A DNA stretch of 64,000 bases from an uncultured Clostridia bacterium (lineage in GTDB: Bacteria > Bacillota > Limnochordia > Darwinibacteriales > DTU012). Position 1 is the stretch's first letter. Each line of letters starts with the position of its first letter. Made by a program: the position numbers and the translations under genes. Where the stretch lies: contig FIZJ01000007.1 in assembly GCA_900019385.1 (NCBI GenBank), forward strand, positions 2,796 to 66,795, read 5' to 3'. The notes under the pieces were generated by a model that worked only from the letters and a program-made list of their open reading frames with translations, searched no databases and was not told the origin of the DNA. Below, in pieces: positions 1 through 64,000 of this stretch.

Positions 1-2
1 TG

Positions 3-314
3 CGGCTGCTCCTTTGGCACCTCAACCAGATTCGCCTGGACTATTTCACCATCAATCTCCTTGGCGCCGCGGCAGCTGCTGTTTGCGGCTGGTTGTTCGG
101 CTTCGCAGGCACCCTTGTGAATTGGTGGATCATTGCTTTCGCCGCGATTATGCAGATGGTTCCAGGCCTGATTTTCACCAATGCGATCCGAGATTCAGCG
201 GCTGGAGATCTGGTTTCGGGCAGCAGCCGCGGTGTGGAAGCTTTCAGCATTGTCACGGCCTTGGCCTGCGGTGCCGGCGCGGTCCTGATCCTGCTCGGGA
301 GACTGGGGGGCTGA
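3..314 (+). CDS. Threonine/serine exporter (ThrE/YjjP-like) family membrane protein, 3'-terminal part. The gene starts upstream of the window.
   Basis: Frame 3 is open from the window edge with no stop and encodes hydrophobic membrane-protein sequence (…GWLFGFAGTLVNWWIIAFAAIMQMVPGLIFTNAIRDSAAGDL…). It resembles the DUF1212 half of two-part ThrE-type exporters. It is immediately followed by the DUF3815-type partner. Confidence 0.5.
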   Translation, partial: RLLLWHLNQIRLDYFTINLLGAAAAAVCGWLFGFAGTLVNWWIIAFAAIMQMVPGLIFTNAIRDSAAGDLVSGSSRGVEAFSIVTALACGAGAVLILLGRLGG

Positions 315-318
315 GTTT

Positions 319-750
319 ATGATTGCGAAGACAATATTCGCCGTGATTGCCACAGCTTCGTTCGGGATCCTCTTCAACATCCGAGGATTGAACCTGATAC
401 TGGCAGGAATCAACGGCGGGCTGGGCTACCTGATCGTCAGCGTCAGCACTGCCGGAGGTGCTGAAACGTACATCGGCATGTTTCTGGCAAGTATAGCGAT
501 GACCGCCTTGGCCGAAATTCTGGCCCGGTACCGCAAAGCGCCGGCCACTGTTTTTCTGGCAGCCGCTTTGATTCCCATTGTTCCAGGCGGGCGCCTGTTC
601 AACTTCGTACTGCACTTGCTGGAGGGAGATTACCAAACGGCAGCAGCCGACGGAATTACCACACTGCTTGAAGCCGGTGCGATCGCTGTTGGCATAATCG
701 CTGTTTCTTCGTTTACGAAGGTGTTTTTAGCAAGGATCCGGAAAAAATAG
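319..750 (+). CDS. Threonine/serine exporter family protein (YjjB/DUF3815-like small membrane subunit)
   Basis: 143-aa ORF with four predicted TM helices (MIAKTIFAVIATASFGILFNIRGLN…). It starts 5 nt after the previous gene, as in the YjjP-YjjB two-part arrangement. Confidence 0.5.
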   Translation: MIAKTIFAVIATASFGILFNIRGLNLILAGINGGLGYLIVSVSTAGGAETYIGMFLASIAMTALAEILARYRKAPATVFLAAALIPIVPGGRLFNFVLHLLEGDYQTAAADGITTLLEAGAIAVGIIAVSSFTKVFLARIRKK

Positions 751-867
751 GCCCTGGACAACATGGAATGTAAAAATTTTCACATTGCAAGGAATCAGGC
801 TGCGAAACAGGAAATATCTATATGGGAGTAGTAATCCCATGCCTGTAATCGAAAGGGAGGCTGTTAA

Positions 868-1689
868 ATGAACGTTATTGTCCGAGACACCTATGACGAA
901 ATGAGCAAAGCTGCAGCGGAGATTATCGCAGGGGTTGTGAAGGCCAAGCCAAACTGCGTAATCGGTTTGGCTACTGGAAGCACACCGATCGGGACATACA
1001 AAGAGCTGATCCGGATGCACAAAGAAGAAGGATTGGACTTTTCCCAAGTGCGGACCTTCAACTTGGATGAGTATCTCGGCTTGGGAATGGATCTCGGCAA
1101 ACCCTACCACCTTGATCAGAGCTATGCCCGCTTCATGTACGAGGAATTGTTCAAACACATCAACATCCCCAGAGAAAACTGGCTGGTGCCAGACGGATTG
1201 ACCGAGGACCCGGAAGCCTACTGCAAGTGGTATGAGGAGCAGATCGCCGCTGCCGGCGGCATCGACATTCAAGTCCTGGGCATCGGCGGCGATGGGCATT
1301 GGGGGTTCAACGAGCCGGGGTCGTCATTGGCAAGCAGGACTAGAGTGGTTGCTTTGACGCAGAAGACTCTCGACGACAATTACGAGTCATTTTATAAAAA
1401 AGCAGGATTCACGCGGGATCAGATGCCGAAATTTGCCATCACCATGGGCATCGGCACAATCCTGGAAGCCCGCAGCGCCATCATGCTGGCCAACGGCGCA
1501 CACAAAGCCGAGATCGTGGCCAAAGCCATCGAAGGGCCGATAACCGCCCAAATCACCGCCACTGCCATGCATCTGTTCAAGGGCAGCATGACTGTGATTC
1601 TGGATCGTGCGGCTGCGTCAAAACTGCAGCATCTTGATCATTACCTGCATACGGAAAGGGCATGGCAAGAAATGAGGAGCAAAGGCTAG
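868..1689 (+). CDS. nagB: Glucosamine-6-phosphate deaminase
   Basis: 273-aa ORF. Strong NagB hallmarks: GLATGSTP, NLDEY, LGIGGDGHWGFNEPGSS and a C-terminal HLH…VILDRAAAS stretch. AGGGAGG ribosome-binding site upstream. Confidence 0.88.
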   Translation: MNVIVRDTYDEMSKAAAEIIAGVVKAKPNCVIGLATGSTPIGTYKELIRMHKEEGLDFSQVRTFNLDEYLGLGMDLGKPYHLDQSYARFMYEELFKHINIPRENWLVPDGLTEDPEAYCKWYEEQIAAAGGIDIQVLGIGGDGHWGFNEPGSSLASRTRVVALTQKTLDDNYESFYKKAGFTRDQMPKFAITMGIGTILEARSAIMLANGAHKAEIVAKAIEGPITAQITATAMHLFKGSMTVILDRAAASKLQHLDHYLHTERAWQEMRSKG

Positions 1690-1719
1690 ATTCAGGCCTA
1701 AAGCCGCTTAACACGAGTG

Positions 1720-1756
1720 ACGGGGACAGTGGACGATCACTGTCCCGTTTTATTTG
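1720..1756 (+). terminator. Rho-independent terminator after nagB
   Basis: GGGACAGTG-gacgat-CACTGTCCC stem followed by GTTTTATTT. Confidence 0.65.
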
Positions 1757-2191
1757 GGCACTTGCGACAGGAGTCCGGCCTGGAAAGGTAGAACACACTA
1801 TCCAGCGCTCTTCACGGTGGAAGACGCGGCGTTTGGATTTATTGTCATGAAAAACGGTGCCACCATCTTTCTGGAATCCAGCTGGGCTTTGAATGCTTTG
1901 GAAGTTGGCGAAGCCCAGGCCACCTTGTGCGGCACTTTGGGCGGCACCGACATGCGCAGCGGCTTGATGATCAACGGCCAAAGACACGGCAGGCACTTCA
2001 TTGAGACTCCGGCGCTGGAGCAGGGTGGCGAATCCCCGAATCCCGGCGTTCTTGAAGTACAGGCGTTTTATGATGCGATCCTTAAAGGAAGGCCTTTGGT
2101 GGTCAAGCCTGAAGAAGCGCTGGTGGTGACTGAAATTTTTGAGGCAGTTTACGAATCGGGAAAAACCGGCCAGCCGGTGTTCTTTGATTAG
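1754..2191 (+). pseudogene. 5'-truncated remnant of a Gfo/Idh/MocA-family oxidoreductase (C-terminal domain only)
   Basis: The ORF encodes only the C-terminal alpha/beta domain (…FIVMKNGATIFLESSWALN…VVKPEEALVVTEIFEAVYESGKTGQPVFFD). No N-terminal Rossmann domain is found in any frame between the nagB terminator and this ORF. A full-length paralog lies at 51679-52755. Confidence 0.5.
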
Positions 2192-2197
2192 AAAGGA

Positions 2198-5100
2198 GTG
2201 GAGGCGGTGAACCTTAAAGAGTTCAAATCTCCGCCAAAGGAATACAGGGCTTCGCCTTTCTGGGCTTGGAATGACCAACTGGACCCGGACGAGCTGCGCC
2301 GGCAGGTGCGGGAACTGAAGCAGCAGTGTTTTGGCGGCTTTTTCATGCATGCCCGGGTAGGCCTAAAGACTGGTTATCTTTCGGAAGCATGGTTTTCATG
2401 TGTGGCGGCAGCCGTCGAAGAAGCCCAGCGGCAGGGTATGGAAGCCTGGCTGTATGATGAGGACCGCTGGCCGAGCGGCTGCGCGGGAGGGCTCGTCACT
2501 GCCGCCAATGATACGTTCAAAGCACGATGGCTGGTTATGCGCCCGGCCGCTTTGGCGGAGATCGGGACACTGCTCTCGGATCCAGATGTTGTGGCCCTGT
2601 TCCGCCTTGTTTTGGATGACGAGGGCCGCCTGATCGATACCGAACGGATTCAGAGCCCCAGCCAGCTGGATGGGCAATACGCGGCTGATCCTCGGGTATC
2701 TTACTGGCAGTTCCGGATGGAGTTTCAAAACCCCACCACCAACTCCAACGGCCATGGATATATCGATGTCCTGAACCCCGAGGCTGTGGCGGAGTTCATC
2801 CGGGTTACCCATGAACAGTATTACCAGCATGTAGGCGGGCACTTTGGCTCAACCATCCCCGGGGTGTTCGCCGATGAGCCCACCTACCGCAGCAAAGCAG
2901 AGGATTCGATCCCTTGGTCGCCGCTGCTTCCTGGTTATTTCCGCAGCGAACACGGCTGCGATCTCATCGATCATCTTCCGCTGCTGTTCTTTGAAGGCGG
3001 CTGCAGCGCCAAAATCCGCTACAGCTTCTACCGCACATTGACCAAAGCCTTTGTGTCCTGTTTTACCAAGCAGATTTACGATTGGTGCGAAGGACGAGGC
3101 TTGCAGTTCACCGGCCATTACTTAAGCGAGGACACACTGGTCAAACAGACCAATGCCATCGGCGCCGCCATGCCTCATTATCGGTACATGCATGCACCGG
3201 GGATCGATCACTTGGGGAACAACATCGCCGACAGCCTGACGCTCAAGCAGTGCGCGTCCGTCGGGAATCAATTCGGCCGCAAGCGCCTGCTCTGCGAAAT
3301 TTTCGGCGTGAGCGGGCATGCCATGACCTTTGAGGATCAGAAATGGATCGCCAATTTCCATTTCGCCCTGGGAATCACCTTCTTGTCGCAGCACTTGGTG
3401 CTCTATTCCATGACCGGCGACCGGAAAAGGGATTATCCGCCCACGTTCAGCTACCATCAGCCTTATTGGCCTTATTATCATAAAATCAATGACTATCTGG
3501 CCAGGGCCGGTTATTTCTGCTCGCAAGGCGATTACATCTGCGACACTCTGGTCCTGCATCCCATAGGCTCGGTCTGGGCCACGTTCGCGAGGCAGAAGGG
3601 GAAGCCCCTTTCCAGTAAGTACGACGCCGGATTGTTCAGGCTGCAGGATAGTTTGTTCAAAAGCCACATTCCCTTTGATTACGGCGATGAACTGATCATG
3701 GAAGACTGTGCCCGAGTGATCGAGGAGGAAGGGCACACCTTCCTGCAGGTTGGAAACGGCAAGTACAGCACAGTGATCGTGCCCCCGTCCTTGACTTGGA
3801 GCCGCAGCACGTACGGCCTGCTCAAAGCGTTCGCCAGCAAGGGAGGGCGGCTGCTCTTCGTCGGCGAAAGGCCGAGCTTGATCGATGGCGAACCAGGAGC
3901 CGGCGAGTGGGAAGAGCTCTGGCAGGAGCAAAGTGTGGCACTGGTTGCAGAAAACGATCCTCAGTCAACCGCAGTACTTAAGCAGTTCTGCCGGCGCCCT
4001 GTCGTGATCAGCGGAAGCGAGGACGGCCACATCTTGTTTCAAGCCCGCCGAGGCGAGGGCTGCTTATATCTGTTCATAACCAATACCAGCAGGGAGGCCG
4101 CTCACACCCTCACGTTGACAGTGCCGATCAAAGGCCGTGTCTACCGGTGCTGTTTTGAAACTGGAGAGATTGCCGAAGTGCAGCCGCGGGAAAAAAGAGA
4201 TCACCTGGAGTTGGAGCTGGTTTTGGCCCCCGCCGGCGCCCACGGGTATATTGTTGCCGAAGCAGAGTTGGAGATGGGCTGCAGCGGTTGGAAACATAGC
4301 GCCGCTGAACTGCGGATTCCTGCCGCAGGAGTGGAAGTGGTACCCTTGAGCAGCCAGTGGCAGTTTGAGCGTGTTCATAAAAACTCAATAACGCTGGATT
4401 ACTGCCGGTATATGATCGAATCCTCCGCTTGCGGTGAATCGGGCCAAGCTGGCTGGAGCGGCAGAATGCCAATCTGGCAGGCACGGCGCCGGCTGTGGCA
4501 CGCTGCGGGGCTCGACTGCTGCCAAGGCATCCAGCCTTGGGCGGTGCTGCCCCATAAAGAACAATTTCAAACACTGCCGGTACGTCTGCAGTTTGAGTTC
4601 TATGCGGACTATCTCCCTGGTGATCTGGGCGTCGTGATCGAAAACAGCCGCCATTGGCAGCTCAAGGTTAACGGTGTTGAGATCAGCACACAAACAGATA
4701 AGTTCCACTGGGACAAGCAGTTTGGGTTGGTGGACATCGCCAAGGCTGCGCGTCGGGGCAGGAACCTGATTGAACTTGCGGGCGGCTTCACATACGGCGT
4801 CGAGATTGAAGAGATTTATCTTGTGGGAGATTTTGCTCTCCGGCAGTGCGGCTATCAGGAATACCGATTGGTGCAGGAGCCCCGGCTTCTTACCGACGGC
4901 AGCTGGGTCTACCAGGGATATCCGTTCTATGCAGGAAACATGGTCTACGCCCAAGAGTTTGATCTGCGGGAAGCGGGCGGCAGCCGCGTCTGGATCAGGC
5001 TCAACCAGCCCAAGGGCACACTGTTCAGGGTGAAGGTGAACAATGGGGAATGGAAGTGCCTCATCTCCCAGCCGTGGGAAGTGGAGATCACCGGTGACTG

Positions 5101-5296
5101 TGTTCCAGGGAAGAACTTGCTGCAAATTGAGGTGGTGGGCTCGCTGCGGAACACATTCGGGCCGCTTCATCACCGCCTGCGGTCGCCGGCTTGGTGCGGG
5201 CCGAAGCAGTTTGAGGATGAATCGAGCTGGGTTGGAAACTATCAGTTTGAAGACTATGGGTTGATCGGCGGCGCTGAGTTGGTGGCGGCAAGATAA
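2198..5296 (+). CDS. Large cytoplasmic glycoside-hydrolase-like protein, CAZy family not assigned
   Basis: 1032-aa ORF with a GTG start; an alternative GTG lies at 2207. No signal peptide. N-terminal FWAWNDQLD motif and a C-terminal beta-sandwich resembling GH2/F5-8-type sugar-binding domains. Gene context is all CAZymes. Confidence 0.45.
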   Translation: MEAVNLKEFKSPPKEYRASPFWAWNDQLDPDELRRQVRELKQQCFGGFFMHARVGLKTGYLSEAWFSCVAAAVEEAQRQGMEAWLYDEDRWPSGCAGGLVTAANDTFKARWLVMRPAALAEIGTLLSDPDVVALFRLVLDDEGRLIDTERIQSPSQLDGQYAADPRVSYWQFRMEFQNPTTNSNGHGYIDVLNPEAVAEFIRVTHEQYYQHVGGHFGSTIPGVFADEPTYRSKAEDSIPWSPLLPGYFRSEHGCDLIDHLPLLFFEGGCSAKIRYSFYRTLTKAFVSCFTKQIYDWCEGRGLQFTGHYLSEDTLVKQTNAIGAAMPHYRYMHAPGIDHLGNNIADSLTLKQCASVGNQFGRKRLLCEIFGVSGHAMTFEDQKWIANFHFALGITFLSQHLVLYSMTGDRKRDYPPTFSYHQPYWPYYHKINDYLARAGYFCSQGDYICDTLVLHPIGSVWATFARQKGKPLSSKYDAGLFRLQDSLFKSHIPFDYGDELIMEDCARVIEEEGHTFLQVGNGKYSTVIVPPSLTWSRSTYGLLKAFASKGGRLLFVGERPSLIDGEPGAGEWEELWQEQSVALVAENDPQSTAVLKQFCRRPVVISGSEDGHILFQARRGEGCLYLFITNTSREAAHTLTLTVPIKGRVYRCCFETGEIAEVQPREKRDHLELELVLAPAGAHGYIVAEAELEMGCSGWKHSAAELRIPAAGVEVVPLSSQWQFERVHKNSITLDYCRYMIESSACGESGQAGWSGRMPIWQARRRLWHAAGLDCCQGIQPWAVLPHKEQFQTLPVRLQFEFYADYLPGDLGVVIENSRHWQLKVNGVEISTQTDKFHWDKQFGLVDIAKAARRGRNLIELAGGFTYGVEIEEIYLVGDFALRQCGYQEYRLVQEPRLLTDGSWVYQGYPFYAGNMVYAQEFDLREAGGSRVWIRLNQPKGTLFRVKVNNGEWKCLISQPWEVEITGDCVPGKNLLQIEVVGSLRNTFGPLHHRLRSPAWCGPKQFEDESSWVGNYQFEDYGLIGGAELVAAR

Positions 5297-5309
5297 CGAA
5301 AGGGTGCTG

Positions 5310-6230
5310 CTAGTAATTTCTGACAATAAGTTCCGAAATCAAGCCTCTTCCACGTCCATTGCAGTTTATGCTTCGCTTTGCGCGGACACGGTCAATAGTG
5401 AAACCTTGATAAAGACTGTCAAGAAAACTATCGTCAGCGTTTACCGCCTTTGGATCAGAATTGCTGAGCAGAAGCAGCGCTCCTATCTCGTCCAATTCTC
5501 GGAAATAGTGGGCTAGGCGAATCTGATCATCGTCTGTGAAATCATCCTTATTGTAGGTAGTGAAGCTGGCGGTTTTTGTCAGCGGACGGTAAGGCGGATC
5601 GAAATACCCTAAAGTTCCGGGGCCGATATAGGGCCTGGAACAGGTAAAATCGCCGCAGACCAGCTTGACGCCTGCCAATGCTCTGCTCACTGCTCTTATG
5701 TTGTCGGCATCACAGATTTTCGGCTTTTTATACCTGCCGTGGGGGACGTTGAACTCACCCTTGTGATTTTGACGAAACAAGCCGTTATAACAAGTCTTGT
5801 TTAGGAAAATCATATAGCTGGCCCGCACAATCCAGTCTTCGTTAAAAGACTGATAGTCAAATTGGTTCATCTGCTGGTTATATTGTTCCCGTATACCATA
5901 ATAAAACACTCGGCGCGCCTGGGAGCCCAATGCCAGATAGTCTCTTTCAAGCTTGCTCAAACACGCAATCAAAGCATCCGGTTCTTGCTGGACAACCTTA
6001 TAACCAAGTATCAATTCTCTGTTGATGTCAACCAAACAGGCATTTTCAATGACAAACATGCTCTTCAAATGAAAGAAAAAAGCTCCACCACCGATAAAGG
6101 GCTCCACATAGGTTTTGATTACGCCTGATTCTTTGATTTCACGCGGTAGACGGGCAGTCAACTCACGCAGCAGTTGGGTTTTACCTCCTGCCCACTTAAG
6201 AAAGGGTTTTGCCTGCACCGGTTTGTTCAC
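5310..6230 (-). CDS. dam: Dam-type (D12 class, alpha group) DNA N6-adenine methyltransferase, orphan
   Basis: 306-aa ORF with FLKWAGGK (AdoMet-binding motif I) and DPPY (motif IV) in alpha-group order. The gene is about 40% GC against about 60% flanking. Strong GGAGGAAGGGGGG ribosome-binding site. No restriction endonuclease nearby. Confidence 0.85.
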   Translation of the reverse strand: MNKPVQAKPFLKWAGGKTQLLRELTARLPREIKESGVIKTYVEPFIGGGAFFFHLKSMFVIENACLVDINRELILGYKVVQQEPDALIACLSKLERDYLALGSQARRVFYYGIREQYNQQMNQFDYQSFNEDWIVRASYMIFLNKTCYNGLFRQNHKGEFNVPHGRYKKPKICDADNIRAVSRALAGVKLVCGDFTCSRPYIGPGTLGYFDPPYRPLTKTASFTTYNKDDFTDDDQIRLAHYFRELDEIGALLLLSNSDPKAVNADDSFLDSLYQGFTIDRVRAKRSINCNGRGRGLISELIVRNY

Positions 6231-6371
6231 ATTGACCGCCCCCCTTCCTCCACAGTCATAAACAATGCCTCACTAATACCGGGGTGACACCAGTCTTGAA
6301 ATACAATTCAATGATATAATAGTCAATACCTGCCGTTGATAAGGAAATGGGGGACGACACTAATCAACGCC

Positions 6372-6416
6372 CGACATAAATAAAACCGCCCTGCGGCCTT
6401 GCGTCGAGGGCGGTTC
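6372..6416 (-). terminator. Rho-independent terminator of the AraC-corrinoid operon (minus strand)
   Basis: AACCGCCCT…AGGGCGGTT stem followed on the minus strand by TTTTATTTAT. Confidence 0.6.
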
Positions 6417-6426
6417 ATCAATTGTT

Positions 6427-7068
6427 TCACGCCATACTGGCACAGGCTTGAACAGCCACTTCCGCGGCGGACGCGGCATCAGGCGCGTAAAGGTCAGCGC
6501 CGATGCTGGCGCGGAATTGGTCGGTGACCGGCGCGCCGCCGATCATGATCTTGACCTTGTCTCTGATTCCCGCTGTTTTGGCGGCCTCCACGATCAGCTT
6601 CATTTCGTTCATGGTGGTTGTCAACAGCGCCGAACAGGCAATAATCTGCGCCTGCTCCTGAACAGCTGTCTCGATAAACTTCTCAACCGGCACATCAATA
6701 CCGAGGTCGATCACTTCGAGGCCTTTGCCTTCCATCATCATCCGCACCAGATTCTTGCCGATGTCATGGAGATCGCCCTTCACGGTGCCCAAGACCACTT
6801 TGCCTTTTGCCTTGACATCGTCCGAGACCAGCAGAGGCTTCAAAAGGGCGGTCCCGGCGTTCATGGCTCTAGCGGCAATCAGGACTTCCGGGACAAAAAT
6901 CTCGTTGTTTTTAAACTTGACACCGACAACGTCCATGCCGGCCATCAGGCCTTTTTCCAGAATCTCCTGGGCTGAAAACCCTTCGTCGATTGCCTGCTGC
7001 ACCAGTTCTTTGACAGCGCTGGCGTTTCCCTGCTGCAGTTTTAGGGAAATCTCATTCAGGATGCTCAT
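6427..7068 (-). CDS. Corrinoid (cobalamin-binding) protein, MtaC/MtbC-like: helical cap plus B12-binding Rossmann domain
   Basis: 213-aa ORF with the DxHxxG cobalamin-ligand motif (GDLHDIGKN) and the downstream glycine-rich MIGGAPV motif. GGAGGG ribosome-binding site. Co-oriented with, and 24 bp downstream of, the AraC gene. Confidence 0.8.
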   Translation of the reverse strand: MSILNEISLKLQQGNASAVKELVQQAIDEGFSAQEILEKGLMAGMDVVGVKFKNNEIFVPEVLIAARAMNAGTALLKPLLVSDDVKAKGKVVLGTVKGDLHDIGKNLVRMMMEGKGLEVIDLGIDVPVEKFIETAVQEQAQIIACSALLTTTMNEMKLIVEAAKTAGIRDKVKIMIGGAPVTDQFRASIGADLYAPDAASAAEVAVQACASMA

Positions 7069-7092
7069 CGTATACCCTCCAATACCAGTGTT

Positions 7093-8322
7093 TTATTTAA
7101 TCTGACCGCGTGTTTCCCTGAACTTGCCTGGAGTGGTTCCGGTCATTTTTTTGAACACCCGTGTGAAATAACTTTGGTCCTCAAACCCTACCAGGCTTGA
7201 TACGTCCGCCAGAGGGATAGCTTCGTTCACCAGCAGGTTTTTGCTCTTCTCGATCCGCACAGTGTTGAGATATGTGGTGAAATTGTAACCTGTTTCTTCC
7301 TTGAACAGCCTGCTGAAATAAGCCGGGCTTAAATGGACGTAGCTGGCTGCATCCTCGAGGGTTAGCCTTTCCATGTAGTTGTTGTTGGTGAATTCAATCG
7401 CCTTATATATTATATCCTTGTTTTTGACATTCTTAAAGTTAAACACACAGTCGGTGAAGCGGGTCAGGATTCTGGAGAGCCAGACGCTCAGCTCCTCAAT
7501 GTTGTGCAGGCGAGACACTTGGTTGAGGTATTGGTTGTTCAGACCGAAGATCTCTTCCTGTTCCGCCCCGCCTTCCATTGCCGCCCGGGAAAGAAGGACC
7601 ACAAGTTCCAACGACCGGTATTTTATATCCTCGAAGTCGTTTTGGCCGGTAAAAAACACGTAGCCCAGGATCTCGTTGAGCACTCGCAGGGATCCGGCTT
7701 TGTCGCCCACGGCCACATGTGAGATCAGCTCATTTTCCTTGTCGATTGGGTAATTCTTGTGTCTCGCCCCACCAAGGTAGGTTTGGGGATCGGAAGCGGG
7801 TATGGGGCTGTCCATAGGATCCGGCAAATGCCGTTTGTCATCTGCGGCTGCGTATCCGGCGAGCAGGTACAACAGTTCAGACAAGCTCGTAACCACATCA
7901 GGCTTGATTACCGGTATCTGATCCATGTGCGCTCTAAGCCGCCGCCGCGCTTTTTGATCCGGGATCTGCTGCTCGATGATTTCATCCAGCAGAAAGGCTT
8001 CCGGTTCTATCATCATCACCGGGCCGCCGACAAAAGCGCCCTTGAACTCCTCGCCGCGGTTGATGGGCGCCACCCAGTGAGTAAGCCCCATCGGGCAGAA
8101 GTAGATGTACCTGCCCCCAAACCGCTCCGCCTGATAACTGCCGTACAAATGGACGTTCGCACAATCGCACAAGTGGGCGAAACCATCCTGGACAGCTTCG
8201 CAGAACGGGCTGCAGCTTTTGAGGGCATGGTAGACAACGGACCCGGCGCCGTCGATAATGAAGCTGGAAACTCCCGTCGCCTTGCTGTAATGATCGATCC
8301 ACTGCCTGATCTCTTGAATCAT
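7093..8322 (-). CDS. AraC-family transcriptional regulator with an N-terminal PocR-type ligand-sensing domain
   Basis: 409-aa ORF. The C-terminal AraC helix-turn-helix pair is recognisable (…LEDAASYVHLSPAYFSRLFKEETG…IPLADVSSLVGFEDQSYFTRVFKKMTGTTP). The N-terminal ~200 aa resemble the PocR sensory domain. Confidence 0.75.
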   Translation of the reverse strand: MIQEIRQWIDHYSKATGVSSFIIDGAGSVVYHALKSCSPFCEAVQDGFAHLCDCANVHLYGSYQAERFGGRYIYFCPMGLTHWVAPINRGEEFKGAFVGGPVMMIEPEAFLLDEIIEQQIPDQKARRRLRAHMDQIPVIKPDVVTSLSELLYLLAGYAAADDKRHLPDPMDSPIPASDPQTYLGGARHKNYPIDKENELISHVAVGDKAGSLRVLNEILGYVFFTGQNDFEDIKYRSLELVVLLSRAAMEGGAEQEEIFGLNNQYLNQVSRLHNIEELSVWLSRILTRFTDCVFNFKNVKNKDIIYKAIEFTNNNYMERLTLEDAASYVHLSPAYFSRLFKEETGYNFTTYLNTVRIEKSKNLLVNEAIPLADVSSLVGFEDQSYFTRVFKKMTGTTPGKFRETRGQIK

Positions 8323-8462
8323 GTGCCCGCCCTTCCTTACCTTTCGGTTATATTCTAAACGATCCTGGAACCGGGATCAATGCGGCCGTGGAAAAAGTGC
8401 AGGGGAAAGGCGCCTTCGAGTAGAATAGACAAACAGGAACAAACCATGAGAGGGGAGACGCT

Positions 8463-9767
8463 ATGGGTTTCAAGCTTCGAGTTGGATTACTGGCAGTATT
8501 ATTGATATTGACATGTTCGCAGTTGGCAGGTGCGCAGTACAGCATTCCTCTCACTTCGCAGCGGGCATTCGAGGTTGCGGACAATATCATCGCCTGGCAG
8601 ACCGAGGCTGGTGGGTGGACCAAGAATACTGACTTCTCAAAGGTCATATACCAGCCGGGCATGTCCAGAGGAGAGCGGGCCATAAACGGCCAGGAAGCCG
8701 GGTGCTTCGACAACAATGCCAGCATCAACGAAATGAAGTTTCTAGCCATGATGTACGCACGGCACGGAATCGAGAAGTATCGGGACGCCGTCATCAAAGG
8801 CATCGACTGGATGCTGGACGCCCAGTACCCAAGCGGTGGCTGGCCGCAGTATTATCCGCTCATCGGCGGTTACCATGACAACGTGACCTTCAATGACGGC
8901 GCCATGATGAATGTGCTCAATTATATACAGGAGATCCTGAGGTACCGCGGGCTGTACGAGTTCTTGGGCGAAGAGCGCTTTGCCCGCCTGGAAGCCGCTT
9001 TGGAAAAAGGCATCGACTATATTCTCAAATCCCAGATCCGAGTCAACGGTTACCTCACAGCCTGGTGCCAGCAGCATGATCCAGTTACGTACGAACCGAA
9101 AATGGGGCGGAGCTATGAGCATCCGTCCATCGTCTCGGCGGAATCGGTCCCGATTGTGGAATTTTTGATGGCTCTGCCCGATCCGTCGGAAGAAGTGCGC
9201 CGGGCGATTGTGGGCGCGGTGGAGTGGTTTGAAATTTCCCAGCTGCCGAACGGCCAGTGGGCACGCTTTTACGATATTCAGTCCAATGTCCCGATCTTTT
9301 CGGGGCGGGACGGGATTATCCGCTATGACGTGAAAGACATCGAACTGGAGCGGCAGCAGGGTTACAGCTGGTTCAACGGCAGCGGCGGCAATCTATTGTC
9401 CAAGGCCCGGCGTGATGGGTACATTGACACGCTGCGGCAAAGCCTGCCCGATTACAAACCCCTCACCATCGATGTCTTCGCTGATCCGGCCGTTCCCAGG
9501 GTCATAAGCCCCAAGATCTGGCCCACTCAGACTGTAAGCGGCGTTCTCGCCGTCGAGGTCGAGATCTCCATGCGCAATCCGGAAAACCTGCGGGAAGTGG
9601 CCATCAAGATCAACAATCAAGAAATCTACCGCGGCAGCGATCTCCACATCCAGGTGCCGGTCGACACCACCGCGTTCCGCAATGGAACTTGCACCATCGC
9701 TGTAGAGACCACGACCACACTCGGGACATCCCTGTCCCACTACGTCAATTTCATTGTGGCAAATTAA
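8463..9767 (+). CDS. Secreted pectate lyase, PL10 family (PelA/Pel-15E type), with an extra C-terminal beta domain
   Basis: 434-aa ORF with a signal peptide (MGFKLRVGLLAVLLILTCSQLAGAQ). Motifs AWQTEAGGWTKN and YPSGGWPQYY are typical of (alpha/alpha)3-barrel PL10 lyases. Confidence 0.7.
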   Translation: MGFKLRVGLLAVLLILTCSQLAGAQYSIPLTSQRAFEVADNIIAWQTEAGGWTKNTDFSKVIYQPGMSRGERAINGQEAGCFDNNASINEMKFLAMMYARHGIEKYRDAVIKGIDWMLDAQYPSGGWPQYYPLIGGYHDNVTFNDGAMMNVLNYIQEILRYRGLYEFLGEERFARLEAALEKGIDYILKSQIRVNGYLTAWCQQHDPVTYEPKMGRSYEHPSIVSAESVPIVEFLMALPDPSEEVRRAIVGAVEWFEISQLPNGQWARFYDIQSNVPIFSGRDGIIRYDVKDIELERQQGYSWFNGSGGNLLSKARRDGYIDTLRQSLPDYKPLTIDVFADPAVPRVISPKIWPTQTVSGVLAVEVEISMRNPENLREVAIKINNQEIYRGSDLHIQVPVDTTAFRNGTCTIAVETTTTLGTSLSHYVNFIVAN

Positions 9768-9780
9768 AACCAGACAACAA

Positions 9781-9825
9781 GGCCAACTTCAAGCCCTGTG
9801 GACTTGCAAGTTGGCCTTTCTTTTT
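9781..9825. terminator. Bidirectional rho-independent terminator between the convergent PL10 and URO-D genes
   Basis: GGCCAACTT-gap-AAGTTGGCC hairpin followed by TTTCTTTTT. It overlaps the stop codon of the minus-strand gene. Confidence 0.6.
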
Positions 9826-10909
9826 ACACCGGCTCTTTCACGGCTTCAAACAGCGCCTCGATATTCGCCGGATCCACATCGGGAAGAATCGCTTCATGGC
9901 TCGGCGAGATAATCAGGCCAGTGGGGAAGATGCGTTTCAACTCCTGCACCTTGTCTTTGACCTGCTTAGGGGTGCCGTTGATCAAGAGCCACTGGGCGTC
10001 CACACCGCCGCAGAAAGAGACTTTGTCGCCGAAATCCCGCTTCAATCTCTCCGGTTCCATGTCTTTGGCCAAGGCCTGAATAGGATGGATGACATCGACG
10101 CCTGCGGCAATCAGATCGGGAATGACGGGATAGATTGATCCACAGGAATGATAAATAACCTTCAACCCGTAACTCTTGGCCTGTTCAATGAATTTCCTGG
10201 TACCCGGCATGACAAATTCCCGTATCGCATCCGGAGAGACCATCAATCCCCGCTGGCTGCCGAAGTCATTGCCGATCAGAATGGCGTCCAGCTTGCCTTT
10301 GGTGGCGCTGTAGAAGATCTCGTTGGCTTCAAGGTAGAACTGGGTGATGCGGTCGATTACAGCCCGGAACATTTCCGGCTCGGTCAGCATCTTCACCAGA
10401 GCGGTTTCCATGCCGAAGGCCGAACAGGCGTCTTGAAAGTGCGCCGACCACAAAACGCCCATGATTGGGTGGCCTGGCGGCGCGGCCTCCACCGCTCGGC
10501 GGCATCGGTCCGGATCAATATGTTTCGCCGGATCGGGCCAGTCGAAGTCATCAACGCGGCTGGGATCGGAATAGTCTTCAAAGAAGCCGGGCGCAGTCAG
10601 AGTCCTTTGATCGGGTGTGTTAGCCTTTTTGGCAAACTGAAGGGCGGTGTAAATCGCCTTGCTGTCGGGGGCGTCATAGGGGATCTCCACCGGATAGATG
10701 TCGTCCCCGATCTTTAGTTTCAGCTCGTCGATATCGCCGACGTCGAAATAGGCAAAGAGCCGTTCGCAGGCTTCCGGCACAGGCAGGCCAAGCCAAGACG
10801 CGGGCCTGTCCACCGGCCTTCTTTCCACTGTGGCGAAAAAACGTTCCTTAGGATCCATGGCATTCTTCCTTTCTCGCAGCAAATACCGGTCACTGAATTG
10901 ATTCACCAT
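9824..10909 (-). CDS. Uroporphyrinogen decarboxylase (URO-D)/MtaA-like family methyltransferase
   Basis: 361-aa ORF. N-terminal KERFFATVERRPVDRP and the HSCG motif (IYHSCGSIYPVIPDLIAAGVDVIHP) are characteristic of URO-D/MtaA/CmuA-family proteins. Confidence 0.72.
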   Translation of the reverse strand: MVNQFSDRYLLRERKNAMDPKERFFATVERRPVDRPASWLGLPVPEACERLFAYFDVGDIDELKLKIGDDIYPVEIPYDAPDSKAIYTALQFAKKANTPDQRTLTAPGFFEDYSDPSRVDDFDWPDPAKHIDPDRCRRAVEAAPPGHPIMGVLWSAHFQDACSAFGMETALVKMLTEPEMFRAVIDRITQFYLEANEIFYSATKGKLDAILIGNDFGSQRGLMVSPDAIREFVMPGTRKFIEQAKSYGLKVIYHSCGSIYPVIPDLIAAGVDVIHPIQALAKDMEPERLKRDFGDKVSFCGGVDAQWLLINGTPKQVKDKVQELKRIFPTGLIISPSHEAILPDVDPANIEALFEAVKEPV

Positions 10910-10955
10910 TTTTTAATAATCATTCGCTAAAATTAATCGATCCCCTTCAGCCGGG

Positions 10956-10984
10956 TTGAACTCCTCCGGTGGGCGTGCTATGCT
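10956..10984 (+). promoter_or_regulatory. Candidate sigma-A promoter for the FGE-BNR gene
   Basis: TTGAAC, 17-nt spacer, TATGCT; located about 30 nt upstream of the ribosome-binding site. Confidence 0.3.
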
Positions 10985-11015
10985 TTGAGTAAACCACTGG
11001 AAAGCGGGTGGATGA

Positions 11016-13226
11016 ATGATGATCGAGATGGTAAAAGTGGAAGCTGGTTCCTTTAAAATGGGCGGAGGCGATCTGAAAGACAGGCCCGACGCGCTCCCGG
11101 TGCATACGGTCACCATCACCAGGGATTTCTGGATCGCCAGGGAACCGATCAAATACGAACTCTTCGCCAGGTTTTGCCGCGAAGAGCTGGGAACTGAACC
11201 CGACGCCGAAAACTTATTGGGATATGTGGTCGGGATCAGCTGGCACGACGCAGACCGGTTCTGCGCCTGGCTCAGCGCCAAGACAGGACTGCCTTACCGC
11301 CTGCCTACCGAGGCGGAATGGGAGTACTGCGCCAGAAACAGCCGGCGCTTCGGGATTGACCGGATGTGTGACATGAATATCAGAGAATGGTGTTTTGACT
11401 GGTATGACGCATATAGTCCCGAAGAGCAGGCCGATCCGGCAGGTCCTGATTCAGGCATGTTCAAGGTTGTCCGGGGCGGCTTCCTGGACAACCCGGCCAA
11501 GTTCAACGCCTACTATTTGGATGTCTGGGCCAGGGGGTCGCTGCCGCCGCATTACCGGCATTTCCCGGGAGACCCCAACGATTTCGGCCGGCACAATGTG
11601 GGCTTTAGGGTTGTGCAGGCAGAGCCGGTGCAGACCAACGGGAAAAACGTTGTCATACCCCTGTCCCTCCATGTCCGGCAGCACCGTCCCCGGACTGAGA
11701 TCACTACCGAAAAGCCCTACTTTAGAAAGCGCCGTTTGTTTCCAATCCCGCCGGATACGGCCAGTCCCGAGGCTGTCAGGGCTTTTGGGCTAAATCCGCT
11801 TCTGCGCCACCACAACCATTCACCTGGGTTCGATGTGGCGCCGAATGGCGATTTGATTGTCTCAATCTATTCGTCCTACCACGAGTATGATCCGGAAGTG
11901 GGGCTGATGGGCGCAAGGCTGCGATATGGCGCCGATGAGTGGGAAATGCCGGATATCTGGCTGAACGCTGTGGGGGTCAACGACCACGCCCCTTTGCTTT
12001 TTACCGACCGCGACGGCACAATCTATCATTTCTGGGGATGGCCCCAATTAGACAATGCCTTTCCGTTTCAGTTCGTCTACTCCAAAGACAGCGGTGCCAC
12101 CTGGAGCCCGGTCCAGTTCCCGAAGTTCGCGGATCGGGCGGAGAAAGTGGCCAGCCAGCCTATCAATACGGTGGTCCATGCCGAAGACGGCTGGTACTAT
12201 GTGCCCTGCGATGTCCAGGGCGAGTCTGCCTCGATTTTGTGGCGCTCCATAGATTTGATCAACTGGGAGGTGCCGCGGGGCAAGACTGCGGGAAGGCACA
12301 GCGCTGTGGTGGAGCTCAAGGACGGCCGGCTGCTGGCGATAGGCGGCAAAAACACCAGCATCTACGGATACATGCCGCAGGCCATCTCCACCGATAAAGG
12401 CGACAGTTGGACAGTGAGCAAGACGCCGTTTCCGGCCATGAGCTCAGGCCAGCGCCCCTGTGTGATCCGGCTGCAGAGCGGAAGACTACTTTACTGCGGT
12501 GATTTTCAGAATAAGCAGGGTAACAGGCCGCCGGGCGCCGCCGAGGATCAATGGGGTTCGTTCGTCGCCTACTCGGAAGATGAAGGCGCGACCTGGAAGA
12601 TCAAAAAGCTGTGGGGCACTCAGCACAAGAAACAGGATCCGGCTCAATTGGGCGGAGCCCATACGCTGGGCTACAGCGTATGCCGGCAGTCGCCGGACGG
12701 GCTGATCCATGTCATCACCTCCAACAACCGGCCCTGCCTGCATCTTTGCTTCAACGAAGCGTGGCTCCTGGCCGACACCGACGGCATATGCCCGAGTGAC
12801 GAGGAACTGATGCGCGAGGACACGGTGGAAATCTCCAATGTCACAACTTATCAGGAGCGCTACGCCGACGGCGGCGTCAAATGTGTCTATTCCGGCGGCA
12901 CTGCTCCCGACGGGCGCTTCCTGCTCCACGGAGAAGAAAAATGGTATTATCCGTCGGGTGAATTGATGACTGAGGCGCGGTACCAGTTCGGCAGGCGCGT
13001 AGGCGCTTACACCCACTACAGCCCGGAAGGCCGCAAGATTTGGGAGTGGGAATACCTGGATGATCATGTTTCCCTCTACAAAACTTACTACACAAATGGC
13101 GGGCTCAGGACGGTAGGGCGTTACCGAAACCGAATCGCCGAAGGGTGGGCGGAACGATATGAGCCCGATGGGAAGCTGGCGGCCCGGGCTCTGTTTGAAA
13201 ACGGGGAGATCGTCAAGGTTGAATAG
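11016..13226 (+). CDS. Multidomain protein: FGE-sulfatase (SUMF1-type) domain + BNR/sialidase-like beta-propeller + MORN-like repeats
   Basis: 736-aa ORF. N-terminal ~200 aa carry formylglycine-generating-enzyme-family motifs (WCFDWY, RVVRGGFL, NVGFRVV). The middle has Asp-box/BNR repeats (SKDSGATW, SEDEGATW). The C-terminus has YwqK/MORN-type repeats. No signal peptide. Confidence 0.6.
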   Translation: MMIEMVKVEAGSFKMGGGDLKDRPDALPVHTVTITRDFWIAREPIKYELFARFCREELGTEPDAENLLGYVVGISWHDADRFCAWLSAKTGLPYRLPTEAEWEYCARNSRRFGIDRMCDMNIREWCFDWYDAYSPEEQADPAGPDSGMFKVVRGGFLDNPAKFNAYYLDVWARGSLPPHYRHFPGDPNDFGRHNVGFRVVQAEPVQTNGKNVVIPLSLHVRQHRPRTEITTEKPYFRKRRLFPIPPDTASPEAVRAFGLNPLLRHHNHSPGFDVAPNGDLIVSIYSSYHEYDPEVGLMGARLRYGADEWEMPDIWLNAVGVNDHAPLLFTDRDGTIYHFWGWPQLDNAFPFQFVYSKDSGATWSPVQFPKFADRAEKVASQPINTVVHAEDGWYYVPCDVQGESASILWRSIDLINWEVPRGKTAGRHSAVVELKDGRLLAIGGKNTSIYGYMPQAISTDKGDSWTVSKTPFPAMSSGQRPCVIRLQSGRLLYCGDFQNKQGNRPPGAAEDQWGSFVAYSEDEGATWKIKKLWGTQHKKQDPAQLGGAHTLGYSVCRQSPDGLIHVITSNNRPCLHLCFNEAWLLADTDGICPSDEELMREDTVEISNVTTYQERYADGGVKCVYSGGTAPDGRFLLHGEEKWYYPSGELMTEARYQFGRRVGAYTHYSPEGRKIWEWEYLDDHVSLYKTYYTNGGLRTVGRYRNRIAEGWAERYEPDGKLAARALFENGEIVKVE

Positions 13227-13265
13227 GATGAGGCCTTCGGTTTCCTATAAAATTTAGTTAACATA

Positions 13266-13294
13266 TTGACGAAAATTTAGCTAAACAGTAAACT
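13266..13294 (+). promoter_or_regulatory. Candidate promoter of the 13351→33971 operon, with embedded palindromic motifs
   Basis: TTGACG, 17 nt, TAAACT. The spacer contains the perfect palindrome TTTAGCTAAA. An upstream direct-repeat copy AAAATTTAGTTAAC lies at 13249-13262. Confidence 0.4.
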
Positions 13295-13350
13295 AAAGAT
13301 AGAGGCGCTCCTGATCAATACAAGATTATAGATTAGTTTGGAGGAATAGC

Positions 13351-14751
13351 ATGAAAAATGGTGTGATATTCGGCAACAGAAGCTTCTTTGCGGATGAGCT
13401 GTGTCTGGACGGGAGGAGGCGGCTGCTTGGAGTGCTGCAAGAGGCGGGTGTCACTCCTGTAATCCTGCCGGAAGACGTGGGAGCCTACGGGAGTGTGCAA
13501 AACCGGGAACAGGCCTTGAAGTGCGCCGCTTTGTTCAAGGAACACGATGATCTTAAGGGAGTGATCATATCCCTGCCCAACTTCGGCGATGAGAAATCCA
13601 TCGTCACCGTCCTTCGGGAAGCGAAAATCGATGTGCCGATTTTGGTCCATGCCTTCAACGACCACCTCGACAGACTCAACTATGAAAACCGCCGCGACAG
13701 TTTCTGCGGCAAAATCTCTGTCTGCAACAATCTGCGCCAATATGGGTTCAAGTTTACCCTGACCACCCTGCATACAGTAGATCCGGAAAGCCCTGTTTTC
13801 AAGCAGGACCTGCAGCGTTTTCTAGCTGTCTGCCGTGTTGTGGGCACGCTTAAGGGCGCTCGGATCGGGCTGGTGGGTGTAAGGCCCGCGGATTTCAACA
13901 CCGTCCGCTTCAGCGAAAAGATCCTGGAACACCACGGCATTTCTGTGGAACCAATCGGCCTGATTGATGTGATCGGCAAGATCGATGAGCTTGGCGACGC
14001 CGAAGCCCAACCGGCTGTGGAAGAAATCAAGGGTTACATGTCCACCGACAGTGTGCCGGAGGATGCCCTGGCGAAGATGGCCAAGCTTTTGGTTGTGCTG
14101 CGGGAGTGGGTCAGGGGCAATGATCTGCACGCAGTGGCCATCCAGTGCTGGGATTCGCTCCAGCGCTATCTGGGGATCAACTCCTGCGCTGTCATGAGCA
14201 TGCTTTCCCAAGCCGGTGTTCCGGCCGCTTGCGAAAGCGACGTCGCCGGCGCCGTCAGCATGCTGGCGCTGCAGGCGGCAAGCGGTATGCCCAGCGCTCT
14301 TGTCGACTGGAACAACAACTATGCCGATGATCCTGACCGTTTCGTCCTGTTCCACTGCGGCAACTTCGCCAAGGAGTTCTACGATTGCGCTTCCTGCCGG
14401 CCGGTGATCGATTACCCGCCGATTCTGGCCTCGACCCTGGGGCAGGAAAACACCTACGGTGCCATCGACGGCAGAATGAAGCCCGGCAAGGCAACCTTCG
14501 CCAGGATCACCACCGATGATCTCACTGGCACGATCCGGGCCTACTGTGCAGAAGGGCAGGTCACCGATGATTCTCTGGCCACTTTTGGTTCTTGGGGCGT
14601 GGTCAAGGTCCCGGGGCTGCAGAAACTGATGCGCTATATCTGTGAAAATGGGTTTGAACACCATGTGGCGATGAGTTTGGCCAGTGTGGCCGATGTCTTG
14701 GCGGAGGCATTGGGCAAGTACCTCGGCTGGGATGTCTATCATCACGCTTAG
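13351..14751 (+). CDS. L-fucose/L-arabinose isomerase-family sugar isomerase (FucI-like, about 470 aa type)
   Basis: 466-aa ORF with a GGAGG ribosome-binding site. It resembles the short FucI-like isomerase family. Its substrate cannot be assigned from sequence. Confidence 0.5.
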   Translation: MKNGVIFGNRSFFADELCLDGRRRLLGVLQEAGVTPVILPEDVGAYGSVQNREQALKCAALFKEHDDLKGVIISLPNFGDEKSIVTVLREAKIDVPILVHAFNDHLDRLNYENRRDSFCGKISVCNNLRQYGFKFTLTTLHTVDPESPVFKQDLQRFLAVCRVVGTLKGARIGLVGVRPADFNTVRFSEKILEHHGISVEPIGLIDVIGKIDELGDAEAQPAVEEIKGYMSTDSVPEDALAKMAKLLVVLREWVRGNDLHAVAIQCWDSLQRYLGINSCAVMSMLSQAGVPAACESDVAGAVSMLALQAASGMPSALVDWNNNYADDPDRFVLFHCGNFAKEFYDCASCRPVIDYPPILASTLGQENTYGAIDGRMKPGKATFARITTDDLTGTIRAYCAEGQVTDDSLATFGSWGVVKVPGLQKLMRYICENGFEHHVAMSLASVADVLAEALGKYLGWDVYHHA

Positions 14752-14765
14752 GCGGAGGGATTGGT

Positions 14766-15428
14766 GTGAAGAAACTGGTGGCGGTTTACACAGGGCAGGG
14801 GCTGGCGGAGCCTTTGGCGCGGTTGATCCAGGCTGAGCTGCCCAATGTCCAACTGGTGAATATTATCGATGACGGGCTGATTCATGATGTGATCAAAGCC
14901 AGTGGTGTGACCAAGCCCATCGCCAGGCGGCTGGTCAAGTACTATCAAATCGCGGCGGAGATCGGCGCCGATCTGATCTTAAACACTTGTTCGTCAGTGG
15001 GCGAAGTGGTTGAACTCGGCAGACAAATTGTGGATGTCCCGATTGTAAGAATTGATGAACCTATGGCCAGAGAGGCGGCGGCCAACTATCAAAGGATCGG
15101 AGTCATCGCCACTCTGCCGACGACACTAAGGCCTACAGCCAGGCTGGTCCAAGCTCAGGCTCACGCCATGGGCAGGGAAGTCACGATTGTGGACGGCCTT
15201 GCGGATGGGGCGTACCAGGCCTTGATCAGCGGCCGAGCAGAGGAGCATGACAAGCGGATCATGGATGTGGGGCGCAGCCTGGCCCAGAAAGTGGATTGCA
15301 TTGTCCTGGCCCAGGCTTCGATGATGAGGATGCAGCAAACCCTGGTAGAAGCGGCACAGCTTCCGGTCCTGTCAAGCCCGCCGTTGTGTGCGGCCTATCT
15401 TAAATCGCTGCTGGAGCGTGGCGGTTGA
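14766..15428 (+). CDS. Asp/Glu/hydantoin racemase-family protein (possible sugar epimerase/isomerase)
   Basis: 220-aa ORF with GTG start and a GGAGGGA ribosome-binding site. It has a two-Cys architecture (NTCSSVG…) like PF01177-type racemases. Confidence 0.45.
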   Translation: MKKLVAVYTGQGLAEPLARLIQAELPNVQLVNIIDDGLIHDVIKASGVTKPIARRLVKYYQIAAEIGADLILNTCSSVGEVVELGRQIVDVPIVRIDEPMAREAAANYQRIGVIATLPTTLRPTARLVQAQAHAMGREVTIVDGLADGAYQALISGRAEEHDKRIMDVGRSLAQKVDCIVLAQASMMRMQQTLVEAAQLPVLSSPPLCAAYLKSLLERGG

Positions 15429-16255
15429 TGCTGAGCCAAACTGTGAAAGAACTGGAGAAAACCGCGCGGCAGATCCGGCGCGACATTATCACCATGATTT
15501 ACCAGGCGGGGGATGGTCATCCCGGCCCGAGCTTGTCGTGCGCGGATCTGGTCACTGCGCTCTACTTCGCTGTCATGAATGTCGAACCGGCGGATCCGCA
15601 CTGGCCTCGGCGGGATCGCCTGATTCTCTCCAAAGGCCATGCATGTCCCGCGGTCTATGCCGCCTTGGCCAGAAAAGGCTACTTCGATGCCGCCGAGCTG
15701 CCCAGGCTGCGCAGTTTAGGCAGCATCCTCCAGGGACACCCTGATATGCTTAAGACGCCCGGGATTGATTTTAGCTCCGGCTCGCTGGGCAACGGGATCA
15801 GCGCCGGGCTGGGTATGGCTTTGGCCGCCAGAATCAGCGGGCTCGATTACCATACTTATGTTATTTGCGGTGACGGCGAGCTGCAGGAAGGTATAGTCTG
15901 GGAAGCGGCCATGGCTGCCAAACGCTATCAGGTTGGTAATTTAACCGTTCTGGTAGACTACAACGGTGTCCAAAGCGGGGGCCGGATCGAAGAGATCAGC
16001 GGTTTGGAGCCGCTTGTCCCCAAATGGGAAGCGTTCGGGTGGCACTGCCAGGAGATCGATGGCCATGACTTCACCGAGATCCTCACTGCCATTGCAGAGG
16101 CCAAAGCAGTGCCTGACAGGCCGTCGGTGATTGCGGCCCGCACCGTCAAAGGCAAAGGTGTCTCATTTATTGAAAACAACAATGCCTGGCACAAACGAGT
16201 GCCCACCAGAGAGGAATGGGAGCAGGCCATGAAAGAGTTGGGAGCTGAAGATTGA
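15428..16255 (+). CDS. Transketolase, N-terminal (TPP-binding) subunit of a split transketolase, copy 1
   Basis: GDGHPGPSLSCADL and SKGHACPAVYA motifs. The ATG overlaps the upstream stop (TGATG). Confidence 0.85.
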   Translation: MLSQTVKELEKTARQIRRDIITMIYQAGDGHPGPSLSCADLVTALYFAVMNVEPADPHWPRRDRLILSKGHACPAVYAALARKGYFDAAELPRLRSLGSILQGHPDMLKTPGIDFSSGSLGNGISAGLGMALAARISGLDYHTYVICGDGELQEGIVWEAAMAAKRYQVGNLTVLVDYNGVQSGGRIEEISGLEPLVPKWEAFGWHCQEIDGHDFTEILTAIAEAKAVPDRPSVIAARTVKGKGVSFIENNNAWHKRVPTREEWEQAMKELGAED

Positions 16256-17211
16256 TGCAGTACTCAAGCACCAGAGAGGCTTTTATCAACAGCCTGACTG
16301 AGCTCGCAGGCCGGAACCGGAAGATCGTCCTGGTCTGCGCCGATTCGGCGAAAGTGATCCGGGCCGATGGTTTTGCCGACCGGTTTCCCGAACGGTTCAT
16401 CGATGTAGGCATCGCAGAGCAGAATGCTGTGGCCTGCGCCTCCGGAATGGCGTCTTGCGGCCTTGTTCCTTTTGTCGCCACATATGCCGGGTTCATCACG
16501 ATGCGGGCCTGCGAACAAGTGCGGACTTTTGCGGCATATCCCAACCTCAACGTGAAGATGGTGGGGGCAAACGGCGGAATCGGCGCTGGAGAGCGTGAAG
16601 GTGTCACCCACCAGTTTTTCGAGGACTTGGGGATTCTCCGGACCATCCCCGGCGTCACCATCGTTGTTCCAGCCGATGCTTCCCAGGTGGGAAAAGCGGT
16701 GGAGGTGATCGCCGATATCCCGGGCCCAGCCTACATCCGAATCGGCAGCGGCCGCGATCCAGTCGTGTTTGACGAGGATCTCCCGTTTGAACTGGGTAAA
16801 ATCCGTATTCTTAAGGCGTACGGCGAGGATGTAGCCGTTTTTGTCAACGGGCACGCCATCCCCCGGGCCCTGGCGGCGGCAGAAGGCCTTAAGGCGCTTG
16901 GGATCAAGGCCATGGTGGTGGAAGTCCACACCCTCAAGCCTTTGGATTCGGAAGCCATCGCCGATGTGCTCAAGCTAACGGGAGCGGCAGTCACAGTCGA
17001 GGATCACAACATCATCGGCGGGCTGGGAAGCGCCGTTGCAGAGGTGATCGCCGAGCGCGCTCCGGTTCCCTTGTCCCGGATCGGGATAGAGGATCGGTTC
17101 CCCGAGTCCGGTGATGCGGAACAGCTCATGGACGCGTACGGATTAAGTGTTGATGATATTATGGATGCGTGCAGGCGCGCAGTGGGCAGAAAAGAAAGGA
17201 GATCATCATGA
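16255..17211 (+). CDS. Transketolase, C-terminal (pyrimidine-binding) subunit, copy 1
   Basis: Recognisable Pyr-binding and C-terminal transketolase domain sequence (…FIDVGIAEQNAV…). The start overlaps the upstream stop. Confidence 0.85.
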   Translation: MQYSSTREAFINSLTELAGRNRKIVLVCADSAKVIRADGFADRFPERFIDVGIAEQNAVACASGMASCGLVPFVATYAGFITMRACEQVRTFAAYPNLNVKMVGANGGIGAGEREGVTHQFFEDLGILRTIPGVTIVVPADASQVGKAVEVIADIPGPAYIRIGSGRDPVVFDEDLPFELGKIRILKAYGEDVAVFVNGHAIPRALAAAEGLKALGIKAMVVEVHTLKPLDSEAIADVLKLTGAAVTVEDHNIIGGLGSAVAEVIAERAPVPLSRIGIEDRFPESGDAEQLMDAYGLSVDDIMDACRRAVGRKERRSS

Positions 17212-18260
17212 GTCACGGCTACTTCCACAGGGTGGCCCGGCAAAGCCCCACCCGGCTTTGGATCAACAACCCCACTCAGGAGGAGGCCCGCAAAGCGATC
17301 GCCGCAGGAGCCATCAGCTGCACCACCAATCCTACATACACTGCCAAGATGCTCCAGGAAGAATCGGAAAAAGACGCTGTAATGGGCGTTATTGATCAAG
17401 TCACATCCACAGCCGGGGACGATGCCAAGGCGGCTTCGGAGATCCAGCGGCAGGTAATCAAGCCTTTGGTGGAAATTTTCTCTCCCCTTTACGCCAAAGA
17501 CCCGCATCAGGGTTTTGTCTCGATTCAAGGCGATCCTTACGCCGAGGATGACTATGCCAACATCGTCGAAGCAGCCTTGGCGGACCGGGCCTTGGGCGAA
17601 AATGTGATCGCCAAGATTCCGGTGACAGCGGCAGGGCTCAAGGCGATTGAACACTTGATTTGGGAAAATGTGCCGATTATCGCCACAGAGGTGATGGCCA
17701 TAAGCCAGGCCACAGCTGTGTGTGAACTGTACGAGCGCACCTGTGCAAGGACGGGCAGAAGGCCGCCGCTTTTTGTCACTCATATCACCGGGATTTTTGA
17801 CGAATACCTGCACAATCTGGCTTGTCAAGAAGAAATACCCATTGCCAAGGATATTCTATGGCAGGCTGGAACCATTGTGGCCCGCAAACAGTACAAACTG
17901 CTGAAAGAACGGGGATATCAAGTGACCATGCTCGGCGGTGGAGCCCGAGGCTTGCACCATTTCACCGAAATGGTCGGCGGCGACATCCATGTGACCATCA
18001 ACTGGCGGGGAGCCGCGGAGGAACTGGTGCGCCGGGATCCGCCGGTGGTCTACCGGATGGACACACCAATCCCTGACTACGCAGTCAACGAACTGCTGCG
18101 CATTCCCGTCTTCAGGATGGCTTTTGAGGAAGGCGGGCTGGCGGTGGAAGAGTTTGCCGATTACGGGCCTGTGCGCTATTTCCGCGATAGTTTCGAAGCT
18201 GGTTGGAGTGCTCTTTTGGAGGCGATTGCGGCACGGCGAAAAGAACAAGAAGGATCATGA
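17208..18260 (+). CDS. Transaldolase-family protein
   Basis: 350-aa ORF with an AAAGGAGA ribosome-binding site. SCTTNPT motif, as in the transaldolase/F6P-aldolase SxxT[ST]NP signature. Confidence 0.6.
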   Translation: MSHGYFHRVARQSPTRLWINNPTQEEARKAIAAGAISCTTNPTYTAKMLQEESEKDAVMGVIDQVTSTAGDDAKAASEIQRQVIKPLVEIFSPLYAKDPHQGFVSIQGDPYAEDDYANIVEAALADRALGENVIAKIPVTAAGLKAIEHLIWENVPIIATEVMAISQATAVCELYERTCARTGRRPPLFVTHITGIFDEYLHNLACQEEIPIAKDILWQAGTIVARKQYKLLKERGYQVTMLGGGARGLHHFTEMVGGDIHVTINWRGAAEELVRRDPPVVYRMDTPIPDYAVNELLRIPVFRMAFEEGGLAVEEFADYGPVRYFRDSFEAGWSALLEAIAARRKEQEGS

Positions 18261-18270
18261 AGGAGTGGGT

Positions 18271-18618
18271 ATGGCGATGGCCGAGAAAGAGTTTCACAAG
18301 CGTTTGCATGAAGAAAAGACAGTGGAGATGCTGCCGGGCGTTTTCCGCACCACTTTGGCGTACAATGGGGCGCTGATGCTGTGCCACTTTCACATGAAGA
18401 AGGGGGCCAAGATCCCTCTCCACAGCCATGAAGCGGCTCAAATCGGCTATGTGATCAAAGGGAAAGTGCGCTTTTTCACCAAGGATGGGCAGGATATCGT
18501 TGTCGAGCCCGGTTCCAGCTACGTCTTTGATTCCCGCCAAGAGCACGGCTCGGATGTGCTGGAGGATACAGAGCTGATCGAATGCTTCACCCCGATGCGG
18601 CCTGAGTACATTGTGTGA
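18271..18618 (+). CDS. Cupin-domain protein (possible sugar isomerase/epimerase)
   Basis: 115-aa ORF with a GGAGTGGG ribosome-binding site. His-rich two-motif cupin pattern (HSHEAAQIGYVIKG…EHG). Confidence 0.55.
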   Translation: MAMAEKEFHKRLHEEKTVEMLPGVFRTTLAYNGALMLCHFHMKKGAKIPLHSHEAAQIGYVIKGKVRFFTKDGQDIVVEPGSSYVFDSRQEHGSDVLEDTELIECFTPMRPEYIV

Positions 18619-18628
18619 GGTGCGTTTG

Positions 18629-19648
18629 ATGGAGATCAGCGTCACTGATGCGGCACAGAAGTATCTCACACCGTACAAGCTCGGGCGTCCGGTGTTGACA
18701 GGATCGGGACAAGCCGGAACTTTCGACGCTCTGGCTGTGGACTGTCCTTTTACCTTTTACCACAACGGTAGGTTTCACATGATGTATGTCGGGTTCGACG
18801 GGACTGGCTATCAGACGGGGCTGGCGGTGAGCGATGATCTGATCAGCTGGCGGCGCAAAGGGCCGATCCTGAAGCGGGATGATCATGTGGGCTGGGATCG
18901 GGTCGGCGCCGCAGGGACCTGGATTCTCAAGAGCACCAACTCCATATGGGATCTGCCCACGCTTAAAAAAGTGGATGGCAAATACTGGATGGTGTACCAT
19001 TCCTATCCCGAAGAGGGCTATGAGGCTGGCCCAGCCCAGATCGGCCTTGCCTGGAGCGAGGATCCGGAACTGATGGAGTGGCACCGTCTGCCTGAGCCGG
19101 TATTCTCCTGGAAGGATGGAGCGGACTGGGAGTGCGGCGGGCTGTACAAAGCCTGCCTGATTCAAGCGAACGGCCGCTATTATTTGTTTTACAACGCCAA
19201 AAACGCCAAGCCGAAAGGCTGGATTGAACAGATTGGAGTGGCGGAGTCCGGTGATCTGCTCAAGTGGCGGCGCTATGAGGGCAATCCCATCGTTAAAGTG
19301 TCGGAAGGCAGGTGGGACAGCCAGTTTTGCGCCGACCCGTATGTAGCCAGGGACGAAGATCGCTGGCTGATGTTCTACTACGGCTTCAACCGGCGGCATG
19401 CCCAGGACGGGATCGCCTTCTCAGACGATCTCTACAGCTGGGTCAAACACCCGGAGCCGATTTTGACCAACGGCCGAGAAGGGGAGATAGACCATTCTTA
19501 TGCCCACAAGCCGTCGGTTCTTTGCCATGACGGCGTTCTGTACCATTTTTACTGCGCCTGCCGCAAATACAGAGAAGGCGATCCGGTAAAAAGTCTCTGG
19601 GAGGAATTCCGGACCATCACCTTCGCTTCGTCTCGACCCATCGCCTAA
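18629..19648 (+). CDS. Five-bladed beta-propeller glycosidase/phosphorylase-like protein (GH130/DUF377- or GH43-like)
   Basis: 339-aa ORF. Repeated W/Y-rich blade motifs (…HMMYVGFDG…, …YWMVYHSY…, …YYLFYNAKN…, …WLMFYYGF…, …VLYHFYCAC…). No signal peptide. Confidence 0.4.
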   Translation: MEISVTDAAQKYLTPYKLGRPVLTGSGQAGTFDALAVDCPFTFYHNGRFHMMYVGFDGTGYQTGLAVSDDLISWRRKGPILKRDDHVGWDRVGAAGTWILKSTNSIWDLPTLKKVDGKYWMVYHSYPEEGYEAGPAQIGLAWSEDPELMEWHRLPEPVFSWKDGADWECGGLYKACLIQANGRYYLFYNAKNAKPKGWIEQIGVAESGDLLKWRRYEGNPIVKVSEGRWDSQFCADPYVARDEDRWLMFYYGFNRRHAQDGIAFSDDLYSWVKHPEPILTNGREGEIDHSYAHKPSVLCHDGVLYHFYCACRKYREGDPVKSLWEEFRTITFASSRPIA

Positions 19649-19670
19649 TATTTGTTTGTGAACGGAGGAA

Positions 19671-20507
19671 GTGATACCCTTGGCTGATCTGGGGCTTTTG
19701 ACCAAGAAAGCACTGCAGACCCGCATTGCCATTCTGAAGATGATTTACCAGGCGAAAGGCGGCCACATTGGAGGGGCCTTTTCCTGCACTGATATTTTGG
19801 TGACACTTTATTATGCCGTGATGCGCATCGATCCCCACAACCCCCGCTGGGAAGGCCGGGATCGGTTCGTTTTGAGCAAAGGCCACAGTGTGGAAGGACT
19901 GTACGCGATTTTGGCTGATTTGGGGTTTTTCCCCAAAGAGGAATTGGACTCTTACCGCGGTTTTCATTCGCGCTTGATCGGCCATCCCACAAACAGAGTA
20001 CCGGGGATCGAAGTGAACACCGGCGCCCTCGGGCACGGTTTGTCAGTGGGTGTGGGCATGGCGCTGGCTGGAAAAATGGACGGCAAAGACTACAAAGTCT
20101 ATGTCCTGATGGGCGATGGGGAACTGGCGGAAGGCTCGGTTTGGGAAGCGGCCATGGCCGGCAGCCATTACAAGCTGGACAATTTGATCGGGATTGTGGA
20201 CCGCAACCGGCTGCAGATCGGCGGCAGCACCGAGGATGTGATGGCCCTTGAGGACCTGAGAGCGAAGTGGCAGGCCTTCGGTTGGGAGGTTCTGGAGTGC
20301 GGCGGCCATGATTTCCAGAACCTGGTGGAGACATTCGGCAAAATCCCGGCTGTGTCTGGAAAGCCGCATGTGGTTATCGCCAATACCGTCAAGGGCAAAG
20401 GCGTCTCGTTCATGGAGCACCAGGCTGGATGGCACCACCGGGTCCCCAATGAGGAGGAGTACGCCCAGGCGCTGCAGGAGCTGGAGCATATGATGGGAGC
20501 GGTTTAA
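19671..20507 (+). CDS. Transketolase N-terminal subunit, copy 2
   Basis: KGGHIGGAFSCTDIL and SKGHSVEGLYA motifs. Paralog of 15428-16255. Confidence 0.85.
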   Translation: MIPLADLGLLTKKALQTRIAILKMIYQAKGGHIGGAFSCTDILVTLYYAVMRIDPHNPRWEGRDRFVLSKGHSVEGLYAILADLGFFPKEELDSYRGFHSRLIGHPTNRVPGIEVNTGALGHGLSVGVGMALAGKMDGKDYKVYVLMGDGELAEGSVWEAAMAGSHYKLDNLIGIVDRNRLQIGGSTEDVMALEDLRAKWQAFGWEVLECGGHDFQNLVETFGKIPAVSGKPHVVIANTVKGKGVSFMEHQAGWHHRVPNEEEYAQALQELEHMMGAV

Positions 20508-20509
20508 GT

Positions 20510-21454
20510 ATGAAGAAGACCAATAAAATGCCATGCCGGAAAGCGTTCACAGAAACTCTCTTGGAACTGGCCCGAAAAGACAGGGACATTGTCGCCCTGA
20601 CCAGCGATGCCAGGGGTTCCGTGACTTTGGAGCAGTTTGCCAAGGAACTGCCGGAGCAGTTTGTGGAAGTGGGCATTGCCGAGCAGAACTTGGTGGGAAT
20701 TGGGGCTGGTTTGGCCGCCTGCGGCAAGAAACCGTTTGTCTGCGGCCCCGCCTGTTTCCTTTCTGCCCGCAGCCTTGAGCAGGTCAAGGTGGATGTGGCC
20801 TACAGTGATTTGAATGTGAAGATAATTGCCGTAAGCGGTGGTGTCAGCTACGGGGCTTTGGGTTCGACCCATCACGCCGTCCATGACCTGGCGGTGATGC
20901 GGGCGATTCCCAACCTGACTGTCGTGCTGCCGTGCGACGTGCATCAGACCAGGAAGCTCACGGAAGCCCTGGTTGATTACAAAGGCCCGGTTTATGTGCG
21001 CATGGGCCGGGGAGCGGTCGCCGACGTGTACTCGGAAGCTCACGTTCCTTTCGCAATCGGGCGGGCCAATGTCCTTCTCGACGGCAAGGACCTGGCAATC
21101 ATCGCCGCGGGCGAGACGGTGCGCCACGCGCTGGATGCGGGCTTGGCCTTGAAAAAACAGGGTGTAAGCGCCCGGGTGATCGACATGCACACGATCAAAC
21201 CGCTGGATCAGGAAACAGTGCTGCAGGCTGCCTGTGACACTGGAAACCTGATCACTGTTGAAGAGCACAGCGTTTACGGCGGCCTTGGATCGGCCGTGGC
21301 CGAGTTGGTGGCCCAGAATTATCCGGTGCGGATGCGGATTCTGGGCATACCGGACGAGCCTGCCGTCACCGGAGAATCATCCCAGGTGTTCAAGTATTAT
21401 CAGCTGACAGGCGACGAGATCGTCCAGGCGGCCTTGGCCATGCTGGATGTGTGA
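20510..21454 (+). CDS. Transketolase C-terminal subunit, copy 2
   Basis: …FVEVGIAEQNLVG…; paralog of 16255-17211. Confidence 0.85.
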   Translation: MKKTNKMPCRKAFTETLLELARKDRDIVALTSDARGSVTLEQFAKELPEQFVEVGIAEQNLVGIGAGLAACGKKPFVCGPACFLSARSLEQVKVDVAYSDLNVKIIAVSGGVSYGALGSTHHAVHDLAVMRAIPNLTVVLPCDVHQTRKLTEALVDYKGPVYVRMGRGAVADVYSEAHVPFAIGRANVLLDGKDLAIIAAGETVRHALDAGLALKKQGVSARVIDMHTIKPLDQETVLQAACDTGNLITVEEHSVYGGLGSAVAELVAQNYPVRMRILGIPDEPAVTGESSQVFKYYQLTGDEIVQAALAMLDV

Positions 21455-21468
21455 AAGGAGACAGAAGT

Positions 21469-23367
21469 ATGAGTTTTGAATGGCGCCGCGGGCAAAATCA
21501 GCTTTATGCCGGTGAAGAGCTCATTGGGGAACTGTGCGTTGACCTTCCGGATAAGGCAGTCATTGAAGACAGTGCCGTGGACCAGATCAAACCTGGTGTG
21601 TTCAGGATAGATCTGTCGGTTCTTGTCAAGGAACCGGTGGAGCAGTTCCGGTTGGTTTTGGAGTTCAAAGCCCATTACCAGGCCGATTGGGCTATGATTC
21701 CCGCAGTCAGCTACAACGGGAATCATTGGGGCAGGGGGAACGAACCGAAAGGTTTCACGAAGGACGGTATCCCCTGGGCTTTTTCCTACAGCCGGGCATC
21801 GGTGCCGGGAGCCACTTACTCTGAAGGTTCCCGCTGGGCTGTGGGCCTGTTCGGGGATTTGCGCGCTTCGGACGCCCCGTTTTCCTGTTCACTGCTTCCC
21901 GAGCAGGAACAGGTGGTTCACCGCCTGATCTGGCCGGAAGAAGAAAGCCCTGACACCTATTATATGAAGAACCGGTACCAGGAAGGGTTTCAGCGGCAGA
22001 TCAGCCTGGACGCGGGTGCAAGATTCAAAGCTGGCGCCTATCTGGTCGCGGCGGAGGTGCGCACACCGAAGCTGTCCTATGGTCATCTGCTGGATTTCGC
22101 CTGGGAGGTGAACTATCACCGCCAAAAGCCCTGGTATTCCCCGGAAGAGCTGTGGCGCTTAGGCCTGCACTATGCCAAGCACAGCCTGTATGTGGAAGAA
22201 GGGATTTACCGCGGTTTTTCCAAAGGGCTGCGCTGGAACGGGGCAGAATGGCGCCTCAGGCCCACCGCCAGGTACCTGGCCGGCTGGACAGGGCAGAACA
22301 TATCGTTGGCCAATTCCATGATCCACAGCTATATCATGAGCGGCAGCGAGGAAGACCTACAGATCGGCCTCAACACTTTGCGGACATGGGCTGTCCATGC
22401 CCGCTTGGACAATGGACTGATTTACTGCTTGTTTGATCCGATCCTGGACGGAGGCGCGGAGAATGCTGTCCAGGATGCCTGCAACCTTTCGGATGCGGCA
22501 GTGAACTTTTTCGAAGCCTGGGAACTCTTAGGAAAGATCGGGTTTGAAGACGAGAGGGAACTGTGCAAAGAAACAGCCTTGGGCATCTGCGGCTTTGCCC
22601 TGTCACACCAGTTTCCCGACGGCAAGTTCGGCAAGTCTTGGAACAATGCCGGCGAATGTGTCGATCCCAACGGCACCATTGGCTGTTACCTGGTCCTGCC
22701 CTTGTTGAAGGCGTACCAAGTAACTGGGGAGCGGAAGTATTTGGACGGCGCCGTGCGCGGCTGGGAGTACTATGCCGAGAGCTTCTCAAAGGACGGCTAC
22801 ACCTCGGCTGCGGCGCTTGACACATACTGTATCGACAAGGAATCGGCGATTCCTCTGTTAAAGAGCAGCATCGCGCTTTATGGACTTACCCGGGAACAAA
22901 GGTATCTTGAGATGGCTGAACTGGCTTCATATTATCTGGCGAGCTGGCAGTGGCATTACACCGCGCCGTTCCCGGAAGGCACACCGCTTTTTGAAATGGG
23001 CTACGACACCTTTGGCGGCACATCTGTCTCCGCGCAGCATCATCACCTGGATCCCTTCGCCCTGGTGTTCGTGGAAGACTGGTTCAAACTTGCGGAATAC
23101 ACCAGCCGGGATATCTGGCGGCAGCGGGCAAAGGCCGTTTGGGCCAACGCCTCCATGGGCGTGTCCGACGGCTCGTTGGTGGTCAACGGAGTGCGAAGGC
23201 CAACCGGCAGCCAGGACGAAGGCTTTTTCCACACATATTGGGGAGCGCCCAACCAAAACACGGGCGATCCTATGGGCAATGTCAGTTATTGGCTGGTGGC
23301 CTGGCCAACCGCCTTCCGGCTGCAGGTGCTGCGTCGCTTGTCCGACTGGCGGCAGCTGACAGATTAG
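21469..23367 (+). CDS. Hypothetical protein of 632 aa, possibly an (alpha/alpha)-toroid glycoside hydrolase/lyase-like enzyme
   Basis: AAAGGAGA ribosome-binding site. No signal peptide. Aromatic-rich and helix-rich composition. No motif I can assign to a known family. Embedded in the sugar operon. Confidence 0.35.
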   Translation: MSFEWRRGQNQLYAGEELIGELCVDLPDKAVIEDSAVDQIKPGVFRIDLSVLVKEPVEQFRLVLEFKAHYQADWAMIPAVSYNGNHWGRGNEPKGFTKDGIPWAFSYSRASVPGATYSEGSRWAVGLFGDLRASDAPFSCSLLPEQEQVVHRLIWPEEESPDTYYMKNRYQEGFQRQISLDAGARFKAGAYLVAAEVRTPKLSYGHLLDFAWEVNYHRQKPWYSPEELWRLGLHYAKHSLYVEEGIYRGFSKGLRWNGAEWRLRPTARYLAGWTGQNISLANSMIHSYIMSGSEEDLQIGLNTLRTWAVHARLDNGLIYCLFDPILDGGAENAVQDACNLSDAAVNFFEAWELLGKIGFEDERELCKETALGICGFALSHQFPDGKFGKSWNNAGECVDPNGTIGCYLVLPLLKAYQVTGERKYLDGAVRGWEYYAESFSKDGYTSAAALDTYCIDKESAIPLLKSSIALYGLTREQRYLEMAELASYYLASWQWHYTAPFPEGTPLFEMGYDTFGGTSVSAQHHHLDPFALVFVEDWFKLAEYTSRDIWRQRAKAVWANASMGVSDGSLVVNGVRRPTGSQDEGFFHTYWGAPNQNTGDPMGNVSYWLVAWPTAFRLQVLRRLSDWRQLTD

Positions 23368-23381
23368 GGGAGGGACGCTGG

Positions 23382-24497
23382 ATGCAGTATGCCATGAAGT
23401 ATGTCGAGGACTGGGAGGCTGTCAAAGCCCGCTTTGCGGCCTGGTGGCAGGGAAAGAATCCCGGCCGGCCGCTGATGAGAATTGTCGCCAGGCGGGAACA
23501 GCCCCTTGAAGAGCTGGAGCCCGCTTGGAAAGCGAAGACATTTGTGGACAAACATCTGGAAGTGGAGCGGAAAGTGGTCAACATGCGGAACTACTGCCGC
23601 ACCCGCCGGTTTTTCGCCGAAGCGTTCCCTTCCTTGGATTTGAATATAGGCGCCGGATCGTTCGCCGTTTATCTGGGGCTGGAACCCATTTTTGATCAGA
23701 ACACGGTCTGGTTCCCGGAATGCATCGACGACTGGGACAGCTGGGGAGAATTCCGGTTTGATCCGGACAATCACTGGTGGCAGCGGCATTATCAGGCGAT
23801 CCGGCAGGCGGTGGAGCTCGCTCAAGGGGATTTTCTAGTCAACATCCCTGATATCATCGAAAACCTGGATATTCTCGCCGCCATGCGGGGGGCTCAAAAC
23901 CTCTGCTTAGATTTGATCGACCAGCCGGATGTGATCAAGGCCCGGCTGGAGCAGCTTGACGCTCTGTATTTCCAGTACTATGACCGCTTTTATGATTTGG
24001 TCAAGACTGAGGACGGCGGCAGCAGCTACACGACTTTCAGTATTTGGGGCCCGGGACGGACGGCCAAGATTCAGTGTGATTTTTCCGCCATGATCTCCCC
24101 GGCCCATTTCCGGGAATTTGTCCTGCCGTCCCTCAGGAAACAGTGCCTCAGCCTTGACTGCTCCCTTTACCACCTGGACGGGCCCGACGCAGTCAAGCAC
24201 GTGCCGGCTTTGATGGAAATCGAGGAACTGAACGCTCTGCAGTGGACACCCGGGGCAGGGCAGCCTGACGGAGGCAGCCCTCAATGGTTCCCGATTTATG
24301 ACCAGGTGATCGCCGCCGGCAAGTCATTGTGGATTATGTTCTCCGGGAAGCAGGGCAAATTCGATGATTGGACCGAGGCGGCGGACCGGATAGTGGAGCG
24401 CTACGGCCCGGAGAAACTATACTTCATCTTTCCGGAGATGTCGGAAAAAGAAGCGGAAGCCTTGATGGCGAAAGCAGAACGGGATTGGGCGAGGTAG
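23382..24497 (+). CDS. Divergent URO-D/MtaA-like family protein
   Basis: GGGAGGGA ribosome-binding site. Local similarity to the 9824-10909 protein (CDFSAMISPAHFREFVLPSLRK vs NDFGSQRGLMVSPDAIREFVMPGTRK). The HxxG region is replaced by LYHLDGPDAV. Confidence 0.4.
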   Translation: MQYAMKYVEDWEAVKARFAAWWQGKNPGRPLMRIVARREQPLEELEPAWKAKTFVDKHLEVERKVVNMRNYCRTRRFFAEAFPSLDLNIGAGSFAVYLGLEPIFDQNTVWFPECIDDWDSWGEFRFDPDNHWWQRHYQAIRQAVELAQGDFLVNIPDIIENLDILAAMRGAQNLCLDLIDQPDVIKARLEQLDALYFQYYDRFYDLVKTEDGGSSYTTFSIWGPGRTAKIQCDFSAMISPAHFREFVLPSLRKQCLSLDCSLYHLDGPDAVKHVPALMEIEELNALQWTPGAGQPDGGSPQWFPIYDQVIAAGKSLWIMFSGKQGKFDDWTEAADRIVERYGPEKLYFIFPEMSEKEAEALMAKAERDWAR

Positions 24498-24502
24498 AGG
24501 GT

Positions 24503-25822
24503 ATGAGCCTGAGTCTGATCGGTTTGATCGCTGACGACCTGACCGGTGCTATGGATGCGGGGATGCAGCTTCTCTCCAGGAGACTGGCGATCCACACCGC
24601 CTTGACGGTGGATGATGTGGAAGCTGTGATGGCTGGGGCGGATGTGGTTGTGGCCAACACTCAAAGCCGCAACATCGATCCCCACGCGGCATACAGGCAG
24701 GTTAGAACGGCACTGGACAAACTGGCAGCAGGCGGGTGCCGGGCTTGGTACAAGAAGATCGACTCGACCTTGAGAGGGAATATTGGTGCCGAGCTTAAGG
24801 CTGTCTTGGACAGCGGCGTCTTCGATTTGGTGATCACGGCGCCGGCTCTGCCTTACAATAAAAGGACGACCATCAATGGAATCCACTATGTGGACGGAGT
24901 GGAACTTGCCGAGATCGAACTGGCCAAGGATCCTTTCGCGCCCATTGCCTATTCGGAGATCGGGAGCATCATCAAGACTCAGTTTGAGGGGGAAGTCGGG
25001 CATTTGCCCCTGGACACTGTGCGCCGGGGGAGCGGGGCGCTTGCCGCGAAGGCGAAGGAGTATCTTGCTGCCGGAATCAAAGTGCTGACCGCCGACGCTG
25101 AAACAGAGCGGGATCTCAGGCAGATCGCCTCCGCCGCCGGTGTTTTGCCGTGCAGAGTTCTGTTGTGCGGTTCTGCGGGATTGTTTAGGTATCTTGATGA
25201 GGCTTACAGCCTCGCAAATCCGAGAGGAGAGGGCGAAAAGCCTAAAGTGGACAGGGAGCCTTATGCCCCGCCGGAAGGCGCGCCCGTGCTGGTCCTGTCG
25301 GGAAGCCCCGCCCAGATGTCCAAGCGGCAGATCCAGTATCTAGAGGACAGGCGGCCGGATACGGTTGTTGTCGCTGCTGACATCGCCGCCGTGCCCGAAG
25401 GGGAAGCGGCCGCCAAAACGATGGAGGTGATCAGTACGGTTATCGGCCACCTGCGGGCGGGTAAAAATGTGGCCCTGGACGCTGCCGGAACAAGCAAGGA
25501 AGCGATTCTCAGTCAGACGCGGGGCATGCGGGAGCAGCTTGACCGCTTTAGCTCGACAGTGCAGACACTGCTGCGGGACGCAGCCGCCGCTGCAGCAGCC
25601 CAAGTGCCTCTTGCTGCCTTGGTCCTTTTCGGCGGAGACACAGCAGTTGCGGTGCTGAAGCAGTTGGGGGGCCAGGGCATAGCCATCGTCAAAGAAATGG
25701 AGCCCTACATACCCTTAGGCAGATTGATCGGGGGAGCTTATGCCGGGCTGCTGGTTGTGACCAAAGCGGGCGGGTTCGGCAGTGAAGATTCTCTGCTTCG
25801 GATACTGGAAACGAGGGGATGA
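24503..25822 (+). CDS. Four-carbon acid sugar kinase family (DUF1537/DUF2090; OtnK/OiaK-like)
   Basis: N-terminal IADDLTGAMD motif typical of DUF1537 kinases. About 440 aa. Immediately upstream of a PdxA-family gene. Confidence 0.75.
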   Translation: MSLSLIGLIADDLTGAMDAGMQLLSRRLAIHTALTVDDVEAVMAGADVVVANTQSRNIDPHAAYRQVRTALDKLAAGGCRAWYKKIDSTLRGNIGAELKAVLDSGVFDLVITAPALPYNKRTTINGIHYVDGVELAEIELAKDPFAPIAYSEIGSIIKTQFEGEVGHLPLDTVRRGSGALAAKAKEYLAAGIKVLTADAETERDLRQIASAAGVLPCRVLLCGSAGLFRYLDEAYSLANPRGEGEKPKVDREPYAPPEGAPVLVLSGSPAQMSKRQIQYLEDRRPDTVVVAADIAAVPEGEAAAKTMEVISTVIGHLRAGKNVALDAAGTSKEAILSQTRGMREQLDRFSSTVQTLLRDAAAAAAAQVPLAALVLFGGDTAVAVLKQLGGQGIAIVKEMEPYIPLGRLIGGAYAGLLVVTKAGGFGSEDSLLRILETRG

Positions 25823-25829
25823 CAGCGCG

Positions 25830-26891
25830 ATGAACGAGCAATCCGTGATGGCAAAACTGATGGAGCAGGCAGCAGCCAAAGGCAGGCCGATTGTAGCTGT
25901 CTCCACCGGGGATCCTTCCGGAATCGGGCCGGAGATCTCAGTATCGGCCTTGCGGCATGAGGAGGTTTACCGAATCTGCCGCCCGTTTCTTATCGGCGAT
26001 TCAGCGGCTTTTTCCTCTTTGGATCTAAAGGGGTGGAGGCTCAATCCGGTCGAGCAGATCGGCGATATGCAGTTCCGCTTTGGAACTATCGATCTTTTAA
26101 ATATGAACCTGCTTCCAAGCGCGCCGCCGTTGGGTGTGGTCAACGCGGAATCAGGCAATGCATCGTTTCACTATGTGAAAAAAGCCATCGATCTGGCCAT
26201 GGCCAACGAGGTGGACGCCACGGTCACTGGACCGATCAGCAAAGAAGCGATCAACTTGGCTGGGCACCATTTCTCGGGGCATACAGAGATCTACGCCCAT
26301 TACACCAACAGCGAAGACTATGCCATGGTCTTGGCCCATGAGCATTTTCGGGTGATCCATGTTTCCACCCATGTGTCGCTGCGCCGGGCCTGCGATTTGG
26401 TGAAGAAAGGCCGGGTGCTGAAGGTGATTCAAATCGCAGACCAGGCCTGCCGCCGGCTGGGTATTGCCAAGCCCAGGATCGCGGTTGCAGGTCTGAATCC
26501 CCATGCAGGGGAAAATGGGCTGTTCGGGACTGAGGAGATCACAGAGATCATGCCGGCGATTGCCGAAGCCAGGGAACTGGGCATTGATGTGGATGGGCCG
26601 ATCCCTCCAGACACGGTTTTCCCGAAGCTGAACGGCAGACTGTACGACATCTGCGTCTGCATGTATCATGACCAGGGGCATATTCCCACCAAACTGCTGG
26701 GTTTCACTTGGGACCCTGCCCAAGGCAAGTGGCTTTCGGTGAGCGGTGTCAACATCACCATGGGCCTGCCGATCATCCGGGTCTCGGTCGACCACGGCAC
26801 AGCCTATGACATCGCCGGCAAGGGTGTGGCTTCTGACAGTTCGATGGTTAATGCCATTGCCTATGCTGTTCAGTTGGCCTTAAATCGATGA
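25830..26891 (+). CDS. PdxA-family NAD-dependent dehydrogenase (PdxA2-type; 4-phospho-acid-sugar dehydrogenase or oxidoisomerase)
   Basis: VSTGDPSGIGPEI, HAGENG and HDQGHIP motifs. Classic pairing with a DUF1537 kinase. Confidence 0.8.
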   Translation: MNEQSVMAKLMEQAAAKGRPIVAVSTGDPSGIGPEISVSALRHEEVYRICRPFLIGDSAAFSSLDLKGWRLNPVEQIGDMQFRFGTIDLLNMNLLPSAPPLGVVNAESGNASFHYVKKAIDLAMANEVDATVTGPISKEAINLAGHHFSGHTEIYAHYTNSEDYAMVLAHEHFRVIHVSTHVSLRRACDLVKKGRVLKVIQIADQACRRLGIAKPRIAVAGLNPHAGENGLFGTEEITEIMPAIAEARELGIDVDGPIPPDTVFPKLNGRLYDICVCMYHDQGHIPTKLLGFTWDPAQGKWLSVSGVNITMGLPIIRVSVDHGTAYDIAGKGVASDSSMVNAIAYAVQLALNR

Positions 26892-26908
26892 AGTTGGGAG
26901 ATGGTGGC

Positions 26909-27799
26909 ATGAAATTGTGCCGGGGTATCACAGCGGCGGTTGTGACTCCGTTCACCAAGAGTGAAGCAGTAAACTACAAGGAACTTCGCAGGCATGTACA
27001 GAGGATTATTGAGGCAGGGGTGCACGGGATCTTCTGCCTGGGGACGAACGGCGAGTTCTACGCCTTAAGCGAAAGAGAGAAATACCGCGTGGTGGAGACA
27101 GTGGTGGACGAAGTTAGCGGAAAGGTCCCGGTCTATGCCGGCTCGGGGGAGATCGCCACCCGGACCGTAATCAGGTTGACCAAGCGGTTCAAAAAGCTGG
27201 GTGCTGACGCTGTTTCCATTGTAACACCCTATTTTATCCACCCCACCCAGCACGAGCTGTACCATCACTACGGAAGAATCGCCGTGGAAACAGAGTTCCC
27301 TATCATTCTCTATAACATTCCCATGCGGACCAATGTCAAGTTGGAGCCGGAAACAGTGGCCAGATTGGCCGCTGGGTTTGAGAACATTATCGGAATCAAG
27401 GACTCGAGCGGCGATCTCAAGCTCACCCAGGCGTATATCGAGCAGACACCGGAACGCTTCGCTGTTATGGGAGGCAACGACGGTTTGATCCTCGATACAC
27501 TGCTTTTGGGCGGGACGGGAGCGATCGCCGCCACCGCCAACGTGATTCCGGAAATCCTGGTCAACATTTACCAGGCTTTTATGGAAGGGGATCTGGACAA
27601 AGCCAGGATGTGGCAGGACAGGGTGGCGCCGCTTAGGAAAGACTTCGCCCTGGGAACGTCCCCAGGGGTGATCAAAGTCCAGGCGAACCAGCGCGGATAT
27701 CCCGTAGGCCCCAGCCGGATGCCGATATTGTACGATGATCCGGAAGTGGTGGCCTTGATTGGAGAGAATTTGCGCCAGAATTACGGATTGGCAGACTGA
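26909..27799 (+). CDS. DapA/N-acetylneuraminate-lyase (DHDPS) family class I aldolase
   Basis: AAVVTPF, GTNGE and YNIP motifs. About 297 aa. Translationally coupled to PdxA2. Confidence 0.75.
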   Translation: MKLCRGITAAVVTPFTKSEAVNYKELRRHVQRIIEAGVHGIFCLGTNGEFYALSEREKYRVVETVVDEVSGKVPVYAGSGEIATRTVIRLTKRFKKLGADAVSIVTPYFIHPTQHELYHHYGRIAVETEFPIILYNIPMRTNVKLEPETVARLAAGFENIIGIKDSSGDLKLTQAYIEQTPERFAVMGGNDGLILDTLLLGGTGAIAATANVIPEILVNIYQAFMEGDLDKARMWQDRVAPLRKDFALGTSPGVIKVQANQRGYPVGPSRMPILYDDPEVVALIGENLRQNYGLAD

Positions 27800-27818
27800 T
27801 GGAAGGGTGGAAACGACA

Positions 27819-29801
27819 ATGAAGTTCAGATTAATGGGCTGGACCGTGCTTGTGGGCATGCTGCTGTTGGCGGCGCAGGGTTTTTGCGCGGCCGCGCTGG
27901 AACAAACGGGGCTTGAGCACTTGGCCGACAGTCCGCTGGGATTCGCCATAGTCGACAGCCTGGGCCAGAATGGTGTCACAGGCGGCGGCCGCGGCAAAGC
28001 TGTTGTGGTAACGGATTTCGCTGAGCTTCGCAAGTATGCCGCGAGCCCAGAGCCGCTGACAATCTTCATCAAAGGAACGATCTCCGGGCAGAGTGATCTG
28101 CAGGTCGCATCGAACAAGACACTCATCGGGATGGGGGCGGACGCCACAATAAAGGGCGCGGGTATCAAGGCGGACAACGCTTACAATATCATTATCCGCA
28201 ATTTGACGATCACAGAGGTGAGCCGTTCTTCCGACGCTATTGCGCTCCGCGGCTGCCACCACGTCTGGATCGACCACTGTGAACTGACCGGCGCCTCCGA
28301 CGGGCTTCTGGATTTCACCATTGGTTCAGACTACCTGACCGTTTCCTGGACAATCTTCCGCAACCATGACAAAGTCTCGCTCTTGAACTCTGGCACAAAC
28401 CACCCGGAGGACTACGGCAAGAACAAGGGCACATTCTACGGCAACTGGTTCGACAACACCGTCCAGCGCAACCCGAGAATCGGGTACGGCCTGGGACATA
28501 TTTTCAACAACTACTACAGCAACATCACAAGTTATGCTATCGGCACTCATACCCGAGCCAGGGTTTTGGCGGAGAACAACTATTTTCTCAATGTGAACAA
28601 CCCCTTCAGCCAGATGTACAGCGGAAATGACTGGGATGCCAACTACGGCGATATCGAGAGCAGAGGCAACATCTTCGACAAATCGCGGGGGAACACAACC
28701 GGAACCGGCCGGTCTTTTGATCCCGGCTTTTATTACGAATACGCTTTTGCCTTGTCTGAGGCGGCGGCGGTGCCGGGACTAATTATGGAAAAAGCCGGCC
28801 CTGGTGAGGAATACGGCCACCTGATTATTCCGGTGCCGGGCAACGGCGCTGTGGATGTCGCTGAAGGAGACTTGGAGCTGGCCTGGTTCGACACCAGGGA
28901 GGTTGAGGCCTGGCAGGTGTATCTAGGCACAGACGCGGGCTTGGATTATCTGGGCACTGTGACCGAACCGAGCTTCCAACTCAGCAATCTTCAGCCTGAT
29001 ACAGTCTACTTTTGGCGGGTGGACGCAGTGACTGCCCAAGGGACGATTACAGGATCGGTATGGCGGTTTAAGACTGTCCCGGCTCGGGCATCAAAGCCGC
29101 TGCCACAGGACGGCAGTATTGCTGCGCCTTTCGACCAGCTGAACGCCACGACAGTGAAGCCGGTGGAATTGAGCTGGGTACCGGGGTTGAACGCTGTGGC
29201 CCACGATGTTTATTTGGGCACAGGGGAGCAGCTGGGATCCGGGGATTACCTGGGCCGGGCGGTCAAGAATGTCTATGCGCCTGGGCGCCTTCAGCTTGGG
29301 ACGACTTATTTCTGGCGTGTGGACAGTGTCCTGCCAGACGGTTCAATCGTAGAAGGCGAGGTTTGGTGCTTTGCCCTGCCGATCGCTTATGCCAAGGCCG
29401 GCAGGCTTGAGGCGGAAGACATGGTGGTGGGCGGGCGCTATTTCCGCGAATTCCACTCCCGGGGCGGAGCCCTTGATGTGTCCAATCAATGGGTGATGAA
29501 GATCGAAGCGGGCGCAGGCAGCCTCAGTGCCGTCTGGAGTGATCCGGACACGGTCTGCGACATCAGCATCGCCTATCTGGACCAAAGCACCGGTGTGGGC
29601 ACGATTGCCTTGTACGTCAATGACACCTTGATAGATCGGTTTCTCGCCAACCAAAACACCGATCGGATCATGGTGCGGACCATCCCCAGCGTGCGCCTGC
29701 GCACCGGCGATGAAGTTCGGATTGAGGCGAACAGCCAGTCCAAGATGCTCACCCGCATCGATTACCTGGAATTCAAGCCCGCCGCCAAGCAGGGCGATTA
29801 G
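27819..29801 (+). CDS. Secreted pectate lyase PL1 with three FN3-like repeats and a C-terminal CBM (CBM35/6-like)
   Basis: Signal peptide present. vWIDH motif (HHVWIDHCELT) and RxPRxR-type motif (QRNPRIGYG). Repeated …YFWRVD…VWRFKT units. The C-terminal beta-sandwich starts with LEAED. Confidence 0.8.
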   Translation: MKFRLMGWTVLVGMLLLAAQGFCAAALEQTGLEHLADSPLGFAIVDSLGQNGVTGGGRGKAVVVTDFAELRKYAASPEPLTIFIKGTISGQSDLQVASNKTLIGMGADATIKGAGIKADNAYNIIIRNLTITEVSRSSDAIALRGCHHVWIDHCELTGASDGLLDFTIGSDYLTVSWTIFRNHDKVSLLNSGTNHPEDYGKNKGTFYGNWFDNTVQRNPRIGYGLGHIFNNYYSNITSYAIGTHTRARVLAENNYFLNVNNPFSQMYSGNDWDANYGDIESRGNIFDKSRGNTTGTGRSFDPGFYYEYAFALSEAAAVPGLIMEKAGPGEEYGHLIIPVPGNGAVDVAEGDLELAWFDTREVEAWQVYLGTDAGLDYLGTVTEPSFQLSNLQPDTVYFWRVDAVTAQGTITGSVWRFKTVPARASKPLPQDGSIAAPFDQLNATTVKPVELSWVPGLNAVAHDVYLGTGEQLGSGDYLGRAVKNVYAPGRLQLGTTYFWRVDSVLPDGSIVEGEVWCFALPIAYAKAGRLEAEDMVVGGRYFREFHSRGGALDVSNQWVMKIEAGAGSLSAVWSDPDTVCDISIAYLDQSTGVGTIALYVNDTLIDRFLANQNTDRIMVRTIPSVRLRTGDEVRIEANSQSKMLTRIDYLEFKPAAKQGD

Positions 29802-29826
29802 CCTGACAAGCTGAAGGAGGGGTAGC

Positions 29827-32103
29827 GTGAGATTGAGCAACAAATTCGTCCATGATCTGCTCGATTTTGATCTGCCCGAGACGGCGGAGGATGTTTTTTG
29901 GCTGGCGGGTAAGGCTTCGCGGGTTTGGGAACAGGATGGGGCGGTGATCATCGAGATTCCCTTTCAGGCCCAAACCCGGCCGAAACTGATGGCTGACAAG
30001 ACTGTGGCGCAGAAGCACTATCAGATGGTGGTGCGGGCTTACGGCAGCCAAATCGTGCGCTGCTCCATCGCTTTCGGCGGCAGACTGCCCCGTGATGAGG
30101 AGAATCCCATGATCGAATGGGATCCAACCTTGGCCCAGAACACGTTGAAGGCGCAAAAAACAGCAGAAGGCTGGGATATAACCGACAGCGGCGGCATTGT
30201 GCGGATGCGGATCATCACCGCGCCCAAACCTGTCAAGCACTGGAGTTCGCTGCTGCCGCCGCCGCAGGATTTCTTTGAGGCCAGCGTCTTACCGGACGGC
30301 GCTGCCGAAGTACCGTTCATGGCCTATGACACCTTTTCTCCGGGCCATATCGACTCTGCCTGCCTGGGGTATGTTGAGCGCGGTGGGCAGGCGCACCGGA
30401 GTGTGTTTTCCCTTCATGCCAAACCGGGCGAAAAATTCGCCGGCACAGGTGAAAGGTTCTTGGGCATGAACTTGGCGGGCACCACCTTGAACCTGGAGAA
30501 CGAAGACGCTGCCGGAGCCAACAGCCCCAGAGCATACAAAAACATCCCTTTCTATGTGTCCAGCCGCGGTTACGGGCTGCTGATCATGACTTCAAGCCAT
30601 GTGCGCCTGTCGCTGGCGGACATTTCCACCAGGGCTGCCCAAGGGTTGGTGGAAGGAGATTGTCTTGACTTGTTTTTCATCGGCGGCCGCTGTCTTGTGG
30701 AAATTGTCCGCAATTACCAGCGGATCACCGGTTTTCCCCGCCAAGTGCCGCTTTGGTCCTATGGGGTGTGGATGAGCCGGATGACGTATTTTTCCGCCGA
30801 TGAGACCTTGGAAGTTGTCCAAAGGCTGCGGGAGGGCCGCTTCCCTTGTGATGTGATCCACCTGGACACAGGCTGGTTCCGGAAAGACTGGCAGTGCGAC
30901 TGGCAGTTCAACGAGGAAAGATTTCCCGATCCCAAGGGTTACATGGATCAAATGCGGAGACTCGGGATCAGGATCTCACTTTGGCAAACACCAAATGTGG
31001 CCAAAAAGACAGATCTCTATGCCGAGGCCTGCGAAAAAGGCTATCTGCCCCGCAAGCGCGCGGCTTCGGGGGATGCGTCCAGCTTTGGCGATGTGGAGTA
31101 CGGCGGCCGGATCGACTACACCAACCCTGAAGCGGTGCGCTGGTACCAAGGGCTGTTGAAGCGGCTCTTTGATCTCGGGGCCGAGGTGATCAAAACGGAT
31201 TTTGGCGAGAAGATCGATGACAACGCCGTCTTTTACAACAACATGAGTTATGGGCAGCTTCATAACCTGTACGCCCTTTTGTACCAAAAAGCGGCTTTCG
31301 AGATTACCGAACAGGTTAAAGGCAAAGGCCGGGCAGTGATCTGGGCCCGGGCCGGATGGACTGGGTGCCAGCGGTACCCGGTGCACTGGAGCGGCGACTG
31401 CGCCGCCACCTGGGATGGATTGGCCGGGACCGTCAGGGCAGGCCTGCATGCCGGGTTGTCCGGGTTTGCTTTCTGGAGCCATGATGTGGGTGGTTTTCAC
31501 GGGCTTCCGGACTTTATGAACAGCTGGCCCGAGGATGAGCTTTATGTGCGCTGGACGCAGGTGGGCGCGTTTTCTTCCCATATGCGCTACCACGGCACTT
31601 CACCCCGGGAACCGTACGAGTATCCCATGGTGGCGGGCATTGTCCGGGAATGGCTTAAACTGCGCTATGCCTTGATCCCATATTTGTATGAACAGGGTTG
31701 TGAAGCGGTGGAAAGCGGTTATCCCATTTTCCGGGCGCTGATTTTCCACCATCAGCGTGATCCGTTCTGCTGGCACATCGATGATCAGTTCTACTGCGGC
31801 AGGAGCCTGTTGATTGCCCCAGTGCTGGACAAGGGGGGAATCCGGGATGTCTATCTTCCCGAGGGGCAGTGGACCGATTTCTGGACCGGCGATACCATTG
31901 AAGGGCCGGTACTGCTCAAGGGAGTCCGTTCTGAACTGGCGCGGATTCCAGTCTACGCGGTGACGGGCTCCGAGATTCCGGTTTATCCGGAGTTTGTGCA
32001 GCATACGGGAGAAATGGACTTGGGCAAAGTGGAGAAGCTTAAATTTGATCGATCCTACAAAGGTTTTAAAGCGTCTGTTTTGGGCAGGTTTATCAATCTA
32101 TAA
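29827..32103 (+). CDS. GH31 alpha-xylosidase (YicI-like)
   Basis: KTDFGE catalytic-nucleophile motif, HLDTGW and WSHDVGGF. 758 aa. No signal peptide. Confidence 0.85.
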   Translation: MRLSNKFVHDLLDFDLPETAEDVFWLAGKASRVWEQDGAVIIEIPFQAQTRPKLMADKTVAQKHYQMVVRAYGSQIVRCSIAFGGRLPRDEENPMIEWDPTLAQNTLKAQKTAEGWDITDSGGIVRMRIITAPKPVKHWSSLLPPPQDFFEASVLPDGAAEVPFMAYDTFSPGHIDSACLGYVERGGQAHRSVFSLHAKPGEKFAGTGERFLGMNLAGTTLNLENEDAAGANSPRAYKNIPFYVSSRGYGLLIMTSSHVRLSLADISTRAAQGLVEGDCLDLFFIGGRCLVEIVRNYQRITGFPRQVPLWSYGVWMSRMTYFSADETLEVVQRLREGRFPCDVIHLDTGWFRKDWQCDWQFNEERFPDPKGYMDQMRRLGIRISLWQTPNVAKKTDLYAEACEKGYLPRKRAASGDASSFGDVEYGGRIDYTNPEAVRWYQGLLKRLFDLGAEVIKTDFGEKIDDNAVFYNNMSYGQLHNLYALLYQKAAFEITEQVKGKGRAVIWARAGWTGCQRYPVHWSGDCAATWDGLAGTVRAGLHAGLSGFAFWSHDVGGFHGLPDFMNSWPEDELYVRWTQVGAFSSHMRYHGTSPREPYEYPMVAGIVREWLKLRYALIPYLYEQGCEAVESGYPIFRALIFHHQRDPFCWHIDDQFYCGRSLLIAPVLDKGGIRDVYLPEGQWTDFWTGDTIEGPVLLKGVRSELARIPVYAVTGSEIPVYPEFVQHTGEMDLGKVEKLKFDRSYKGFKASVLGRFINL

Positions 32104-32133
32104 TAAACAGCGGTAGAGGAAAGGAGCCGGGCC

Positions 32134-33216
32134 ATGAACACAATCCGCGAAGTAAACGTCTATTCCGCCACATCCCTGCTTTCACGGCCGATCGCCGACG
32201 CCACCCATGAGATTTCCGAAATCAAGTTCTATATTATGGAGGTCATCACCAACCGCGGAGTTGTCGGGCAGGGATACCTGCTGGCCTTCAACTACTCGCC
32301 TGGGGGTATTGAAGGAGCCCTGCGGGATATCAAAGAATTCGCGGAAGGCGGCCGGTACGATGTGAGCCAGACAGTAAGGCTCAAACAGGATTATGAGCGG
32401 GAAGCGGAATACTTTGGGAATTCCGGGCTGCAGCGCTGGGCAGCGGCGGTGCTCAATGTCGCCATGTGGGACGCTTGGGGCAAGACACTGGGCCAGCCAG
32501 TCTGGAAGCTGTTAGGCTCCGGCCCGGATAAAGTGCCGGTTTACGGCAGCGGCGGCTGGCTGTCGTACAGCGACGAAGAGCTGCTGGCGGAAGTGAAGGA
32601 CTATAAGAAGCGGGGGTTTACAGCCGTCAAGATCAAAGTTGGTTCCAAAGACATCGAACGGGACGTCGAGCGGCTGAAAAAATGCCGGGAAGCCTTGGGA
32701 GAAAGTGTCAAAATCATGATCGACGCCAACCAAGGCCTTGATGTGCCGACCGCGTTGAGACTGGCGGAAGCGGCCAAAACCATCGGTATACACTGGTTTG
32801 AGGAACCGATTGTCAACACCGACTATGCCGGGTATGAGCTGCTGCGGCACAAATGCGGCATTGCCATGGCCATGGGCGAACGGGAATACAGCACCGAGGC
32901 ATTGAAACACTTAATCAGCCGCAACGCGCTGGATTTGTGGCAGCCGGATCTGATCCGGCTGGGCGGGGTTGAGGAATGGCGCAGCTCGGCTGCGGTGGCC
33001 CAGGCGTACAATATCCCGGTACTGCCCCATTACTATACCGATTATGATGTGCCTTTGCTGTGCACCATCCCCAACGGCCGCGGAGCTGAATACTTCGCCT
33101 GGGTTGAGGATTTGATCGACAGCAAAATGGTGATCGAGAACGGCTTCGCCTATCCCCGCCAGGGCGCCGGGTGGGGCTTCCAGTTCCTGCCCCAGTATTT
33201 GCGAGAAGTGAAGTAG
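32134..33216 (+). CDS. Enolase-superfamily protein (mandelate racemase/acid-sugar dehydratase subgroup, for example L-fuconate or galactonate dehydratase-like)
   Basis: 360-aa ORF. KIKVG, a run of Asp/Glu metal ligands and …MIDANQG… are typical of MR-subgroup dehydratases. Confidence 0.72.
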   Translation: MNTIREVNVYSATSLLSRPIADATHEISEIKFYIMEVITNRGVVGQGYLLAFNYSPGGIEGALRDIKEFAEGGRYDVSQTVRLKQDYEREAEYFGNSGLQRWAAAVLNVAMWDAWGKTLGQPVWKLLGSGPDKVPVYGSGGWLSYSDEELLAEVKDYKKRGFTAVKIKVGSKDIERDVERLKKCREALGESVKIMIDANQGLDVPTALRLAEAAKTIGIHWFEEPIVNTDYAGYELLRHKCGIAMAMGEREYSTEALKHLISRNALDLWQPDLIRLGGVEEWRSSAAVAQAYNIPVLPHYYTDYDVPLLCTIPNGRGAEYFAWVEDLIDSKMVIENGFAYPRQGAGWGFQFLPQYLREVK

Positions 33217-33224
33217 GAGGCTGC

Positions 33225-33971
33225 ATGATGGTGGAGTTATTGGCTGGGCGGACAGGAATTGTCACCGGAGCATCGAGCGGTATTGGTTTTACCATCGCCA
33301 ATATGCTGGCGGAGGCAGGGGCTGTGGTCTACGGTGTCAGCCGCAGCGGCAGGCCCAAAGGGGACAGAGTGTATCATCGGCGGGTGTTCGGCGTCCAGGG
33401 TGATGTCACCGACTATGCCGCCATGGCAGAGATCGTGCGGGATATCGGTGCAAGTCGGGGCATTGATTTTCTGGTGAACAACGCCGGCATCACCGTCCGG
33501 CAGAGAGCGGAGCTGTTCAGTGACGCTGATTTCGACCGCATCCACCGAGTGAATGTCTACGCCGTTTTCAAGCTTTCCTGCCTGTGCTATCCATATCTGA
33601 AGGCGTCCAAGTTCGTGGGAAGAGTTGTCAACATTGCCTCCATGGCCGCTCACCAGGGATTTAGCGAGGTCGTCCCCTACTGTTCCAGCAAAGCCGCTGT
33701 GCTCGGACTCACCAGAGGCCTGGCTGTGGAGTGGCGCGGCGACAACGTATTGGTCAACTCTGTTTCCCCGGGCTGGTTTCCGTCGGAGCTGACCAAAGGT
33801 GTGATGGATCCGGAACGGAAAGAAAAAATCATCAATAAAATACCGCTCCGCCGTTTTGGCGATCCCGAGGCTGTGGGGGCCATGGTCCGCTTTCTGCTTT
33901 CAGATGACGCGCTGTACATTACCGGCCAGGACTTCGCGGTGGACGGCGGCGCTCTGGCCTTCGGCTTTTAG
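33225..33971 (+). CDS. Short-chain dehydrogenase/reductase (SDR) family oxidoreductase
   Basis: TGASSGIG cofactor motif, NNAG and YxxxK (YCSSK). Confidence 0.8.
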   Translation: MMVELLAGRTGIVTGASSGIGFTIANMLAEAGAVVYGVSRSGRPKGDRVYHRRVFGVQGDVTDYAAMAEIVRDIGASRGIDFLVNNAGITVRQRAELFSDADFDRIHRVNVYAVFKLSCLCYPYLKASKFVGRVVNIASMAAHQGFSEVVPYCSSKAAVLGLTRGLAVEWRGDNVLVNSVSPGWFPSELTKGVMDPERKEKIINKIPLRRFGDPEAVGAMVRFLLSDDALYITGQDFAVDGGALAFGF

Positions 33972-34017
33972 AAGTGTAAAATCCGGCGTCAGGATATTAA
34001 CAAATGGGAAAATACGC

Positions 34018-34046
34018 TTGATCTTTTTTAGGCATGCCGATATAAT
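34018..34046 (+). promoter_or_regulatory. Strong sigma-A promoter of the GH29 gene
   Basis: TTGATC, 17 nt, TATAAT. The perfect palindrome GTTTTGCAAAAC lies downstream at 34067-34078. A copy of the TTTACTAAA motif lies at 34088-34102. Confidence 0.5.
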
Positions 34047-34115
34047 TTACTTTAGAAGCAAAGCTTGTTTTGCAAAACGCCAGGTTAAAATTTACTAAAA
34101 TCTCAACAAGTTTAG

Positions 34116-35480
34116 GTGAGGGGATCTGGAGGGTGGAGATTGAGCGAAGGCAAAATCCGGGAAATGACGGGTGATGAGCTGAAGTCGATGCTGAAGAGCA
34201 ACATCCAGTTGAAGAGCCTGGGAGGTGTGAAACATCCCGGTTTGAGGCTGGAGGAGGAAGACCTTGCCTGGTGGCGGGCGGCCAAGTTCGGGATGTTCAT
34301 TCATTGGGGGCTCTATTCAATCCTGGGCCGGGGAGAATGGGTCATGCACAATGAGAAAATCCCAGCCGAGGAATACCGGAAACTAGCGGACGAGTTCAAC
34401 CCCAAAGCCTTTGATGCCGACCGCTGGGCTCAGATTGCCAAGGACGCAGGCATGCGCTATATGGTCATGGTAGCCCGGCATCACGACGGTTTCGCCCTTT
34501 GGGACAGCCCCGGCAGCTATCAAGAGTTTACCAGTGTGAAGACAGCCGCCAAACGCGACTTTGTCAAGGAATACGTCGAGGCGTGCCGCCGGGCAGGCCT
34601 GCGGGTCGGTTTGTACTACTCCCTCATGGACTGGCGTTTCCCAGGATACTTCAAGCCCAAGGAACTTCTGGACAGCGCCTTGTTAATGAAAAAACAGTGT
34701 TATGACCAAGTCCGGGAGCTGATGAGCCAGTACGGCAAGATCGACATTCTTTGGTACGACGGAGCTTGGCTTGCCCATCAGGGACACGATCCTGACGCCG
34801 CCTGGCTGTGGGAGCCGGTGCAGCTGAATCAGATGGCGCGGGAATACAACCCGAAACTGCTGATCAACCCCCGTTCCGGGTGGGAAGGGGATTTTTACTG
34901 CGACGAAGGGTCCCATCCCATAAAAGGCAGCATCATTCCCGTACCTTGGGAAAAATGCCTCTGCATCGGAAGCGGTCGGTCCTGGGGCTGGATCCCCGAG
35001 GATCCGGTGATGGAATTCGACGACGCCATCCGCATGTTTGTCAATGTGTGGGCGCGGGACGGCAATGTCCTGCTGAATGTTGGGCCTGACAAAGACGGTG
35101 TGATTCCTGAGGAAGCGGTCGCCAGGCTCCAGGAGATCGGAGCTTGGATGCGGGCGAACGGAGAAAGCATTTACGGCACCCGCGGCGGCCCGTTCCAGCC
35201 TGTGGACGATGTGTACGGCAGTACATACAAAGACAGCACGATTTATATACATATTCTCGATTGGGAACGTTTCAGCGGTTTGCGTCTGCCTCCGCTTGAG
35301 GGCAGGGTGGTGGGGTGCCGGACGATCGGCGGTGAAGCGCTTGAGTTTGAGCAAAACGACGGCGGCATCGCTGTTTCTGTCCCGGAAGCCTTGGCGGAGC
35401 CCCCAGATACCATCGTGGCCCTGGAACTTGACAGGCCAGTACCGAAGCTGCCTCAGGACAGAATTTCATTCACAGGATGA
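34116..35480 (+). CDS. GH29 alpha-L-fucosidase
   Basis: FGMFIHWGLYS hallmark motif. Start is either GTG at 34116 or TTG at 34140; the latter is better spaced from the GGAGGGTGGAG ribosome-binding site. Confidence 0.85.
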   Translation: MRGSGGWRLSEGKIREMTGDELKSMLKSNIQLKSLGGVKHPGLRLEEEDLAWWRAAKFGMFIHWGLYSILGRGEWVMHNEKIPAEEYRKLADEFNPKAFDADRWAQIAKDAGMRYMVMVARHHDGFALWDSPGSYQEFTSVKTAAKRDFVKEYVEACRRAGLRVGLYYSLMDWRFPGYFKPKELLDSALLMKKQCYDQVRELMSQYGKIDILWYDGAWLAHQGHDPDAAWLWEPVQLNQMAREYNPKLLINPRSGWEGDFYCDEGSHPIKGSIIPVPWEKCLCIGSGRSWGWIPEDPVMEFDDAIRMFVNVWARDGNVLLNVGPDKDGVIPEEAVARLQEIGAWMRANGESIYGTRGGPFQPVDDVYGSTYKDSTIYIHILDWERFSGLRLPPLEGRVVGCRTIGGEALEFEQNDGGIAVSVPEALAEPPDTIVALELDRPVPKLPQDRISFTG

Positions 35481-35514
35481 CAGATTCTCCCACCCGGCAG
35501 GACACGGTGTTTGG

Positions 35515-35543
35515 TTGACAGCTGTTGATAAATAGAGTAAAAT
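35515..35543 (+). promoter_or_regulatory. Sigma-A promoter upstream of substrate-binding protein gene 1
   Basis: TTGACA, 17 nt, TAAAAT. The extended core TAGAGTAAAATGTAAACA is shared with the promoter at 37103-37131. Confidence 0.45.
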
Positions 35544-35704
35544 GTAAACACCTCGCAAGAATTGATAAGAAAATATTAGGTAAACGTTAAGTACGATACA
35601 TATTTTGCCAGGCAGGGGGGTGGAAGGGCGGCATAGACCAAACCCCGAGCAGCACGTAGTTTTGGTGGCGCGTGTCAGTAAAATCATGGAGAGGTGAGCG
35701 AGCA

Positions 35705-37045
35705 ATGAAAAGGCTGATACCGATTCTGTTGTTTGTTTTGATATTCGCCGCGGCAGCCCACGCCGAGGAAGTCAAACAAGTTATGGATTTGGGCGGCCGA
35801 GTGATCCGCATTCAGACACAGTGGGGTGGAGACACTCCGCTCGGGCCGAGAGGGGCCTACAACTGGTATAACCCTGACGAAATGCTGAAAGCCCACATCG
35901 AGAAAGTGGAGAAGATGTTCAACTGCAAGATCGAGTTCGTGCTCGAAGGCAACCGGGCAGACGCTCTTGAGACACTGCGCCTCAGCGTTCTTGCCGGGGA
36001 TAGGCCGTTTGACTTTTTCCAGCATTCGATTACTCCCGCATTGATCGCGGAAGGGCTGATCCAACCGCTTAACGATTACATCGGGCCCGATTTCTACGAT
36101 GCATATCCTTCCTTGTTCCGCCGCCCTGACCCGAGAATCGGGGCCGCGGTAGGTGACACCATCTACACCTTTGAGTCGTCCAACACTTCACCGGGGACCA
36201 AGTACATCCTTTGGAACAAGAGCATGGTGGAAAGGGCGGGCGTTGAGAGCCTCTACGATATTTACGAACGGGGCGAGTGGACCTGGGAAACTTTTGAGGA
36301 TGTGCTCCACAAGCTGACCAGGGACACTGACGGCGACGGCATCACCAATGTGTGGGGCATCCGCAGCATCAATCTCAAGGATGAGATCATAGTCATGCTG
36401 GTGTCCAACAGCGCCCGGGTGACAAAGACCACTGAGGACGGCAAGATCGTCTTTGACCTGCTTAATCCCCATGTCATCGATACGCTCGAATTCATGCAGC
36501 GCCTGTATCGAGACGGCGTTTGGGCCCGGCGCGGCCAGGCCGAGCTCGATGGCGCGGCGATGACCATCGCCACCGGTACCGATGTCACCAGCAAAGGCTA
36601 TCAAGATCACATGGCGTTGATCGGCGATGAATTCGGCCTGATGCTTCCGCCGCAGGGTCCAAACGGCAAGAATGAGTTCAATATGTATGCGGCAGCTTCC
36701 GGCGCAATACCGGTCTACGTGGAAGATCCGGAAGTGATCATCGAAGTTGTCAGCGCGCTGTGGATGGTCAAGGAACCCTACATCGAAGACATGGCGGCCT
36801 GGGAACAGGCATACTGGGATCGCTACATCTGGGGCCTGCAGGATGAAGAGTCTTACAATTTCCTTGTAAACCCCGACGTCGTGCCGGTGTTCCTGCCGTC
36901 GCCGATTGAGCGGGAAATCCTGTTCCCCAGCAGCACTCCGCCAGTATTTAACAGAATCATCGTCAACGGCGAAAGCGCAACCTCCGTTTTGGCTGCGGAA
37001 CAGCCGGTATTCCAGGCCCAGCTTGATGAAATCCTGAAGCAGTAG
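35705..37045 (+). CDS. Extracellular solute-binding protein of a carbohydrate ABC transporter (CUT1/Lpl-type), copy 1
   Basis: Signal peptide (MKRLIPILLFVLIFAAAAHA). About 446 aa. Paralog of 44299-45639 with roughly 75% aa identity. Confidence 0.72.
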   Translation: MKRLIPILLFVLIFAAAAHAEEVKQVMDLGGRVIRIQTQWGGDTPLGPRGAYNWYNPDEMLKAHIEKVEKMFNCKIEFVLEGNRADALETLRLSVLAGDRPFDFFQHSITPALIAEGLIQPLNDYIGPDFYDAYPSLFRRPDPRIGAAVGDTIYTFESSNTSPGTKYILWNKSMVERAGVESLYDIYERGEWTWETFEDVLHKLTRDTDGDGITNVWGIRSINLKDEIIVMLVSNSARVTKTTEDGKIVFDLLNPHVIDTLEFMQRLYRDGVWARRGQAELDGAAMTIATGTDVTSKGYQDHMALIGDEFGLMLPPQGPNGKNEFNMYAAASGAIPVYVEDPEVIIEVVSALWMVKEPYIEDMAAWEQAYWDRYIWGLQDEESYNFLVNPDVVPVFLPSPIEREILFPSSTPPVFNRIIVNGESATSVLAAEQPVFQAQLDEILKQ

Positions 37046-37065
37046 CGCCTGGCGCCGACGAGTTA

Positions 37066-37105
37066 GACGGGAGAGTCCGCTTTGCCAAAAGCGGACTCCC
37101 TTTTG
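37066..37105 (+). terminator. Rho-independent terminator after substrate-binding protein gene 1
   Basis: Perfect inverted repeat GGGAGAGTCCGCTTTTG/CAAAAGCGGACTCCC followed by TTTTG. The T-tract overlaps the −35 of the next promoter. Confidence 0.65.
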
Positions 37106-37131
37106 ACATTATATATATAATATAGTAAAAT
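37103..37131 (+). promoter_or_regulatory. Sigma-A promoter of the NHL-Yip1 gene, and likely of the downstream ABC genes
   Basis: TTGACA, 17 nt (TTATATATATAATATAG), TAAAAT. TTAAGTAAATTG motif in the 5'UTR at 37164-37175. Confidence 0.5.
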
Positions 37132-37231
37132 GTAAGCAATTTAAGAATGAAACAAACGAACTGTTAAGTAAATTGTTTAGTTGTCTGTTTGGTCAGTGGC
37201 TGTCGACAGGTTTCGCCGAGGAGGACTCTTT

Positions 37232-39397
37232 ATGCAGCGCAGAGGGTGGCTAATTGCAATAGTACTGCCAGCCGTGATCATCATGAGCGCCGTTGTTTGT
37301 TCCAGCGGTGCCAATGCGGCATTGTACCCAAGCTATGTGTACAACTACTGGGGCATGGCGGTACCGATACCAGATCCTTATGTTCCCGTCCGGACGGTCA
37401 GCGGCATGGATCTGGGGGTTGGCGAGTTCAGGAACGCCCAGTATATTTTTACCGCACCCGACAACACTCTGTACATTGTCGATACCGGAAACCACCGGAT
37501 CATCAGAACCACCAGTGATTTTACTCTGATCGAAGTCATCCAGCAATTTGAGCGGGACGGCAAGATCGAGAAGTTCAACAATCCCCAGAGCGTCTTTGTG
37601 ACCAGCGACGGGCGTTTGTTTGTCGCGGACACGCAGAATGAGCGCATTGTCGCCTTCAACCCCGACGGCAGCTTTGCCTACACGATCGACGCGCCGCAGG
37701 TCGACATCCGCGAAATGCTGTCTGAGCACTTCCGGTTCCGGCCCAAGCGGATCGCCATCGATCCGGTGAACCGCCTCTATGTCACTGTGGAAGGGGTTAT
37801 CGACGGGATCATGCACATGTCCCTTGAAGGGGAGTTCCGGGGTTTCATGGGAGCCCCAAGGGTGACAAGGTCTCCTTGGGAATACTTCTGGTACCAAATC
37901 GCCTCCGAGGAACAAAGAGCCAGGATGCGGCTTCTGCTGCCCACGGAATTCAGTGCCATGGCCCTGGATGACATGGGGTTTATATATGCCACCGTCGCCT
38001 CTTCGGAAGTGGAAACCAATCTTTTTATCCGTAAACTCAGCCCAGCCGGCAGCGATGTGCTGAGGCGCAATGGTTTTTTCCCGCCCATGGGCGATCTTAG
38101 TGAAGGGACTAATAGTAGTATTGTCGGATACTCGAAGCTGATTGACATCATCGGCCGCGACTACGGCATGTACAGCGCCTTGGATCAGCTCAGGGGCAGA
38201 GTGTTCACTTATGACTACAACGGAAACCTCCTTTATGTCTTCGGCGGTATCGGCAACGGGATAGGGCTGTTTACCAGCCCCAGCTCTTTGGCGGAGCTTG
38301 ACGGCAGGCTGTTGGTCCTGGACAGCCGAGGCGCCAACTGTATCACTGTGTTTGAACCGACCGCCTATGCCCACACAATTCACAACGCAGTGCGCTATCA
38401 ATATGACGGCCTGTTTGCCGAGGCGACAGAGTACTGGTGGCAGGTTATAGCCATGAATCCAAACTACGAGCCGGCCTATTCTGGTGTGGCCGAAGCCTAC
38501 ATGCAGCAGAAGAACTACAAACAAGCGATGCATTACTACAGGCTCGGCAACAACCGTCCTGGGTATTCCCGAGCATATGCCGCTCTCAGGTTTGAGTTTG
38601 TGAACAAGAATTTCGGAACCATGATGACCACTTTCTTGGCGCTCATATTCTTGATCTACATCGCCAAAGCACAGTCCTGGGGCTCCAAGCTCAGGCGCAG
38701 GTACGTTCAATCAAAAATGGCGCGCTGGTTCGCCAGGCCCGAAGTGCAGCAGAATCCCGTCTATGCGTGGCTGAAGCGGACATGGTACGCTCTGTGCTAT
38801 GCCAGGCATGTGATGTTCCACCCCTTTGACGGGTTCTGGGATTTGAAGCATGAAAACAGGGGCACTGTCACCGCCGCCACCATCCTGCTGGTTTTGACTG
38901 TGTTGTCTTATGTCTTTACGACTCAGTACACGGGGTTTCTCTTCAATATCAGAAGGGTTGAAAGCATCAACATCATGGTAGAAGCCATCAGTATCGGCGT
39001 TCCCTTTTTCCTGTGGTGCGTGGTGAACTGGGCGCTGACTACGCTGATGGACGGGAAGGGCACAATGAAGGACATTTATATCGCGGCGGCCTACAGCCTT
39101 ACCCCCTTCCTGCTGGCGGCAGTGCCTCTGACGATTGTCAGCAACTACATCACCATTGACGAGGGCAAATTGTTCAACCTGGCGTACTCCATCCCTGTGA
39201 TTTGGACCTTTGCACTGCTGTTTTTGGGCACCGGGCTGACCCATGATTACAGCTTCGGCAAAATCATGTTCACCACCGCCGCAACCGTGGTGGGAATCGG
39301 CTTCGCCTGTTTTGTCGGCCTCCTATTTTTCGATGTGCTCGACAGGATGCTTAGGTTTGTCCAGGAAGTGTACCGCGAAATCACGCTGCGGCTGTGA
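37232..39397 (+). CDS. Membrane protein: secreted NHL-repeat beta-propeller + TPR-like region + C-terminal Yip1-type multi-pass membrane domain
   Basis: GAGGAGGA ribosome-binding site. Signal peptide. NHL repeats (…LYIVDTGNHRIIRT…, …LFVADTQNERIVAF…). At least five to six hydrophobic helices in the last ~250 aa. Confidence 0.55.
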   Translation: MQRRGWLIAIVLPAVIIMSAVVCSSGANAALYPSYVYNYWGMAVPIPDPYVPVRTVSGMDLGVGEFRNAQYIFTAPDNTLYIVDTGNHRIIRTTSDFTLIEVIQQFERDGKIEKFNNPQSVFVTSDGRLFVADTQNERIVAFNPDGSFAYTIDAPQVDIREMLSEHFRFRPKRIAIDPVNRLYVTVEGVIDGIMHMSLEGEFRGFMGAPRVTRSPWEYFWYQIASEEQRARMRLLLPTEFSAMALDDMGFIYATVASSEVETNLFIRKLSPAGSDVLRRNGFFPPMGDLSEGTNSSIVGYSKLIDIIGRDYGMYSALDQLRGRVFTYDYNGNLLYVFGGIGNGIGLFTSPSSLAELDGRLLVLDSRGANCITVFEPTAYAHTIHNAVRYQYDGLFAEATEYWWQVIAMNPNYEPAYSGVAEAYMQQKNYKQAMHYYRLGNNRPGYSRAYAALRFEFVNKNFGTMMTTFLALIFLIYIAKAQSWGSKLRRRYVQSKMARWFARPEVQQNPVYAWLKRTWYALCYARHVMFHPFDGFWDLKHENRGTVTAATILLVLTVLSYVFTTQYTGFLFNIRRVESINIMVEAISIGVPFFLWCVVNWALTTLMDGKGTMKDIYIAAAYSLTPFLLAAVPLTIVSNYITIDEGKLFNLAYSIPVIWTFALLFLGTGLTHDYSFGKIMFTTAATVVGIGFACFVGLLFFDVLDRMLRFVQEVYREITLRL

Positions 39398-39444
39398 TAC
39401 TTAGCGTCCGCGTTTCAGAAATTCTATTGCAGGGAGCGATCACC

Positions 39445-42297
39445 GTGTTAGGCCAACCAACCTATAGGAGGATACTGCTGAGTCTTACCTCGATACTGCT
39501 GCTTGCGGCCAGTCTCTCTGTCTGTGCCCAAGAGGGGGATTTCCAGCTTGTGGCCAGCAATGAATACCTTAACCTGTATATTGATCCGGTCACCACAGAA
39601 GTGGCTGTCGAGGACAAAGCCACACACACATTCTGGTACAGCAACCCGCAGGATCGCTTCAGCCAGAGAGGGCTGAACTTGGAGAGGTTGAGCAGCCAGT
39701 TCACAATTACACATCACTTTATCCGTTCAGGCGCGCCTGAGCTGGCGGAGAAGGAGAATTACCGCTTCAGCACTGTCTATGAGCAGTATGATATCCAGGA
39801 GATTGAGAACGGTGTCCGGATTGACTATACTTTGGTGGAACAGTGGCAGCCCCGGCATTACGTCCCTCGGATGATCAGCCAGGAGCGGATGGAGGCCCTT
39901 ATCTTTTCAGAGGATCCCGAGGTCCGGGCCGAACAGGAATCGGTATTATTAAATTATTATCATTTGATCATGCTCGCTCCCCTGGGTGACCGGAAGCCGT
40001 TGGAGATCGCCGGGTTCAACCATGAACGGGTGTTCGGCGAGTACGATCTGGTTGTGCTTAACAAGGATTATCAGGAACGGGAGCGCCAACTGGAGGCAAT
40101 GAAGGCGCAGGCGGCTCAGATGGCGGAAGACGCGCCGGAACGGGCTGACTTGGAGAGCCAGATCACCAAGCTTGAGAGCCAGCTGAACAAAGAAAAAACT
40201 GACATCATCAAACGCCTGGTCGAAAACCTGGTCGAGAGCCGGCAGGATATCGAAAAATCCGATTTTGTCACCTTCCAGGATGTGGCTCAGCTGGTAGGCA
40301 ACCCGACCTATCTTCTGCAGAAGGTGCCGCAGTTTACTCTGAACACCATCTATAATGTCTTGGCCGAGACCGACTATACACCGATCGAGTGCGGTGAAGA
40401 CCATGTGATGAACAACCTCGACCCGCTTCTGCCCAACGTGCAGATTTTCCATATCCCTCTGGAATACGTCCTGGACGGGCCGGAACTTCTGGTCCGGATT
40501 CCGGTCAAAGACGTGAAGTATCCGGTGGATGTGGAGGATGTTGTCGGGGAAAAGCATACATTCCCGCTTCTGACCATCAGAGTGCTTGAGTATTTTGGCG
40601 CCGCCGGAAAAGACAGTGAGGGATATATGCTGGTACCGGACGGCTCCGGCGCCCTGATCAATCTCAACAACGGACGCCTGGCGGGAGCGGCGTTCAACGA
40701 GCCGGTCTATGGGCCCGACGGTGCCCAGGACCAGCCCGCCGAGAAGCGGAGATACCCGGAGCAGACAGTCATGCCGGTATTCGGCATCAAGGACAATGAC
40801 AAGGCGCTGTTCGCCGTGATCGAGGAAGGTGCGTCCTTTGCCCGCGTCAGAGCGGACATTGCCGGCAGGATCAACGACTATAACCGGATTTTCGCCGAGT
40901 TTCAGCTGCTGGCCAACGGCAGAGTCGCTTTGAGTGAGAAGGCCAGCCACATAAGTTTCTCGGGATCGGCCGCTATCTATCAGCAGCGGATGTATGAAGG
41001 GGATATCGTGATCCGGTATTTCTTCTTGACCGGGGATGACGCGGACTACATCGGCATGGCCGATTCCTACCGCCGCTACTTGATGGATAAATACCAGCTG
41101 AAACCGCTTGAACCGGCAGAAGATGTTCCGTTCTTCCTGGAGTTGGTGGGAGGCATTGACACCATCGAACCGATTTTGGGAATCGCCCGGAAGGTGATCC
41201 GCCCCTTGACCACGTTCAACCAGGCGCAGGAGATTTTGCAGACTTTGTCGCAGCAGGGAATCAGCAATATTAAACTAAAGTATCTTGGTTGGCTCAGCGG
41301 CGGCATCCGCCATGATTACCCGGTTAGCGTCCAGGCTGAAAAAGCTTTGGGAGGAGCCAAGGCTTTCCAGGCGCTGGCGGAGTTCGCCAAGGCCAATGGA
41401 CATGAACTGTATCCAAGTGTAGGTTTTCAAAGTGTGTACCTGGGAAGCAAGCAGAACGGGTTCAATTCGAAACAGGATGCGGCCCGCGGGCTTAACAATC
41501 TTGCCGCGAGGCGTTATGAGTATTGGCTGGATACTTTCGACAGGGCCTATCCAGTCAGTTGGGTGCTTTCCCCCAGGATTCTGGGGGAGACGGTGGATCA
41601 GTTCCTGGCCAATTACCGTCAGTATGGAGTGCCTGGCCTGGCCTTGTTGGATCTGGCCCACGAGCTGAATTCCGACTTCAACAACGACGTAAGAAAGCTG
41701 GTTGACCGGGAACAGGCCTTGAACACTATCACGGAACAGCTGAAAAAGATGAAGAGCGTTGGTTACAAGCTGATGGTGGATTACGGCAACAGCTACGCCG
41801 TTCCCTATGCCGACGCCATAGTCAACATGCCGACGCATGGAAGCTCATACTATATTGTCGATGAAGAAATTCCCTTTTATCAAATTGTGCTGCACGGGCT
41901 GGTGCCGTATGCCGGAGAACCGATCAACCTGGCCGCCCATGGGCAAGACTCGTTCCTGAAAATGATCGAGACAGGAGGGTATCCTTATTTCATCGGCAGT
42001 TATCAGGAGTCTTCAATGGTGAAGGACACTGATTTCGCCTATCTATATTCACTGCATTACAACGACTGGCTCGAGCTTGCCGCAGAGATGTACCAAAAGG
42101 CGAATGCCGCCCTGAAGGGCATCCAGAACCTTAAGATCGTTGATCACCGCAAACTTGCGGACAATGTATACCAGACTATGTATGAAAACGGCCGGACGAT
42201 CATCGTCAATTACAATGACGATGCGGTCATGGTAGGAGATTGGCTGGTCGGCGGCAAAGACTTTGTTGTACTGGAGGGCATTGCTGATGCGAATTAG
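39445..42297 (+). CDS. Large secreted protein of unknown function (about 950 aa; coiled-coil segment; DUF5696-like from memory)
   Basis: Probable GTG start with an AGGGAG ribosome-binding site. Signal peptide/lipobox-like sequence (RRILLSLTSILLLAASLSVCAQ). Glu/Lys/Gln-rich coiled coil at about aa 200-270. No recognisable catalytic motifs. Confidence 0.4.
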   Translation: MLGQPTYRRILLSLTSILLLAASLSVCAQEGDFQLVASNEYLNLYIDPVTTEVAVEDKATHTFWYSNPQDRFSQRGLNLERLSSQFTITHHFIRSGAPELAEKENYRFSTVYEQYDIQEIENGVRIDYTLVEQWQPRHYVPRMISQERMEALIFSEDPEVRAEQESVLLNYYHLIMLAPLGDRKPLEIAGFNHERVFGEYDLVVLNKDYQERERQLEAMKAQAAQMAEDAPERADLESQITKLESQLNKEKTDIIKRLVENLVESRQDIEKSDFVTFQDVAQLVGNPTYLLQKVPQFTLNTIYNVLAETDYTPIECGEDHVMNNLDPLLPNVQIFHIPLEYVLDGPELLVRIPVKDVKYPVDVEDVVGEKHTFPLLTIRVLEYFGAAGKDSEGYMLVPDGSGALINLNNGRLAGAAFNEPVYGPDGAQDQPAEKRRYPEQTVMPVFGIKDNDKALFAVIEEGASFARVRADIAGRINDYNRIFAEFQLLANGRVALSEKASHISFSGSAAIYQQRMYEGDIVIRYFFLTGDDADYIGMADSYRRYLMDKYQLKPLEPAEDVPFFLELVGGIDTIEPILGIARKVIRPLTTFNQAQEILQTLSQQGISNIKLKYLGWLSGGIRHDYPVSVQAEKALGGAKAFQALAEFAKANGHELYPSVGFQSVYLGSKQNGFNSKQDAARGLNNLAARRYEYWLDTFDRAYPVSWVLSPRILGETVDQFLANYRQYGVPGLALLDLAHELNSDFNNDVRKLVDREQALNTITEQLKKMKSVGYKLMVDYGNSYAVPYADAIVNMPTHGSSYYIVDEEIPFYQIVLHGLVPYAGEPINLAAHGQDSFLKMIETGGYPYFIGSYQESSMVKDTDFAYLYSLHYNDWLELAAEMYQKANAALKGIQNLKIVDHRKLADNVYQTMYENGRTIIVNYNDDAVMVGDWLVGGKDFVVLEGIADAN

Positions 42298-43195
42298 GTT
42301 TTGGCCGCGCTTTACTCTGAGGCGGAAACGGGCGGTATGGGGGTACCTGTTTGTCAGCCCGTTCATCCTTGGTTTTATTGCCTTCTTCCTGGGGCCGATA
42401 GTCCAATCGATCATTTTTGCCTTTAACGAGCTTACCATCAAGGCGGCAGGTTTTGAGCTCACCTATGTGGGCTGGGAGAACTTCCGCTACGCGCTCCGGG
42501 TTGACCCGGATTTTGTCCGGGTGTTCACCGAGACAACGATCCAGATCCTGGTGGACCTGCCGGCCATCATCCTGTTCAGCTTCTTCGCGGCAAACCTTTT
42601 GAACCAGAAATTCCGCGGCCGGTGGATGGCAAGGGTGGTCTTCTTCCTGCCGGTGATCTTGACCGCGGGCATCGTTTACAGGTTCGAATCGGGGGACATT
42701 CTCACCGATGTCCTGGGTTATGTGCCGGACGAGACGGAAGTATTCTCTGTTTCCCGATCGATGATTGGATTGCTGTCGGTGTTGAGGATGCCGGCTTGGT
42801 TTGTGCAGTACATTCTGACGGCGGTGGAAAGAGTCCCGGACATCATCAAAGCTTCCGCCATACCGATTGTGGTGTTTTTGTCCGCCCTGCAGGGAATCCC
42901 TTCGTCGCTCTACGAGTGCGCCGCCATTGAGGGGGCGACCGGCTGGGAGACATTCTGGAAAATCACATTTCCTCTGGTGTCGCCGCTGTTTTTGACCAAC
43001 ATCATTTATATCATCGTGGATTCATTCACACGCCCCGGCAACACGTTGGTGGAGTTGATCAACGATTCGGCCTGGGGCCGGGGTATTTACGGGGTCAGTG
43101 TGGCGATGACCTGGATGTATTTTGGCGTGATTGCTGTCATCCTCGTACTGGTGTTCTTGCTCTTGGCCAGACGTGTCGTTTATATGGAGGAGTGA
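42287..43195 (+). CDS. Carbohydrate ABC transporter permease (LplB/MalF-like)
   Basis: GGAGGG ribosome-binding site. Six TM helices. About 300 aa. Confidence 0.8.
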   Translation: MRIRFWPRFTLRRKRAVWGYLFVSPFILGFIAFFLGPIVQSIIFAFNELTIKAAGFELTYVGWENFRYALRVDPDFVRVFTETTIQILVDLPAIILFSFFAANLLNQKFRGRWMARVVFFLPVILTAGIVYRFESGDILTDVLGYVPDETEVFSVSRSMIGLLSVLRMPAWFVQYILTAVERVPDIIKASAIPIVVFLSALQGIPSSLYECAAIEGATGWETFWKITFPLVSPLFLTNIIYIIVDSFTRPGNTLVELINDSAWGRGIYGVSVAMTWMYFGVIAVILVLVFLLLARRVVYMEE

Positions 43196-43201
43196 TTAAA
43201 C

Positions 43202-44176
43202 ATGGCCGCTGAACTGAGCCGCGATCTCGAAACAATGCCTAAGGTCCGCCGCAAGAGCAGGTTTTTCACTTCACACTTTTGGGCGGAAACACTGTGGGCC
43301 TTCGTTCGGGCTGTATTGGTCCTGGGAATCTGTTACATTATCGTCTATCCGCTCCTGATAAAGCTGTCATCGTCAATGATGACAGAAAAGGACATGTACG
43401 ACATGCTGGTGAAATGGATCCCCAGGAAACTGAACTATGAAAGCATTGTCCAGAACTACAGGCTGCTGTACGGTTTTATGGACTATCCGAAGGCTTTGTT
43501 CAACTCGCTGGTCTTGGCCACAACTGTCGCCCTGCTGCAGGTGGTTTCCAGCAGTTTGATCGGCTACGGCCTTGCCCGGTTTGACTTTTTCGGCAAGAAT
43601 CTGCTCTTTGCGCTGGTGATCCTCACCCTGTTGATCCCGCCGCAGATGATCATGGTGCCTTTGTTTCTGAATTTCCGGTTTTTCGACTTCTTTGGGATCA
43701 TGCCCAAATCCGTGAACTTGTTGGGGACTTACTGGCCTTTCATCCTGACTTCCATTACCGGCATGGGACTGCGCAACGGGTTCTTTATCTACATCATGCG
43801 CCAGGTGTTCAGGGGCCTGCCGAAAAGCCTGGAAGAGGCGGCTTTGGTGGACGGAGCCGGGCAGTTCAGGACTTTTTTGACTATAATGGTGCCTGGGGCG
43901 GCTTCGGCCATGCTGGTTGTATTCTTGTTTGCCTTCGTTTGGCAGTACAACGACTACCAGTTTACCCGCATGTACCTGTCCAACACCGCGCCGCTGCTGC
44001 CGTTTTCCCTGGAGCGGTTGACGCGGACCTTTGATGTGGAGCAGTATTCCAAAGAGTATATCTCGATTCTCAACAATACCGGTATGATCATGTTCATCAC
44101 ACCGCTGCTGTTGCTTTATGGGTTTCTGCAGAGATACTTCATTGAAAGTATCGAGCGGACTGGTATTGTCGGCTGA
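43202..44176 (+). CDS. Carbohydrate ABC transporter permease (LplC/MalG-like)
   Basis: Six TM helices. About 320 aa. Follows the first permease by 6 nt. Confidence 0.8.
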   Translation: MAAELSRDLETMPKVRRKSRFFTSHFWAETLWAFVRAVLVLGICYIIVYPLLIKLSSSMMTEKDMYDMLVKWIPRKLNYESIVQNYRLLYGFMDYPKALFNSLVLATTVALLQVVSSSLIGYGLARFDFFGKNLLFALVILTLLIPPQMIMVPLFLNFRFFDFFGIMPKSVNLLGTYWPFILTSITGMGLRNGFFIYIMRQVFRGLPKSLEEAALVDGAGQFRTFLTIMVPGAASAMLVVFLFAFVWQYNDYQFTRMYLSNTAPLLPFSLERLTRTFDVEQYSKEYISILNNTGMIMFITPLLLLYGFLQRYFIESIERTGIVG

Positions 44177-44298
44177 CCGAAGGCTGTGACAGGGGAGGTG
44201 ATTGGCGAGCACCACTTCTGCAGTATTGGGTGAGCTTTTAAAGGGCTTGAAAAGTACTGCTGTGCAATAATCAATACTAACAAAGAGGTGACTGATCT

Positions 44299-45639
44299 AT
44301 GAAAAAACTGATTCCGGTTTTGCTGCTGCTAGTGATCGTTTTCGCTGCAAGCGCCAAGGCTGCCGAAACACCCAAGATTGATTTGGGCGGCCGGACGATC
44401 CGCATTCAATGCCAATGGTACAACATCACACCCTTAGGGCCGCGGGGCGCTTACAACTGGTATGAACCCGATGAAATACTGAAAGCGCATATCGAGTCGG
44501 TAGAAAAGATGTTCAACTGCAAGATCGAGTTTGTCCAACAAGGCAATGCCGCAGATGCCCTGGAAACACTGCGGTTGGCTGTTTTGGCCGGAGATCAGCC
44601 GTTTGATTTCTTCGCCATTCAAATCAGCCCGGCCGTGATTGCCGACGGATTGATTCATCCGCTGAACGACTACATAGGCCCGGACTTCTACGATGCTTAT
44701 CCCAAGCTGTTTAGGCGGCCGGATCCCCGTATCGGCGCAAGTGTGGGCGATACAATCTACACCTTTGAATACAACAACCACTCGTCGGAAGCCAGGTATT
44801 TGGTGTGGAACAAGAGCCTGTTTGAAAGGGAAGGTGTGGAAAGCCTCTACGACATCTTTGAGCGGGGCGAATGGACCTGGGCCAAGTTCGAAGAGGTGCT
44901 CCATGCTCTGACCAAGGACAAAGACGGCGACGGTATCACTGATCAGTGGGGCATTAGAAGTGTCAACCTCCGGGATGAGATCATCGTCATGCTGGTGTCC
45001 AACAGCGCAAGGGTGTCGAAGACCACCGAAGATGGGAAGATTGTCTTTGACCTGCTCAACCCCCATGTGATTGAAACTGTGGAATTCATGCAGCGCCTGT
45101 ACAGCGACGGTGTCTGGGCGCGGCGCGGCCAGGCCGAGCTTGGCGATGCGGCCATGACGATCCAGATCGGCACCGAAATCTCCGGCAGGTCGTACCAAGA
45201 GCACTTCCAGACCATCGGCGACGAGTGGGGGCTGATGCTGCCGGCGCAGGGCCCGAACGGCAAGAACGAGTTCAACATGTTTGTCGATGCCAGAGGCGCT
45301 ATTCCGATTTATGTGGAAGATCCTGCCGCAATCATTGAAGTGGTCAGTGCCCTGTGGCAGATCAAGGAACCTTATATCGAGGATATGGAAGCCTGGGAGC
45401 AGACTTATTGGGAACGGTACGCATCGGGCTTGTTTGACTACGAGTCCTTTGAGCTGCTCAGTAATCCGCCGGTGACACCCGTGTTCCTGCCTACCCAGCT
45501 TGAACGCTCAATTCTGTTTGAGAGCAGCAATCCGCAGGCGTTCGTCAGAATCATTGTCAACGGTGAAAGCGCGACCAGCGTCCTCGCCGCTGAGCAGCCG
45601 GTATGGCAGGCGCAGCTGGATGAGATTCTCAAGCAGTAG
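44299..45639 (+). CDS. Extracellular solute-binding protein of the carbohydrate ABC transporter, copy 2
   Basis: Signal peptide (MKKLIPVLLLLVIVFAASAKA). Collinear with copy 1 along its full length. Confidence 0.72.
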   Translation: MKKLIPVLLLLVIVFAASAKAAETPKIDLGGRTIRIQCQWYNITPLGPRGAYNWYEPDEILKAHIESVEKMFNCKIEFVQQGNAADALETLRLAVLAGDQPFDFFAIQISPAVIADGLIHPLNDYIGPDFYDAYPKLFRRPDPRIGASVGDTIYTFEYNNHSSEARYLVWNKSLFEREGVESLYDIFERGEWTWAKFEEVLHALTKDKDGDGITDQWGIRSVNLRDEIIVMLVSNSARVSKTTEDGKIVFDLLNPHVIETVEFMQRLYSDGVWARRGQAELGDAAMTIQIGTEISGRSYQEHFQTIGDEWGLMLPAQGPNGKNEFNMFVDARGAIPIYVEDPAAIIEVVSALWQIKEPYIEDMEAWEQTYWERYASGLFDYESFELLSNPPVTPVFLPTQLERSILFESSNPQAFVRIIVNGESATSVLAAEQPVWQAQLDEILKQ

Positions 45640-45693
45640 CAGTCCTGCGGTTTGAGCAGCAGAACTGCGTTTGCTGAAATCTGAAGCACGGTG

Positions 45694-45725
45694 TTAAAGT
45701 CCGCTTCCGGCAGGAGCGGACTTTA
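45694..45725 (+). terminator. Terminator-like hairpin after substrate-binding protein gene 2
   Basis: TTAAAGTCCGCT…AGCGGACTTTAA stem. The AGTCCGC/GCGGACT core is shared with the terminator at 37066-37105. The trailing T-tract is weak. Confidence 0.4.
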
Positions 45726-45749
45726 ATGCTCAAAGAAGAGGGGATGAAG

Positions 45750-47774
45750 ATGAAGTACGGCGTTTCGTATTATCCGGAACACAAGGATCAGGCTGAAATC
45801 GGCCATGATATCGCCCTGATGAAAGAGTTGGGCGTCAATCTGGCGCGGATGGGCGAGTTCGCCTGGTGCAAGTTTGAACCCCGGGAAGGGGAGTATGACT
45901 TTGCCTGGCTTGACCCAGTGATCGAACAGCTGGGGGAGAACGGGATCCAGACCATTGTCTGCACTCCGACTGCCTGCCCTCCGGCTTGGCTTGTGGAAAA
46001 GCACCCGGAGATCCTTTATGTGGACAACCGGGGAGTGGCCAGGCCCTTTGGCGGCAGGCGGCATTATTGTTACAACAACCCGGTCTATCGAGAGTACTCC
46101 CGCAGGATTGCCGAGGCGGTGGCCGCCCACTATGGGGACAACCCCTACGTTTACGCCTTCCAGATTGACAATGAACTGGCTCAGGAGGGGACAGGCCGGT
46201 GCCGCTGCCCGGTGTGCCGGGAGAAATTCCAGAGATGGCTTGAGGCCAAGTATGGGACGATAACCGAGCTAAACAGGAGAATGGGCACAATCTTCTGGGG
46301 CCAGGTTTATGATCATTTCGGCCAGATCCATCCCCCGGTGAACACTATTGAACCTAACACCGCACAGGCCATCCCCGCTTACTTTGAGAACCCGTCGCTG
46401 CGCCTGGATTTCGAGCGTTTCTGCAGCGAGTCCAATATTGAGTATCAAAACATCCAAAGAGATGCGATCAAAGCATACACCGACAAGCCGACAACCACCA
46501 ACGCCACAGGTTTGGCCACCAACAGCATCGATTATTACAGAGCCTTTCAGAATCTGGATGTGTACGCTTTCGACTATTACCCCAACCTGCGAGAGGGCAT
46601 GATCAGTTCCTTCCCGTATGCCCATGCGCGAGGGGTTTGCAATAAGGACTTCTGGCTGCTGGAGTTCGTTTCCGGCGGCGGCCACGGACTCTGGGGTTCA
46701 GGCAGGCTGCAGCCGTACCCCGGCGCCCTGCGCCAGGCGGCCGTCCATGCCTTCGCCGCCGGAGCGGATTTGGTGGCGCATTTTCAGTTTAGGACCTTCC
46801 CGTTTGGGGCGGAACAGCTGAACTATGCCATCGTGGATATCGACGGGATCCCCAGGCGCCGGTTCTACGAAATGCAGGCCGCCGCCAAGGATCTGAGGCA
46901 GCTTGGCTTGACACTGAAGAATTCCTACTTTGAGAACGAAGTTGCCGTCTTGTTCGATTATGATTCACTGTGGGCGCTGAAGATCAAGCCCATCGCCAAG
47001 GATTTCGACTACGCGCATTTCTGCGGCGAGTTCTACCACCAGCTGACCAGGCTGGGTGTGGGAGTCGATGTGATCTCGTTCGATCACGATCTGGACAAAT
47101 ACAAGGTTGTGATCGTCCCAGCCCCCATGATTATGAGCGAAGCGTTCAAGCGGCGTTTGAAACAATACGTCTACAACGGAGGCGTTTTATTATCCACGTT
47201 TCTTGCGGGGGTGAAAAACCTGGACAATCTGGGGATCACCGAGTCCCTGCCTTGTGGGCTTACTGATCTGTTCGGGATCAGAGTCGGGGAAGTGGAACCG
47301 GTGGTGGAGAGCACAGCCGCCGCTGTCACCCTGGACACCGGCACCGGCTGTGCCCGGGGTATGAACAGGTACTGGGCGGAAACCCTCGAACCAAACGGGG
47401 CGGAGCTGATCGGCACATACACCGGCAACTTCCGGGAAGGTATCGGTGTTATCAGCAAAAACAGCTACGGCAAGGGCACAGCATATTACCTGGGCACAGG
47501 CCTGGAGCCGGATCTTCTGAAAACCCTCTTGAAGAGGGTTGTGGAGGAAGGCGGGGTTGCCGGGCTGCCGTTCGCGGTCCCAGAGGGTGTGGAAGTGCTT
47601 GTGCGGAAGTACAACCACCAAAATTTGTACTGCATCTTCAATTTCTGCAAAGAACCAGCGGCAGTGGAGCTTGAGCGAGCCTACCACGATGTCCTGCGGG
47701 GCGCTGCTGTCGATGGGCTGGCGGAACTGCCGCCGAAAGGGTATCTGTTCTTATTGGAGGAGGGATGGGATTGA
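45750..47774 (+). CDS. GH42 beta-galactosidase (YesZ/BgaB-like)
   Basis: YGVSYYPEH start. Cys cluster GRCRCPVCREK (GH42 Zn site). IDNE acid/base region. AGAGGGGA ribosome-binding site. Confidence 0.85.
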   Translation: MKYGVSYYPEHKDQAEIGHDIALMKELGVNLARMGEFAWCKFEPREGEYDFAWLDPVIEQLGENGIQTIVCTPTACPPAWLVEKHPEILYVDNRGVARPFGGRRHYCYNNPVYREYSRRIAEAVAAHYGDNPYVYAFQIDNELAQEGTGRCRCPVCREKFQRWLEAKYGTITELNRRMGTIFWGQVYDHFGQIHPPVNTIEPNTAQAIPAYFENPSLRLDFERFCSESNIEYQNIQRDAIKAYTDKPTTTNATGLATNSIDYYRAFQNLDVYAFDYYPNLREGMISSFPYAHARGVCNKDFWLLEFVSGGGHGLWGSGRLQPYPGALRQAAVHAFAAGADLVAHFQFRTFPFGAEQLNYAIVDIDGIPRRRFYEMQAAAKDLRQLGLTLKNSYFENEVAVLFDYDSLWALKIKPIAKDFDYAHFCGEFYHQLTRLGVGVDVISFDHDLDKYKVVIVPAPMIMSEAFKRRLKQYVYNGGVLLSTFLAGVKNLDNLGITESLPCGLTDLFGIRVGEVEPVVESTAAAVTLDTGTGCARGMNRYWAETLEPNGAELIGTYTGNFREGIGVISKNSYGKGTAYYLGTGLEPDLLKTLLKRVVEEGGVAGLPFAVPEGVEVLVRKYNHQNLYCIFNFCKEPAAVELERAYHDVLRGAAVDGLAELPPKGYLFLLEEGWD

Positions 47775-50488
47775 TGAAGCAAGCACTGATCCTGACTGGT
47801 GGGGAAGTTGGCAGAAGGATTGAGTTCGGCATCAGCCTGCTTGAGCAGGGACTGGCACAGGCGGGTTATGATGTGAGGCGGGAAACTCTCATCGATCAGT
47901 TCCACAGCTACCGCGGTTTCGACGGCGACAAGATTTACGTTGGCTGCAGAGGCCGGGATCCGTTCATCGCATGGCTCGAAGAACAGGAAGTGCTGCTTTA
48001 CCACGGCCCGGAGCCGGGCAAGGAAGGCTTCTACTTGGAATCCTGCCCAGGGCGGCTCACCGTGGTGGTTGGGGGAGATGATACCGGCACTGTTTACGGC
48101 TGCCGGGAACTGGCAGGCCGCATCGCCCGTGAAGGGTCGCTCCCCACGAACCTGGCCTTCTATGACGCGCCCGCGTTCAAACTGCGGGGACCCTGCCTGG
48201 GGCTGCAGAAAACTAAGATCGAGCCGCCGCGGCTGACGTATGAATACCCGATCACCCCGGATCGGTTCCCCTGGTTCTACGACAAAGAGCTGTGGCGTGT
48301 GTTCCTGGACCGTATGGTGGATTACCGCTGCAACGTGCTCTATTTGTGGAGCGGCCATCCTTTTTCTTCACTGGTCAAGCTCGAAGAGTACCCCGAAGCG
48401 CTGGAAGTCTCGGAAGAGGAGTACGAGCTCAACCGCGCCATGTTCCGCTGGCTGACGGAGGAATGCGACCGCCGGGGGATTTGGGTTGTGCTCAAATTCT
48501 ACAATATCCACATTCCGTACCCCTTTGCCGTAAAGCACGGCCTGGAACAGCGCCAGGCAAGGATTCACCCTTTGGTGGCCGATTACACCGCCAAATCGAT
48601 TGTTGAATTCATCAAATCTTTTCCCAACATTGGACTCATGGTTTGCCTGGGTGAAGCCCTCCGCGGTTACGACAACAAGACCGAATGGTTCGTCAAGACG
48701 ATCATCCCGGCGGTCAAGGAGGGCATGCGGCAAGCTGGGATTGGGGAAGAGCCGCCGATCATCCTCCGGGCTCACGACTGCGATCCTTTCGCTGCGATCG
48801 CAGGGGCCGAAGAGCTTTATTCCAACCTGTACACCATGTGGAAGTACAACGGCGAAAGCCTGACCACCTATTACCCCAGAGGCAGCTGGCAGAGGCAGCA
48901 CAAAGCATTGAGCGGGATGAAGTCGACGCACATCATCAATGTGCATGTTCTGGCCAATCTGGAGCCTTTCCGCTACAACGCCGTGAATTTTATTCAAAAA
49001 AGCATGCAGGCCGCCAAGTACCGACTGGGCGGCAACGGACTGCATTTGTACCCCCTCTTCTATTGGGACTGGCCTTACGCTCCGGACAAGGCTGAACCGA
49101 GAATGCTGCAGCTGGACCGGGACTGGATGTGGTACGAAGCCTGGTTCCGCTATGCCTGGAACCCGGAACGGGATGAAAAGGATGAGTCCCTGTATTGGAC
49201 GAAACGAGTGGGAGAGCATTACCAGATCGACAGCCAAGCCGCCGGACTCCTGGTGGAGGCGATGAACAGCGCCGGGCAGATCGCCCCGAAGATCCTGGGC
49301 AGGATCGGCATCACCGAAGGCAACCGCCAGACGTTCAGCCTGGGTATGACCTTAAGTCAGATCACCAATGTCAACCGCTATGGCCCCAACCGGGAGCTGT
49401 GGCATTCGGTGGCCAGAGCCGGAGAACAGCCCGATGACTACATCACGAAAGAACTGGCAGGCCGGCCCCATGTCGGTGAGACACCTTATGATATGATAGA
49501 AGAAGTGAAGGCCGACGCCGAGGCGGCTTTAAGCAAGTGCGAACAGGCTTTTGGCCTTATTAACGAACCCTGCTTGGAGCTCCGCCGCATCAAGAGCGAT
49601 ATTGAGGCGCTGTACCATCTGACCCGGTTTTATTGTTTCAAACTGGAAGCAGGTATGGAAGTCTTGAAGTACAAGTATACAATGGATGAACAGTTTAGGG
49701 GCGATTTTTCCCTCCTGGACAAAGCCGAAGGGCTGCTGGCCCAGAGCCTTGAGGCCTACAAAAAGCTTACGGCAATCACCGAGCGGACTTATCTTTATGC
49801 CAACAGCCTCCAGACCAGGCACCGCAAAATTCCGTTCCCCGACGGTGAGTTGTATGACCATTGGCGCCAGTGCCTGCCGGAATATGAACGGGAGTATGAG
49901 AACTTCCGCCGCAATATCGCCAGGCTCAAAGCAGGCGATCTGCCCCAGTTCGAGGCTGGTGCCCAATCATCCCTACCGGAAGCCCCGTTCAAGCTGTTGG
50001 GCAGCGACTGCGAGCTGTACAAGGTGGTGAAAGGGGAGAAACTCTTCACAGACGGGGATCAGATTATCTATGATGTGATTAAGCCCTTGGAAGGCCTCAC
50101 AGGCATCCGCATGGCCCATGCCCATGCCCGGAGCGCAGGGTGCAGCATCAAGATCGAACTGCCTGAGGACAGCCAGATTCTGATTGGGTATATCAAAGAA
50201 AGAGATCCAAAATGGCTGCAGGCGCCTGAATTGGAGACCAATGCCCACGCCGACGACCGGGGTGGTGTGAAAGTACGGTTCAAGAACGCAATCAACGCCA
50301 GCAGCTGCCCACCCATTGACATTCACGCTCTCCAGTATGAAAAGGGAGTCCACGAACTATACTTCGGCACAGGCAGCTATCTGGTCGTGGGAGTGATCCC
50401 CAAAGCCGCGAACCTCGACGCTTATGCCGGAAAGCACAAATACGACGGGCCGGAAACCCTCGATTGGCTGTACTACAGTCTAGACTAA
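47774..50488 (+). CDS. Large glycoside-hydrolase-like protein, family unassigned (architecture reminiscent of GH67/GH89/GH115: N-terminal alpha/beta domain + TIM barrel + helical C-terminus)
   Basis: About 904-aa ORF with a GGAGGAGGG ribosome-binding site. No signal peptide. Trp-rich. Located in the CAZyme operon. Confidence 0.35.
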   Translation: MKQALILTGGEVGRRIEFGISLLEQGLAQAGYDVRRETLIDQFHSYRGFDGDKIYVGCRGRDPFIAWLEEQEVLLYHGPEPGKEGFYLESCPGRLTVVVGGDDTGTVYGCRELAGRIAREGSLPTNLAFYDAPAFKLRGPCLGLQKTKIEPPRLTYEYPITPDRFPWFYDKELWRVFLDRMVDYRCNVLYLWSGHPFSSLVKLEEYPEALEVSEEEYELNRAMFRWLTEECDRRGIWVVLKFYNIHIPYPFAVKHGLEQRQARIHPLVADYTAKSIVEFIKSFPNIGLMVCLGEALRGYDNKTEWFVKTIIPAVKEGMRQAGIGEEPPIILRAHDCDPFAAIAGAEELYSNLYTMWKYNGESLTTYYPRGSWQRQHKALSGMKSTHIINVHVLANLEPFRYNAVNFIQKSMQAAKYRLGGNGLHLYPLFYWDWPYAPDKAEPRMLQLDRDWMWYEAWFRYAWNPERDEKDESLYWTKRVGEHYQIDSQAAGLLVEAMNSAGQIAPKILGRIGITEGNRQTFSLGMTLSQITNVNRYGPNRELWHSVARAGEQPDDYITKELAGRPHVGETPYDMIEEVKADAEAALSKCEQAFGLINEPCLELRRIKSDIEALYHLTRFYCFKLEAGMEVLKYKYTMDEQFRGDFSLLDKAEGLLAQSLEAYKKLTAITERTYLYANSLQTRHRKIPFPDGELYDHWRQCLPEYEREYENFRRNIARLKAGDLPQFEAGAQSSLPEAPFKLLGSDCELYKVVKGEKLFTDGDQIIYDVIKPLEGLTGIRMAHAHARSAGCSIKIELPEDSQILIGYIKERDPKWLQAPELETNAHADDRGGVKVRFKNAINASSCPPIDIHALQYEKGVHELYFGTGSYLVVGVIPKAANLDAYAGKHKYDGPETLDWLYYSLD

Positions 50489-50507
50489 CCATAGGAGGCA
50501 GTATGGG

Positions 50508-51653
50508 ATGACTTCAAAAGAAAGAGTGTTGAAAACCATCGCCCATCAGGAACCGGATCGTGTCCCGGTCGGGGAATGGGGCATCGATCACGACCATGTG
50601 AGCAAGATTATCGGCCGTCACACCTATTACCGCAACCGGAAAGATGAAACCATCGCGCTGTGGGAAGGGAGGCGGGACGAAGTTGTTCAAAGCTACAAGG
50701 AAGACTACGAAGAACTGGTGGAAAAGCTGGAGTACGATATCATCACCGTTGACTTGGTCCCTCCCAAGGGTTATGTCCATCCCGATCCGCCTCGAAAGGT
50801 AGGCGACGGAGTTTGGGAAGACTCCCGAGGCAGAATCTACAAGTATGCTGCCAGCAACGACTCGATTGTCTGTGTCGACAACCGGAGCCAGGGGAAAGAG
50901 GCAATCACCGAGGAAGACATCAAGCGGCGCTTCGAGAGGCTGGAGCAGCTTGACGACTCCATCTTTGAGCTGGTGGACTACTTTGGCGGCAAGTATGGGA
51001 AGGAAAAGGCGGTCTTGTTCCGCGGCATCGACATCTACGACACTCTGATGGGAATCTTCGGCGGCAGCCAGGAGCATCAGCTGATCCTGCCGCTGCTTGC
51101 CCCCGATGAGATCAAAAAGATGTACGATTATGCCATCGCCTACAACAAAAAGTTGATCGAACACTGCGCCAGGCACAATGTGCTCATCTGCATGCAGGGC
51201 AAAGACTTCGGCATGAACAACGCCACGATTATGTCCCCTACCGTGATCCGCGACATTTTCGTGCCCCTGATCAAACAGGTAAACGCCTTGACCGAAGCCC
51301 ACGGCATGATTCCGTTCTTCCACTGCTGCGGCAACATCTGGGCCATTCTCGACGATTTTGTGGCGGCAGGGTACAAAGGTTACCAGTCAATCCAGGAGAC
51401 AGCCGGTATGGACACCAGGCTGGTGAAGGAGAAATACGGCGATGTCCTCACCCTCTGGACCGGAATCCAGTGCGAGACTCTGGTTGAGGGCACCATGGAA
51501 CAGGCCGAGGAGGAAGTGCGCCAAAACCTGGAGTTCCTCATGCCCGGCGGCGGGTTCATTTTCGGCTCCACCAACTCGGTGCAGTATGGAGCCAAGACAG
51601 ACAACTACCTCAAAGCGCTGGAAGTGGTGCGGAAATACGGTGCATACCGCTGA
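50508..51653 (+). CDS. URO-D/MtaA-like family methyltransferase
   Basis: N-terminal KERVLKTIAHQEPDRVPV and the HCCG motif (FFHCCGNIWAILDDFVAAGYKGYQ) are typical of uroporphyrinogen-decarboxylase-family methylcobamide transferases. Confidence 0.75.
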   Translation: MTSKERVLKTIAHQEPDRVPVGEWGIDHDHVSKIIGRHTYYRNRKDETIALWEGRRDEVVQSYKEDYEELVEKLEYDIITVDLVPPKGYVHPDPPRKVGDGVWEDSRGRIYKYAASNDSIVCVDNRSQGKEAITEEDIKRRFERLEQLDDSIFELVDYFGGKYGKEKAVLFRGIDIYDTLMGIFGGSQEHQLILPLLAPDEIKKMYDYAIAYNKKLIEHCARHNVLICMQGKDFGMNNATIMSPTVIRDIFVPLIKQVNALTEAHGMIPFFHCCGNIWAILDDFVAAGYKGYQSIQETAGMDTRLVKEKYGDVLTLWTGIQCETLVEGTMEQAEEEVRQNLEFLMPGGGFIFGSTNSVQYGAKTDNYLKALEVVRKYGAYR

Positions 51654-51678
51654 TGCCGACGAATAGGGGGAATCGTCA

Positions 51679-52755
51679 ATGAAAGACAGGTTGACTCTGG
51701 GTGTCCTGGGTTTGGGAGAAGGCAGGAGCATTATTTCCGCCTGCCTTGCAAGCGACTTGTGGGAGTTGGGCAGCATCTGCGACATCGACGAAGAGGTGTG
51801 CCGCGCCAGGGCGGCTGAGTTTGGCTTGGACAAGTACACTACCTCATACCAAGATCTGCTTGATGACCCGGATATAGATGTGATCGGCATCTACACACCG
51901 GACCAACTGCATGGGCGGCATATCAGAATGGCGCTGGAAGCAGGCAAGCATGTGATCTGCACCAAACCGCTCCTTGTTGATCTGGGCGAAGCCAAAGAAC
52001 TCCTGGATGTGCAGCGGTGTACGGGGAAGGCGGTGTTTGTCGGCCAGAGTTCCCGCTATTTTGAGCCGATGATCAGGCAGCGCCGCGATTTCGAAGCTGG
52101 CCGCCACGGCGAACTTCTCACTTTGGAAACCCATTATGTGACCGATGCCCGCTGGTTTCTGCAGAAAAGCTGGAGCCGGACATCAGGCTTTTCCTGGCTG
52201 TACAATTTCATGAACCACGCTGTGGATCTGGCAGTGTGGTACCTGCCGGATGTCGAAGAAGTGTATGCCGCGGGGATTGTCAGTGAAAACAGCAAAGAGT
52301 GGAACTTGACTGTTCCCGACACGATCAAGGCTGTCCTCAAAAGCAGGCGGGGCATTTGCGCCGGTGTTTCCGGCATCTATGCCGCCCCCACCCTGGGAAG
52401 TGAGGTGGAGCAGTCGATCAGCTGCACATTGAGGGGCACCAAAGGGATCAGCCGGGCGGGATACCCCAAACTGAGGTATTATACGAATTTTGCGCCGGTC
52501 AAGAAGACGGCGGACCTCCACACATATGATCAACTGCACAGGTATTACTTCCGTTTTGAGGCGGAAACACACCATGCGGGAGAATACCAGAACTACATCG
52601 AAGATTTTGCCAGGTGCCTGGCGCAGGGCACAGCCCCCAAACCGGATCTGGAGGAGGGCATCCGCACCATCGCTGTTCTGGAGGCGATTGATGAATCAAT
52701 TAAGACCGGCAAGGTTGTCAAAGTGGATGATGTTTTGGCCAGGTATCTGATCTGA
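51679..52755 (+). CDS. Gfo/Idh/MocA-family NAD(P)-dependent oxidoreductase
   Basis: N-terminal Rossmann domain (LGVLGLGEGRS…) plus the C-terminal alpha/beta domain. 358 aa. Confidence 0.8.
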   Translation: MKDRLTLGVLGLGEGRSIISACLASDLWELGSICDIDEEVCRARAAEFGLDKYTTSYQDLLDDPDIDVIGIYTPDQLHGRHIRMALEAGKHVICTKPLLVDLGEAKELLDVQRCTGKAVFVGQSSRYFEPMIRQRRDFEAGRHGELLTLETHYVTDARWFLQKSWSRTSGFSWLYNFMNHAVDLAVWYLPDVEEVYAAGIVSENSKEWNLTVPDTIKAVLKSRRGICAGVSGIYAAPTLGSEVEQSISCTLRGTKGISRAGYPKLRYYTNFAPVKKTADLHTYDQLHRYYFRFEAETHHAGEYQNYIEDFARCLAQGTAPKPDLEEGIRTIAVLEAIDESIKTGKVVKVDDVLARYLI

Positions 52756-52779
52756 CCAGGATGGAAAAGGAGGGTCGCC

Positions 52780-54576
52780 ATGGAGGATCCAATCCGCTAC
52801 ATCGGCTTGGAGAAGGCGGATATCCGCTTTTATGACGGAGCGCTCCGGCACGCGGTGGGAGCCAAGCACTACCAGGTGGTGCGGGCGAACCGGGAACACC
52901 CGGAGTCACAAGAAGATTACGGTTGGACGTACAACCACGCTCCGATGCTTTGTTACTGGAATGAACATTTCTGGATCGAATACCTCAGCAATCCGGTGAG
53001 CGAGCACCTGCCGCCTTCCCACACCCTGTTGACCTGGTCCCGGGATGGGGAGACCTGGTCCAAGCCAGTTGTGATCTTTCCCCAATACGCGCTTCCGGAA
53101 GGGGTCTACACCGGCCCCAAAAAAGAACTGATCAAGCCCGGCGACACCGCTGTCATGCATCAGCGCATGGGTTTTTACGTTTCCCAAGAGGGCAGGCTGT
53201 TGGTGTTGGGTTTTTACGGGGTGTCGCCTGATGTTCACACCAGCCCCAACAACGGGTACGGCATCGCCCGGGTGGTGCGGGAGGTGTACCGGGATTTCAC
53301 CTTCTCGCCGGTTTATGTGATCCGCTACAACGAATCCGGTGGGTTTAGGCCCGAGCACGTGCCGTTTCCGTTTTACACAGCAAGCAGCGATCCGGGCTTT
53401 GTCAAGGCATGCGGCGAACTGCTGGCCAACAGATTGATCGTGCGCCAATGGTGGGAAGAGCAGCGCTTTGACACTGAACTCTTCCCCCAGCCGAGCCGGC
53501 AGGCGTTTTGCTTTTACACTCTGCCCGACGGCAGGGTGGCAGGGCTGTACAAAAACGCCCTGGTGAACTTCAGTTCCGATGGAGGAAAAACCTGGAGCGA
53601 TTTTGTCCGCTGCCGCACCATCGAGACTTCCACTGGCAAGATGTGGGGAGAAAAAACCAGCGACGGCAGGTACGCTCTGGTCTACAACCCTTCCACCGAC
53701 AGCATGCACCGCTGGCCCCTGGCAGTGGCGGCCAGCGACGACGGCATCAACTACGACAACCTCTTGGCGTTAACCTTTCATGTGCCGCCGACACGGTATG
53801 CCGGATGGGCCAAAAATCTGGGGCCTCAGTATGTGCGGGGTATCTGTGAAGGTTACCCGAAACCTGATGACGGGCATTTGTGGCTCACCTACAGCATGAA
53901 CAAAGAAGATATCTGGGTGTGCAAAGTGCCTGTGCCCATCACTGGAGAGGAAATAGAGCCGGTGGATGAGGATTTCACCGATGCAAGGCTTATTAAATGG
54001 AACATCTACTCGCCCAAATGGTGCCGGGTCTATGTCTGCCCTGCAGAAAAACGGCTGGTGCTCACTGACAGTGATCCATATGATCAAGCCATTGCCGAGC
54101 GGGTGTTCGTCAAATCGGCGGGTGTCACGGTGACAGCGCGGATCATTCCCGACAGTGTCGGCCTTGCCGGGCTGTATGTCGATCTCGCCGATGCCCGGGG
54201 TTCAGTCCCGGTGAGGTTGGTGTTCAAGCACGATCAGCGCCTGTACGTCAAAGGCAACGGTGTCTACCATGATCTGGGCAGGTTTGAGCTGGGTAAAGCC
54301 TATGATGTGACCATCAAGGCCGATTGCGCCGCCAACCAGTTCACTGTGGCCGCCGCATGCGGCGGAGAGATGCTTGTGAATAAAGCGTTCATGTTCAACG
54401 CTTCCGTTCATGCGCTGGAAAGGCTGGTGTTCCACACCAAGCGGCGGGTGAACTACTATGATCTAGAGGCGAACGGCAAGGACGGTTCCATGCCGGATCT
54501 GCCCGGCGCCGGCACACGCCGGCAGGAGACCAGATTCTCGATCGCGGTGGTCAAAACCGCGGATCACCGACTCTAG
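52780..54576 (+). CDS. BNR/Asp-box (sialidase-fold) glycoside-hydrolase-like protein, cytoplasmic
   Basis: Asp-box motifs (SRDGETWS, SSDGGKTWS). Six-bladed-propeller-like composition. No signal peptide. Confidence 0.5.
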   Translation: MEDPIRYIGLEKADIRFYDGALRHAVGAKHYQVVRANREHPESQEDYGWTYNHAPMLCYWNEHFWIEYLSNPVSEHLPPSHTLLTWSRDGETWSKPVVIFPQYALPEGVYTGPKKELIKPGDTAVMHQRMGFYVSQEGRLLVLGFYGVSPDVHTSPNNGYGIARVVREVYRDFTFSPVYVIRYNESGGFRPEHVPFPFYTASSDPGFVKACGELLANRLIVRQWWEEQRFDTELFPQPSRQAFCFYTLPDGRVAGLYKNALVNFSSDGGKTWSDFVRCRTIETSTGKMWGEKTSDGRYALVYNPSTDSMHRWPLAVAASDDGINYDNLLALTFHVPPTRYAGWAKNLGPQYVRGICEGYPKPDDGHLWLTYSMNKEDIWVCKVPVPITGEEIEPVDEDFTDARLIKWNIYSPKWCRVYVCPAEKRLVLTDSDPYDQAIAERVFVKSAGVTVTARIIPDSVGLAGLYVDLADARGSVPVRLVFKHDQRLYVKGNGVYHDLGRFELGKAYDVTIKADCAANQFTVAAACGGEMLVNKAFMFNASVHALERLVFHTKRRVNYYDLEANGKDGSMPDLPGAGTRRQETRFSIAVVKTADHRL

Positions 54577-54604
54577 GAAAAAGCGGGGGAGGTTTCAAGC
54601 AGTC

Positions 54605-56704
54605 ATGATTAATGATCATCTGTCTTATCAAGGGCGCAGCCTGCGCATACTGCCCGGGAAGCTGCTTTTAGGCCCTACGGGCAGAAGGCTGTTCGTGGAT
54701 TACCTGGAGAAAGAGCCGGGGTTTTCCGGGCGCATTGATTTCATCCACACAATCAATCTCACCGGCTTGTTCCGGATCAGGTGCACCGCGGTGAACAGCT
54801 ACGAAGAAGCGGAAACCACCTGGTACCCGAGCATGCTTGTGATGAAGCTGGACAATCCGAAGGTATCCCTGACCGAGACCAAGTTCGTCACCTGGGACGA
54901 CTGTGCCGTATCCTGCCAGCGCTGGGTCAACAAGACCAGCCAACCCATGGAACTCAAGCTCGAGGTGGAGGCGGCGCTGTGTGAAACTGGAGTGGACGCA
55001 GGCACTGGCTGCCTCACTCTGGTGTCTCCTAAAACAGAACACGGTTTTGCAGTCGGCGCCGCCATTAGGAGCGATATCGGCCTGGAAAAAGGGCCTCTCC
55101 GTGTTGAGCCCGGTGAAAGCGTAGAGTTTGTTGTGGCCGCTGCCGTCGGCAACCTGGAGGTCGAGGATCTGGGCAGCATCGCGCGGCGAGCGGTGGATTT
55201 CTTCGCCGACGGCGTGGATTATATCGCCCGGCACAATGAGGAATACGAGAGTTTCTTCCGGGATGTTCCCTACTTTGAGTCCAATGATATGGTGCTGAAC
55301 AAAACCTGGCACTACCGCTGGTTTGTCCTCAGGCACAACCTGGCGCAGCCGGACTATGGTTTCCTGCAGGGGATGGTGATGTACGAAGGGCGCTCCCATA
55401 AAAAATCGAAGCGGCCTTTATCCAGCAGCGGCTGGGGATTTGCCAAACTGATCAACCTGTCCACCCCCCTTCACTTGACGGATATGCGCTGGCACGGCAG
55501 CCGGCAGATCGCTTACGACATGATCCGGAACATGGTCAGCAATGTGGAGGAAAACGGCCTCTTCTGCTGCGCCTATGTGGACAGGCGGCTCCACTCCTTT
55601 GCCAACTACGGGGTGTGGGCGATCTATCAGTTCTATCTGGTTGACGGCAGCAAGGAGTTTGTCAAAGAGCTGCTGCCCCGGTTGAAGGATGTGGTGGCGA
55701 ACGAAACCAGAGTGTATTCCCGGGATGATTACCTCCAGATAGAGGTGAAGCACAACCGGACAGGCAAGGAGTATCAGCCGAGCTACTGGTATTTCCACGG
55801 CTTTCCCGACAACCCGAAGGATCCTGCCGGATACACGCCGCTGAAAAGAGTCGACCGCTCCGTATACCACTTTAAGAACGTCTTGGGCCTGGCACGGCTG
55901 TGCCGGGCGGTGGGGGATCCGGACTATGCCATGTATGAGCAGGAAGCGGAGGAGATCAAACAGGATATCCTCAACAAGATGTGGGATCCGGAAACCGAGT
56001 TTTTCTATGACCTCCACCATGAGACCGACGCCAAAGCCATGGTCAAGAATATTGTCGGAGTCTACCCCCACTGGGCGGCGATCACTGGGAAAGAGCACCT
56101 GGGCGGCTTGAGAAAGCTGTTCGATCCAGCCTATTTCCATACAGCCTGCCCCTTCCCGTCGGTGGCTCGGGACTGCAGGGCTTACCGTCCGGAAGGGGGC
56201 TGGATGGGCCGGTTGATCAAAGGCCGGAACGGCTGTGTCTGGTGCGGGCCGTCCTGGCCGTATACAACCGGAGTGGCCATCGACGCTATCGGCATAGAGA
56301 GCAAGCGCAACGGCCACTGCTTTGACAAAGAATTTGCCTATTACCTCCGGGAGTATTCGCTGCAGCATTTCCGGGATCGGGACCTGGCCAAACCTTACCT
56401 GGTGGAGCATTACCACGGTGAAACGGGAGAACCGATCAGCGACGAGCCGGATTACAACCATTCATTTTATATCGACTTGATCATGTCGCATGTCGCCGGG
56501 ATCACCTTTGCCGAAAACGGCATCAGTTTTGATCCGATCGATGTGGGCCTGGAGTATTTCATCCTGGATCGAGTCCGAATCGGCAGTGACACCTACCGCA
56601 TCACCTTCAAGGCCCAGGGCTGCCTGGACCCCAGGGCGGCGGAGCTTGAGGAAGGGTACAATGTCTATAGGAATGGAGTCAGGATCCATGGAAGGGGAAA
56701 TTAG
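54605..56704 (+). CDS. Putative (alpha/alpha)6-barrel glycoside hydrolase (GH63/GH78/GH116-like), family unassigned
   Basis: 699-aa ORF with an N-terminal beta-sandwich and a helix-rich C-terminal half (…CGPSWPYTTGVAIDAI…). Context only; no diagnostic motif recognised. Confidence 0.35.
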   Translation: MINDHLSYQGRSLRILPGKLLLGPTGRRLFVDYLEKEPGFSGRIDFIHTINLTGLFRIRCTAVNSYEEAETTWYPSMLVMKLDNPKVSLTETKFVTWDDCAVSCQRWVNKTSQPMELKLEVEAALCETGVDAGTGCLTLVSPKTEHGFAVGAAIRSDIGLEKGPLRVEPGESVEFVVAAAVGNLEVEDLGSIARRAVDFFADGVDYIARHNEEYESFFRDVPYFESNDMVLNKTWHYRWFVLRHNLAQPDYGFLQGMVMYEGRSHKKSKRPLSSSGWGFAKLINLSTPLHLTDMRWHGSRQIAYDMIRNMVSNVEENGLFCCAYVDRRLHSFANYGVWAIYQFYLVDGSKEFVKELLPRLKDVVANETRVYSRDDYLQIEVKHNRTGKEYQPSYWYFHGFPDNPKDPAGYTPLKRVDRSVYHFKNVLGLARLCRAVGDPDYAMYEQEAEEIKQDILNKMWDPETEFFYDLHHETDAKAMVKNIVGVYPHWAAITGKEHLGGLRKLFDPAYFHTACPFPSVARDCRAYRPEGGWMGRLIKGRNGCVWCGPSWPYTTGVAIDAIGIESKRNGHCFDKEFAYYLREYSLQHFRDRDLAKPYLVEHYHGETGEPISDEPDYNHSFYIDLIMSHVAGITFAENGISFDPIDVGLEYFILDRVRIGSDTYRITFKAQGCLDPRAAELEEGYNVYRNGVRIHGRGN

Positions 56705-59700
56705 CGTGACCGGTCGCGATTTGTTTGCGGAAATCGGCCTGACAGAGCACCCGGCCCAAAACGAGCAGTTGGTGGAAATTACGCCCATACCGCTTGAAAA
56801 GCATTATCTTCCGGCGGCAGCCCTGAAGGCCGATCCAGTCCGAGAACTGCCCTATGGGGAAAAGCTGCGGCTGTTTAAGGCGGAGCTTGCGGCATTAAGA
56901 GCGAAATACACTCCGTTTTTGCAGAATCATGTGCCCGATCCCCCCTTGCAAAGGCACAGGCTGCCCCTTGAGCGATTTCAGTTCCGGTATCATACTGAAG
57001 ACGACACCAACTTCGCCTTTGTCCTGGAAGGGCGCGGCAGTTGGGAACAGGTAGTGATTCCCGATTACCGCGGCCCGGCTGGGGTGGACGGGAGATGGAC
57101 CGGCTATTACCGCACCGAATTCACTTTCACTAGAACAGAAGGCAGAAGGGTTTACATTGTCTTTAAAGGTGTGGACTATATCGCCAATGTCTACCTGAAC
57201 AACAAATGGATCGGTTCGCATGAGGGTTTCTTCGCCCCCTTCGAATTTGACGTCACCGATACAATCCGGGAGCACAATGTGCTGGTGGTGGAAGTCAAGA
57301 ACGATTATCCCACGTTGGGTGTCCAGGAGATGCCGATTCTGGACGGAGACAAAATCTATGCCGCCACCGGCCCCGGCTGGGATGATCCTGAGGTGGGCTG
57401 GCACCACTGCCCGCCGGGGGCGGGAATCTACAACCAGGTTTACCTGGAGGAGCGCTCAGGGTTGTTTGTCCATGATGTCTTCATCCGCCCCGACATTGAC
57501 AGCGGCACCATCGAGGCCTGGATCGATATTTTCAGCAGCAGCGGCCGGCTGGAGCAGGATTTCGTCATTGATTTGGAAGTATATCCCCGCAATTTCCCCG
57601 AGCCGGTGAAACTCGCCGAGACTATCGCCGTGCCGTATGCCGGCCCGGGCGTGAACTATTACCGCTACCGTTTTCCCTTCAATGACTTCCGGCTTTGGGA
57701 ACCGGAGAGCCCATGGCTGTACACTGCCCGAATCAAGGTCAGCAAAGACGGGCGGCTTTTGGATGTGCGGGACCGGAATTTCGGCATGCGCAAGTTCCAC
57801 ATGGATGAGACCGGTTCGCCAAAAGGGACGCTTTACTTGAACAACCGCCCGGTTATCCTCAGAGGCGCCAACGAAATGGGCCATCTGCAGCAGTGTGTGA
57901 TCCGCGGCGATTTCGATCAGCTGATCGATGACATCCTCATCGCCAAACTGGCGCATCTGAACTATTTCCGCATCACCCAGCGCCCGGTTCAGGAAGAGAT
58001 TTACGATTACTGCGACATGCTGGGCATGATGCACCAGTGTGACCTGCCGTTGTTCGGCACACTCCGGCGCAGTCAGTTTTACGAGGCCATCAGGCAGGTT
58101 GGGGAAATGGAGCGGCTGATCCGCAGCCACCCTTCATCGATCATGGTCACTTTTATCAACGAACCCGTCGCCATCCGCACGCACCCCAACCCCAAGCACA
58201 AGTACAACCGCCGCTACCGGGAAAAGGCTCACCGGCACTTGTTCCGGCAGGAGCTGGAATACTTCTTCCAGGCCGCCCGCAAAGCGGTTGCTTTGGAAAA
58301 CCCGGATAGGGTTGTGAAAAACGTGGAAGGGGACTATGATCCACCGACCTTGGAAGGCCTGCCTGATTTCCACTGCTACTGCATGTGGTACACCAACCAC
58401 GCCGTACCCTTGGGCAAGCTCCACAAAGGGTACCTGCCGGCGGTGAAACGGGGTTGGAAGGTGGCCTGCGGTGAATATGGGACTGAAGGGCTGGACAACT
58501 ATGAAGTGATGGCCAAGCACTATCCCCGGGAGTGGCTGCCGGAAAGCGAGAATCATCCGTGGCACCCGGATCGGATCGTCAAAGCCCAGACATACCTGAT
58601 GCACGGCGACTGGTTTCCGGAGCAGAACCGCATCAAGGATTGGATTGCCGCGAGCCAAAAGCATCAAGCCTTGGCTGCCAAGCTAATGACCGACGCCTTC
58701 CGCAGACGGAGCGATCTGCTGATTGCCACCGCCATTCATCTTTTGATCGATGCTTGGCCGGCAGGTTGGATGAAAGCTTTGGTGGGAGTGGACCGGGTGC
58801 CGAAGCCTGCCTACTTCGCTTACAGGGAAAGCCTGGCGCCGGTAAGGGTCAATCTCAGGACCGATCGGCTGCGGGTGTACAGCGGCGAGACAATTGAGGC
58901 TGAAGTATGGGTCTTGAATGACACACCGGAGGCGGGGCGCGGGAGGATAACCGTCACTGTGCGGGATACCCGCACTGATTACCAGTCGTTTGCCCAAGAG
59001 TGTGATATTGCGCCTGTGACAGCGGCCTACAGCGGCTCGGTCCGGTTCGAGGTTCCTGATCTGCCTGACCGGAGCTGCCTTTACCTGGACGCGGCCCTCT
59101 TTGACGGCACCGGCAAGATAATCAACCAGGAGCGCATGACCTTGACGGTTTTTAACCGGCATGCCAATGGAAAAGGCACCGGTGGAAGGAAAACCGCGTA
59201 TCTGGGGGAGGGTGCCCGACGGCTGCTCCTGAGCCTTAATCAGGACGCGGCGTTTTTTGGTGAAGGTGACGACGCCGATGTGATCGTAGTGTCTGCAGGC
59301 GAGGAACTGGGGGTGAATCAAGAGCGGCTGTCCGAAGCGATCGGCCGCGGCGCCCATGTGCTTGTGGTCCGGGAGAACGACCAGCCGCTGAAGTTTGAGC
59401 TTTTGGGGCAGGTTTTCACATCAAAGGCGATGACTCCGGTGTATTTTGCCGCCGCCGACACAGAGGCGGAAGTGATGCGGCCGTTCGCAGCCGATGACTT
59501 TTCCTATTGGTACAGCGCCGAGAAGGACATGATCGACTTCACCGCCGACAGCCACATCATCGGCGAAGGGCTGGCGCCGTTGGTCTTCACTTACCACAAG
59601 AAACAGGAGCCTGGCTTGGGCGGCAAACCCAGGCTGCCTATCGTAGGGACGCTGCGGACGGGAGCCGGAAGGCTTACCGTATGCAGCCTGCCTCTTGCAG

Positions 59701-59765
59701 GCAGATTAGGGTTCAATCCACCGCTGGATCGGCTGCTGTTGGCTTTGATACATCAGCTTGATTGA
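56661..59765 (+). CDS. GH2-family glycoside hydrolase (beta-galactosidase/beta-mannosidase/glucuronidase-like)
   Basis: GH2 sugar-binding jelly roll (FKGVDYIANVYLNNKWIGSHEGFFAPFEFDVTD…NVLVVEV). NEP acid/base region (FINEPV). Start is ambiguous: ATGs at 56661, 56673 and 56688 all overlap the upstream gene. Confidence 0.62.
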   Translation: MSIGMESGSMEGEISVTGRDLFAEIGLTEHPAQNEQLVEITPIPLEKHYLPAAALKADPVRELPYGEKLRLFKAELAALRAKYTPFLQNHVPDPPLQRHRLPLERFQFRYHTEDDTNFAFVLEGRGSWEQVVIPDYRGPAGVDGRWTGYYRTEFTFTRTEGRRVYIVFKGVDYIANVYLNNKWIGSHEGFFAPFEFDVTDTIREHNVLVVEVKNDYPTLGVQEMPILDGDKIYAATGPGWDDPEVGWHHCPPGAGIYNQVYLEERSGLFVHDVFIRPDIDSGTIEAWIDIFSSSGRLEQDFVIDLEVYPRNFPEPVKLAETIAVPYAGPGVNYYRYRFPFNDFRLWEPESPWLYTARIKVSKDGRLLDVRDRNFGMRKFHMDETGSPKGTLYLNNRPVILRGANEMGHLQQCVIRGDFDQLIDDILIAKLAHLNYFRITQRPVQEEIYDYCDMLGMMHQCDLPLFGTLRRSQFYEAIRQVGEMERLIRSHPSSIMVTFINEPVAIRTHPNPKHKYNRRYREKAHRHLFRQELEYFFQAARKAVALENPDRVVKNVEGDYDPPTLEGLPDFHCYCMWYTNHAVPLGKLHKGYLPAVKRGWKVACGEYGTEGLDNYEVMAKHYPREWLPESENHPWHPDRIVKAQTYLMHGDWFPEQNRIKDWIAASQKHQALAAKLMTDAFRRRSDLLIATAIHLLIDAWPAGWMKALVGVDRVPKPAYFAYRESLAPVRVNLRTDRLRVYSGETIEAEVWVLNDTPEAGRGRITVTVRDTRTDYQSFAQECDIAPVTAAYSGSVRFEVPDLPDRSCLYLDAALFDGTGKIINQERMTLTVFNRHANGKGTGGRKTAYLGEGARRLLLSLNQDAAFFGEGDDADVIVVSAGEELGVNQERLSEAIGRGAHVLVVRENDQPLKFELLGQVFTSKAMTPVYFAAADTEAEVMRPFAADDFSYWYSAEKDMIDFTADSHIIGEGLAPLVFTYHKKQEPGLGGKPRLPIVGTLRTGAGRLTVCSLPLAGRLGFNPPLDRLLLALIHQLD

Positions 59766-59816
59766 TTTAGCTCTGCTGTTTCAGGCCTGTTCGGGCCGTG
59801 GATTTTACTAAACATG

Positions 59817-59845
59817 TTGACGAAATTTTAGTAAATTGGTAAACT
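59817..59845 (+). promoter_or_regulatory. Candidate promoter of the LacI-family regulator gene, with flanking inverted AT-rich motifs
   Basis: TTGACG, 17 nt, TAAACT. TTTTACTAAAC at 59803-59813 and its near-inverse ATTTTAGTAAATT at 59824-59836 bracket the −35. Same architecture as 13266-13294. Confidence 0.4.
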
Positions 59846-59881
59846 ATATACAAAACCAGTGGTTGAACTGAGGTTGATCTA

Positions 59882-60895
59882 ATGAAGAGAAAAGTGAGCG
59901 TGCAAGAAATAGCAAAATTGGCCAATGTATCGCCGGCCACCGTCTCCAACGCCCTGAACAACAAACCGGGTGTCAGCGAAAGCACCAGGAACCGGATCAA
60001 GAGCATCGCCCAAGAACTGGGGTACAAGAAAACCCGGGAGCGGAGCAAGCATTCGGCAATCCGGATCATCATCTACAAGCGGAGTGGGCTGGTAGTGGCC
60101 GATACACCTTTTTTCGCCTATTTGATCGAAGGGCTGCATCAGCAGTGCCGGGCCGCAAAGCTGGAAATGCTGATGACCCACATCACCAAAGACGAGGGAG
60201 ACTATCTCAATCAGATCGCCGAAATCGAGCAGGACGGGGTTATGGGCTACGTGATTCTGGCCACGGAAATGCTGGATGAAGATTTTGCCCTGTTCACCGA
60301 TTTGAAACAGCCGGTGGTTTTCCTGGATTCATGTTTTCCGTATGAAAATCAGGATTTTGTTTTAATCAACAACATTCAAGGCGCATATGTGGCTGTAAAG
60401 CATTTGATCGACGAAGGGCACAAGAAAATCGGTTATCTCCAGAGTTCAGTGTTTATCAACAATTTTGGCGAACGGGAGCAGGGCTTTACCCAGGCGCTGC
60501 GGAACCACAACCTGGAAGTGGACCGGAACCTGTGGTTCCAGCTGGAACCTACCCTGGACGGTTCTTACCGGGATATGAAGGAGATACTGGCCAAAGGCGG
60601 CTACCAGCTGCCCACAGCGTTCTTCGCCGACAATGACATCATCGCTTTCGGGGCCATGAGTGCCCTCAAGGAGTTCGGCATCCGCATCCCTCAGGATGTG
60701 TCCATTGTCGGTTTCGACGACATGCCGTATTGTGAGATCTCGGATCCGAAGCTGACGACCATTCACGTCAACAAGCAGCAGTTGGGTGCCGCCGCGGTGA
60801 AGCGGCTGGTGGAAAAGATCAACAACTGCAGGACCACTCAGAAGATAGCCGTCAATGTTGATTTGGTGAAACGGCACAGTGTGATGAAGCTTTAA
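59882..60895 (+). CDS. LacI-family transcriptional regulator
   Basis: N-terminal helix-turn-helix (VSVQEIAKLANVSPATVSNALNN) plus a periplasmic-binding-fold sugar-binding domain. 337 aa. Confidence 0.85.
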   Translation: MKRKVSVQEIAKLANVSPATVSNALNNKPGVSESTRNRIKSIAQELGYKKTRERSKHSAIRIIIYKRSGLVVADTPFFAYLIEGLHQQCRAAKLEMLMTHITKDEGDYLNQIAEIEQDGVMGYVILATEMLDEDFALFTDLKQPVVFLDSCFPYENQDFVLINNIQGAYVAVKHLIDEGHKKIGYLQSSVFINNFGEREQGFTQALRNHNLEVDRNLWFQLEPTLDGSYRDMKEILAKGGYQLPTAFFADNDIIAFGAMSALKEFGIRIPQDVSIVGFDDMPYCEISDPKLTTIHVNKQQLGAAAVKRLVEKINNCRTTQKIAVNVDLVKRHSVMKL

Positions 60896-60914
60896 CGCAG
60901 AAGACAGGAGTGAT

Positions 60915-62396
60915 GTGCCGGTGGAGCAGTATATACTTACCATTGATCAGAGCACATCCGGAACAAAAGGCCTGTTGGTGAACGGGCAGGGGCAAATCGC
61001 CGCCAAGCATTGGCAGCCCCACCGCCAAATCTACCCCCAGCCGGGGTGGGTGGAGCATGATCCGGAAGAGATATATGCCAGCGTGCTGGCAGTGGCGGAG
61101 CAGCTGATTCGCGACAATTGTGTCGATCCCGCTTCCATCCTGGGCGTGAGCATAACCAACCAGCGGGAGACAGTAGTGCTATGGGACAAATCCACCGGTA
61201 AACCGGTGTACAACGCCGTTGTCTGGCAGTGCACGCGGGGCGGACAGATCTGCGCAGCCCTCAAGGATTCAGGCTGTGAAGGCGAAGTGCGGCGGCGCAC
61301 CGGTTTAGTGATCGACCCGTATTTTTCCGCAAGTAAGATCCAGTGGATCCTGGAGCACTCGGAAGGTGCGGCTGACAGGCTTGATCAGCTGCTGTTCGGC
61401 ACCATCGACTCCTGGCTGATCTGGAAACTGACCAATGGAGCAGTGCATGCCACGGATTATTCCAATGCCTCCCGCACCATGCTGTACAATATCCGGGAAC
61501 TGAAATGGGATCCATATCTGTTTGACTTGTTCAAGATCCCCGTAAACCTGGCGCCGGAAGTCCGTTCTTCCAACGCCAAGTTCGGGTCCACGGATCTCGC
61601 CGGAATTCTGCCGCGGCCGATTCCCATATGCGGGGTAATAGGCGATTCGCAGGCTGCCCTTTTCGGGCAGGGGTGCGTTGAAAGCGGTATGGCGAAAGTC
61701 ACATACGGCACCGGTTCGTCGATTGTCCTGAATATCGGGAAGCAGTGCCAACTGCCGCCGGACGGTATTGTCACATCGCTTGCCTGGGGAATCGACGGTG
61801 TGGTGGACTACATATTCGAGGGCAATGTCCACTGTTCCGGAAAAACGATCGAATGGATAGTCAATACGCTGGGGCTGATTGACGACGCCGAAAGTTCTGA
61901 CACTCTAGCCCGCTCGGTGGAGGACAACGGCGGAGTCTACCTGGTCCCGGCTTTTGTCGGATTAGGGGCGCCTTATTGGAACAGCGACGTCCAGGCAGCG
62001 GTTTTCGGCCTAACCTTCAACACTACCAAAGCCCACATTGTTCGGGCCGGGCTGGAGAGCATCGCCTACCAGATTTATGATGTCCTGGCCTGCATGCAGC
62101 AGGACAGTTCTCTCCAGTATGTCAAGGCCGATGGCGGCGCCAGCCGGAACAGTTTTCTGATGCAGTTCCAGGCGGATATTCTGCAGCTGCCGGTGGCGAC
62201 ACTGCCTTATAGAGAGCTGTCGGCGCTGGGTGCAAGTTACATGGGCGGCTTGGGCCTCGGCGTCTGGACGCTTGCGGAGTTAAGCAGCCTTCAGGCCGAT
62301 CCCCGAATCTACCACCCCCGGATGTCCCTGGAAGAGAGGGACCGGATGCTTGGTGGATGGAAAGAGGCGGTTGGCAGATTAATCGCCAGGAAGTAA
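60915..62396 (+). CDS. FGGY-family carbohydrate kinase (glycerol kinase-like; possibly a ketose kinase such as fuculokinase)
   Basis: N-terminal YILTIDQSTSGTKG and a C-terminal DGGAS…N region typical of FGGY kinases. 493 aa. GTG start. Confidence 0.78.
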   Translation: MPVEQYILTIDQSTSGTKGLLVNGQGQIAAKHWQPHRQIYPQPGWVEHDPEEIYASVLAVAEQLIRDNCVDPASILGVSITNQRETVVLWDKSTGKPVYNAVVWQCTRGGQICAALKDSGCEGEVRRRTGLVIDPYFSASKIQWILEHSEGAADRLDQLLFGTIDSWLIWKLTNGAVHATDYSNASRTMLYNIRELKWDPYLFDLFKIPVNLAPEVRSSNAKFGSTDLAGILPRPIPICGVIGDSQAALFGQGCVESGMAKVTYGTGSSIVLNIGKQCQLPPDGIVTSLAWGIDGVVDYIFEGNVHCSGKTIEWIVNTLGLIDDAESSDTLARSVEDNGGVYLVPAFVGLGAPYWNSDVQAAVFGLTFNTTKAHIVRAGLESIAYQIYDVLACMQQDSSLQYVKADGGASRNSFLMQFQADILQLPVATLPYRELSALGASYMGGLGLGVWTLAELSSLQADPRIYHPRMSLEERDRMLGGWKEAVGRLIARK

Positions 62397-62408
62397 AGGA
62401 GGATCAAG

Positions 62409-64000
62409 TTGGAACACGCATTGACCTTGTGGTATGAGAAGCCGGCGGAGAAGTGGGTGGAAGCGCTGCCCATCGGCAACGGCCGTCTGGGAGCCATGAT
62501 TTTCGGCGAACCTAAGACGGAACATCTGCAGGTGAATGAAGAAACCATCTGGACTGGAAAGCCCCACGATTATGCCCGCAAAGGGGCTTATTTGTATCTG
62601 GACACTATACGAAAACTGATTGCGGAAGGCAGGCAGAAAGAAGCGGAGGAACTGGCCATGGATAAGTTCATGAGCGATCCTCTCCGCCAGAAGGAGTATC
62701 AGCCGTTTTGCGACTTGTATCTGGACTTTGGGGCTGTTGATCCGGCAGAAGTCGAATCATACCGCCGGGCCCTGGACCTGGATCAAGCACTGGCCACAGT
62801 CGACTTCTCCTATCAAGGTGTCCAATACCATCGGGAATACCTGGCAAGCCACCCCCACCAGGCTATCGCTGTGCATTTAAGCGCCGACAAACCGGGCATG
62901 ATCAGTTTTTCAGCGGCCTTGGGCAGTGCCCACGAAGAAGTGGAAGCAACCGCCGATGGGGAAGGGCTGGTGCTGAAGGGAAGGGTACAGCCTGACGGGA
63001 TTCGTTTTCAAGCTCAGGTGGTTGTCAAGGCCGTGGGCGGGACAGTGACGGCTGTATCTGACTCCGGGCAGCCTCGGATTGAGGTCAGAGCTGCCGATTC
63101 AGCCGCTGTCCTGTTGGTCGGGGCCAGCAGTTTTGTCAGCTACCGGGATATCAGCGCCGATCCGGCAGGCCGCTGTGCAGCGTATCTGGAAGGCCTGCAT
63201 GGTGTTGATTACAACCAAATAAAAGCGGCGCACATCGAAGATTACCAGAAGTTGTTCAGGAAAGTGTCGTTCGAACTCGGCGCCACATCCCTTGATCAGC
63301 CAACCGACCGACGCATCGCCAATTTCGACCCGGTTAGGGATCCACATCTTGTCACGCTGTACTTTCAGTTCGGCCGCTATCTGATGATTTCCGGATCCCG
63401 CCCGGGAGGGCTGCCCCTGAATCTGCAGGGAATCTGGAATGATCAGCTAAACCCCCCGTGGGGCAGCAAATATACCTGCAACATCAATCTGGAGATGAAC
63501 TACTGGCCGGCGGAAGCGGCGAATCTTGCTCCCTGTCACCAGCCCTTGTTCGACCTTTTAAAGGTGCTGCACCAGACAGGCGCGTCCGTGGCCAAAGAGC
63601 ATTACAACTGCCGCGGCTGGGTGCTGCACCACAACACAGATATTTGGGGCGGGGCGGCGCCGATCAACCACTCCGACCACGGCATCTGGCCGACGGGAGG
63701 AGCCTGGCTCTGCAGCCATATCTGGCAGCATTACCTTTACCACCAGGACCGGGTTTTCCTAGCCGAATACTATCCTATCATGAGGGACGCGGCTCTGTTT
63801 TTCGTCGATTTCCTGGTGGAAGACGAAAAGACAGGGTGGCTGATCAGCACGCCTTCCAACTCGCCGGAACAGGGCGGGTTGGTTGCCGGGCCAACCATGG
63901 ATCACCAGATTATCAGGGAACTGATGCGCAATTGCATTGAAGCAAGTGTGATCCTGGACTGCGACGCTGATCTCCGCAGCCGGTGGCAGGAGATTGTGGA
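62409..64000 (+). CDS. GH95 alpha-L-fucosidase (1,2-alpha-L-fucosidase/alpha-L-galactosidase family), 5' part. Continues past the window end.
   Basis: TTG start after an AAAGGAGGA ribosome-binding site. LWYEKPAEKWVEALPIGNGRLGAMIFG and NINLEMNYWPAE motifs are diagnostic for GH95. The frame is open to position 64000. Confidence 0.8.
   Translation, partial: MEHALTLWYEKPAEKWVEALPIGNGRLGAMIFGEPKTEHLQVNEETIWTGKPHDYARKGAYLYLDTIRKLIAEGRQKEAEELAMDKFMSDPLRQKEYQPFCDLYLDFGAVDPAEVESYRRALDLDQALATVDFSYQGVQYHREYLASHPHQAIAVHLSADKPGMISFSAALGSAHEEVEATADGEGLVLKGRVQPDGIRFQAQVVVKAVGGTVTAVSDSGQPRIEVRAADSAAVLLVGASSFVSYRDISADPAGRCAAYLEGLHGVDYNQIKAAHIEDYQKLFRKVSFELGATSLDQPTDRRIANFDPVRDPHLVTLYFQFGRYLMISGSRPGGLPLNLQGIWNDQLNPPWGSKYTCNINLEMNYWPAEAANLAPCHQPLFDLLKVLHQTGASVAKEHYNCRGWVLHHNTDIWGGAAPINHSDHGIWPTGGAWLCSHIWQHYLYHQDRVFLAEYYPIMRDAALFFVDFLVEDEKTGWLISTPSNSPEQGGLVAGPTMDHQIIRELMRNCIEASVILDCDADLRSRWQEIV

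What the first reader, a model, noticed from the sequence alone, without database searches (positions are those of the whole stretch)
24503..27799. DUF1537 kinase–PdxA2–DapA-family aldolase trio: a variant acid-sugar pathway with a class I aldolase in place of OtnC/OtnI
Seen in sequence: a four-carbon-acid-sugar-kinase-family gene (IADDLTG motif) is translationally coupled to a PdxA-family dehydrogenase and then to a DHDPS/NAL-family aldolase. Established knowledge: DUF1537 kinases plus PdxA2 act in L-threonate, D-erythronate and D-apionate-type catabolism, where 3-oxo-isoapionate kinase is DUF1537 family and apionate oxidoisomerase is PdxA family. Those pathways normally finish with a class II aldolase/decarboxylase or a RuBisCO-like protein. 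Here neither is present. A class I, DapA-like aldolase follows instead. This suggests an undescribed variant, or a different substrate such as a 2-keto-3-deoxy acid derived from pectin sugars or aceric acid.
Basis: partly seen in the sequence, partly recalled or inferred. Interest (0 to 1): 0.65.

Follow-up and report, generated by a model that had tools for sequence, protein, structure and literature searches.

The report
Likely Dha (pectin sugar-acid) breakdown genes
The three genes are real and form the core of a widespread but uncharacterised gene cassette that most likely breaks down Dha, a rare seven-carbon acid sugar of plant pectin, into pyruvate and a glycolytic intermediate.

Summary
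Window 24503-27799 holds three tightly packed + strand genes: a DUF1537 kinase, a PdxA2-type dehydrogenase and a DHDPS-family class I aldolase.

The kinase scores best against D-threonate kinase (DtnK). The dehydrogenase is closer to solved PdxA2 / D-threonate-4-phosphate dehydrogenase than to true PdxA. From my own knowledge of Zhang et al. 2016, that pair already ends in DHAP + CO2, so the aldolase replaces nothing downstream. It most likely acts upstream.

- Of 80 species-level loci holding relatives of the aldolase, 60 carry PdxA2, 54 the kinase, 63 an Fe-alcohol dehydrogenase and 31 a cytoplasmic sialidase-like hydrolase. None carries dapB.
- In close relatives the trio sits directly after BT1020/GH143-type (Dha-hydrolase) genes in rhamnogalacturonan-II loci. 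The window has such a gene at 52780-54576.
- The same cassette occurs in E. coli CFT073/Nissle, Ralstonia and Caballeronia, with plasmid-borne aldolase relatives in rhizobia.

Proposed pathway: Dha → pyruvate + D-threuronate → D-threonate → 4-phospho-D-threonate → DHAP + CO2. This rests on gene context and stereochemical reasoning, not on assays. The window lacks the Fe-ADH reductase. I found no paper describing Dha catabolism.

The parts
24503..25822 (+). DUF1537 acid-sugar kinase, DtnK-like (proposed D-threonate 4-kinase)
   Evidence: PF07005 plus PF17042. Best NCBIfam hit is D-threonate kinase at 252 bits (cut-off 450), against 3-oxo-tetronate kinase at 170 bits. Best solved relative is 4XFM. 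30% identical to the PGAP-annotated dtnK of E. coli CFT073.
25830..26891 (+). PdxA2-type NAD-dependent oxidative decarboxylase (proposed 4-phospho-D-threonate dehydrogenase, giving DHAP + CO2)
   Evidence: PF04166. Scores 297 bits to 2HI1 (PdxA2) and 279 to 6E85 (D-threonate 4-phosphate dehydrogenase), against 187 to E. coli PdxA 1PS6/1PS7. 45% identical to the CFT073 'D-threonate 4-phosphate dehydrogenase'. The GHTE, HVSTH, NPHAGE and YHDQGH motifs are kept. It carries an 11-residue insertion shared with its close relatives and with L094.
26909..27799 (+). DHDPS/NAL-family class I (Schiff-base) pyruvate aldolase, a DapA offshoot (proposed Dha aldolase). An alternative start at 26888 overlaps the PdxA2 stop.
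   Evidence: PF00701. It passes the generic dapA model (239 bits, cut-off 206), but belongs to a 92-sequence clade with an invariant N45/Y49/K56/S163 signature and F107 in 87 of 92. K161, Y133, T44 and R138 are kept. It is never next to dapB, and is next to kinase, PdxA2 and Fe-ADH in most loci.
52780..54576 (+). BT1020-type (GH143-like) sialidase-fold hydrolase, cytoplasmic; proposed Dha-releasing enzyme
   Evidence: PF24067 Beta-prop_BT_1020 at 320 bits, plus the sialidase-like CBM domain. 68% identical to the L007 gene that sits two genes upstream of the trio in other genomes. No signal peptide. BT1020 N-terminus is the DHA hydrolase GH143 (PMC13501991).
54605..56704 (+). MGH1-like (alpha/alpha)6 glycoside hydrolase, partner of the GH143-like gene
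   Evidence: PF22422. 67% identical to the L007 gene that lies directly upstream of the kinase in L007-L010 and L016.
11016..13226 (+). FGE-sulfatase-domain::BNR_2 sialidase-like protein, cytoplasmic; second candidate ulosaric/ulosonic-acid hydrolase
   Evidence: Pfam. Orthologues of 51-69% identity lie next to the kinase/PdxA2/aldolase genes in L004, L005, L016, L018, L022, L028, L035, L048, L049, L054, L055 and L058, and next to the aldolase in L059 and L087-L090.
21451..23367 (+). Uncharacterised beta-sandwich + (alpha/alpha)6 protein (no Pfam), probable glycoside hydrolase or lyase of the same operon
   Evidence: No Pfam or NCBIfam hit. AlphaFold model with pLDDT 88.6. Foldseek top hits are PL27 5NO8, GH76 and GH88. 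61-62% orthologues precede the FGE/BNR gene and the trio in L004, L005 and L014.
23379..24497 (+). URO-D/MtaA-fold protein immediately upstream of the kinase; role unknown and not a reductase
   Evidence: No Pfam hit. AlphaFold pLDDT 93.4. Foldseek top hits are the M. mazei methyltransferase 4AY7/4AY8 and uroporphyrinogen decarboxylases. 86% orthologue in the same position in L001 and L012.
33225..33971 (+). SDR oxidoreductase; weak candidate for the aldehyde reductase missing from this window
   Evidence: PF13561/PF00106. There is no Fe-ADH homologue anywhere in the window. SDRs of 30-34% identity recur beside the sialidase-like gene in L020, L025, L042, L044, L069 and L084. It could equally belong with the adjacent enolase-superfamily dehydratase (32134-33216).

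Best explanation
The trio is the core of a conserved catabolic cassette for a 3-deoxy-hept-2-ulosaric acid. [quoted passage not shown]

Proposed steps:
1. Pectic fragments are imported, and cytoplasmic sialidase-fold hydrolases release Dha. Candidates are the BT1020/GH143-like protein at 52780-54576 and the FGE::BNR protein at 11016-13226.
2. The DapA-derived class I aldolase (26909-27799) forms a Schiff base with C2 of Dha and cleaves C3-C4. The products are pyruvate and D-threuronate (2,3-dihydroxy-4-oxobutanoate).
3. An NAD(P)H-dependent aldehyde reductase converts D-threuronate to D-threonate. In most genomes this would be the linked Fe-ADH. In this window it is not linked and not identified.
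4. The DUF1537 kinase (24503-25822) phosphorylates O4 of D-threonate.
5. PdxA2 (25830-26891) oxidises C3, and the beta-keto acid loses CO2 to give DHAP.

Net reaction: Dha + ATP → pyruvate + DHAP + CO2 + ADP, redox-neutral.

Shown here: family assignments, gene order, conservation of the linkage, the active-site signature, and the link to RG-II/GH143 genes.

Inferred: every substrate, the order of steps, and the identity of the reductase.
For: 1. Kinase and dehydrogenase identity.
- The window kinase and five other cassette kinases all score best against NCBIfam D-threonate kinase. The Lonepinella copy reaches 423 bits against a cut-off of 450.
- The E. coli CFT073 copies are annotated by PGAP as dtnK and as D-threonate 4-phosphate dehydrogenase.
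- The PdxA homologue is nearer to PdxA2/6E85 than to PdxA.

2. Conserved linkage.
- In 80 species-level loci found with the aldolase alone, 60 have PdxA2, 54 the kinase, 63 an Fe-ADH, 31 a sialidase-like gene and 33 a 2-hydroxyacid dehydrogenase.
- Kinase::PdxA fusions occur in L011, L025, Ralstonia and Caballeronia.

3. Link to Dha.
- In L007-L010 the gene order is GH95 / apiosidase (before or after the block) ... [PF24067 BT1020 beta-propeller] - (alpha/alpha)6 GH - kinase - PdxA - DHDPS - GH106.
- The window has a 68%-identical BT1020-type gene.
- The BT1020 N-terminus is the RG-II DHA hydrolase GH143 (PMC13501991).

4. Logic resembling the sialic-acid (nan) system.
- The cassettes add YhcH/NanQ-family (DUF386) proteins.
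- They also add di-/tricarboxylate-type transporters: SLC13 in E. coli, TctABC, CitMHS and TAXI-TRAP. This fits a dicarboxylic ulosaric acid.

5. Aldolase chemistry.
- The clade keeps the Schiff-base K161, Y133, T44 and R138. From my own knowledge, R138 binds the distal carboxylate in DHDPS.
- It has invariant T45N, A49Y, H56K and A163S, with Y107F in 87 of 92 and D187N/S in 89 of 92.
- By hand: Dha (4,5,6-trihydroxy-2-oxoheptanedioate) is the hydroxy analogue of the DHDPS adduct (6-amino-4-hydroxy-2-oxoheptanedioate). It has the same spatial configuration at C4 and C6.
- Retro-aldol cleavage plus aldehyde reduction gives exactly D-threonate, the DtnK substrate.

6. The Fe-ADHs score against lactaldehyde, sulfoacetaldehyde and 4-hydroxybutyrate dehydrogenases, that is, small-aldehyde reductases.

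7. Host range. The cassette is seen in the plant pathogen Ralstonia and soil Caballeronia, and plasmid-borne aldolase relatives occur in Pantoea, Agrobacterium, Sinorhizobium and Rhizobium. Gut and fermenter anaerobes carry it too.

8. Not housekeeping DapA.
- No dapB lies within 10 kb in any of 91 loci.
- The E. coli copy is present in only 1048 of 5426 complete genomes and is 32% identical to E. coli DapA.
Against: - No enzyme of this cassette has been assayed with Dha, and no tool here can test substrates.
- The window and its closest relatives (L001-L016) have no Fe-ADH within 10 kb, and none exists in the 64 kb window. One step has no assigned gene in this organism.
- The window kinase and PdxA2 fall below the NCBIfam equivalog cut-offs (252 vs 450; 331 vs 583). 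Their specificity could therefore differ, for example D-erythronate or a 3-oxo acid.
- The aldolase passes the generic dapA model and keeps R138, so residual DHDPS activity cannot be excluded.
- The sialidase-like proteins are cytoplasmic, even in E. coli where the transporter is an SLC13 permease. What glycoside they would see there is unclear.
- The 638-aa neighbour did not match GH142 specifically.
- Kdo, the other ulosonic acid of RG-II, is not excluded as a second substrate of the aldolase.
- The stereochemical argument was done by hand.
- I could not read Zhang et al. 2016 to check whether this neighbourhood was already noted.
Confidence: 0.55

Rival explanations
1. The cassette architecture is the same, but the ulosonic or ulosaric acid is not Dha. 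It could be a 4-epimer, a 3-deoxy-heptulosaric acid of erythro configuration giving D-erythronate, or a bacterial glycan acid. Alternatively the aldolase could be a broad Kdo/Dha aldolase. Only the carbon-skeleton logic (pyruvate + C4 acid → DHAP + CO2) would then hold.
For: - The kinases are only 25-40% identical to one another and sit below the DtnK cut-off.
- From my own knowledge, PdxA2 accepts both 4-phospho-D-threonate and 4-phospho-D-erythronate.
- Many hosts (Megasphaera, Pasteurellaceae, E. coli) are not pectin degraders.
- Three different sialidase-like types are linked to the cassette.
Against: - Dha is the only natural 3-deoxy-heptulosaric acid I know of.
- The direct adjacency is to PF24067 BT1020-type genes inside loci with apiosidase, GH95 and GH106.
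- Kdo cleavage would give D-arabinose, which cannot feed a C4-acid kinase.
- The transporters are of carboxylate-carrying families.
Confidence: 0.2
2. The trio would be a variant L-threonate / D-erythronate / D-apionate pathway in which the class I aldolase replaces the terminal OtnC/OtnI or RuBisCO-like step.
For: - No class II aldolase, OtnI-type or RuBisCO-like gene was found among the ORFs scanned in the window.
- RG-II contains apiose.
- DUF1537 and PdxA families occur in those pathways (my own knowledge).
Against: - The kinases score DtnK > OtnK, and OiaK is absent or far weaker.
- From my own knowledge, a DtnK + PdxA2 pair needs no further enzyme to reach DHAP.
- The conserved partners (Fe-ADH, sialidase-like hydrolase, YhcH-like protein, carboxylate transporters) have no role in this model.
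- A pyruvate-Schiff-base aldolase has no obvious substrate after a 3-oxo-tetronate phosphate.
Confidence: 0.07
3. In this organism the aldolase works with the nearby enolase-superfamily dehydratase and SDR (32134-33971). It would cleave a 2-keto-3-deoxy-L-fuconate or L-galactonate type acid from RG-II fucose or galactose, while kinase + PdxA2 form an independent D-threonate module.
For: - An enolase-superfamily dehydratase, an SDR and a GH29 fucosidase lie 4-8 kb downstream in the same operon direction.
- The dehydratase and SDR are also near the trio in L013.
- No reductase for the Dha route is found in the window.
Against: - The aldolase's linkage to kinase/PdxA2 holds in 53 of 80 loci from many phyla.
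- The dehydratase and SDR are linked only in the window and L013.
- The clade keeps R138, which argues for a distal carboxylate that fuconate-type acids lack.
Confidence: 0.08
4. The DapA homologue is genuine dihydrodipicolinate synthase for lysine and peptidoglycan synthesis, and lies next to sugar-acid genes by chance.
For: - It passes TIGR00674 dapA (239 bits, cut-off 206).
- Its closest solved structures are all DHDPS.
- K161, Y133, T44 and R138 are conserved.
- Public annotation names it DapA.
Against: - Y107 of the DHDPS triad is F in 87 of 92 clade members, and T45 is N in all.
- No dapB neighbour occurs in 91 loci.
- The linkage to kinase, PdxA2 and Fe-ADH is conserved.
- The Pasteurellaceae and E. 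coli copies are only 31-32% identical to E. coli DapA, and the E. coli copy is accessory, present in 19% of genomes.
- Ralstonia annotators label it dapA4, i.e. one of several paralogues.
Confidence: 0.04

Closest known systems
D-threonate catabolism by DtnK (DUF1537) + PdxA2 (Zhang et al. 2016 PNAS, PMC4961189; Salmonella STM0162/0163). Cited from my own knowledge and via PMC10971088 and PMC9997740.
   Same: Same two families in the same order (kinase then PdxA2). The best NCBIfam and PDB matches are DtnK and D-threonate-4-phosphate dehydrogenase. The predicted end products are DHAP + CO2.
   Different: The window proteins are below the equivalog cut-offs. Here the pair is fused into a larger cassette with an aldolase, an Fe-ADH and a sialidase-like hydrolase. 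That cassette would supply D-threonate from a glycan sugar rather than take it up.
L-threonate / D-erythronate pathways with OtnK-OtnC-OtnI, and D-apionate pathways with ApnO-OiaK-RLP (Zhang 2016; Carter 2018; my own knowledge)
   Same: They use DUF1537 kinases and, for apionate, a PdxA-family enzyme. They act on plant-derived acid sugars and end at DHAP.
   Different: No OtnC, OtnI or RuBisCO-like gene is present. The kinase scores lower against OtnK, and OiaK is not among its hits. No class I aldolase is involved in those pathways.
D-glucarate/galactarate pathway GarL-GarR-GarK of E. coli (my own knowledge)
   Same: Identical logic, one carbon shorter. A 2-keto-3-deoxy-aldarate is split into pyruvate plus an acid semialdehyde. 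The semialdehyde is reduced to a hydroxy acid, which is then phosphorylated.
   Different: GarL is a class II (metal) aldolase, GarR a beta-hydroxyacid dehydrogenase and GarK a glycerate kinase, so the families are unrelated. The C3 product needs no decarboxylation.
Sialic acid (nan) utilisation: sialidase, NanT, NanA aldolase, NanQ/YhcH
   Same: Both combine a sialidase-fold hydrolase, a DHDPS/NAL-family Schiff-base aldolase that releases pyruvate from a 3-deoxy-2-ulosonic acid, a YhcH-family protein and an acid-sugar transporter in one cluster.
   Different: The aldolase is nearer to DapA than to NanA (28% identity to E. coli NanA). The non-pyruvate product would be a C4 acid aldehyde, handled by reductase, kinase and PdxA2 rather than by NanK/NanE.
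Dihydrodipicolinate synthase DapA (EC 4.3.3.7)
   Same: Same fold and Schiff-base machinery. R138 is kept. The closest solved structures are DHDPS. The proposed substrate has the same C7 2-oxo-diacid skeleton as the DHDPS adduct.
   Different: Y107F, T45N, A49Y, H56K, A163S and D187N/S. The context is catabolic and the distribution accessory. The proposed direction is cleavage, and the partner is a hydroxy rather than an amino semialdehyde.
Bacteroides thetaiotaomicron RG-II degradome (Ndeh et al. 2017; BT1020 GH143/GH142)
   Same: A BT1020-type beta-propeller gene plus GH106-like, GH29, GH2 and pectate-lyase genes lie in one locus.
   Different: This is a Gram-positive-type ABC-importer locus with cytoplasmic hydrolases. 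It also carries genes for the intracellular fate of the released acid sugar. I found no description of that fate for B. thetaiotaomicron in the papers searched.

Membership tests
DUF1537 acid-sugar kinase family | N-terminal sugar-binding domain PF07005 plus C-terminal nucleotide-binding domain PF17042 | tested here: met
   1e-57 and 4e-24, both full length.
D-threonate kinase DtnK (NCBIfam NF047819 equivalog) | Score at or above the curated cut-off of 450 bits | tested here: not met
   252 bits. It is the best-scoring model, ahead of OtnK at 170. Relatives in the cassette reach 180-423 bits, and the E. coli copy is named dtnK by PGAP.
D-threonate kinase DtnK | ATP-dependent phosphorylation of D-threonate at O4 | not testable with these tools
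   Needs an enzyme assay.
PdxA2 / D-threonate 4-phosphate dehydrogenase | PdxA fold, and closer to characterised PdxA2 than to pyridoxine PdxA | tested here: met
   PF04166 at 6e-104. 2HI1 297 bits and 6E85 279 bits, against E. coli PdxA 187 bits. Metal and His motifs are conserved.
PdxA2 / D-threonate 4-phosphate dehydrogenase | NCBIfam NF002891 cut-off of 583 bits | tested here: not met
   331 bits. The generic TIGR00557 pdxA model is passed (336 > 290) but does not separate the paralogues.
DHDPS/NAL class I aldolase superfamily | PF00701 TIM barrel with a Schiff-base lysine and the Y133/T44 relay | tested here: met
   6e-80. K161, Y133 and T44 are invariant in 92 clade members.
True dihydrodipicolinate synthase (DapA) | Complete catalytic triad Y133-T44-Y107 | tested here: not met
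   Position 107 is F in the window protein and in 87 of 92 clade members.
True dihydrodipicolinate synthase (DapA) | R138, which binds the aspartate-semialdehyde carboxylate | tested here: met
   R in 91 of 92. This is equally expected for a Dha aldolase.
True dihydrodipicolinate synthase (DapA) | Lysine-pathway genomic context, or being the sole and essential dapA of the genome | tested here: inconclusive
   No dapB lies within 10 kb in 91 loci, and the E. coli homologue is accessory. The rest of the window's own genome could not be searched for a second dapA.
OtnK/OtnC/OtnI tetronate pathway | Class II aldolase-type decarboxylase (OtnC) and an OtnI isomerase encoded with the kinase | tested here: not met
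   Neither family appears among the scanned ORFs of the window.
D-apionate pathways | OiaK-type kinase, ApnO and a RuBisCO-like protein | tested here: not met
   OiaK is not among the window kinase's hits at E <= 0.001, and no RuBisCO-like ORF was found.
RG-II utilisation locus | Presence of RG-II-specific hydrolase families, e.g. BT1020-type GH143 | tested here: met
   PF24067 at 320 bits at 52780-54576, GH106-like at 2198-5296, plus GH29, GH2, GH31 and pectate lyases. Relatives add apiosidase and GH95.

The most novel reading that the evidence does not exclude
This cassette is the missing bacterial catabolic pathway for Dha: aldolase, then a reductase, then DtnK, then PdxA2. If so, it would identify the physiological source of D-threonate for the DtnK/PdxA2 enzymes. 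It would reveal a DapA-derived 'Dha aldolase' family that is currently mis-annotated as lysine-biosynthesis DapA in many genomes. It would also assign a function to an uncharacterised island of E. coli B2 strains (CFT073, Nissle 1917) and of plant pathogens such as Ralstonia, implying cross-feeding on an RG-II-derived acid sugar in guts and on plants.
Probability: 0.5. Interest if true: 0.8.

Novelty: new variant of a known kind. Interest (0 to 1): 0.7.

Why it matters
- Rhamnogalacturonan-II is the most complex plant glycan, and its depolymerisation has been mapped. I found no description of how bacteria catabolise its acid sugar Dha.
- The proposal gives a concrete four-step route that can be tested with purchasable or easily made substrates. 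It works in tractable hosts: E. coli Nissle/CFT073 and Ralstonia carry the same cassette.
- It would give D-threonate kinase and PdxA2 a natural context.
- It flags systematic mis-annotation. This window's gene and many relatives are named 4-hydroxy-tetrahydrodipicolinate synthase and PdxA, with lysine and pyridoxine GO terms. That distorts metabolic reconstructions.
- It suggests a nutrient niche, pectin-derived Dha, shared by gut commensals, uropathogenic E. coli lineages and plant-associated bacteria.

Tried and rejected
- **Sequence search of the 638-aa and 736-aa neighbours against PDB.** No BT1020 hit.
- **AlphaFold plus Foldseek of the 638-aa protein.** It gave a generic beta-sandwich + (alpha/alpha)6 fold (PL27, GH76, GH88) and no specific GH142 match, so I do not call it a beta-L-arabinofuranosidase.
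- **The 372-aa gene just upstream of the kinase as the missing reductase.** Rejected. It has a URO-D/MtaA fold, and some sources name its homologues as corrinoid-type methyltransferases.
- **Fe-ADH in the window.** None found.
- **Reading Zhang et al. 2016.** Not held by DOI or PMC id.
- **Literature searches** for heptulosaric acid + aldolase/threonate, RG-II + Dha catabolism, GH143/BT1020, and threuronate. No paper on Dha catabolism turned up.
- **KdgD-type dehydratase/decarboxylase role for the DHDPS homologue.** Rejected on chemistry. The carboxylate of Dha is one carbon too far away.
- **Biosynthetic (Dha-forming) reading.** Rejected because the context holds transporters, hydrolases and catabolic regulators.
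- **Checking 50-52% 'DapA' hits from Symbiobacteriaceae and Thermoanaerobacterales as possible true DapA.** They proved to be the same cassette.

Full report
**1. What is at 24503-27799**

The window is a long run of + strand genes with about 56% G+C. The stated coordinates hold three ORFs.

| Gene | Coordinates | Evidence |
|---|---|---|
| DUF1537 kinase | 24503-25822, 439 aa | PF07005 + PF17042; LIGLIADDLTG present |
| PdxA-family protein | 25830-26891 | PF04166 |
| DHDPS-family protein | 26909 or 26888 to 27799 | PF00701 |

Intergenic spacing is tight. There are 5 nt before the kinase and 7 nt before PdxA, which has a GAGGGGA Shine-Dalgarno. The aldolase either overlaps the PdxA stop (ATGA) or starts 17 nt later behind GGGAG. 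The later start gives the 296-aa protein on record (P0001, 'MAG Limnochordia bacterium 4-hydroxy-tetrahydrodipicolinate synthase'). Translational coupling is plausible but not demonstrated.

**2. Family placement**

- Kinase: the best NCBIfam model is D-threonate kinase DtnK (252 bits, cut-off 450), ahead of 3-oxo-tetronate kinase (170). OiaK does not appear.
- PdxA homologue: it matches solved Salmonella PdxA2 (2HI1, 297 bits) and 'D-threonate 4-phosphate dehydrogenase' (6E85, 279 bits) far better than E. coli PdxA (187 bits). It is a catabolic PdxA2-type enzyme. The paralogue problem is noted in PMC9997740.
- Aldolase: it passes the generic dapA model (239 > 206), and all its nearest solved structures are DHDPS. 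That explains its public annotation.

**3. The trio is part of a much larger conserved cassette**

Orthologues of the aldolase (65-89% identity) sit in these arrangements:
- the same locus as the window (L001-L003);
- SBP - 636-aa no-Pfam protein - FGE::BNR_2 protein - kinase - PdxA - DHDPS (L004, L005);
- GH95 / apiosidase (before or after the block) ... [PF24067 BT1020 beta-propeller + sialidase CBM] - MGH1-like (alpha/alpha)6 GH - kinase - PdxA - DHDPS - GH106 (L007-L010).

A 51% relative sits in AraC - BNR_2 - Fe-ADH - fused kinase::PdxA - DHDPS - URO-D - ABC permeases (L011).

A scan of one genome per species with the aldolase alone returned 80 loci. Within 10 kb of each hit:
- 60 carry PdxA2, 54 the kinase and 63 an Fe-ADH;
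- 31 carry a sialidase-like gene and 33 a 2-hydroxyacid dehydrogenase;
- 53 carry both kinase and PdxA2, and 48 of those also carry the Fe-ADH;
- none of the 91 loci held then has a dapB homologue.

Even hits annotated DapA from Symbiobacteriaceae and Thermoanaerobacterales are cassette members. Their order is PrpR-type sigma-54 activator, DHDPS, kinase, PdxA, Fe-ADH, 2-hydroxyacid dehydrogenase, TctABC.

Other examples:
- Lonepinella koalarum: kinase - PdxA2 - aldolase - Fe-ADH - TAXI-TRAP - BNR_2 - YhcH family.
- Clostridium estertheticum adds a CitMHS transporter and an SDR.
- E. coli CFT073: SLC13 permease - YhcH family - sialidase family - TerC - 'dihydrodipicolinate synthase family protein' - Fe-ADH. 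This runs divergent from dtnK - 'D-threonate 4-phosphate dehydrogenase' - DeoR, between nagE and glnS.
- A 2026 paper lists that E. coli island as uncharacterised (PMC12928451).
- Ralstonia solanacearum and Caballeronia carry dapA(4) - Fe-ADH - kinase::PdxA fusion - Na+/solute symporter - sialidase family - DeoR.
- Plasmid-borne aldolase relatives are dominated by plant-associated genera: Pantoea, Ralstonia, Agrobacterium, Sinorhizobium, Rhizobium. I inspected gene context only for Ralstonia and Caballeronia.

**4. Link to RG-II and Dha**

The window is a pectin/RG-II-type locus. It holds GH106-like, Pec_lyase, pectate lyase, GH31, GH29, GH42 and GH2 genes, plus ABC importers.

- At 52780-54576 it encodes a protein with the BT1020 N-terminal beta-propeller (PF24067, 320 bits). 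An MGH1-like GH follows it.
- These two are 68% and 67% identical to the pair that directly precedes the trio in L007.
- The BT1020 N-terminus is the DHA hydrolase GH143 acting on RG-II side chain D (PMC13501991; side chain D is L-Araf-beta1,5-Dha).
- The FGE::BNR_2 protein (11016-13226) and the 638-aa protein (21451-23367) are the pair that precedes the trio in L004.
- All these hydrolase-like proteins lack signal peptides, whereas the pectate lyase after the trio has one.

**5. Mechanistic proposal**

The following chemistry is from my own knowledge and was worked out by hand.

- Dha is 4,5,6-trihydroxy-2-oxoheptanedioate, with Fischer configuration left, left, right at C4-C6.
- Retro-aldol cleavage at C3-C4 gives pyruvate plus D-threuronate.
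- Reducing the aldehyde of D-threuronate gives D-threonate (2S,3R).
- D-threonate is the substrate of DtnK, and PdxA2 converts its 4-phosphate to DHAP + CO2 (Zhang et al. 2016; cited in PMC10971088).

The core cassette therefore encodes exactly the four activities needed: aldolase, Fe-ADH-type aldehyde reductase, kinase and PdxA2. The Fe-ADHs score against lactaldehyde, sulfoacetaldehyde and 4-hydroxybutyrate dehydrogenases. The accessory genes supply uptake and release.

The logic parallels GarL-GarR-GarK for glucarate, and the nan system for sialic acid.

The choice of a DapA-derived aldolase also makes chemical sense:
- The DHDPS adduct is 6-amino-4-hydroxy-2-oxoheptanedioate, the same C7 2-oxo-diacid skeleton as Dha.
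- By my CIP analysis, the spatial configuration is the same at C4 (HTPA 4S is equivalent to Dha 4R) and at the carbon alpha to the distal carboxylate.

**6. Active-site comparison**

I aligned 92 cassette-type sequences with E. coli DapA and NanA.
- Kept: K161, Y133, T44, G186 and D188 in all 92, and R138 in 91.
- Changed in all 92: T45N, A49Y, H56K, A163S.
- Changed in most: Y107F (87 of 92) and D187N/S (89 of 92).
- Retaining R138 fits a distal carboxylate.
- Losing the triad tyrosine, and the acidic residue next to G186, fits a change from an amino to a hydroxy partner. This is inference.

**7. Not housekeeping DapA**

- There is no dapB context.
- The Pasteurellaceae and E. coli copies are 31-32% identical to E. 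coli DapA.
- The E. coli gene is present in only 1048 of 5426 complete genomes.
- I could not search the rest of this window's own genome for a second dapA.

**8. Weak points**

- The window and its closest relatives lack a linked Fe-ADH.
- The gene just upstream of the kinase is a URO-D/MtaA-fold protein, not a reductase.
- The SDR at 33225-33971 is only a weak candidate for that step.
- The window kinase and PdxA2 are below the equivalog cut-offs.
- What the cytoplasmic sialidase-like proteins cleave in hosts such as E. coli is unclear.
- No assay exists.
- Searches of the available literature found nothing on Dha catabolism or threuronate. The library is incomplete, and Zhang et al. 2016 could not be read.

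**9. Verdict**

The finding is real. The underlying intuition, an undescribed acid-sugar route tied to pectin, is supported and sharpened. The trio is most likely the Dha aldolase plus the D-threonate kinase and dehydrogenase of a widespread uncharacterised cassette. I rate it a new variant of known kinds of pathway, with high testability.

Noticed in passing
window 6427-10909 (- strand), 23379-24497, 50508-51653: A corrinoid protein (MtgC/MtaC-like), a PocR-AraC regulator and an MtaA/CmuA-like URO-D protein sit together. Two more URO-D/MtaA-fold proteins lie elsewhere in the locus. They might form a corrinoid-dependent O-demethylation system for the methyl-ether sugars of RG-II (2-O-methyl-fucose and 2-O-methyl-xylose).
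   Followed up: partly
window 13351-21454: An operon segment holds a FucI-like isomerase, an Asp/Glu-racemase-like protein, two split transketolases, a transaldolase/FSA-like protein and a GH43/32/130-like beta-propeller. It looks like a transketolase-dependent route for a rare sugar such as apiose. No equivalog-level match was found.
   Followed up: partly
window 11016-13226: An unusual fusion of a formylglycine-generating-enzyme-like domain with a BNR_2 sialidase propeller and MORN repeats. It has no signal peptide. Orthologues of 51-69% identity lie beside the kinase/PdxA2/aldolase genes in Clostridia, Lachnospiraceae and Alloprevotella.
   Followed up: partly
window 21451-23367: A well-populated protein family with no Pfam model (Paenibacillus, Cohnella and many metagenomes). 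The confident model shows a beta-sandwich plus an (alpha/alpha)6 barrel, nearest to PL27, GH76 and GH88. It may be a new CAZyme family.
   Followed up: yes
L099 (E. coli CFT073 NC_004431.1 738713-747692): The same cassette lies between nagE and glnS in CFT073. Its aldolase gene is found in 1048 of 5426 complete E. coli genomes, including Nissle 1917 and ATCC 25922. PGAP already names two of the genes dtnK and D-threonate 4-phosphate dehydrogenase, while a 2026 paper lists the island as uncharacterised.
   Followed up: partly
window 25830-26891; L001, L004, L007, L009, L094: The PdxA2 of this lineage carries an 11-residue insertion (WDPAQGKWLSVS region). It is absent from Salmonella and E. coli PdxA2 and from the other cassette copies aligned. 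Its significance is unknown.
   Followed up: partly
window 47765-50488 and 37181-42297: A 907-aa ORF has no Pfam match. A NHL/Yip1 membrane protein and a DUF5696 protein form a pair that is also conserved downstream of the trio in L001-L003. Functions are unknown.
   Followed up: no
L011, L025, L100, L101: The kinase and PdxA2 are fused into one 740-780-aa protein in several lineages, including Pelosinus, Ralstonia and Caballeronia. In Caballeronia the fusion is annotated simply as PdxA with a pyridoxine GO term.
   Followed up: partly
window 5310-6230 (- strand): A D12-class N6-adenine DNA methyltransferase gene sits on the opposite strand inside the carbohydrate locus.
   Followed up: no

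What the first reader, a model, noticed from the sequence alone, without database searches (positions are those of the whole stretch)
35705..45725. ABC sugar importer with duplicated substrate-binding protein genes bracketing two non-canonical accessory genes (NHL-TPR-Yip1 membrane protein and a ~950-aa secreted protein)
Canonical CUT1 loci run SBP, permease, permease. Here the order is SBP1, then a large membrane protein whose extracellular NHL beta-propeller and TPR region are tethered by a Yip1-type multi-pass domain, then a ~950-aa secreted or lipoprotein-like protein with a coiled-coil, then the two permeases, then SBP2. No ATPase gene is present, so a shared MsmX-type ATPase is presumably used. 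The two inserted proteins have no recognisable catalytic motifs. Their position inside the transporter operon, under the strong promoter at 37103-37131, suggests they are surface capture, processing or scaffold components for the imported oligosaccharide. This would be a possible Gram-positive analogue of Sus-like surface glycan-binding machinery. I have a weak recollection that Yip1-family and DUF5696 proteins co-occur with Lpl-type ABC genes in Paenibacillaceae, but I cannot verify it here.
Basis: partly seen in the sequence, partly recalled or inferred. Interest (0 to 1): 0.62.

Follow-up and report, generated by a model that had tools for sequence, protein, structure and literature searches.

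The report
Sugar importer with built-in enzyme partners
A sugar-uptake pump of an uncultured Limnochordia bacterium is always encoded together with a glycosidase-like protein and a large membrane protein, and this four-gene unit recurs unchanged in every one of 136 other bacterial loci with room to check, without any description in the papers I could search.

Summary
On the + strand lie SBP1 (35705-37045), an NHL-TPR-Yip1 membrane protein (37232-39397), a 967-aa DUF5696 protein (39394-42297), two ABC permeases (42287-43195, 43202-44176) and SBP2 (44299-45639). The SBPs are 76% identical. No ATPase gene is in the window.

New findings:
- DUF5696 is not featureless. Its model has the GH129 glycosidase fold, and a fragment of the GH129 enzyme NagBb scores above Pfam's DUF5696 threshold.
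- The order NHL-Yip1, DUF5696, permease 1, permease 2 holds in 72/72 genome loci anchored on DUF5696. It also holds in 64/64 metagenome loci anchored on NHL-Yip1. Hosts include Limnochordia, Halanaerobiaceae, Clostridia and Paenibacillaceae, with up to 6 copies per genome.
- Neighbouring carbohydrate-enzyme genes vary between loci.
- SBP1 is its own transcription unit.
- Limnochordia have an outer membrane, and the signal peptides lack lipoboxes. Here the machinery therefore faces the periplasm, not the cell surface.

Best reading: a CUT1-type importer functionally, perhaps physically, coupled to a GH129-like enzyme and a membrane scaffold. Catalysis and complex formation are inferred, not shown. 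It is a new variant of a known kind. Interest 0.6.

The parts
35515..35543 (+). Promoter-like site upstream of SBP1 (TTGACA-17-TAAAAT)
   Evidence: It matches 11 of 12 consensus positions. It shares the extended motif TTGACA-N16-GTAAAATGTAARCA with the site at 37103. That motif occurs only twice in the window, against 0.01 expected.
35705..37045 (+). SBP1, a solute-binding protein with a Sec signal peptide and no lipobox cysteine
   Evidence: Pfam SBP_bac_1, E 3.6e-12. The N-terminus is MKRLIPILLFVLIFAAAAHA/EE. It is 76% identical to SBP2.
37062..37107 (+). Terminator-type hairpin after SBP1 (GGGAGAGUCCGCUUUG...AAGCGGACUCCC, then UUUU)
   Evidence: RNA fold -28.4 kcal/mol, z -4.5, with 0 of 200 shuffles folding as well. 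Sequence shown.
37103..37131 (+). Promoter-like site for the NHL-Yip1 / DUF5696 / permease / (SBP2) unit
   Evidence: It matches 11 of 12 consensus positions. It overlaps the T-tract of the preceding terminator.
37232..39397 (+). NHL beta-propeller, TPR and Yip1 polytopic membrane protein (721 aa)
   Evidence: Pfam Yip1 E 1.7e-16 and NHL E 1.1e-11. AF2 model pLDDT 84: six-bladed propeller 50-376, TPR-like helices 378-438, then TM helices. Foldseek top hits are NHL propellers with TMt about 0.8. Topology: signal, 436 aa outside, TM, a 65-aa K/R-rich loop, 5 TM.
39394..42297 (+). DUF5696 protein, a GH129-like three-domain glycosidase-fold protein (967 aa; NCBI models start 17 codons later, at 39445)
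   Evidence: Pfam PF18952, E 9e-204. AF2 pLDDT 89. Foldseek: 5opq E 9e-30 and NagBb 5wzq TMt 0.71, then GH101, GH36 and GH31. Profile against PDB: 5opq E 1e-7. hhalign to a NagBb-like sequence: 95-98% probability over residues 539-946. The start overlaps the preceding stop by 4 nt.
42287..43195 (+). ABC permease 1 (MalF/UgpA-like TMD)
   Evidence: BPD_transp_1 and UgpA-like, E 2.7e-11. Six hydrophobic segments and the EAA-type motif YECAAIEGATGWETFWKITFP. It overlaps the DUF5696 stop by 11 nt.
43202..44176 (+). ABC permease 2 (MalG/UgpE-like TMD)
   Evidence: BPD_transp_1, E 4.4e-13, and UgpE-like, E 3.8e-19. Canonical EAA motif EAALVDGAGQFRTFLTIMVP.
44299..45639 (+). SBP2, a paralogue of SBP1, with a Sec signal and no lipobox
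   Evidence: SBP_bac_1, E 1.3e-12. 76% identical to SBP1. An SBP in this position follows permease 2 in many related loci.
45690..45730 (+). Hairpin after SBP2, with no U-tract; a weak terminator candidate
   Evidence: RNA fold of 45640-45730, z -3.6.

Best explanation
The locus encodes a binding-protein-dependent sugar importer of the CUT1 type. It has two permeases with intact ATPase-coupling (EAA) loops and two paralogous periplasmic binding proteins. The ATPase is encoded elsewhere.

Two further proteins are co-encoded with it in every related locus that could be checked. One is a secreted GH129-like glycosidase-fold protein (DUF5696). The other is a membrane protein that displays an NHL beta-propeller and a short TPR region on the outer face of the cytoplasmic membrane, anchored by a Yip1-type helix bundle.

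Most likely mechanism (inferred):
1. Oligosaccharides reach the periplasm. In this window they probably derive from pectin or rhamnogalacturonan-II.
2. The GH129-like protein binds and trims them. The NHL-TPR-Yip1 protein holds it next to the permeases.
3. The product passes to the SBP and is imported.

Shown:
- Domain identities.
- Extracytoplasmic and membrane topology, from sequence.
- Tight or overlapping gene junctions.
- Strict co-conservation across classes of Bacillota.
- Multiple paralogous copies per genome, in varied carbohydrate-enzyme contexts.

Inferred:
- Catalytic activity of the DUF5696 protein.
- Physical complex formation.
- The substrate.
For: Component identities.

Synteny:
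- Anchored on DUF5696 in species-level genomes, NHL+Yip1 lies directly upstream in 72/72 loci with room. Permeases 1 and 2 lie directly downstream in 72/72.
- Anchored independently on NHL-Yip1 in metagenome contigs, DUF5696 follows in 64/64 loci, permease 1 in 49/49 and permease 2 in 48/49.
- The cassette permeases form their own subfamily. They score 110-480 bits against the window proteins (>=200 in most loci), against 25-60 bits for other CUT1 permeases in the same loci.

Gene junctions overlap or are 6 nt apart.

Copy number: at least 6, 4 and 4 cassettes in single MAGs and 2-3 in Paenibacillus genomes. Four NHL-Yip1 paralogues are reported with the same 3.5-Mb longest contig.

Flanking genes are diverse: GH26, GH20, GH4, GH106, CBM35, AraC and LacI regulators, 89 families among 115 neighbours.

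Retention at the membrane fits the envelope type. In diderm lineages the proteins carry signal-peptidase-I type signals. In Paenibacillus the SBP has a lipobox and DUF5696 an N-terminal TM anchor.

In some lineages NHL-TPR and Yip1 are separate adjacent ORFs, in others they are fused. This is a Rosetta-stone link between the two halves.

Precedent: the Yip1-family protein YknW is a required accessory subunit that modulates assembly of the ABC transporter YknXYZ (PMC4887032).

Catalytic residues: in an ungapped local alignment the window protein has Asp at both positions that match the NagBb catalytic pair. D753 matches Asp435 and D796 matches Glu478. D761/D443, R772/R454 and AVP802-804/AVP484-486 are also in register. 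Asp435 is confirmed as catalytic in PMC5698469.
Against: - No experiment or structure shows a complex. Co-transcription of an enzyme with its transporter is common in glycan loci and needs no physical contact.
- The mirror-tree correlations (r 0.86-0.93) are equally high for the SBP and for a neighbouring permease pair. They show inheritance as a block and nothing more.
- The positions matching the GH129 catalytic pair are not conserved in the family. D753 is present in 50/120 sequences, an acid at 796 in 68/120, both in 38 and neither in 40.
- hhalign places a 4-residue gap that would shift the nucleophile match to E757.
- The best-conserved acidic residues (D416, D442, E477, D761, D823, E859) have no assigned role.
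- The NHL propeller and TPR region give no clue to a ligand.
- The substrate assignment rests only on neighbouring genes.
Confidence: 0.55

Rival explanations
1. This is an ordinary glycan-utilisation operon. The GH129-like protein is a free periplasmic exo-glycosidase, and the NHL-TPR-Yip1 protein has a separate role. They share a promoter with the transporter only because they act on the same substrate. No complex forms.
For: Enzyme-plus-transporter operons are common in Bacillota glycan loci (general knowledge). The DUF5696 protein of diderm lineages has a cleavable-looking signal peptide and no anchor. Mirror-tree values do not separate the core from other linked genes.
Against: The same four genes occur in the same order in 136 of 136 testable loci, across distant classes and among within-genome paralogues, while all other neighbours vary. 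That is much stricter than usual for substrate-linked enzymes. The cassette permeases are a dedicated subfamily. In monoderms DUF5696 is membrane-anchored.
Confidence: 0.2
2. The DUF5696 protein is mainly a non-catalytic glycan receptor or gate (a pseudo-enzyme). The NHL-TPR-Yip1 protein is a transmembrane sensor or regulator that controls transporter activity. Catalysis is retained only in some paralogues, or in none.
For: Positions matching the GH129 catalytic pair vary, and both are absent in a third of family members. The invariant motifs lie elsewhere: GYxxVPDGSG, D442 and E477 in the N-domain. The most conserved stretch of the membrane protein (HPFDGFWDLKHE) lies in or next to the predicted cytoplasmic, K/R-rich loop. 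NHL propellers serve as extracellular sensor domains, as in PknD.
Against: The window protein itself keeps Asp at both candidate positions. In the GH129-like enzyme DagB the catalytic set differs from NagBb and includes an N-domain Asp supplied by the partner monomer (PMC5698469). Variable barrel residues and conserved N-domain acids are therefore compatible with catalysis. No signalling output domain is present.
Confidence: 0.17
3. The cassette acts on the cell's own envelope or exopolysaccharide, in recycling or remodelling, rather than on external dietary glycans.
For: GH129-like and GH20-like genes sit next to some Paenibacillus cassettes. Yip1/YknW precedents concern envelope-related transport.
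Against: In the window the cassette is embedded among pectate lyases, GH29, GH31, GH42, GH106-like, a BT_1020-like protein and sugar catabolic genes. Neighbours elsewhere include GH26 mannanases and CBM35. SBP-dependent type I permeases are importers (established knowledge).
Confidence: 0.05

Closest known systems
CUT1-family ABC sugar importers of Bacillota (MalEFG, LplABC or Msm type, with a shared MsmX ATPase)
   Same: SBP_bac_1 binding proteins. Two BPD_transp_1 permeases with EAA loops. No ATPase gene in the locus.
   Different: Two extra genes sit in fixed positions directly upstream of the permease genes. The permeases form a dedicated subfamily. About 80% of related loci also carry a second, more conserved permease pair upstream, which is absent in this window.
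GH129 and GH129-like glycosidases (NagBb alpha-N-acetylgalactosaminidase, PDB 5wzn; DagB 3,6-anhydro-D-galactosidase, PDB 5opq)
   Same: N-terminal beta-sandwich, TIM barrel and C-terminal beta-domain. Significant profile similarity. A NagBb fragment scores above Pfam's DUF5696 threshold. An Asp sits at or near the nucleophile position in the window protein.
   Different: Only 11-15% identity. There is a helical-hairpin insertion of about 80 residues in the N-domain. The catalytic positions are not conserved across the cassette family. NagBb and DagB are stand-alone enzymes, not tied to a transporter and a Yip1 protein.
YknWXYZ of Bacillus subtilis (Yip1-family YknW as accessory subunit of an ABC transporter)
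   Same: A bacterial Yip1-domain membrane protein genetically and functionally tied to an ABC transporter.
   Different: YknYZ is a MacB-type exporter with a membrane-fusion protein. YknW has no NHL or TPR ectodomain. Here the partner is a type I importer.
Sus-like systems (SusC/SusD utilisomes) of Bacteroidota
   Same: A fixed transporter-plus-accessory gene set, present in many paralogous copies per genome, each among different carbohydrate-enzyme genes. A glycan-processing or glycan-binding protein is coupled to uptake.
   Different: No homology. No TonB-dependent transporter or SusD. The cassette acts at the cytoplasmic membrane (the periplasm in this diderm host), not at the outer surface. 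Uptake is ATP-driven.

Membership tests
CUT1 ABC importer | Extracytoplasmic solute-binding protein of the SBP_bac_1/8 type | tested here: met
   Two SBPs, E 3.6e-12 and 1.3e-12, both with signal peptides.
CUT1 ABC importer | Two BPD_transp_1 membrane subunits with the EAA coupling motif | tested here: met
   Pfam and NCBIfam UgpA/UgpE/MalF/MalG-like hits. Permease 1's Pfam score (25.0 bits) is just below the gathering threshold (26.4). EAA motifs are present in both.
CUT1 ABC importer | MalK/MsmX-type ATPase | not testable with these tools
   No ABC_tran domain in any scanned ORF of the 64-kb window. A shared ATPase elsewhere in the genome is usual for Bacillota (established knowledge) but could not be looked for.
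GH129 (CAZy) / Pfam DUF5696 | Three-domain fold: N-terminal beta-sandwich, (beta/alpha)8 barrel, C-terminal beta-domain | tested here: met
   AF2 pLDDT 89. Foldseek top hits are 5opq, 8rzk and 5wz* with TMt 0.63-0.71. The domain layout of DagB is described in PMC5698469.
GH129 (CAZy) / Pfam DUF5696 | Sequence-level homology to characterised members | tested here: met
   PF18952, E 9e-204. NagBb residues 220-360 score 45 bits on PF18952, above the cut-off of 25.6. Profile against 5opq E 1e-7 and NagBb 3e-5. hhalign 95-98%.
GH129 (CAZy) / Pfam DUF5696 | Catalytic nucleophile equivalent to NagBb Asp435 / DagB Asp486 | tested here: inconclusive
   The ungapped alignment gives D753. hhalign gives E757. 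The column is D in only 50/120 family members.
GH129 (CAZy) / Pfam DUF5696 | Second catalytic carboxylate (NagBb Glu478, numbering from my own recollection) | tested here: inconclusive
   Both alignments place D796 there. The column is D/E in 68/120. This residue is not conserved even between NagBb and DagB (PMC5698469).
GH129 (CAZy) / Pfam DUF5696 | Glycosidase activity | not testable with these tools
   Needs an enzyme assay.
Yip1 family (PF04893) | Five-TM Yip1 domain | tested here: met
   E 1.7e-16, full-length match 2-172 of 173. Five hydrophobic helices between residues 544 and 703.
NHL-repeat beta-propeller | Six-bladed propeller with NHL repeats | tested here: met
   PF01436, E 1.1e-11. 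PDB TRIM71/Thin NHL domains at E 1e-17 to 1e-19. Foldseek TMt about 0.8.
Sus-like PUL | SusC (TonB-dependent transporter) and SusD pair | tested here: not met
   No such domains among the window ORFs scanned with Pfam. The resemblance is only in logic.
YknWXYZ-type four-component transporter | MacB-type permease plus membrane-fusion protein plus Yip1 protein | tested here: not met
   The permeases are BPD_transp_1 and no MFP is present. Only the Yip1 accessory idea carries over.

The most novel reading that the evidence does not exclude
The NHL-TPR-Yip1 protein, the GH129-like protein and the two permeases form a stable supercomplex. This would be an enzyme-coupled type I ABC importer. The four-gene cassette would then be the Bacillota counterpart of the SusC/D pair. 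It would be a conserved chassis, duplicated and re-tuned for different glycans, that marks polysaccharide-utilisation loci from Limnochordia and Halanaerobiaceae to Paenibacillus and gut Clostridia. The family has at least 3,000 clusters at 50% identity.
Probability: 0.3. Interest if true: 0.8.

Novelty: new variant of a known kind. Interest (0 to 1): 0.6.

Why it matters
ABC sugar importers are textbook systems of binding protein, two permeases and an ATPase. An accessory pair in a fixed position, found in every related locus checked, would add a new layer: substrate processing or delivery built into the transporter.

The cassette is widespread. The DUF5696 family has 4,870 representatives at 50% identity. 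It occurs in soil, digester, rumen and termite-gut samples and in human-gut metagenomes. It is multi-copy per genome, and I found no description of it in the searchable literature.

It would give a simple genomic marker for glycan-utilisation loci in Bacillota, where no SusC/D-like marker exists. It also assigns a concrete, testable role to two large families annotated only as 'DUF5696' and 'YIP1 family protein'.

Tried and rejected
- Literature searches for DUF5696, PF18952, and Yip1 with NHL, ABC transporter and glycoside hydrolase found nothing. 'YIP1 family protein' with Paenibacillus or with 'ABC transporter permease' gave only unrelated papers.
- A search with a NagBb fragment returned only gene fragments. 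I rebuilt a NagBb-like sequence from a frameshifted contig instead.
- The mirror-tree analysis gave high correlations for every linked gene, including the SBP and the upstream permease pair. It does not single out the core as interacting.
- Unusually long DUF5696 homologues (1,070-1,930 aa) were scanned for carbohydrate-binding modules. None was recognised.
- The shared promoter motif was searched across the window as a possible operator. It occurs only at the two sites already known.
- I rejected the idea that the duplicated SBPs are a defining feature. Related loci have zero, one or several SBPs, on either side.
- I rejected an exporter role, because the permeases are of the SBP-dependent type I importer class.

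Full report
**What is there**

The region 35.7-45.7 kb carries six + strand genes:

| Gene | Coordinates | Evidence (unless stated) |
|---|---|---|
| SBP1 | 35705-37045 | SBP_bac_1 |
| NHL-TPR-Yip1 membrane protein, 721 aa | 37232-39397 | NHL E 1.1e-11; Yip1 E 1.7e-16 |
| DUF5696 protein, 967 aa | 39394-42297 | PF18952 E 9e-204 |
| Permease 1 | 42287-43195 | BPD_transp_1; UgpA-like |
| Permease 2 | 43202-44176 | BPD_transp_1; UgpE-like |
| SBP2 | 44299-45639 | SBP_bac_1 |

- The TPR hits of the membrane protein fall below Pfam thresholds. PDB matches to consensus TPR proteins and the AF2 model support a short TPR region.
- SBP1 and SBP2 are 76% identical.
- No ABC ATPase domain occurs in any large ORF of the window.
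- Exact-sequence look-up places the genes in uncultured Limnochordia MAGs.

**Transcription units**

- SBP1 has its own promoter-like site (35515-35543). It is followed by a strong hairpin plus U-tract at 37062-37107 (-28.4 kcal/mol, z -4.5).
It heads the unit NHL-Yip1, DUF5696, permease 1, permease 2 and probably SBP2.
- Junctions inside this unit are tight. There is a 4-nt overlap with the longest ORF (a 47-nt gap with the NCBI start), then an 11-nt overlap, then a 6-nt gap. A 122-nt gap precedes SBP2.
- The two promoter regions share an extended motif found nowhere else in the window. This suggests common control.

**Topology**

- The membrane protein has an N-terminal signal and 436 residues outside (propeller plus TPR). 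One TM helix follows, then a 65-residue K/R-rich loop (13 K/R against 4 D/E) and five Yip1 helices.
- The DUF5696 protein has one N-terminal hydrophobic segment after YRR. The remaining 922 residues are acidic.
- Neither SBP, nor the DUF5696 protein, has a canonical lipobox cysteine.
- Cultivated Limnochordia are diderm (PMC11456536), so these proteins most likely act in the periplasm.
- In monoderm Paenibacillus the homologous SBP has a lipobox. The DUF5696 homologue has an uncleaved-looking N-terminal TM anchor.
- Retention near the cytoplasmic membrane is thus kept in both envelope types.

**The large protein is GH129-like**

- The AF2 model (pLDDT 89, pTM 0.82) matches the GH129-like 3,6-anhydro-D-galactosidase DagB (5opq, E 9e-30, TMt 0.69). 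[quoted passage not shown] GH101, GH36 and GH31 follow.
- A profile of 35 family members finds 5opq at E 1e-7 and NagBb at 3e-5 by sequence alone.
- Residues 220-360 of NagBb score 45 bits on Pfam DUF5696, above the cut-off of 25.6. Pfam's 'family of unknown function' therefore already includes GH129.
- Paenibacillus genome papers report one 'GH129' per genome from dbCAN-type annotation. I could not confirm that those are these proteins.

I rebuilt a NagBb-like sequence from a frameshifted contig. hhalign then aligned window residues 539-946 to it at 95-98% probability.

| Window residue | NagBb residue | Note |
|---|---|---|
| D753 | Asp435 | ungapped alignment; catalytic per PMC5698469; hhalign's 4-residue gap makes it E757 |
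| D761 | D443 | |
| R772 | R454 | |
| D796 | Glu478 | residue number from my own recollection |
| AVP802-804 | AVP484-486 | |

Across 120 family members, D753 occurs in 50 and an acid at 796 in 68. Both occur in 38 and neither in 40. The near-invariant acids are D416, D442 and E477 in the N-domain, and D761, D771, D823 and E859 in the barrel.

In DagB the catalytic set differs from NagBb and includes an Asp supplied by the N-domain of the partner monomer. Catalytic machinery is plastic in this superfamily. The window protein is plausibly active, but this is not shown.

**Co-conservation**

- A genome scan with the DUF5696 profile confirmed 559 hits and returned the best 80 loci. I searched six-frame ORFs of these loci with HMMs built from the window proteins and their homologues.
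- NHL+Yip1 lies directly upstream in 72/72 loci with room. Two apparent misses were ORF-boundary artefacts. Permeases 1 and 2 lie directly downstream in 72/72.
- The reverse test was anchored on NHL-Yip1 in metagenome contigs. DUF5696 followed in 64/64 loci, permease 1 in 49/49 and permease 2 in 48/49.
- Hosts include Limnochordia and related Bacillota MAGs, Halanaerobiaceae, Mahella, Hungateiclostridiaceae, Oscillospiraceae, Paenibacillus, Cohnella, Thermobacillus and Lederbergia.
- Several genomes have 2-6 copies among the 80 kept loci.
- The DUF5696 family has 4,870 representatives at 50% identity, 3,001 of them at E <= 1e-30.
- The cassette permeases are a distinct subfamily by score.
- In about a third of loci, NHL-TPR and Yip1 are adjacent separate ORFs rather than one gene.
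- Neighbouring genes are diverse: GH26, GH20, GH4, GH106, CBM35, and AraC and LacI regulators.
Its recollection about Paenibacillaceae is right.

**What the comparisons do not show**

Pairwise-distance correlations among the five core parts are 0.86-0.93. That is as high as between the two permeases. The downstream SBP and an upstream permease pair give similar values. This shows inheritance as a block, not specific interaction. No tool here could predict a multimer.

**Mechanism**

I commit to a processing-coupled importer. The GH129-like protein binds and probably trims the oligosaccharide at the membrane. The NHL-TPR-Yip1 protein is the membrane scaffold that positions it next to the permeases. 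The SBPs take the product, and an ATPase encoded elsewhere drives import.

The Yip1 protein YknW, which modulates assembly of the ABC transporter YknXYZ (PMC4887032), is the nearest precedent for the scaffold role.

My confidence by layer (judgment, not a computed result):

| Claim | Confidence |
|---|---|
| Component identities | about 0.95 |
| Functional linkage | about 0.8 |
| Physical complex | about 0.5 |
| Catalysis by the window protein | about 0.55 |

The rivals are listed separately: a plain operon without contact, a receptor/sensor role with a pseudo-enzyme, and envelope-glycan recycling.

**Context**

The whole window reads as a pectin/rhamnogalacturonan-II utilisation and sugar-catabolism region. 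It carries pectate lyases, GH106-like, GH29, GH31, GH42, GH2 and BT_1020-like genes, split transketolases, a DUF1537-type kinase with PdxA, and corrinoid methyltransferase-like genes. That is the only basis for the substrate guess.

**Novelty**

All parts belong to known families, and the genes are annotated piecemeal in public records. The fixed four-gene cassette and its scale were not found in the searchable literature. I rate it a new variant of a known kind, interest 0.6.

Noticed in passing
L046:5785-7643 and most loci L027-L162, directly upstream of the NHL-Yip1 gene; absent in the window: About 80% of related loci (50/70 genome, 57/65 metagenome) carry a second permease pair immediately upstream of NHL-Yip1. 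One member of that pair (P2') was measured and is more conserved than the core genes, with mean p-distance 0.40 against 0.55-0.66. The usual full cassette therefore has four permease genes flanking the two accessory genes. The window's clade has lost the upstream pair.
   Followed up: partly
L046:2799-5774: The Paenibacillus version has a 991-aa binding protein with an N-terminal TM anchor. Its first 590 or so residues have no Pfam match and precede the SBP_bac_1 domain. It sits beside a normal lipoprotein SBP.
   Followed up: no
window 6427-10909 (- strand genes) and 50508-51653: A B12-binding protein, a PocR-AraC regulator and two URO-D-like (MtaA-type) genes sit among pectin-degrading genes. 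This hints at corrinoid-dependent O-demethylation of methylated sugars, such as the 2-O-methyl sugars of rhamnogalacturonan-II.
   Followed up: no
window 15425-27799: Two split transketolase pairs, a transaldolase, a DUF1537-type kinase (SBD_N/NBD_C), PdxA and a DHDPS-family gene lie together. From my own recollection this set resembles published D-apiose and tetronate catabolic pathways. It fits an RG-II theme together with the BT_1020-like (52780-54576) and GH106-like (2198-5296) genes.
   Followed up: no
window 35515-35550 and 37103-37138: The two promoter-like sites share TTGACA-N16-GTAAAATGTAARCA. The motif occurs only twice in the window, against 0.01 expected. It could be a shared operator or an extended promoter element. 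A LacI-family regulator is encoded at 59882-60895.
   Followed up: partly
window 21451-23367, 23139-24497 and 47765-50488: Three large ORFs (638, 452 and 907 aa) have no Pfam match. The 907-aa one lies directly after the GH42 gene, just downstream of the cassette.
   Followed up: no
L109:9147-14948, L097:9259-13719, L105:9201-12758, L107:4105-7764: Some cassette DUF5696 homologues from metagenome contigs are 1,190-1,930 aa long. Their extensions match no Pfam family.
   Followed up: partly
L071 (contig assigned to Candidatus Udaeobacter) and P0028 (labelled 'archaeon'): Cassette genes appear in bins assigned outside Bacillota. This is either mis-binning or horizontal transfer.
   Followed up: no
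window 5310-6230 (- strand): A D12-class N6-adenine DNA methyltransferase gene sits alone among carbohydrate genes.
   Followed up: no
DUF5696 family alignment, window residues 753 and 823: All 13 family members with Asn instead of Asp at position 823 have Asp at position 753. Only 37 of 105 members with Asp823 do. This could reflect alternative catalytic configurations, or a single clade.
   Followed up: partly
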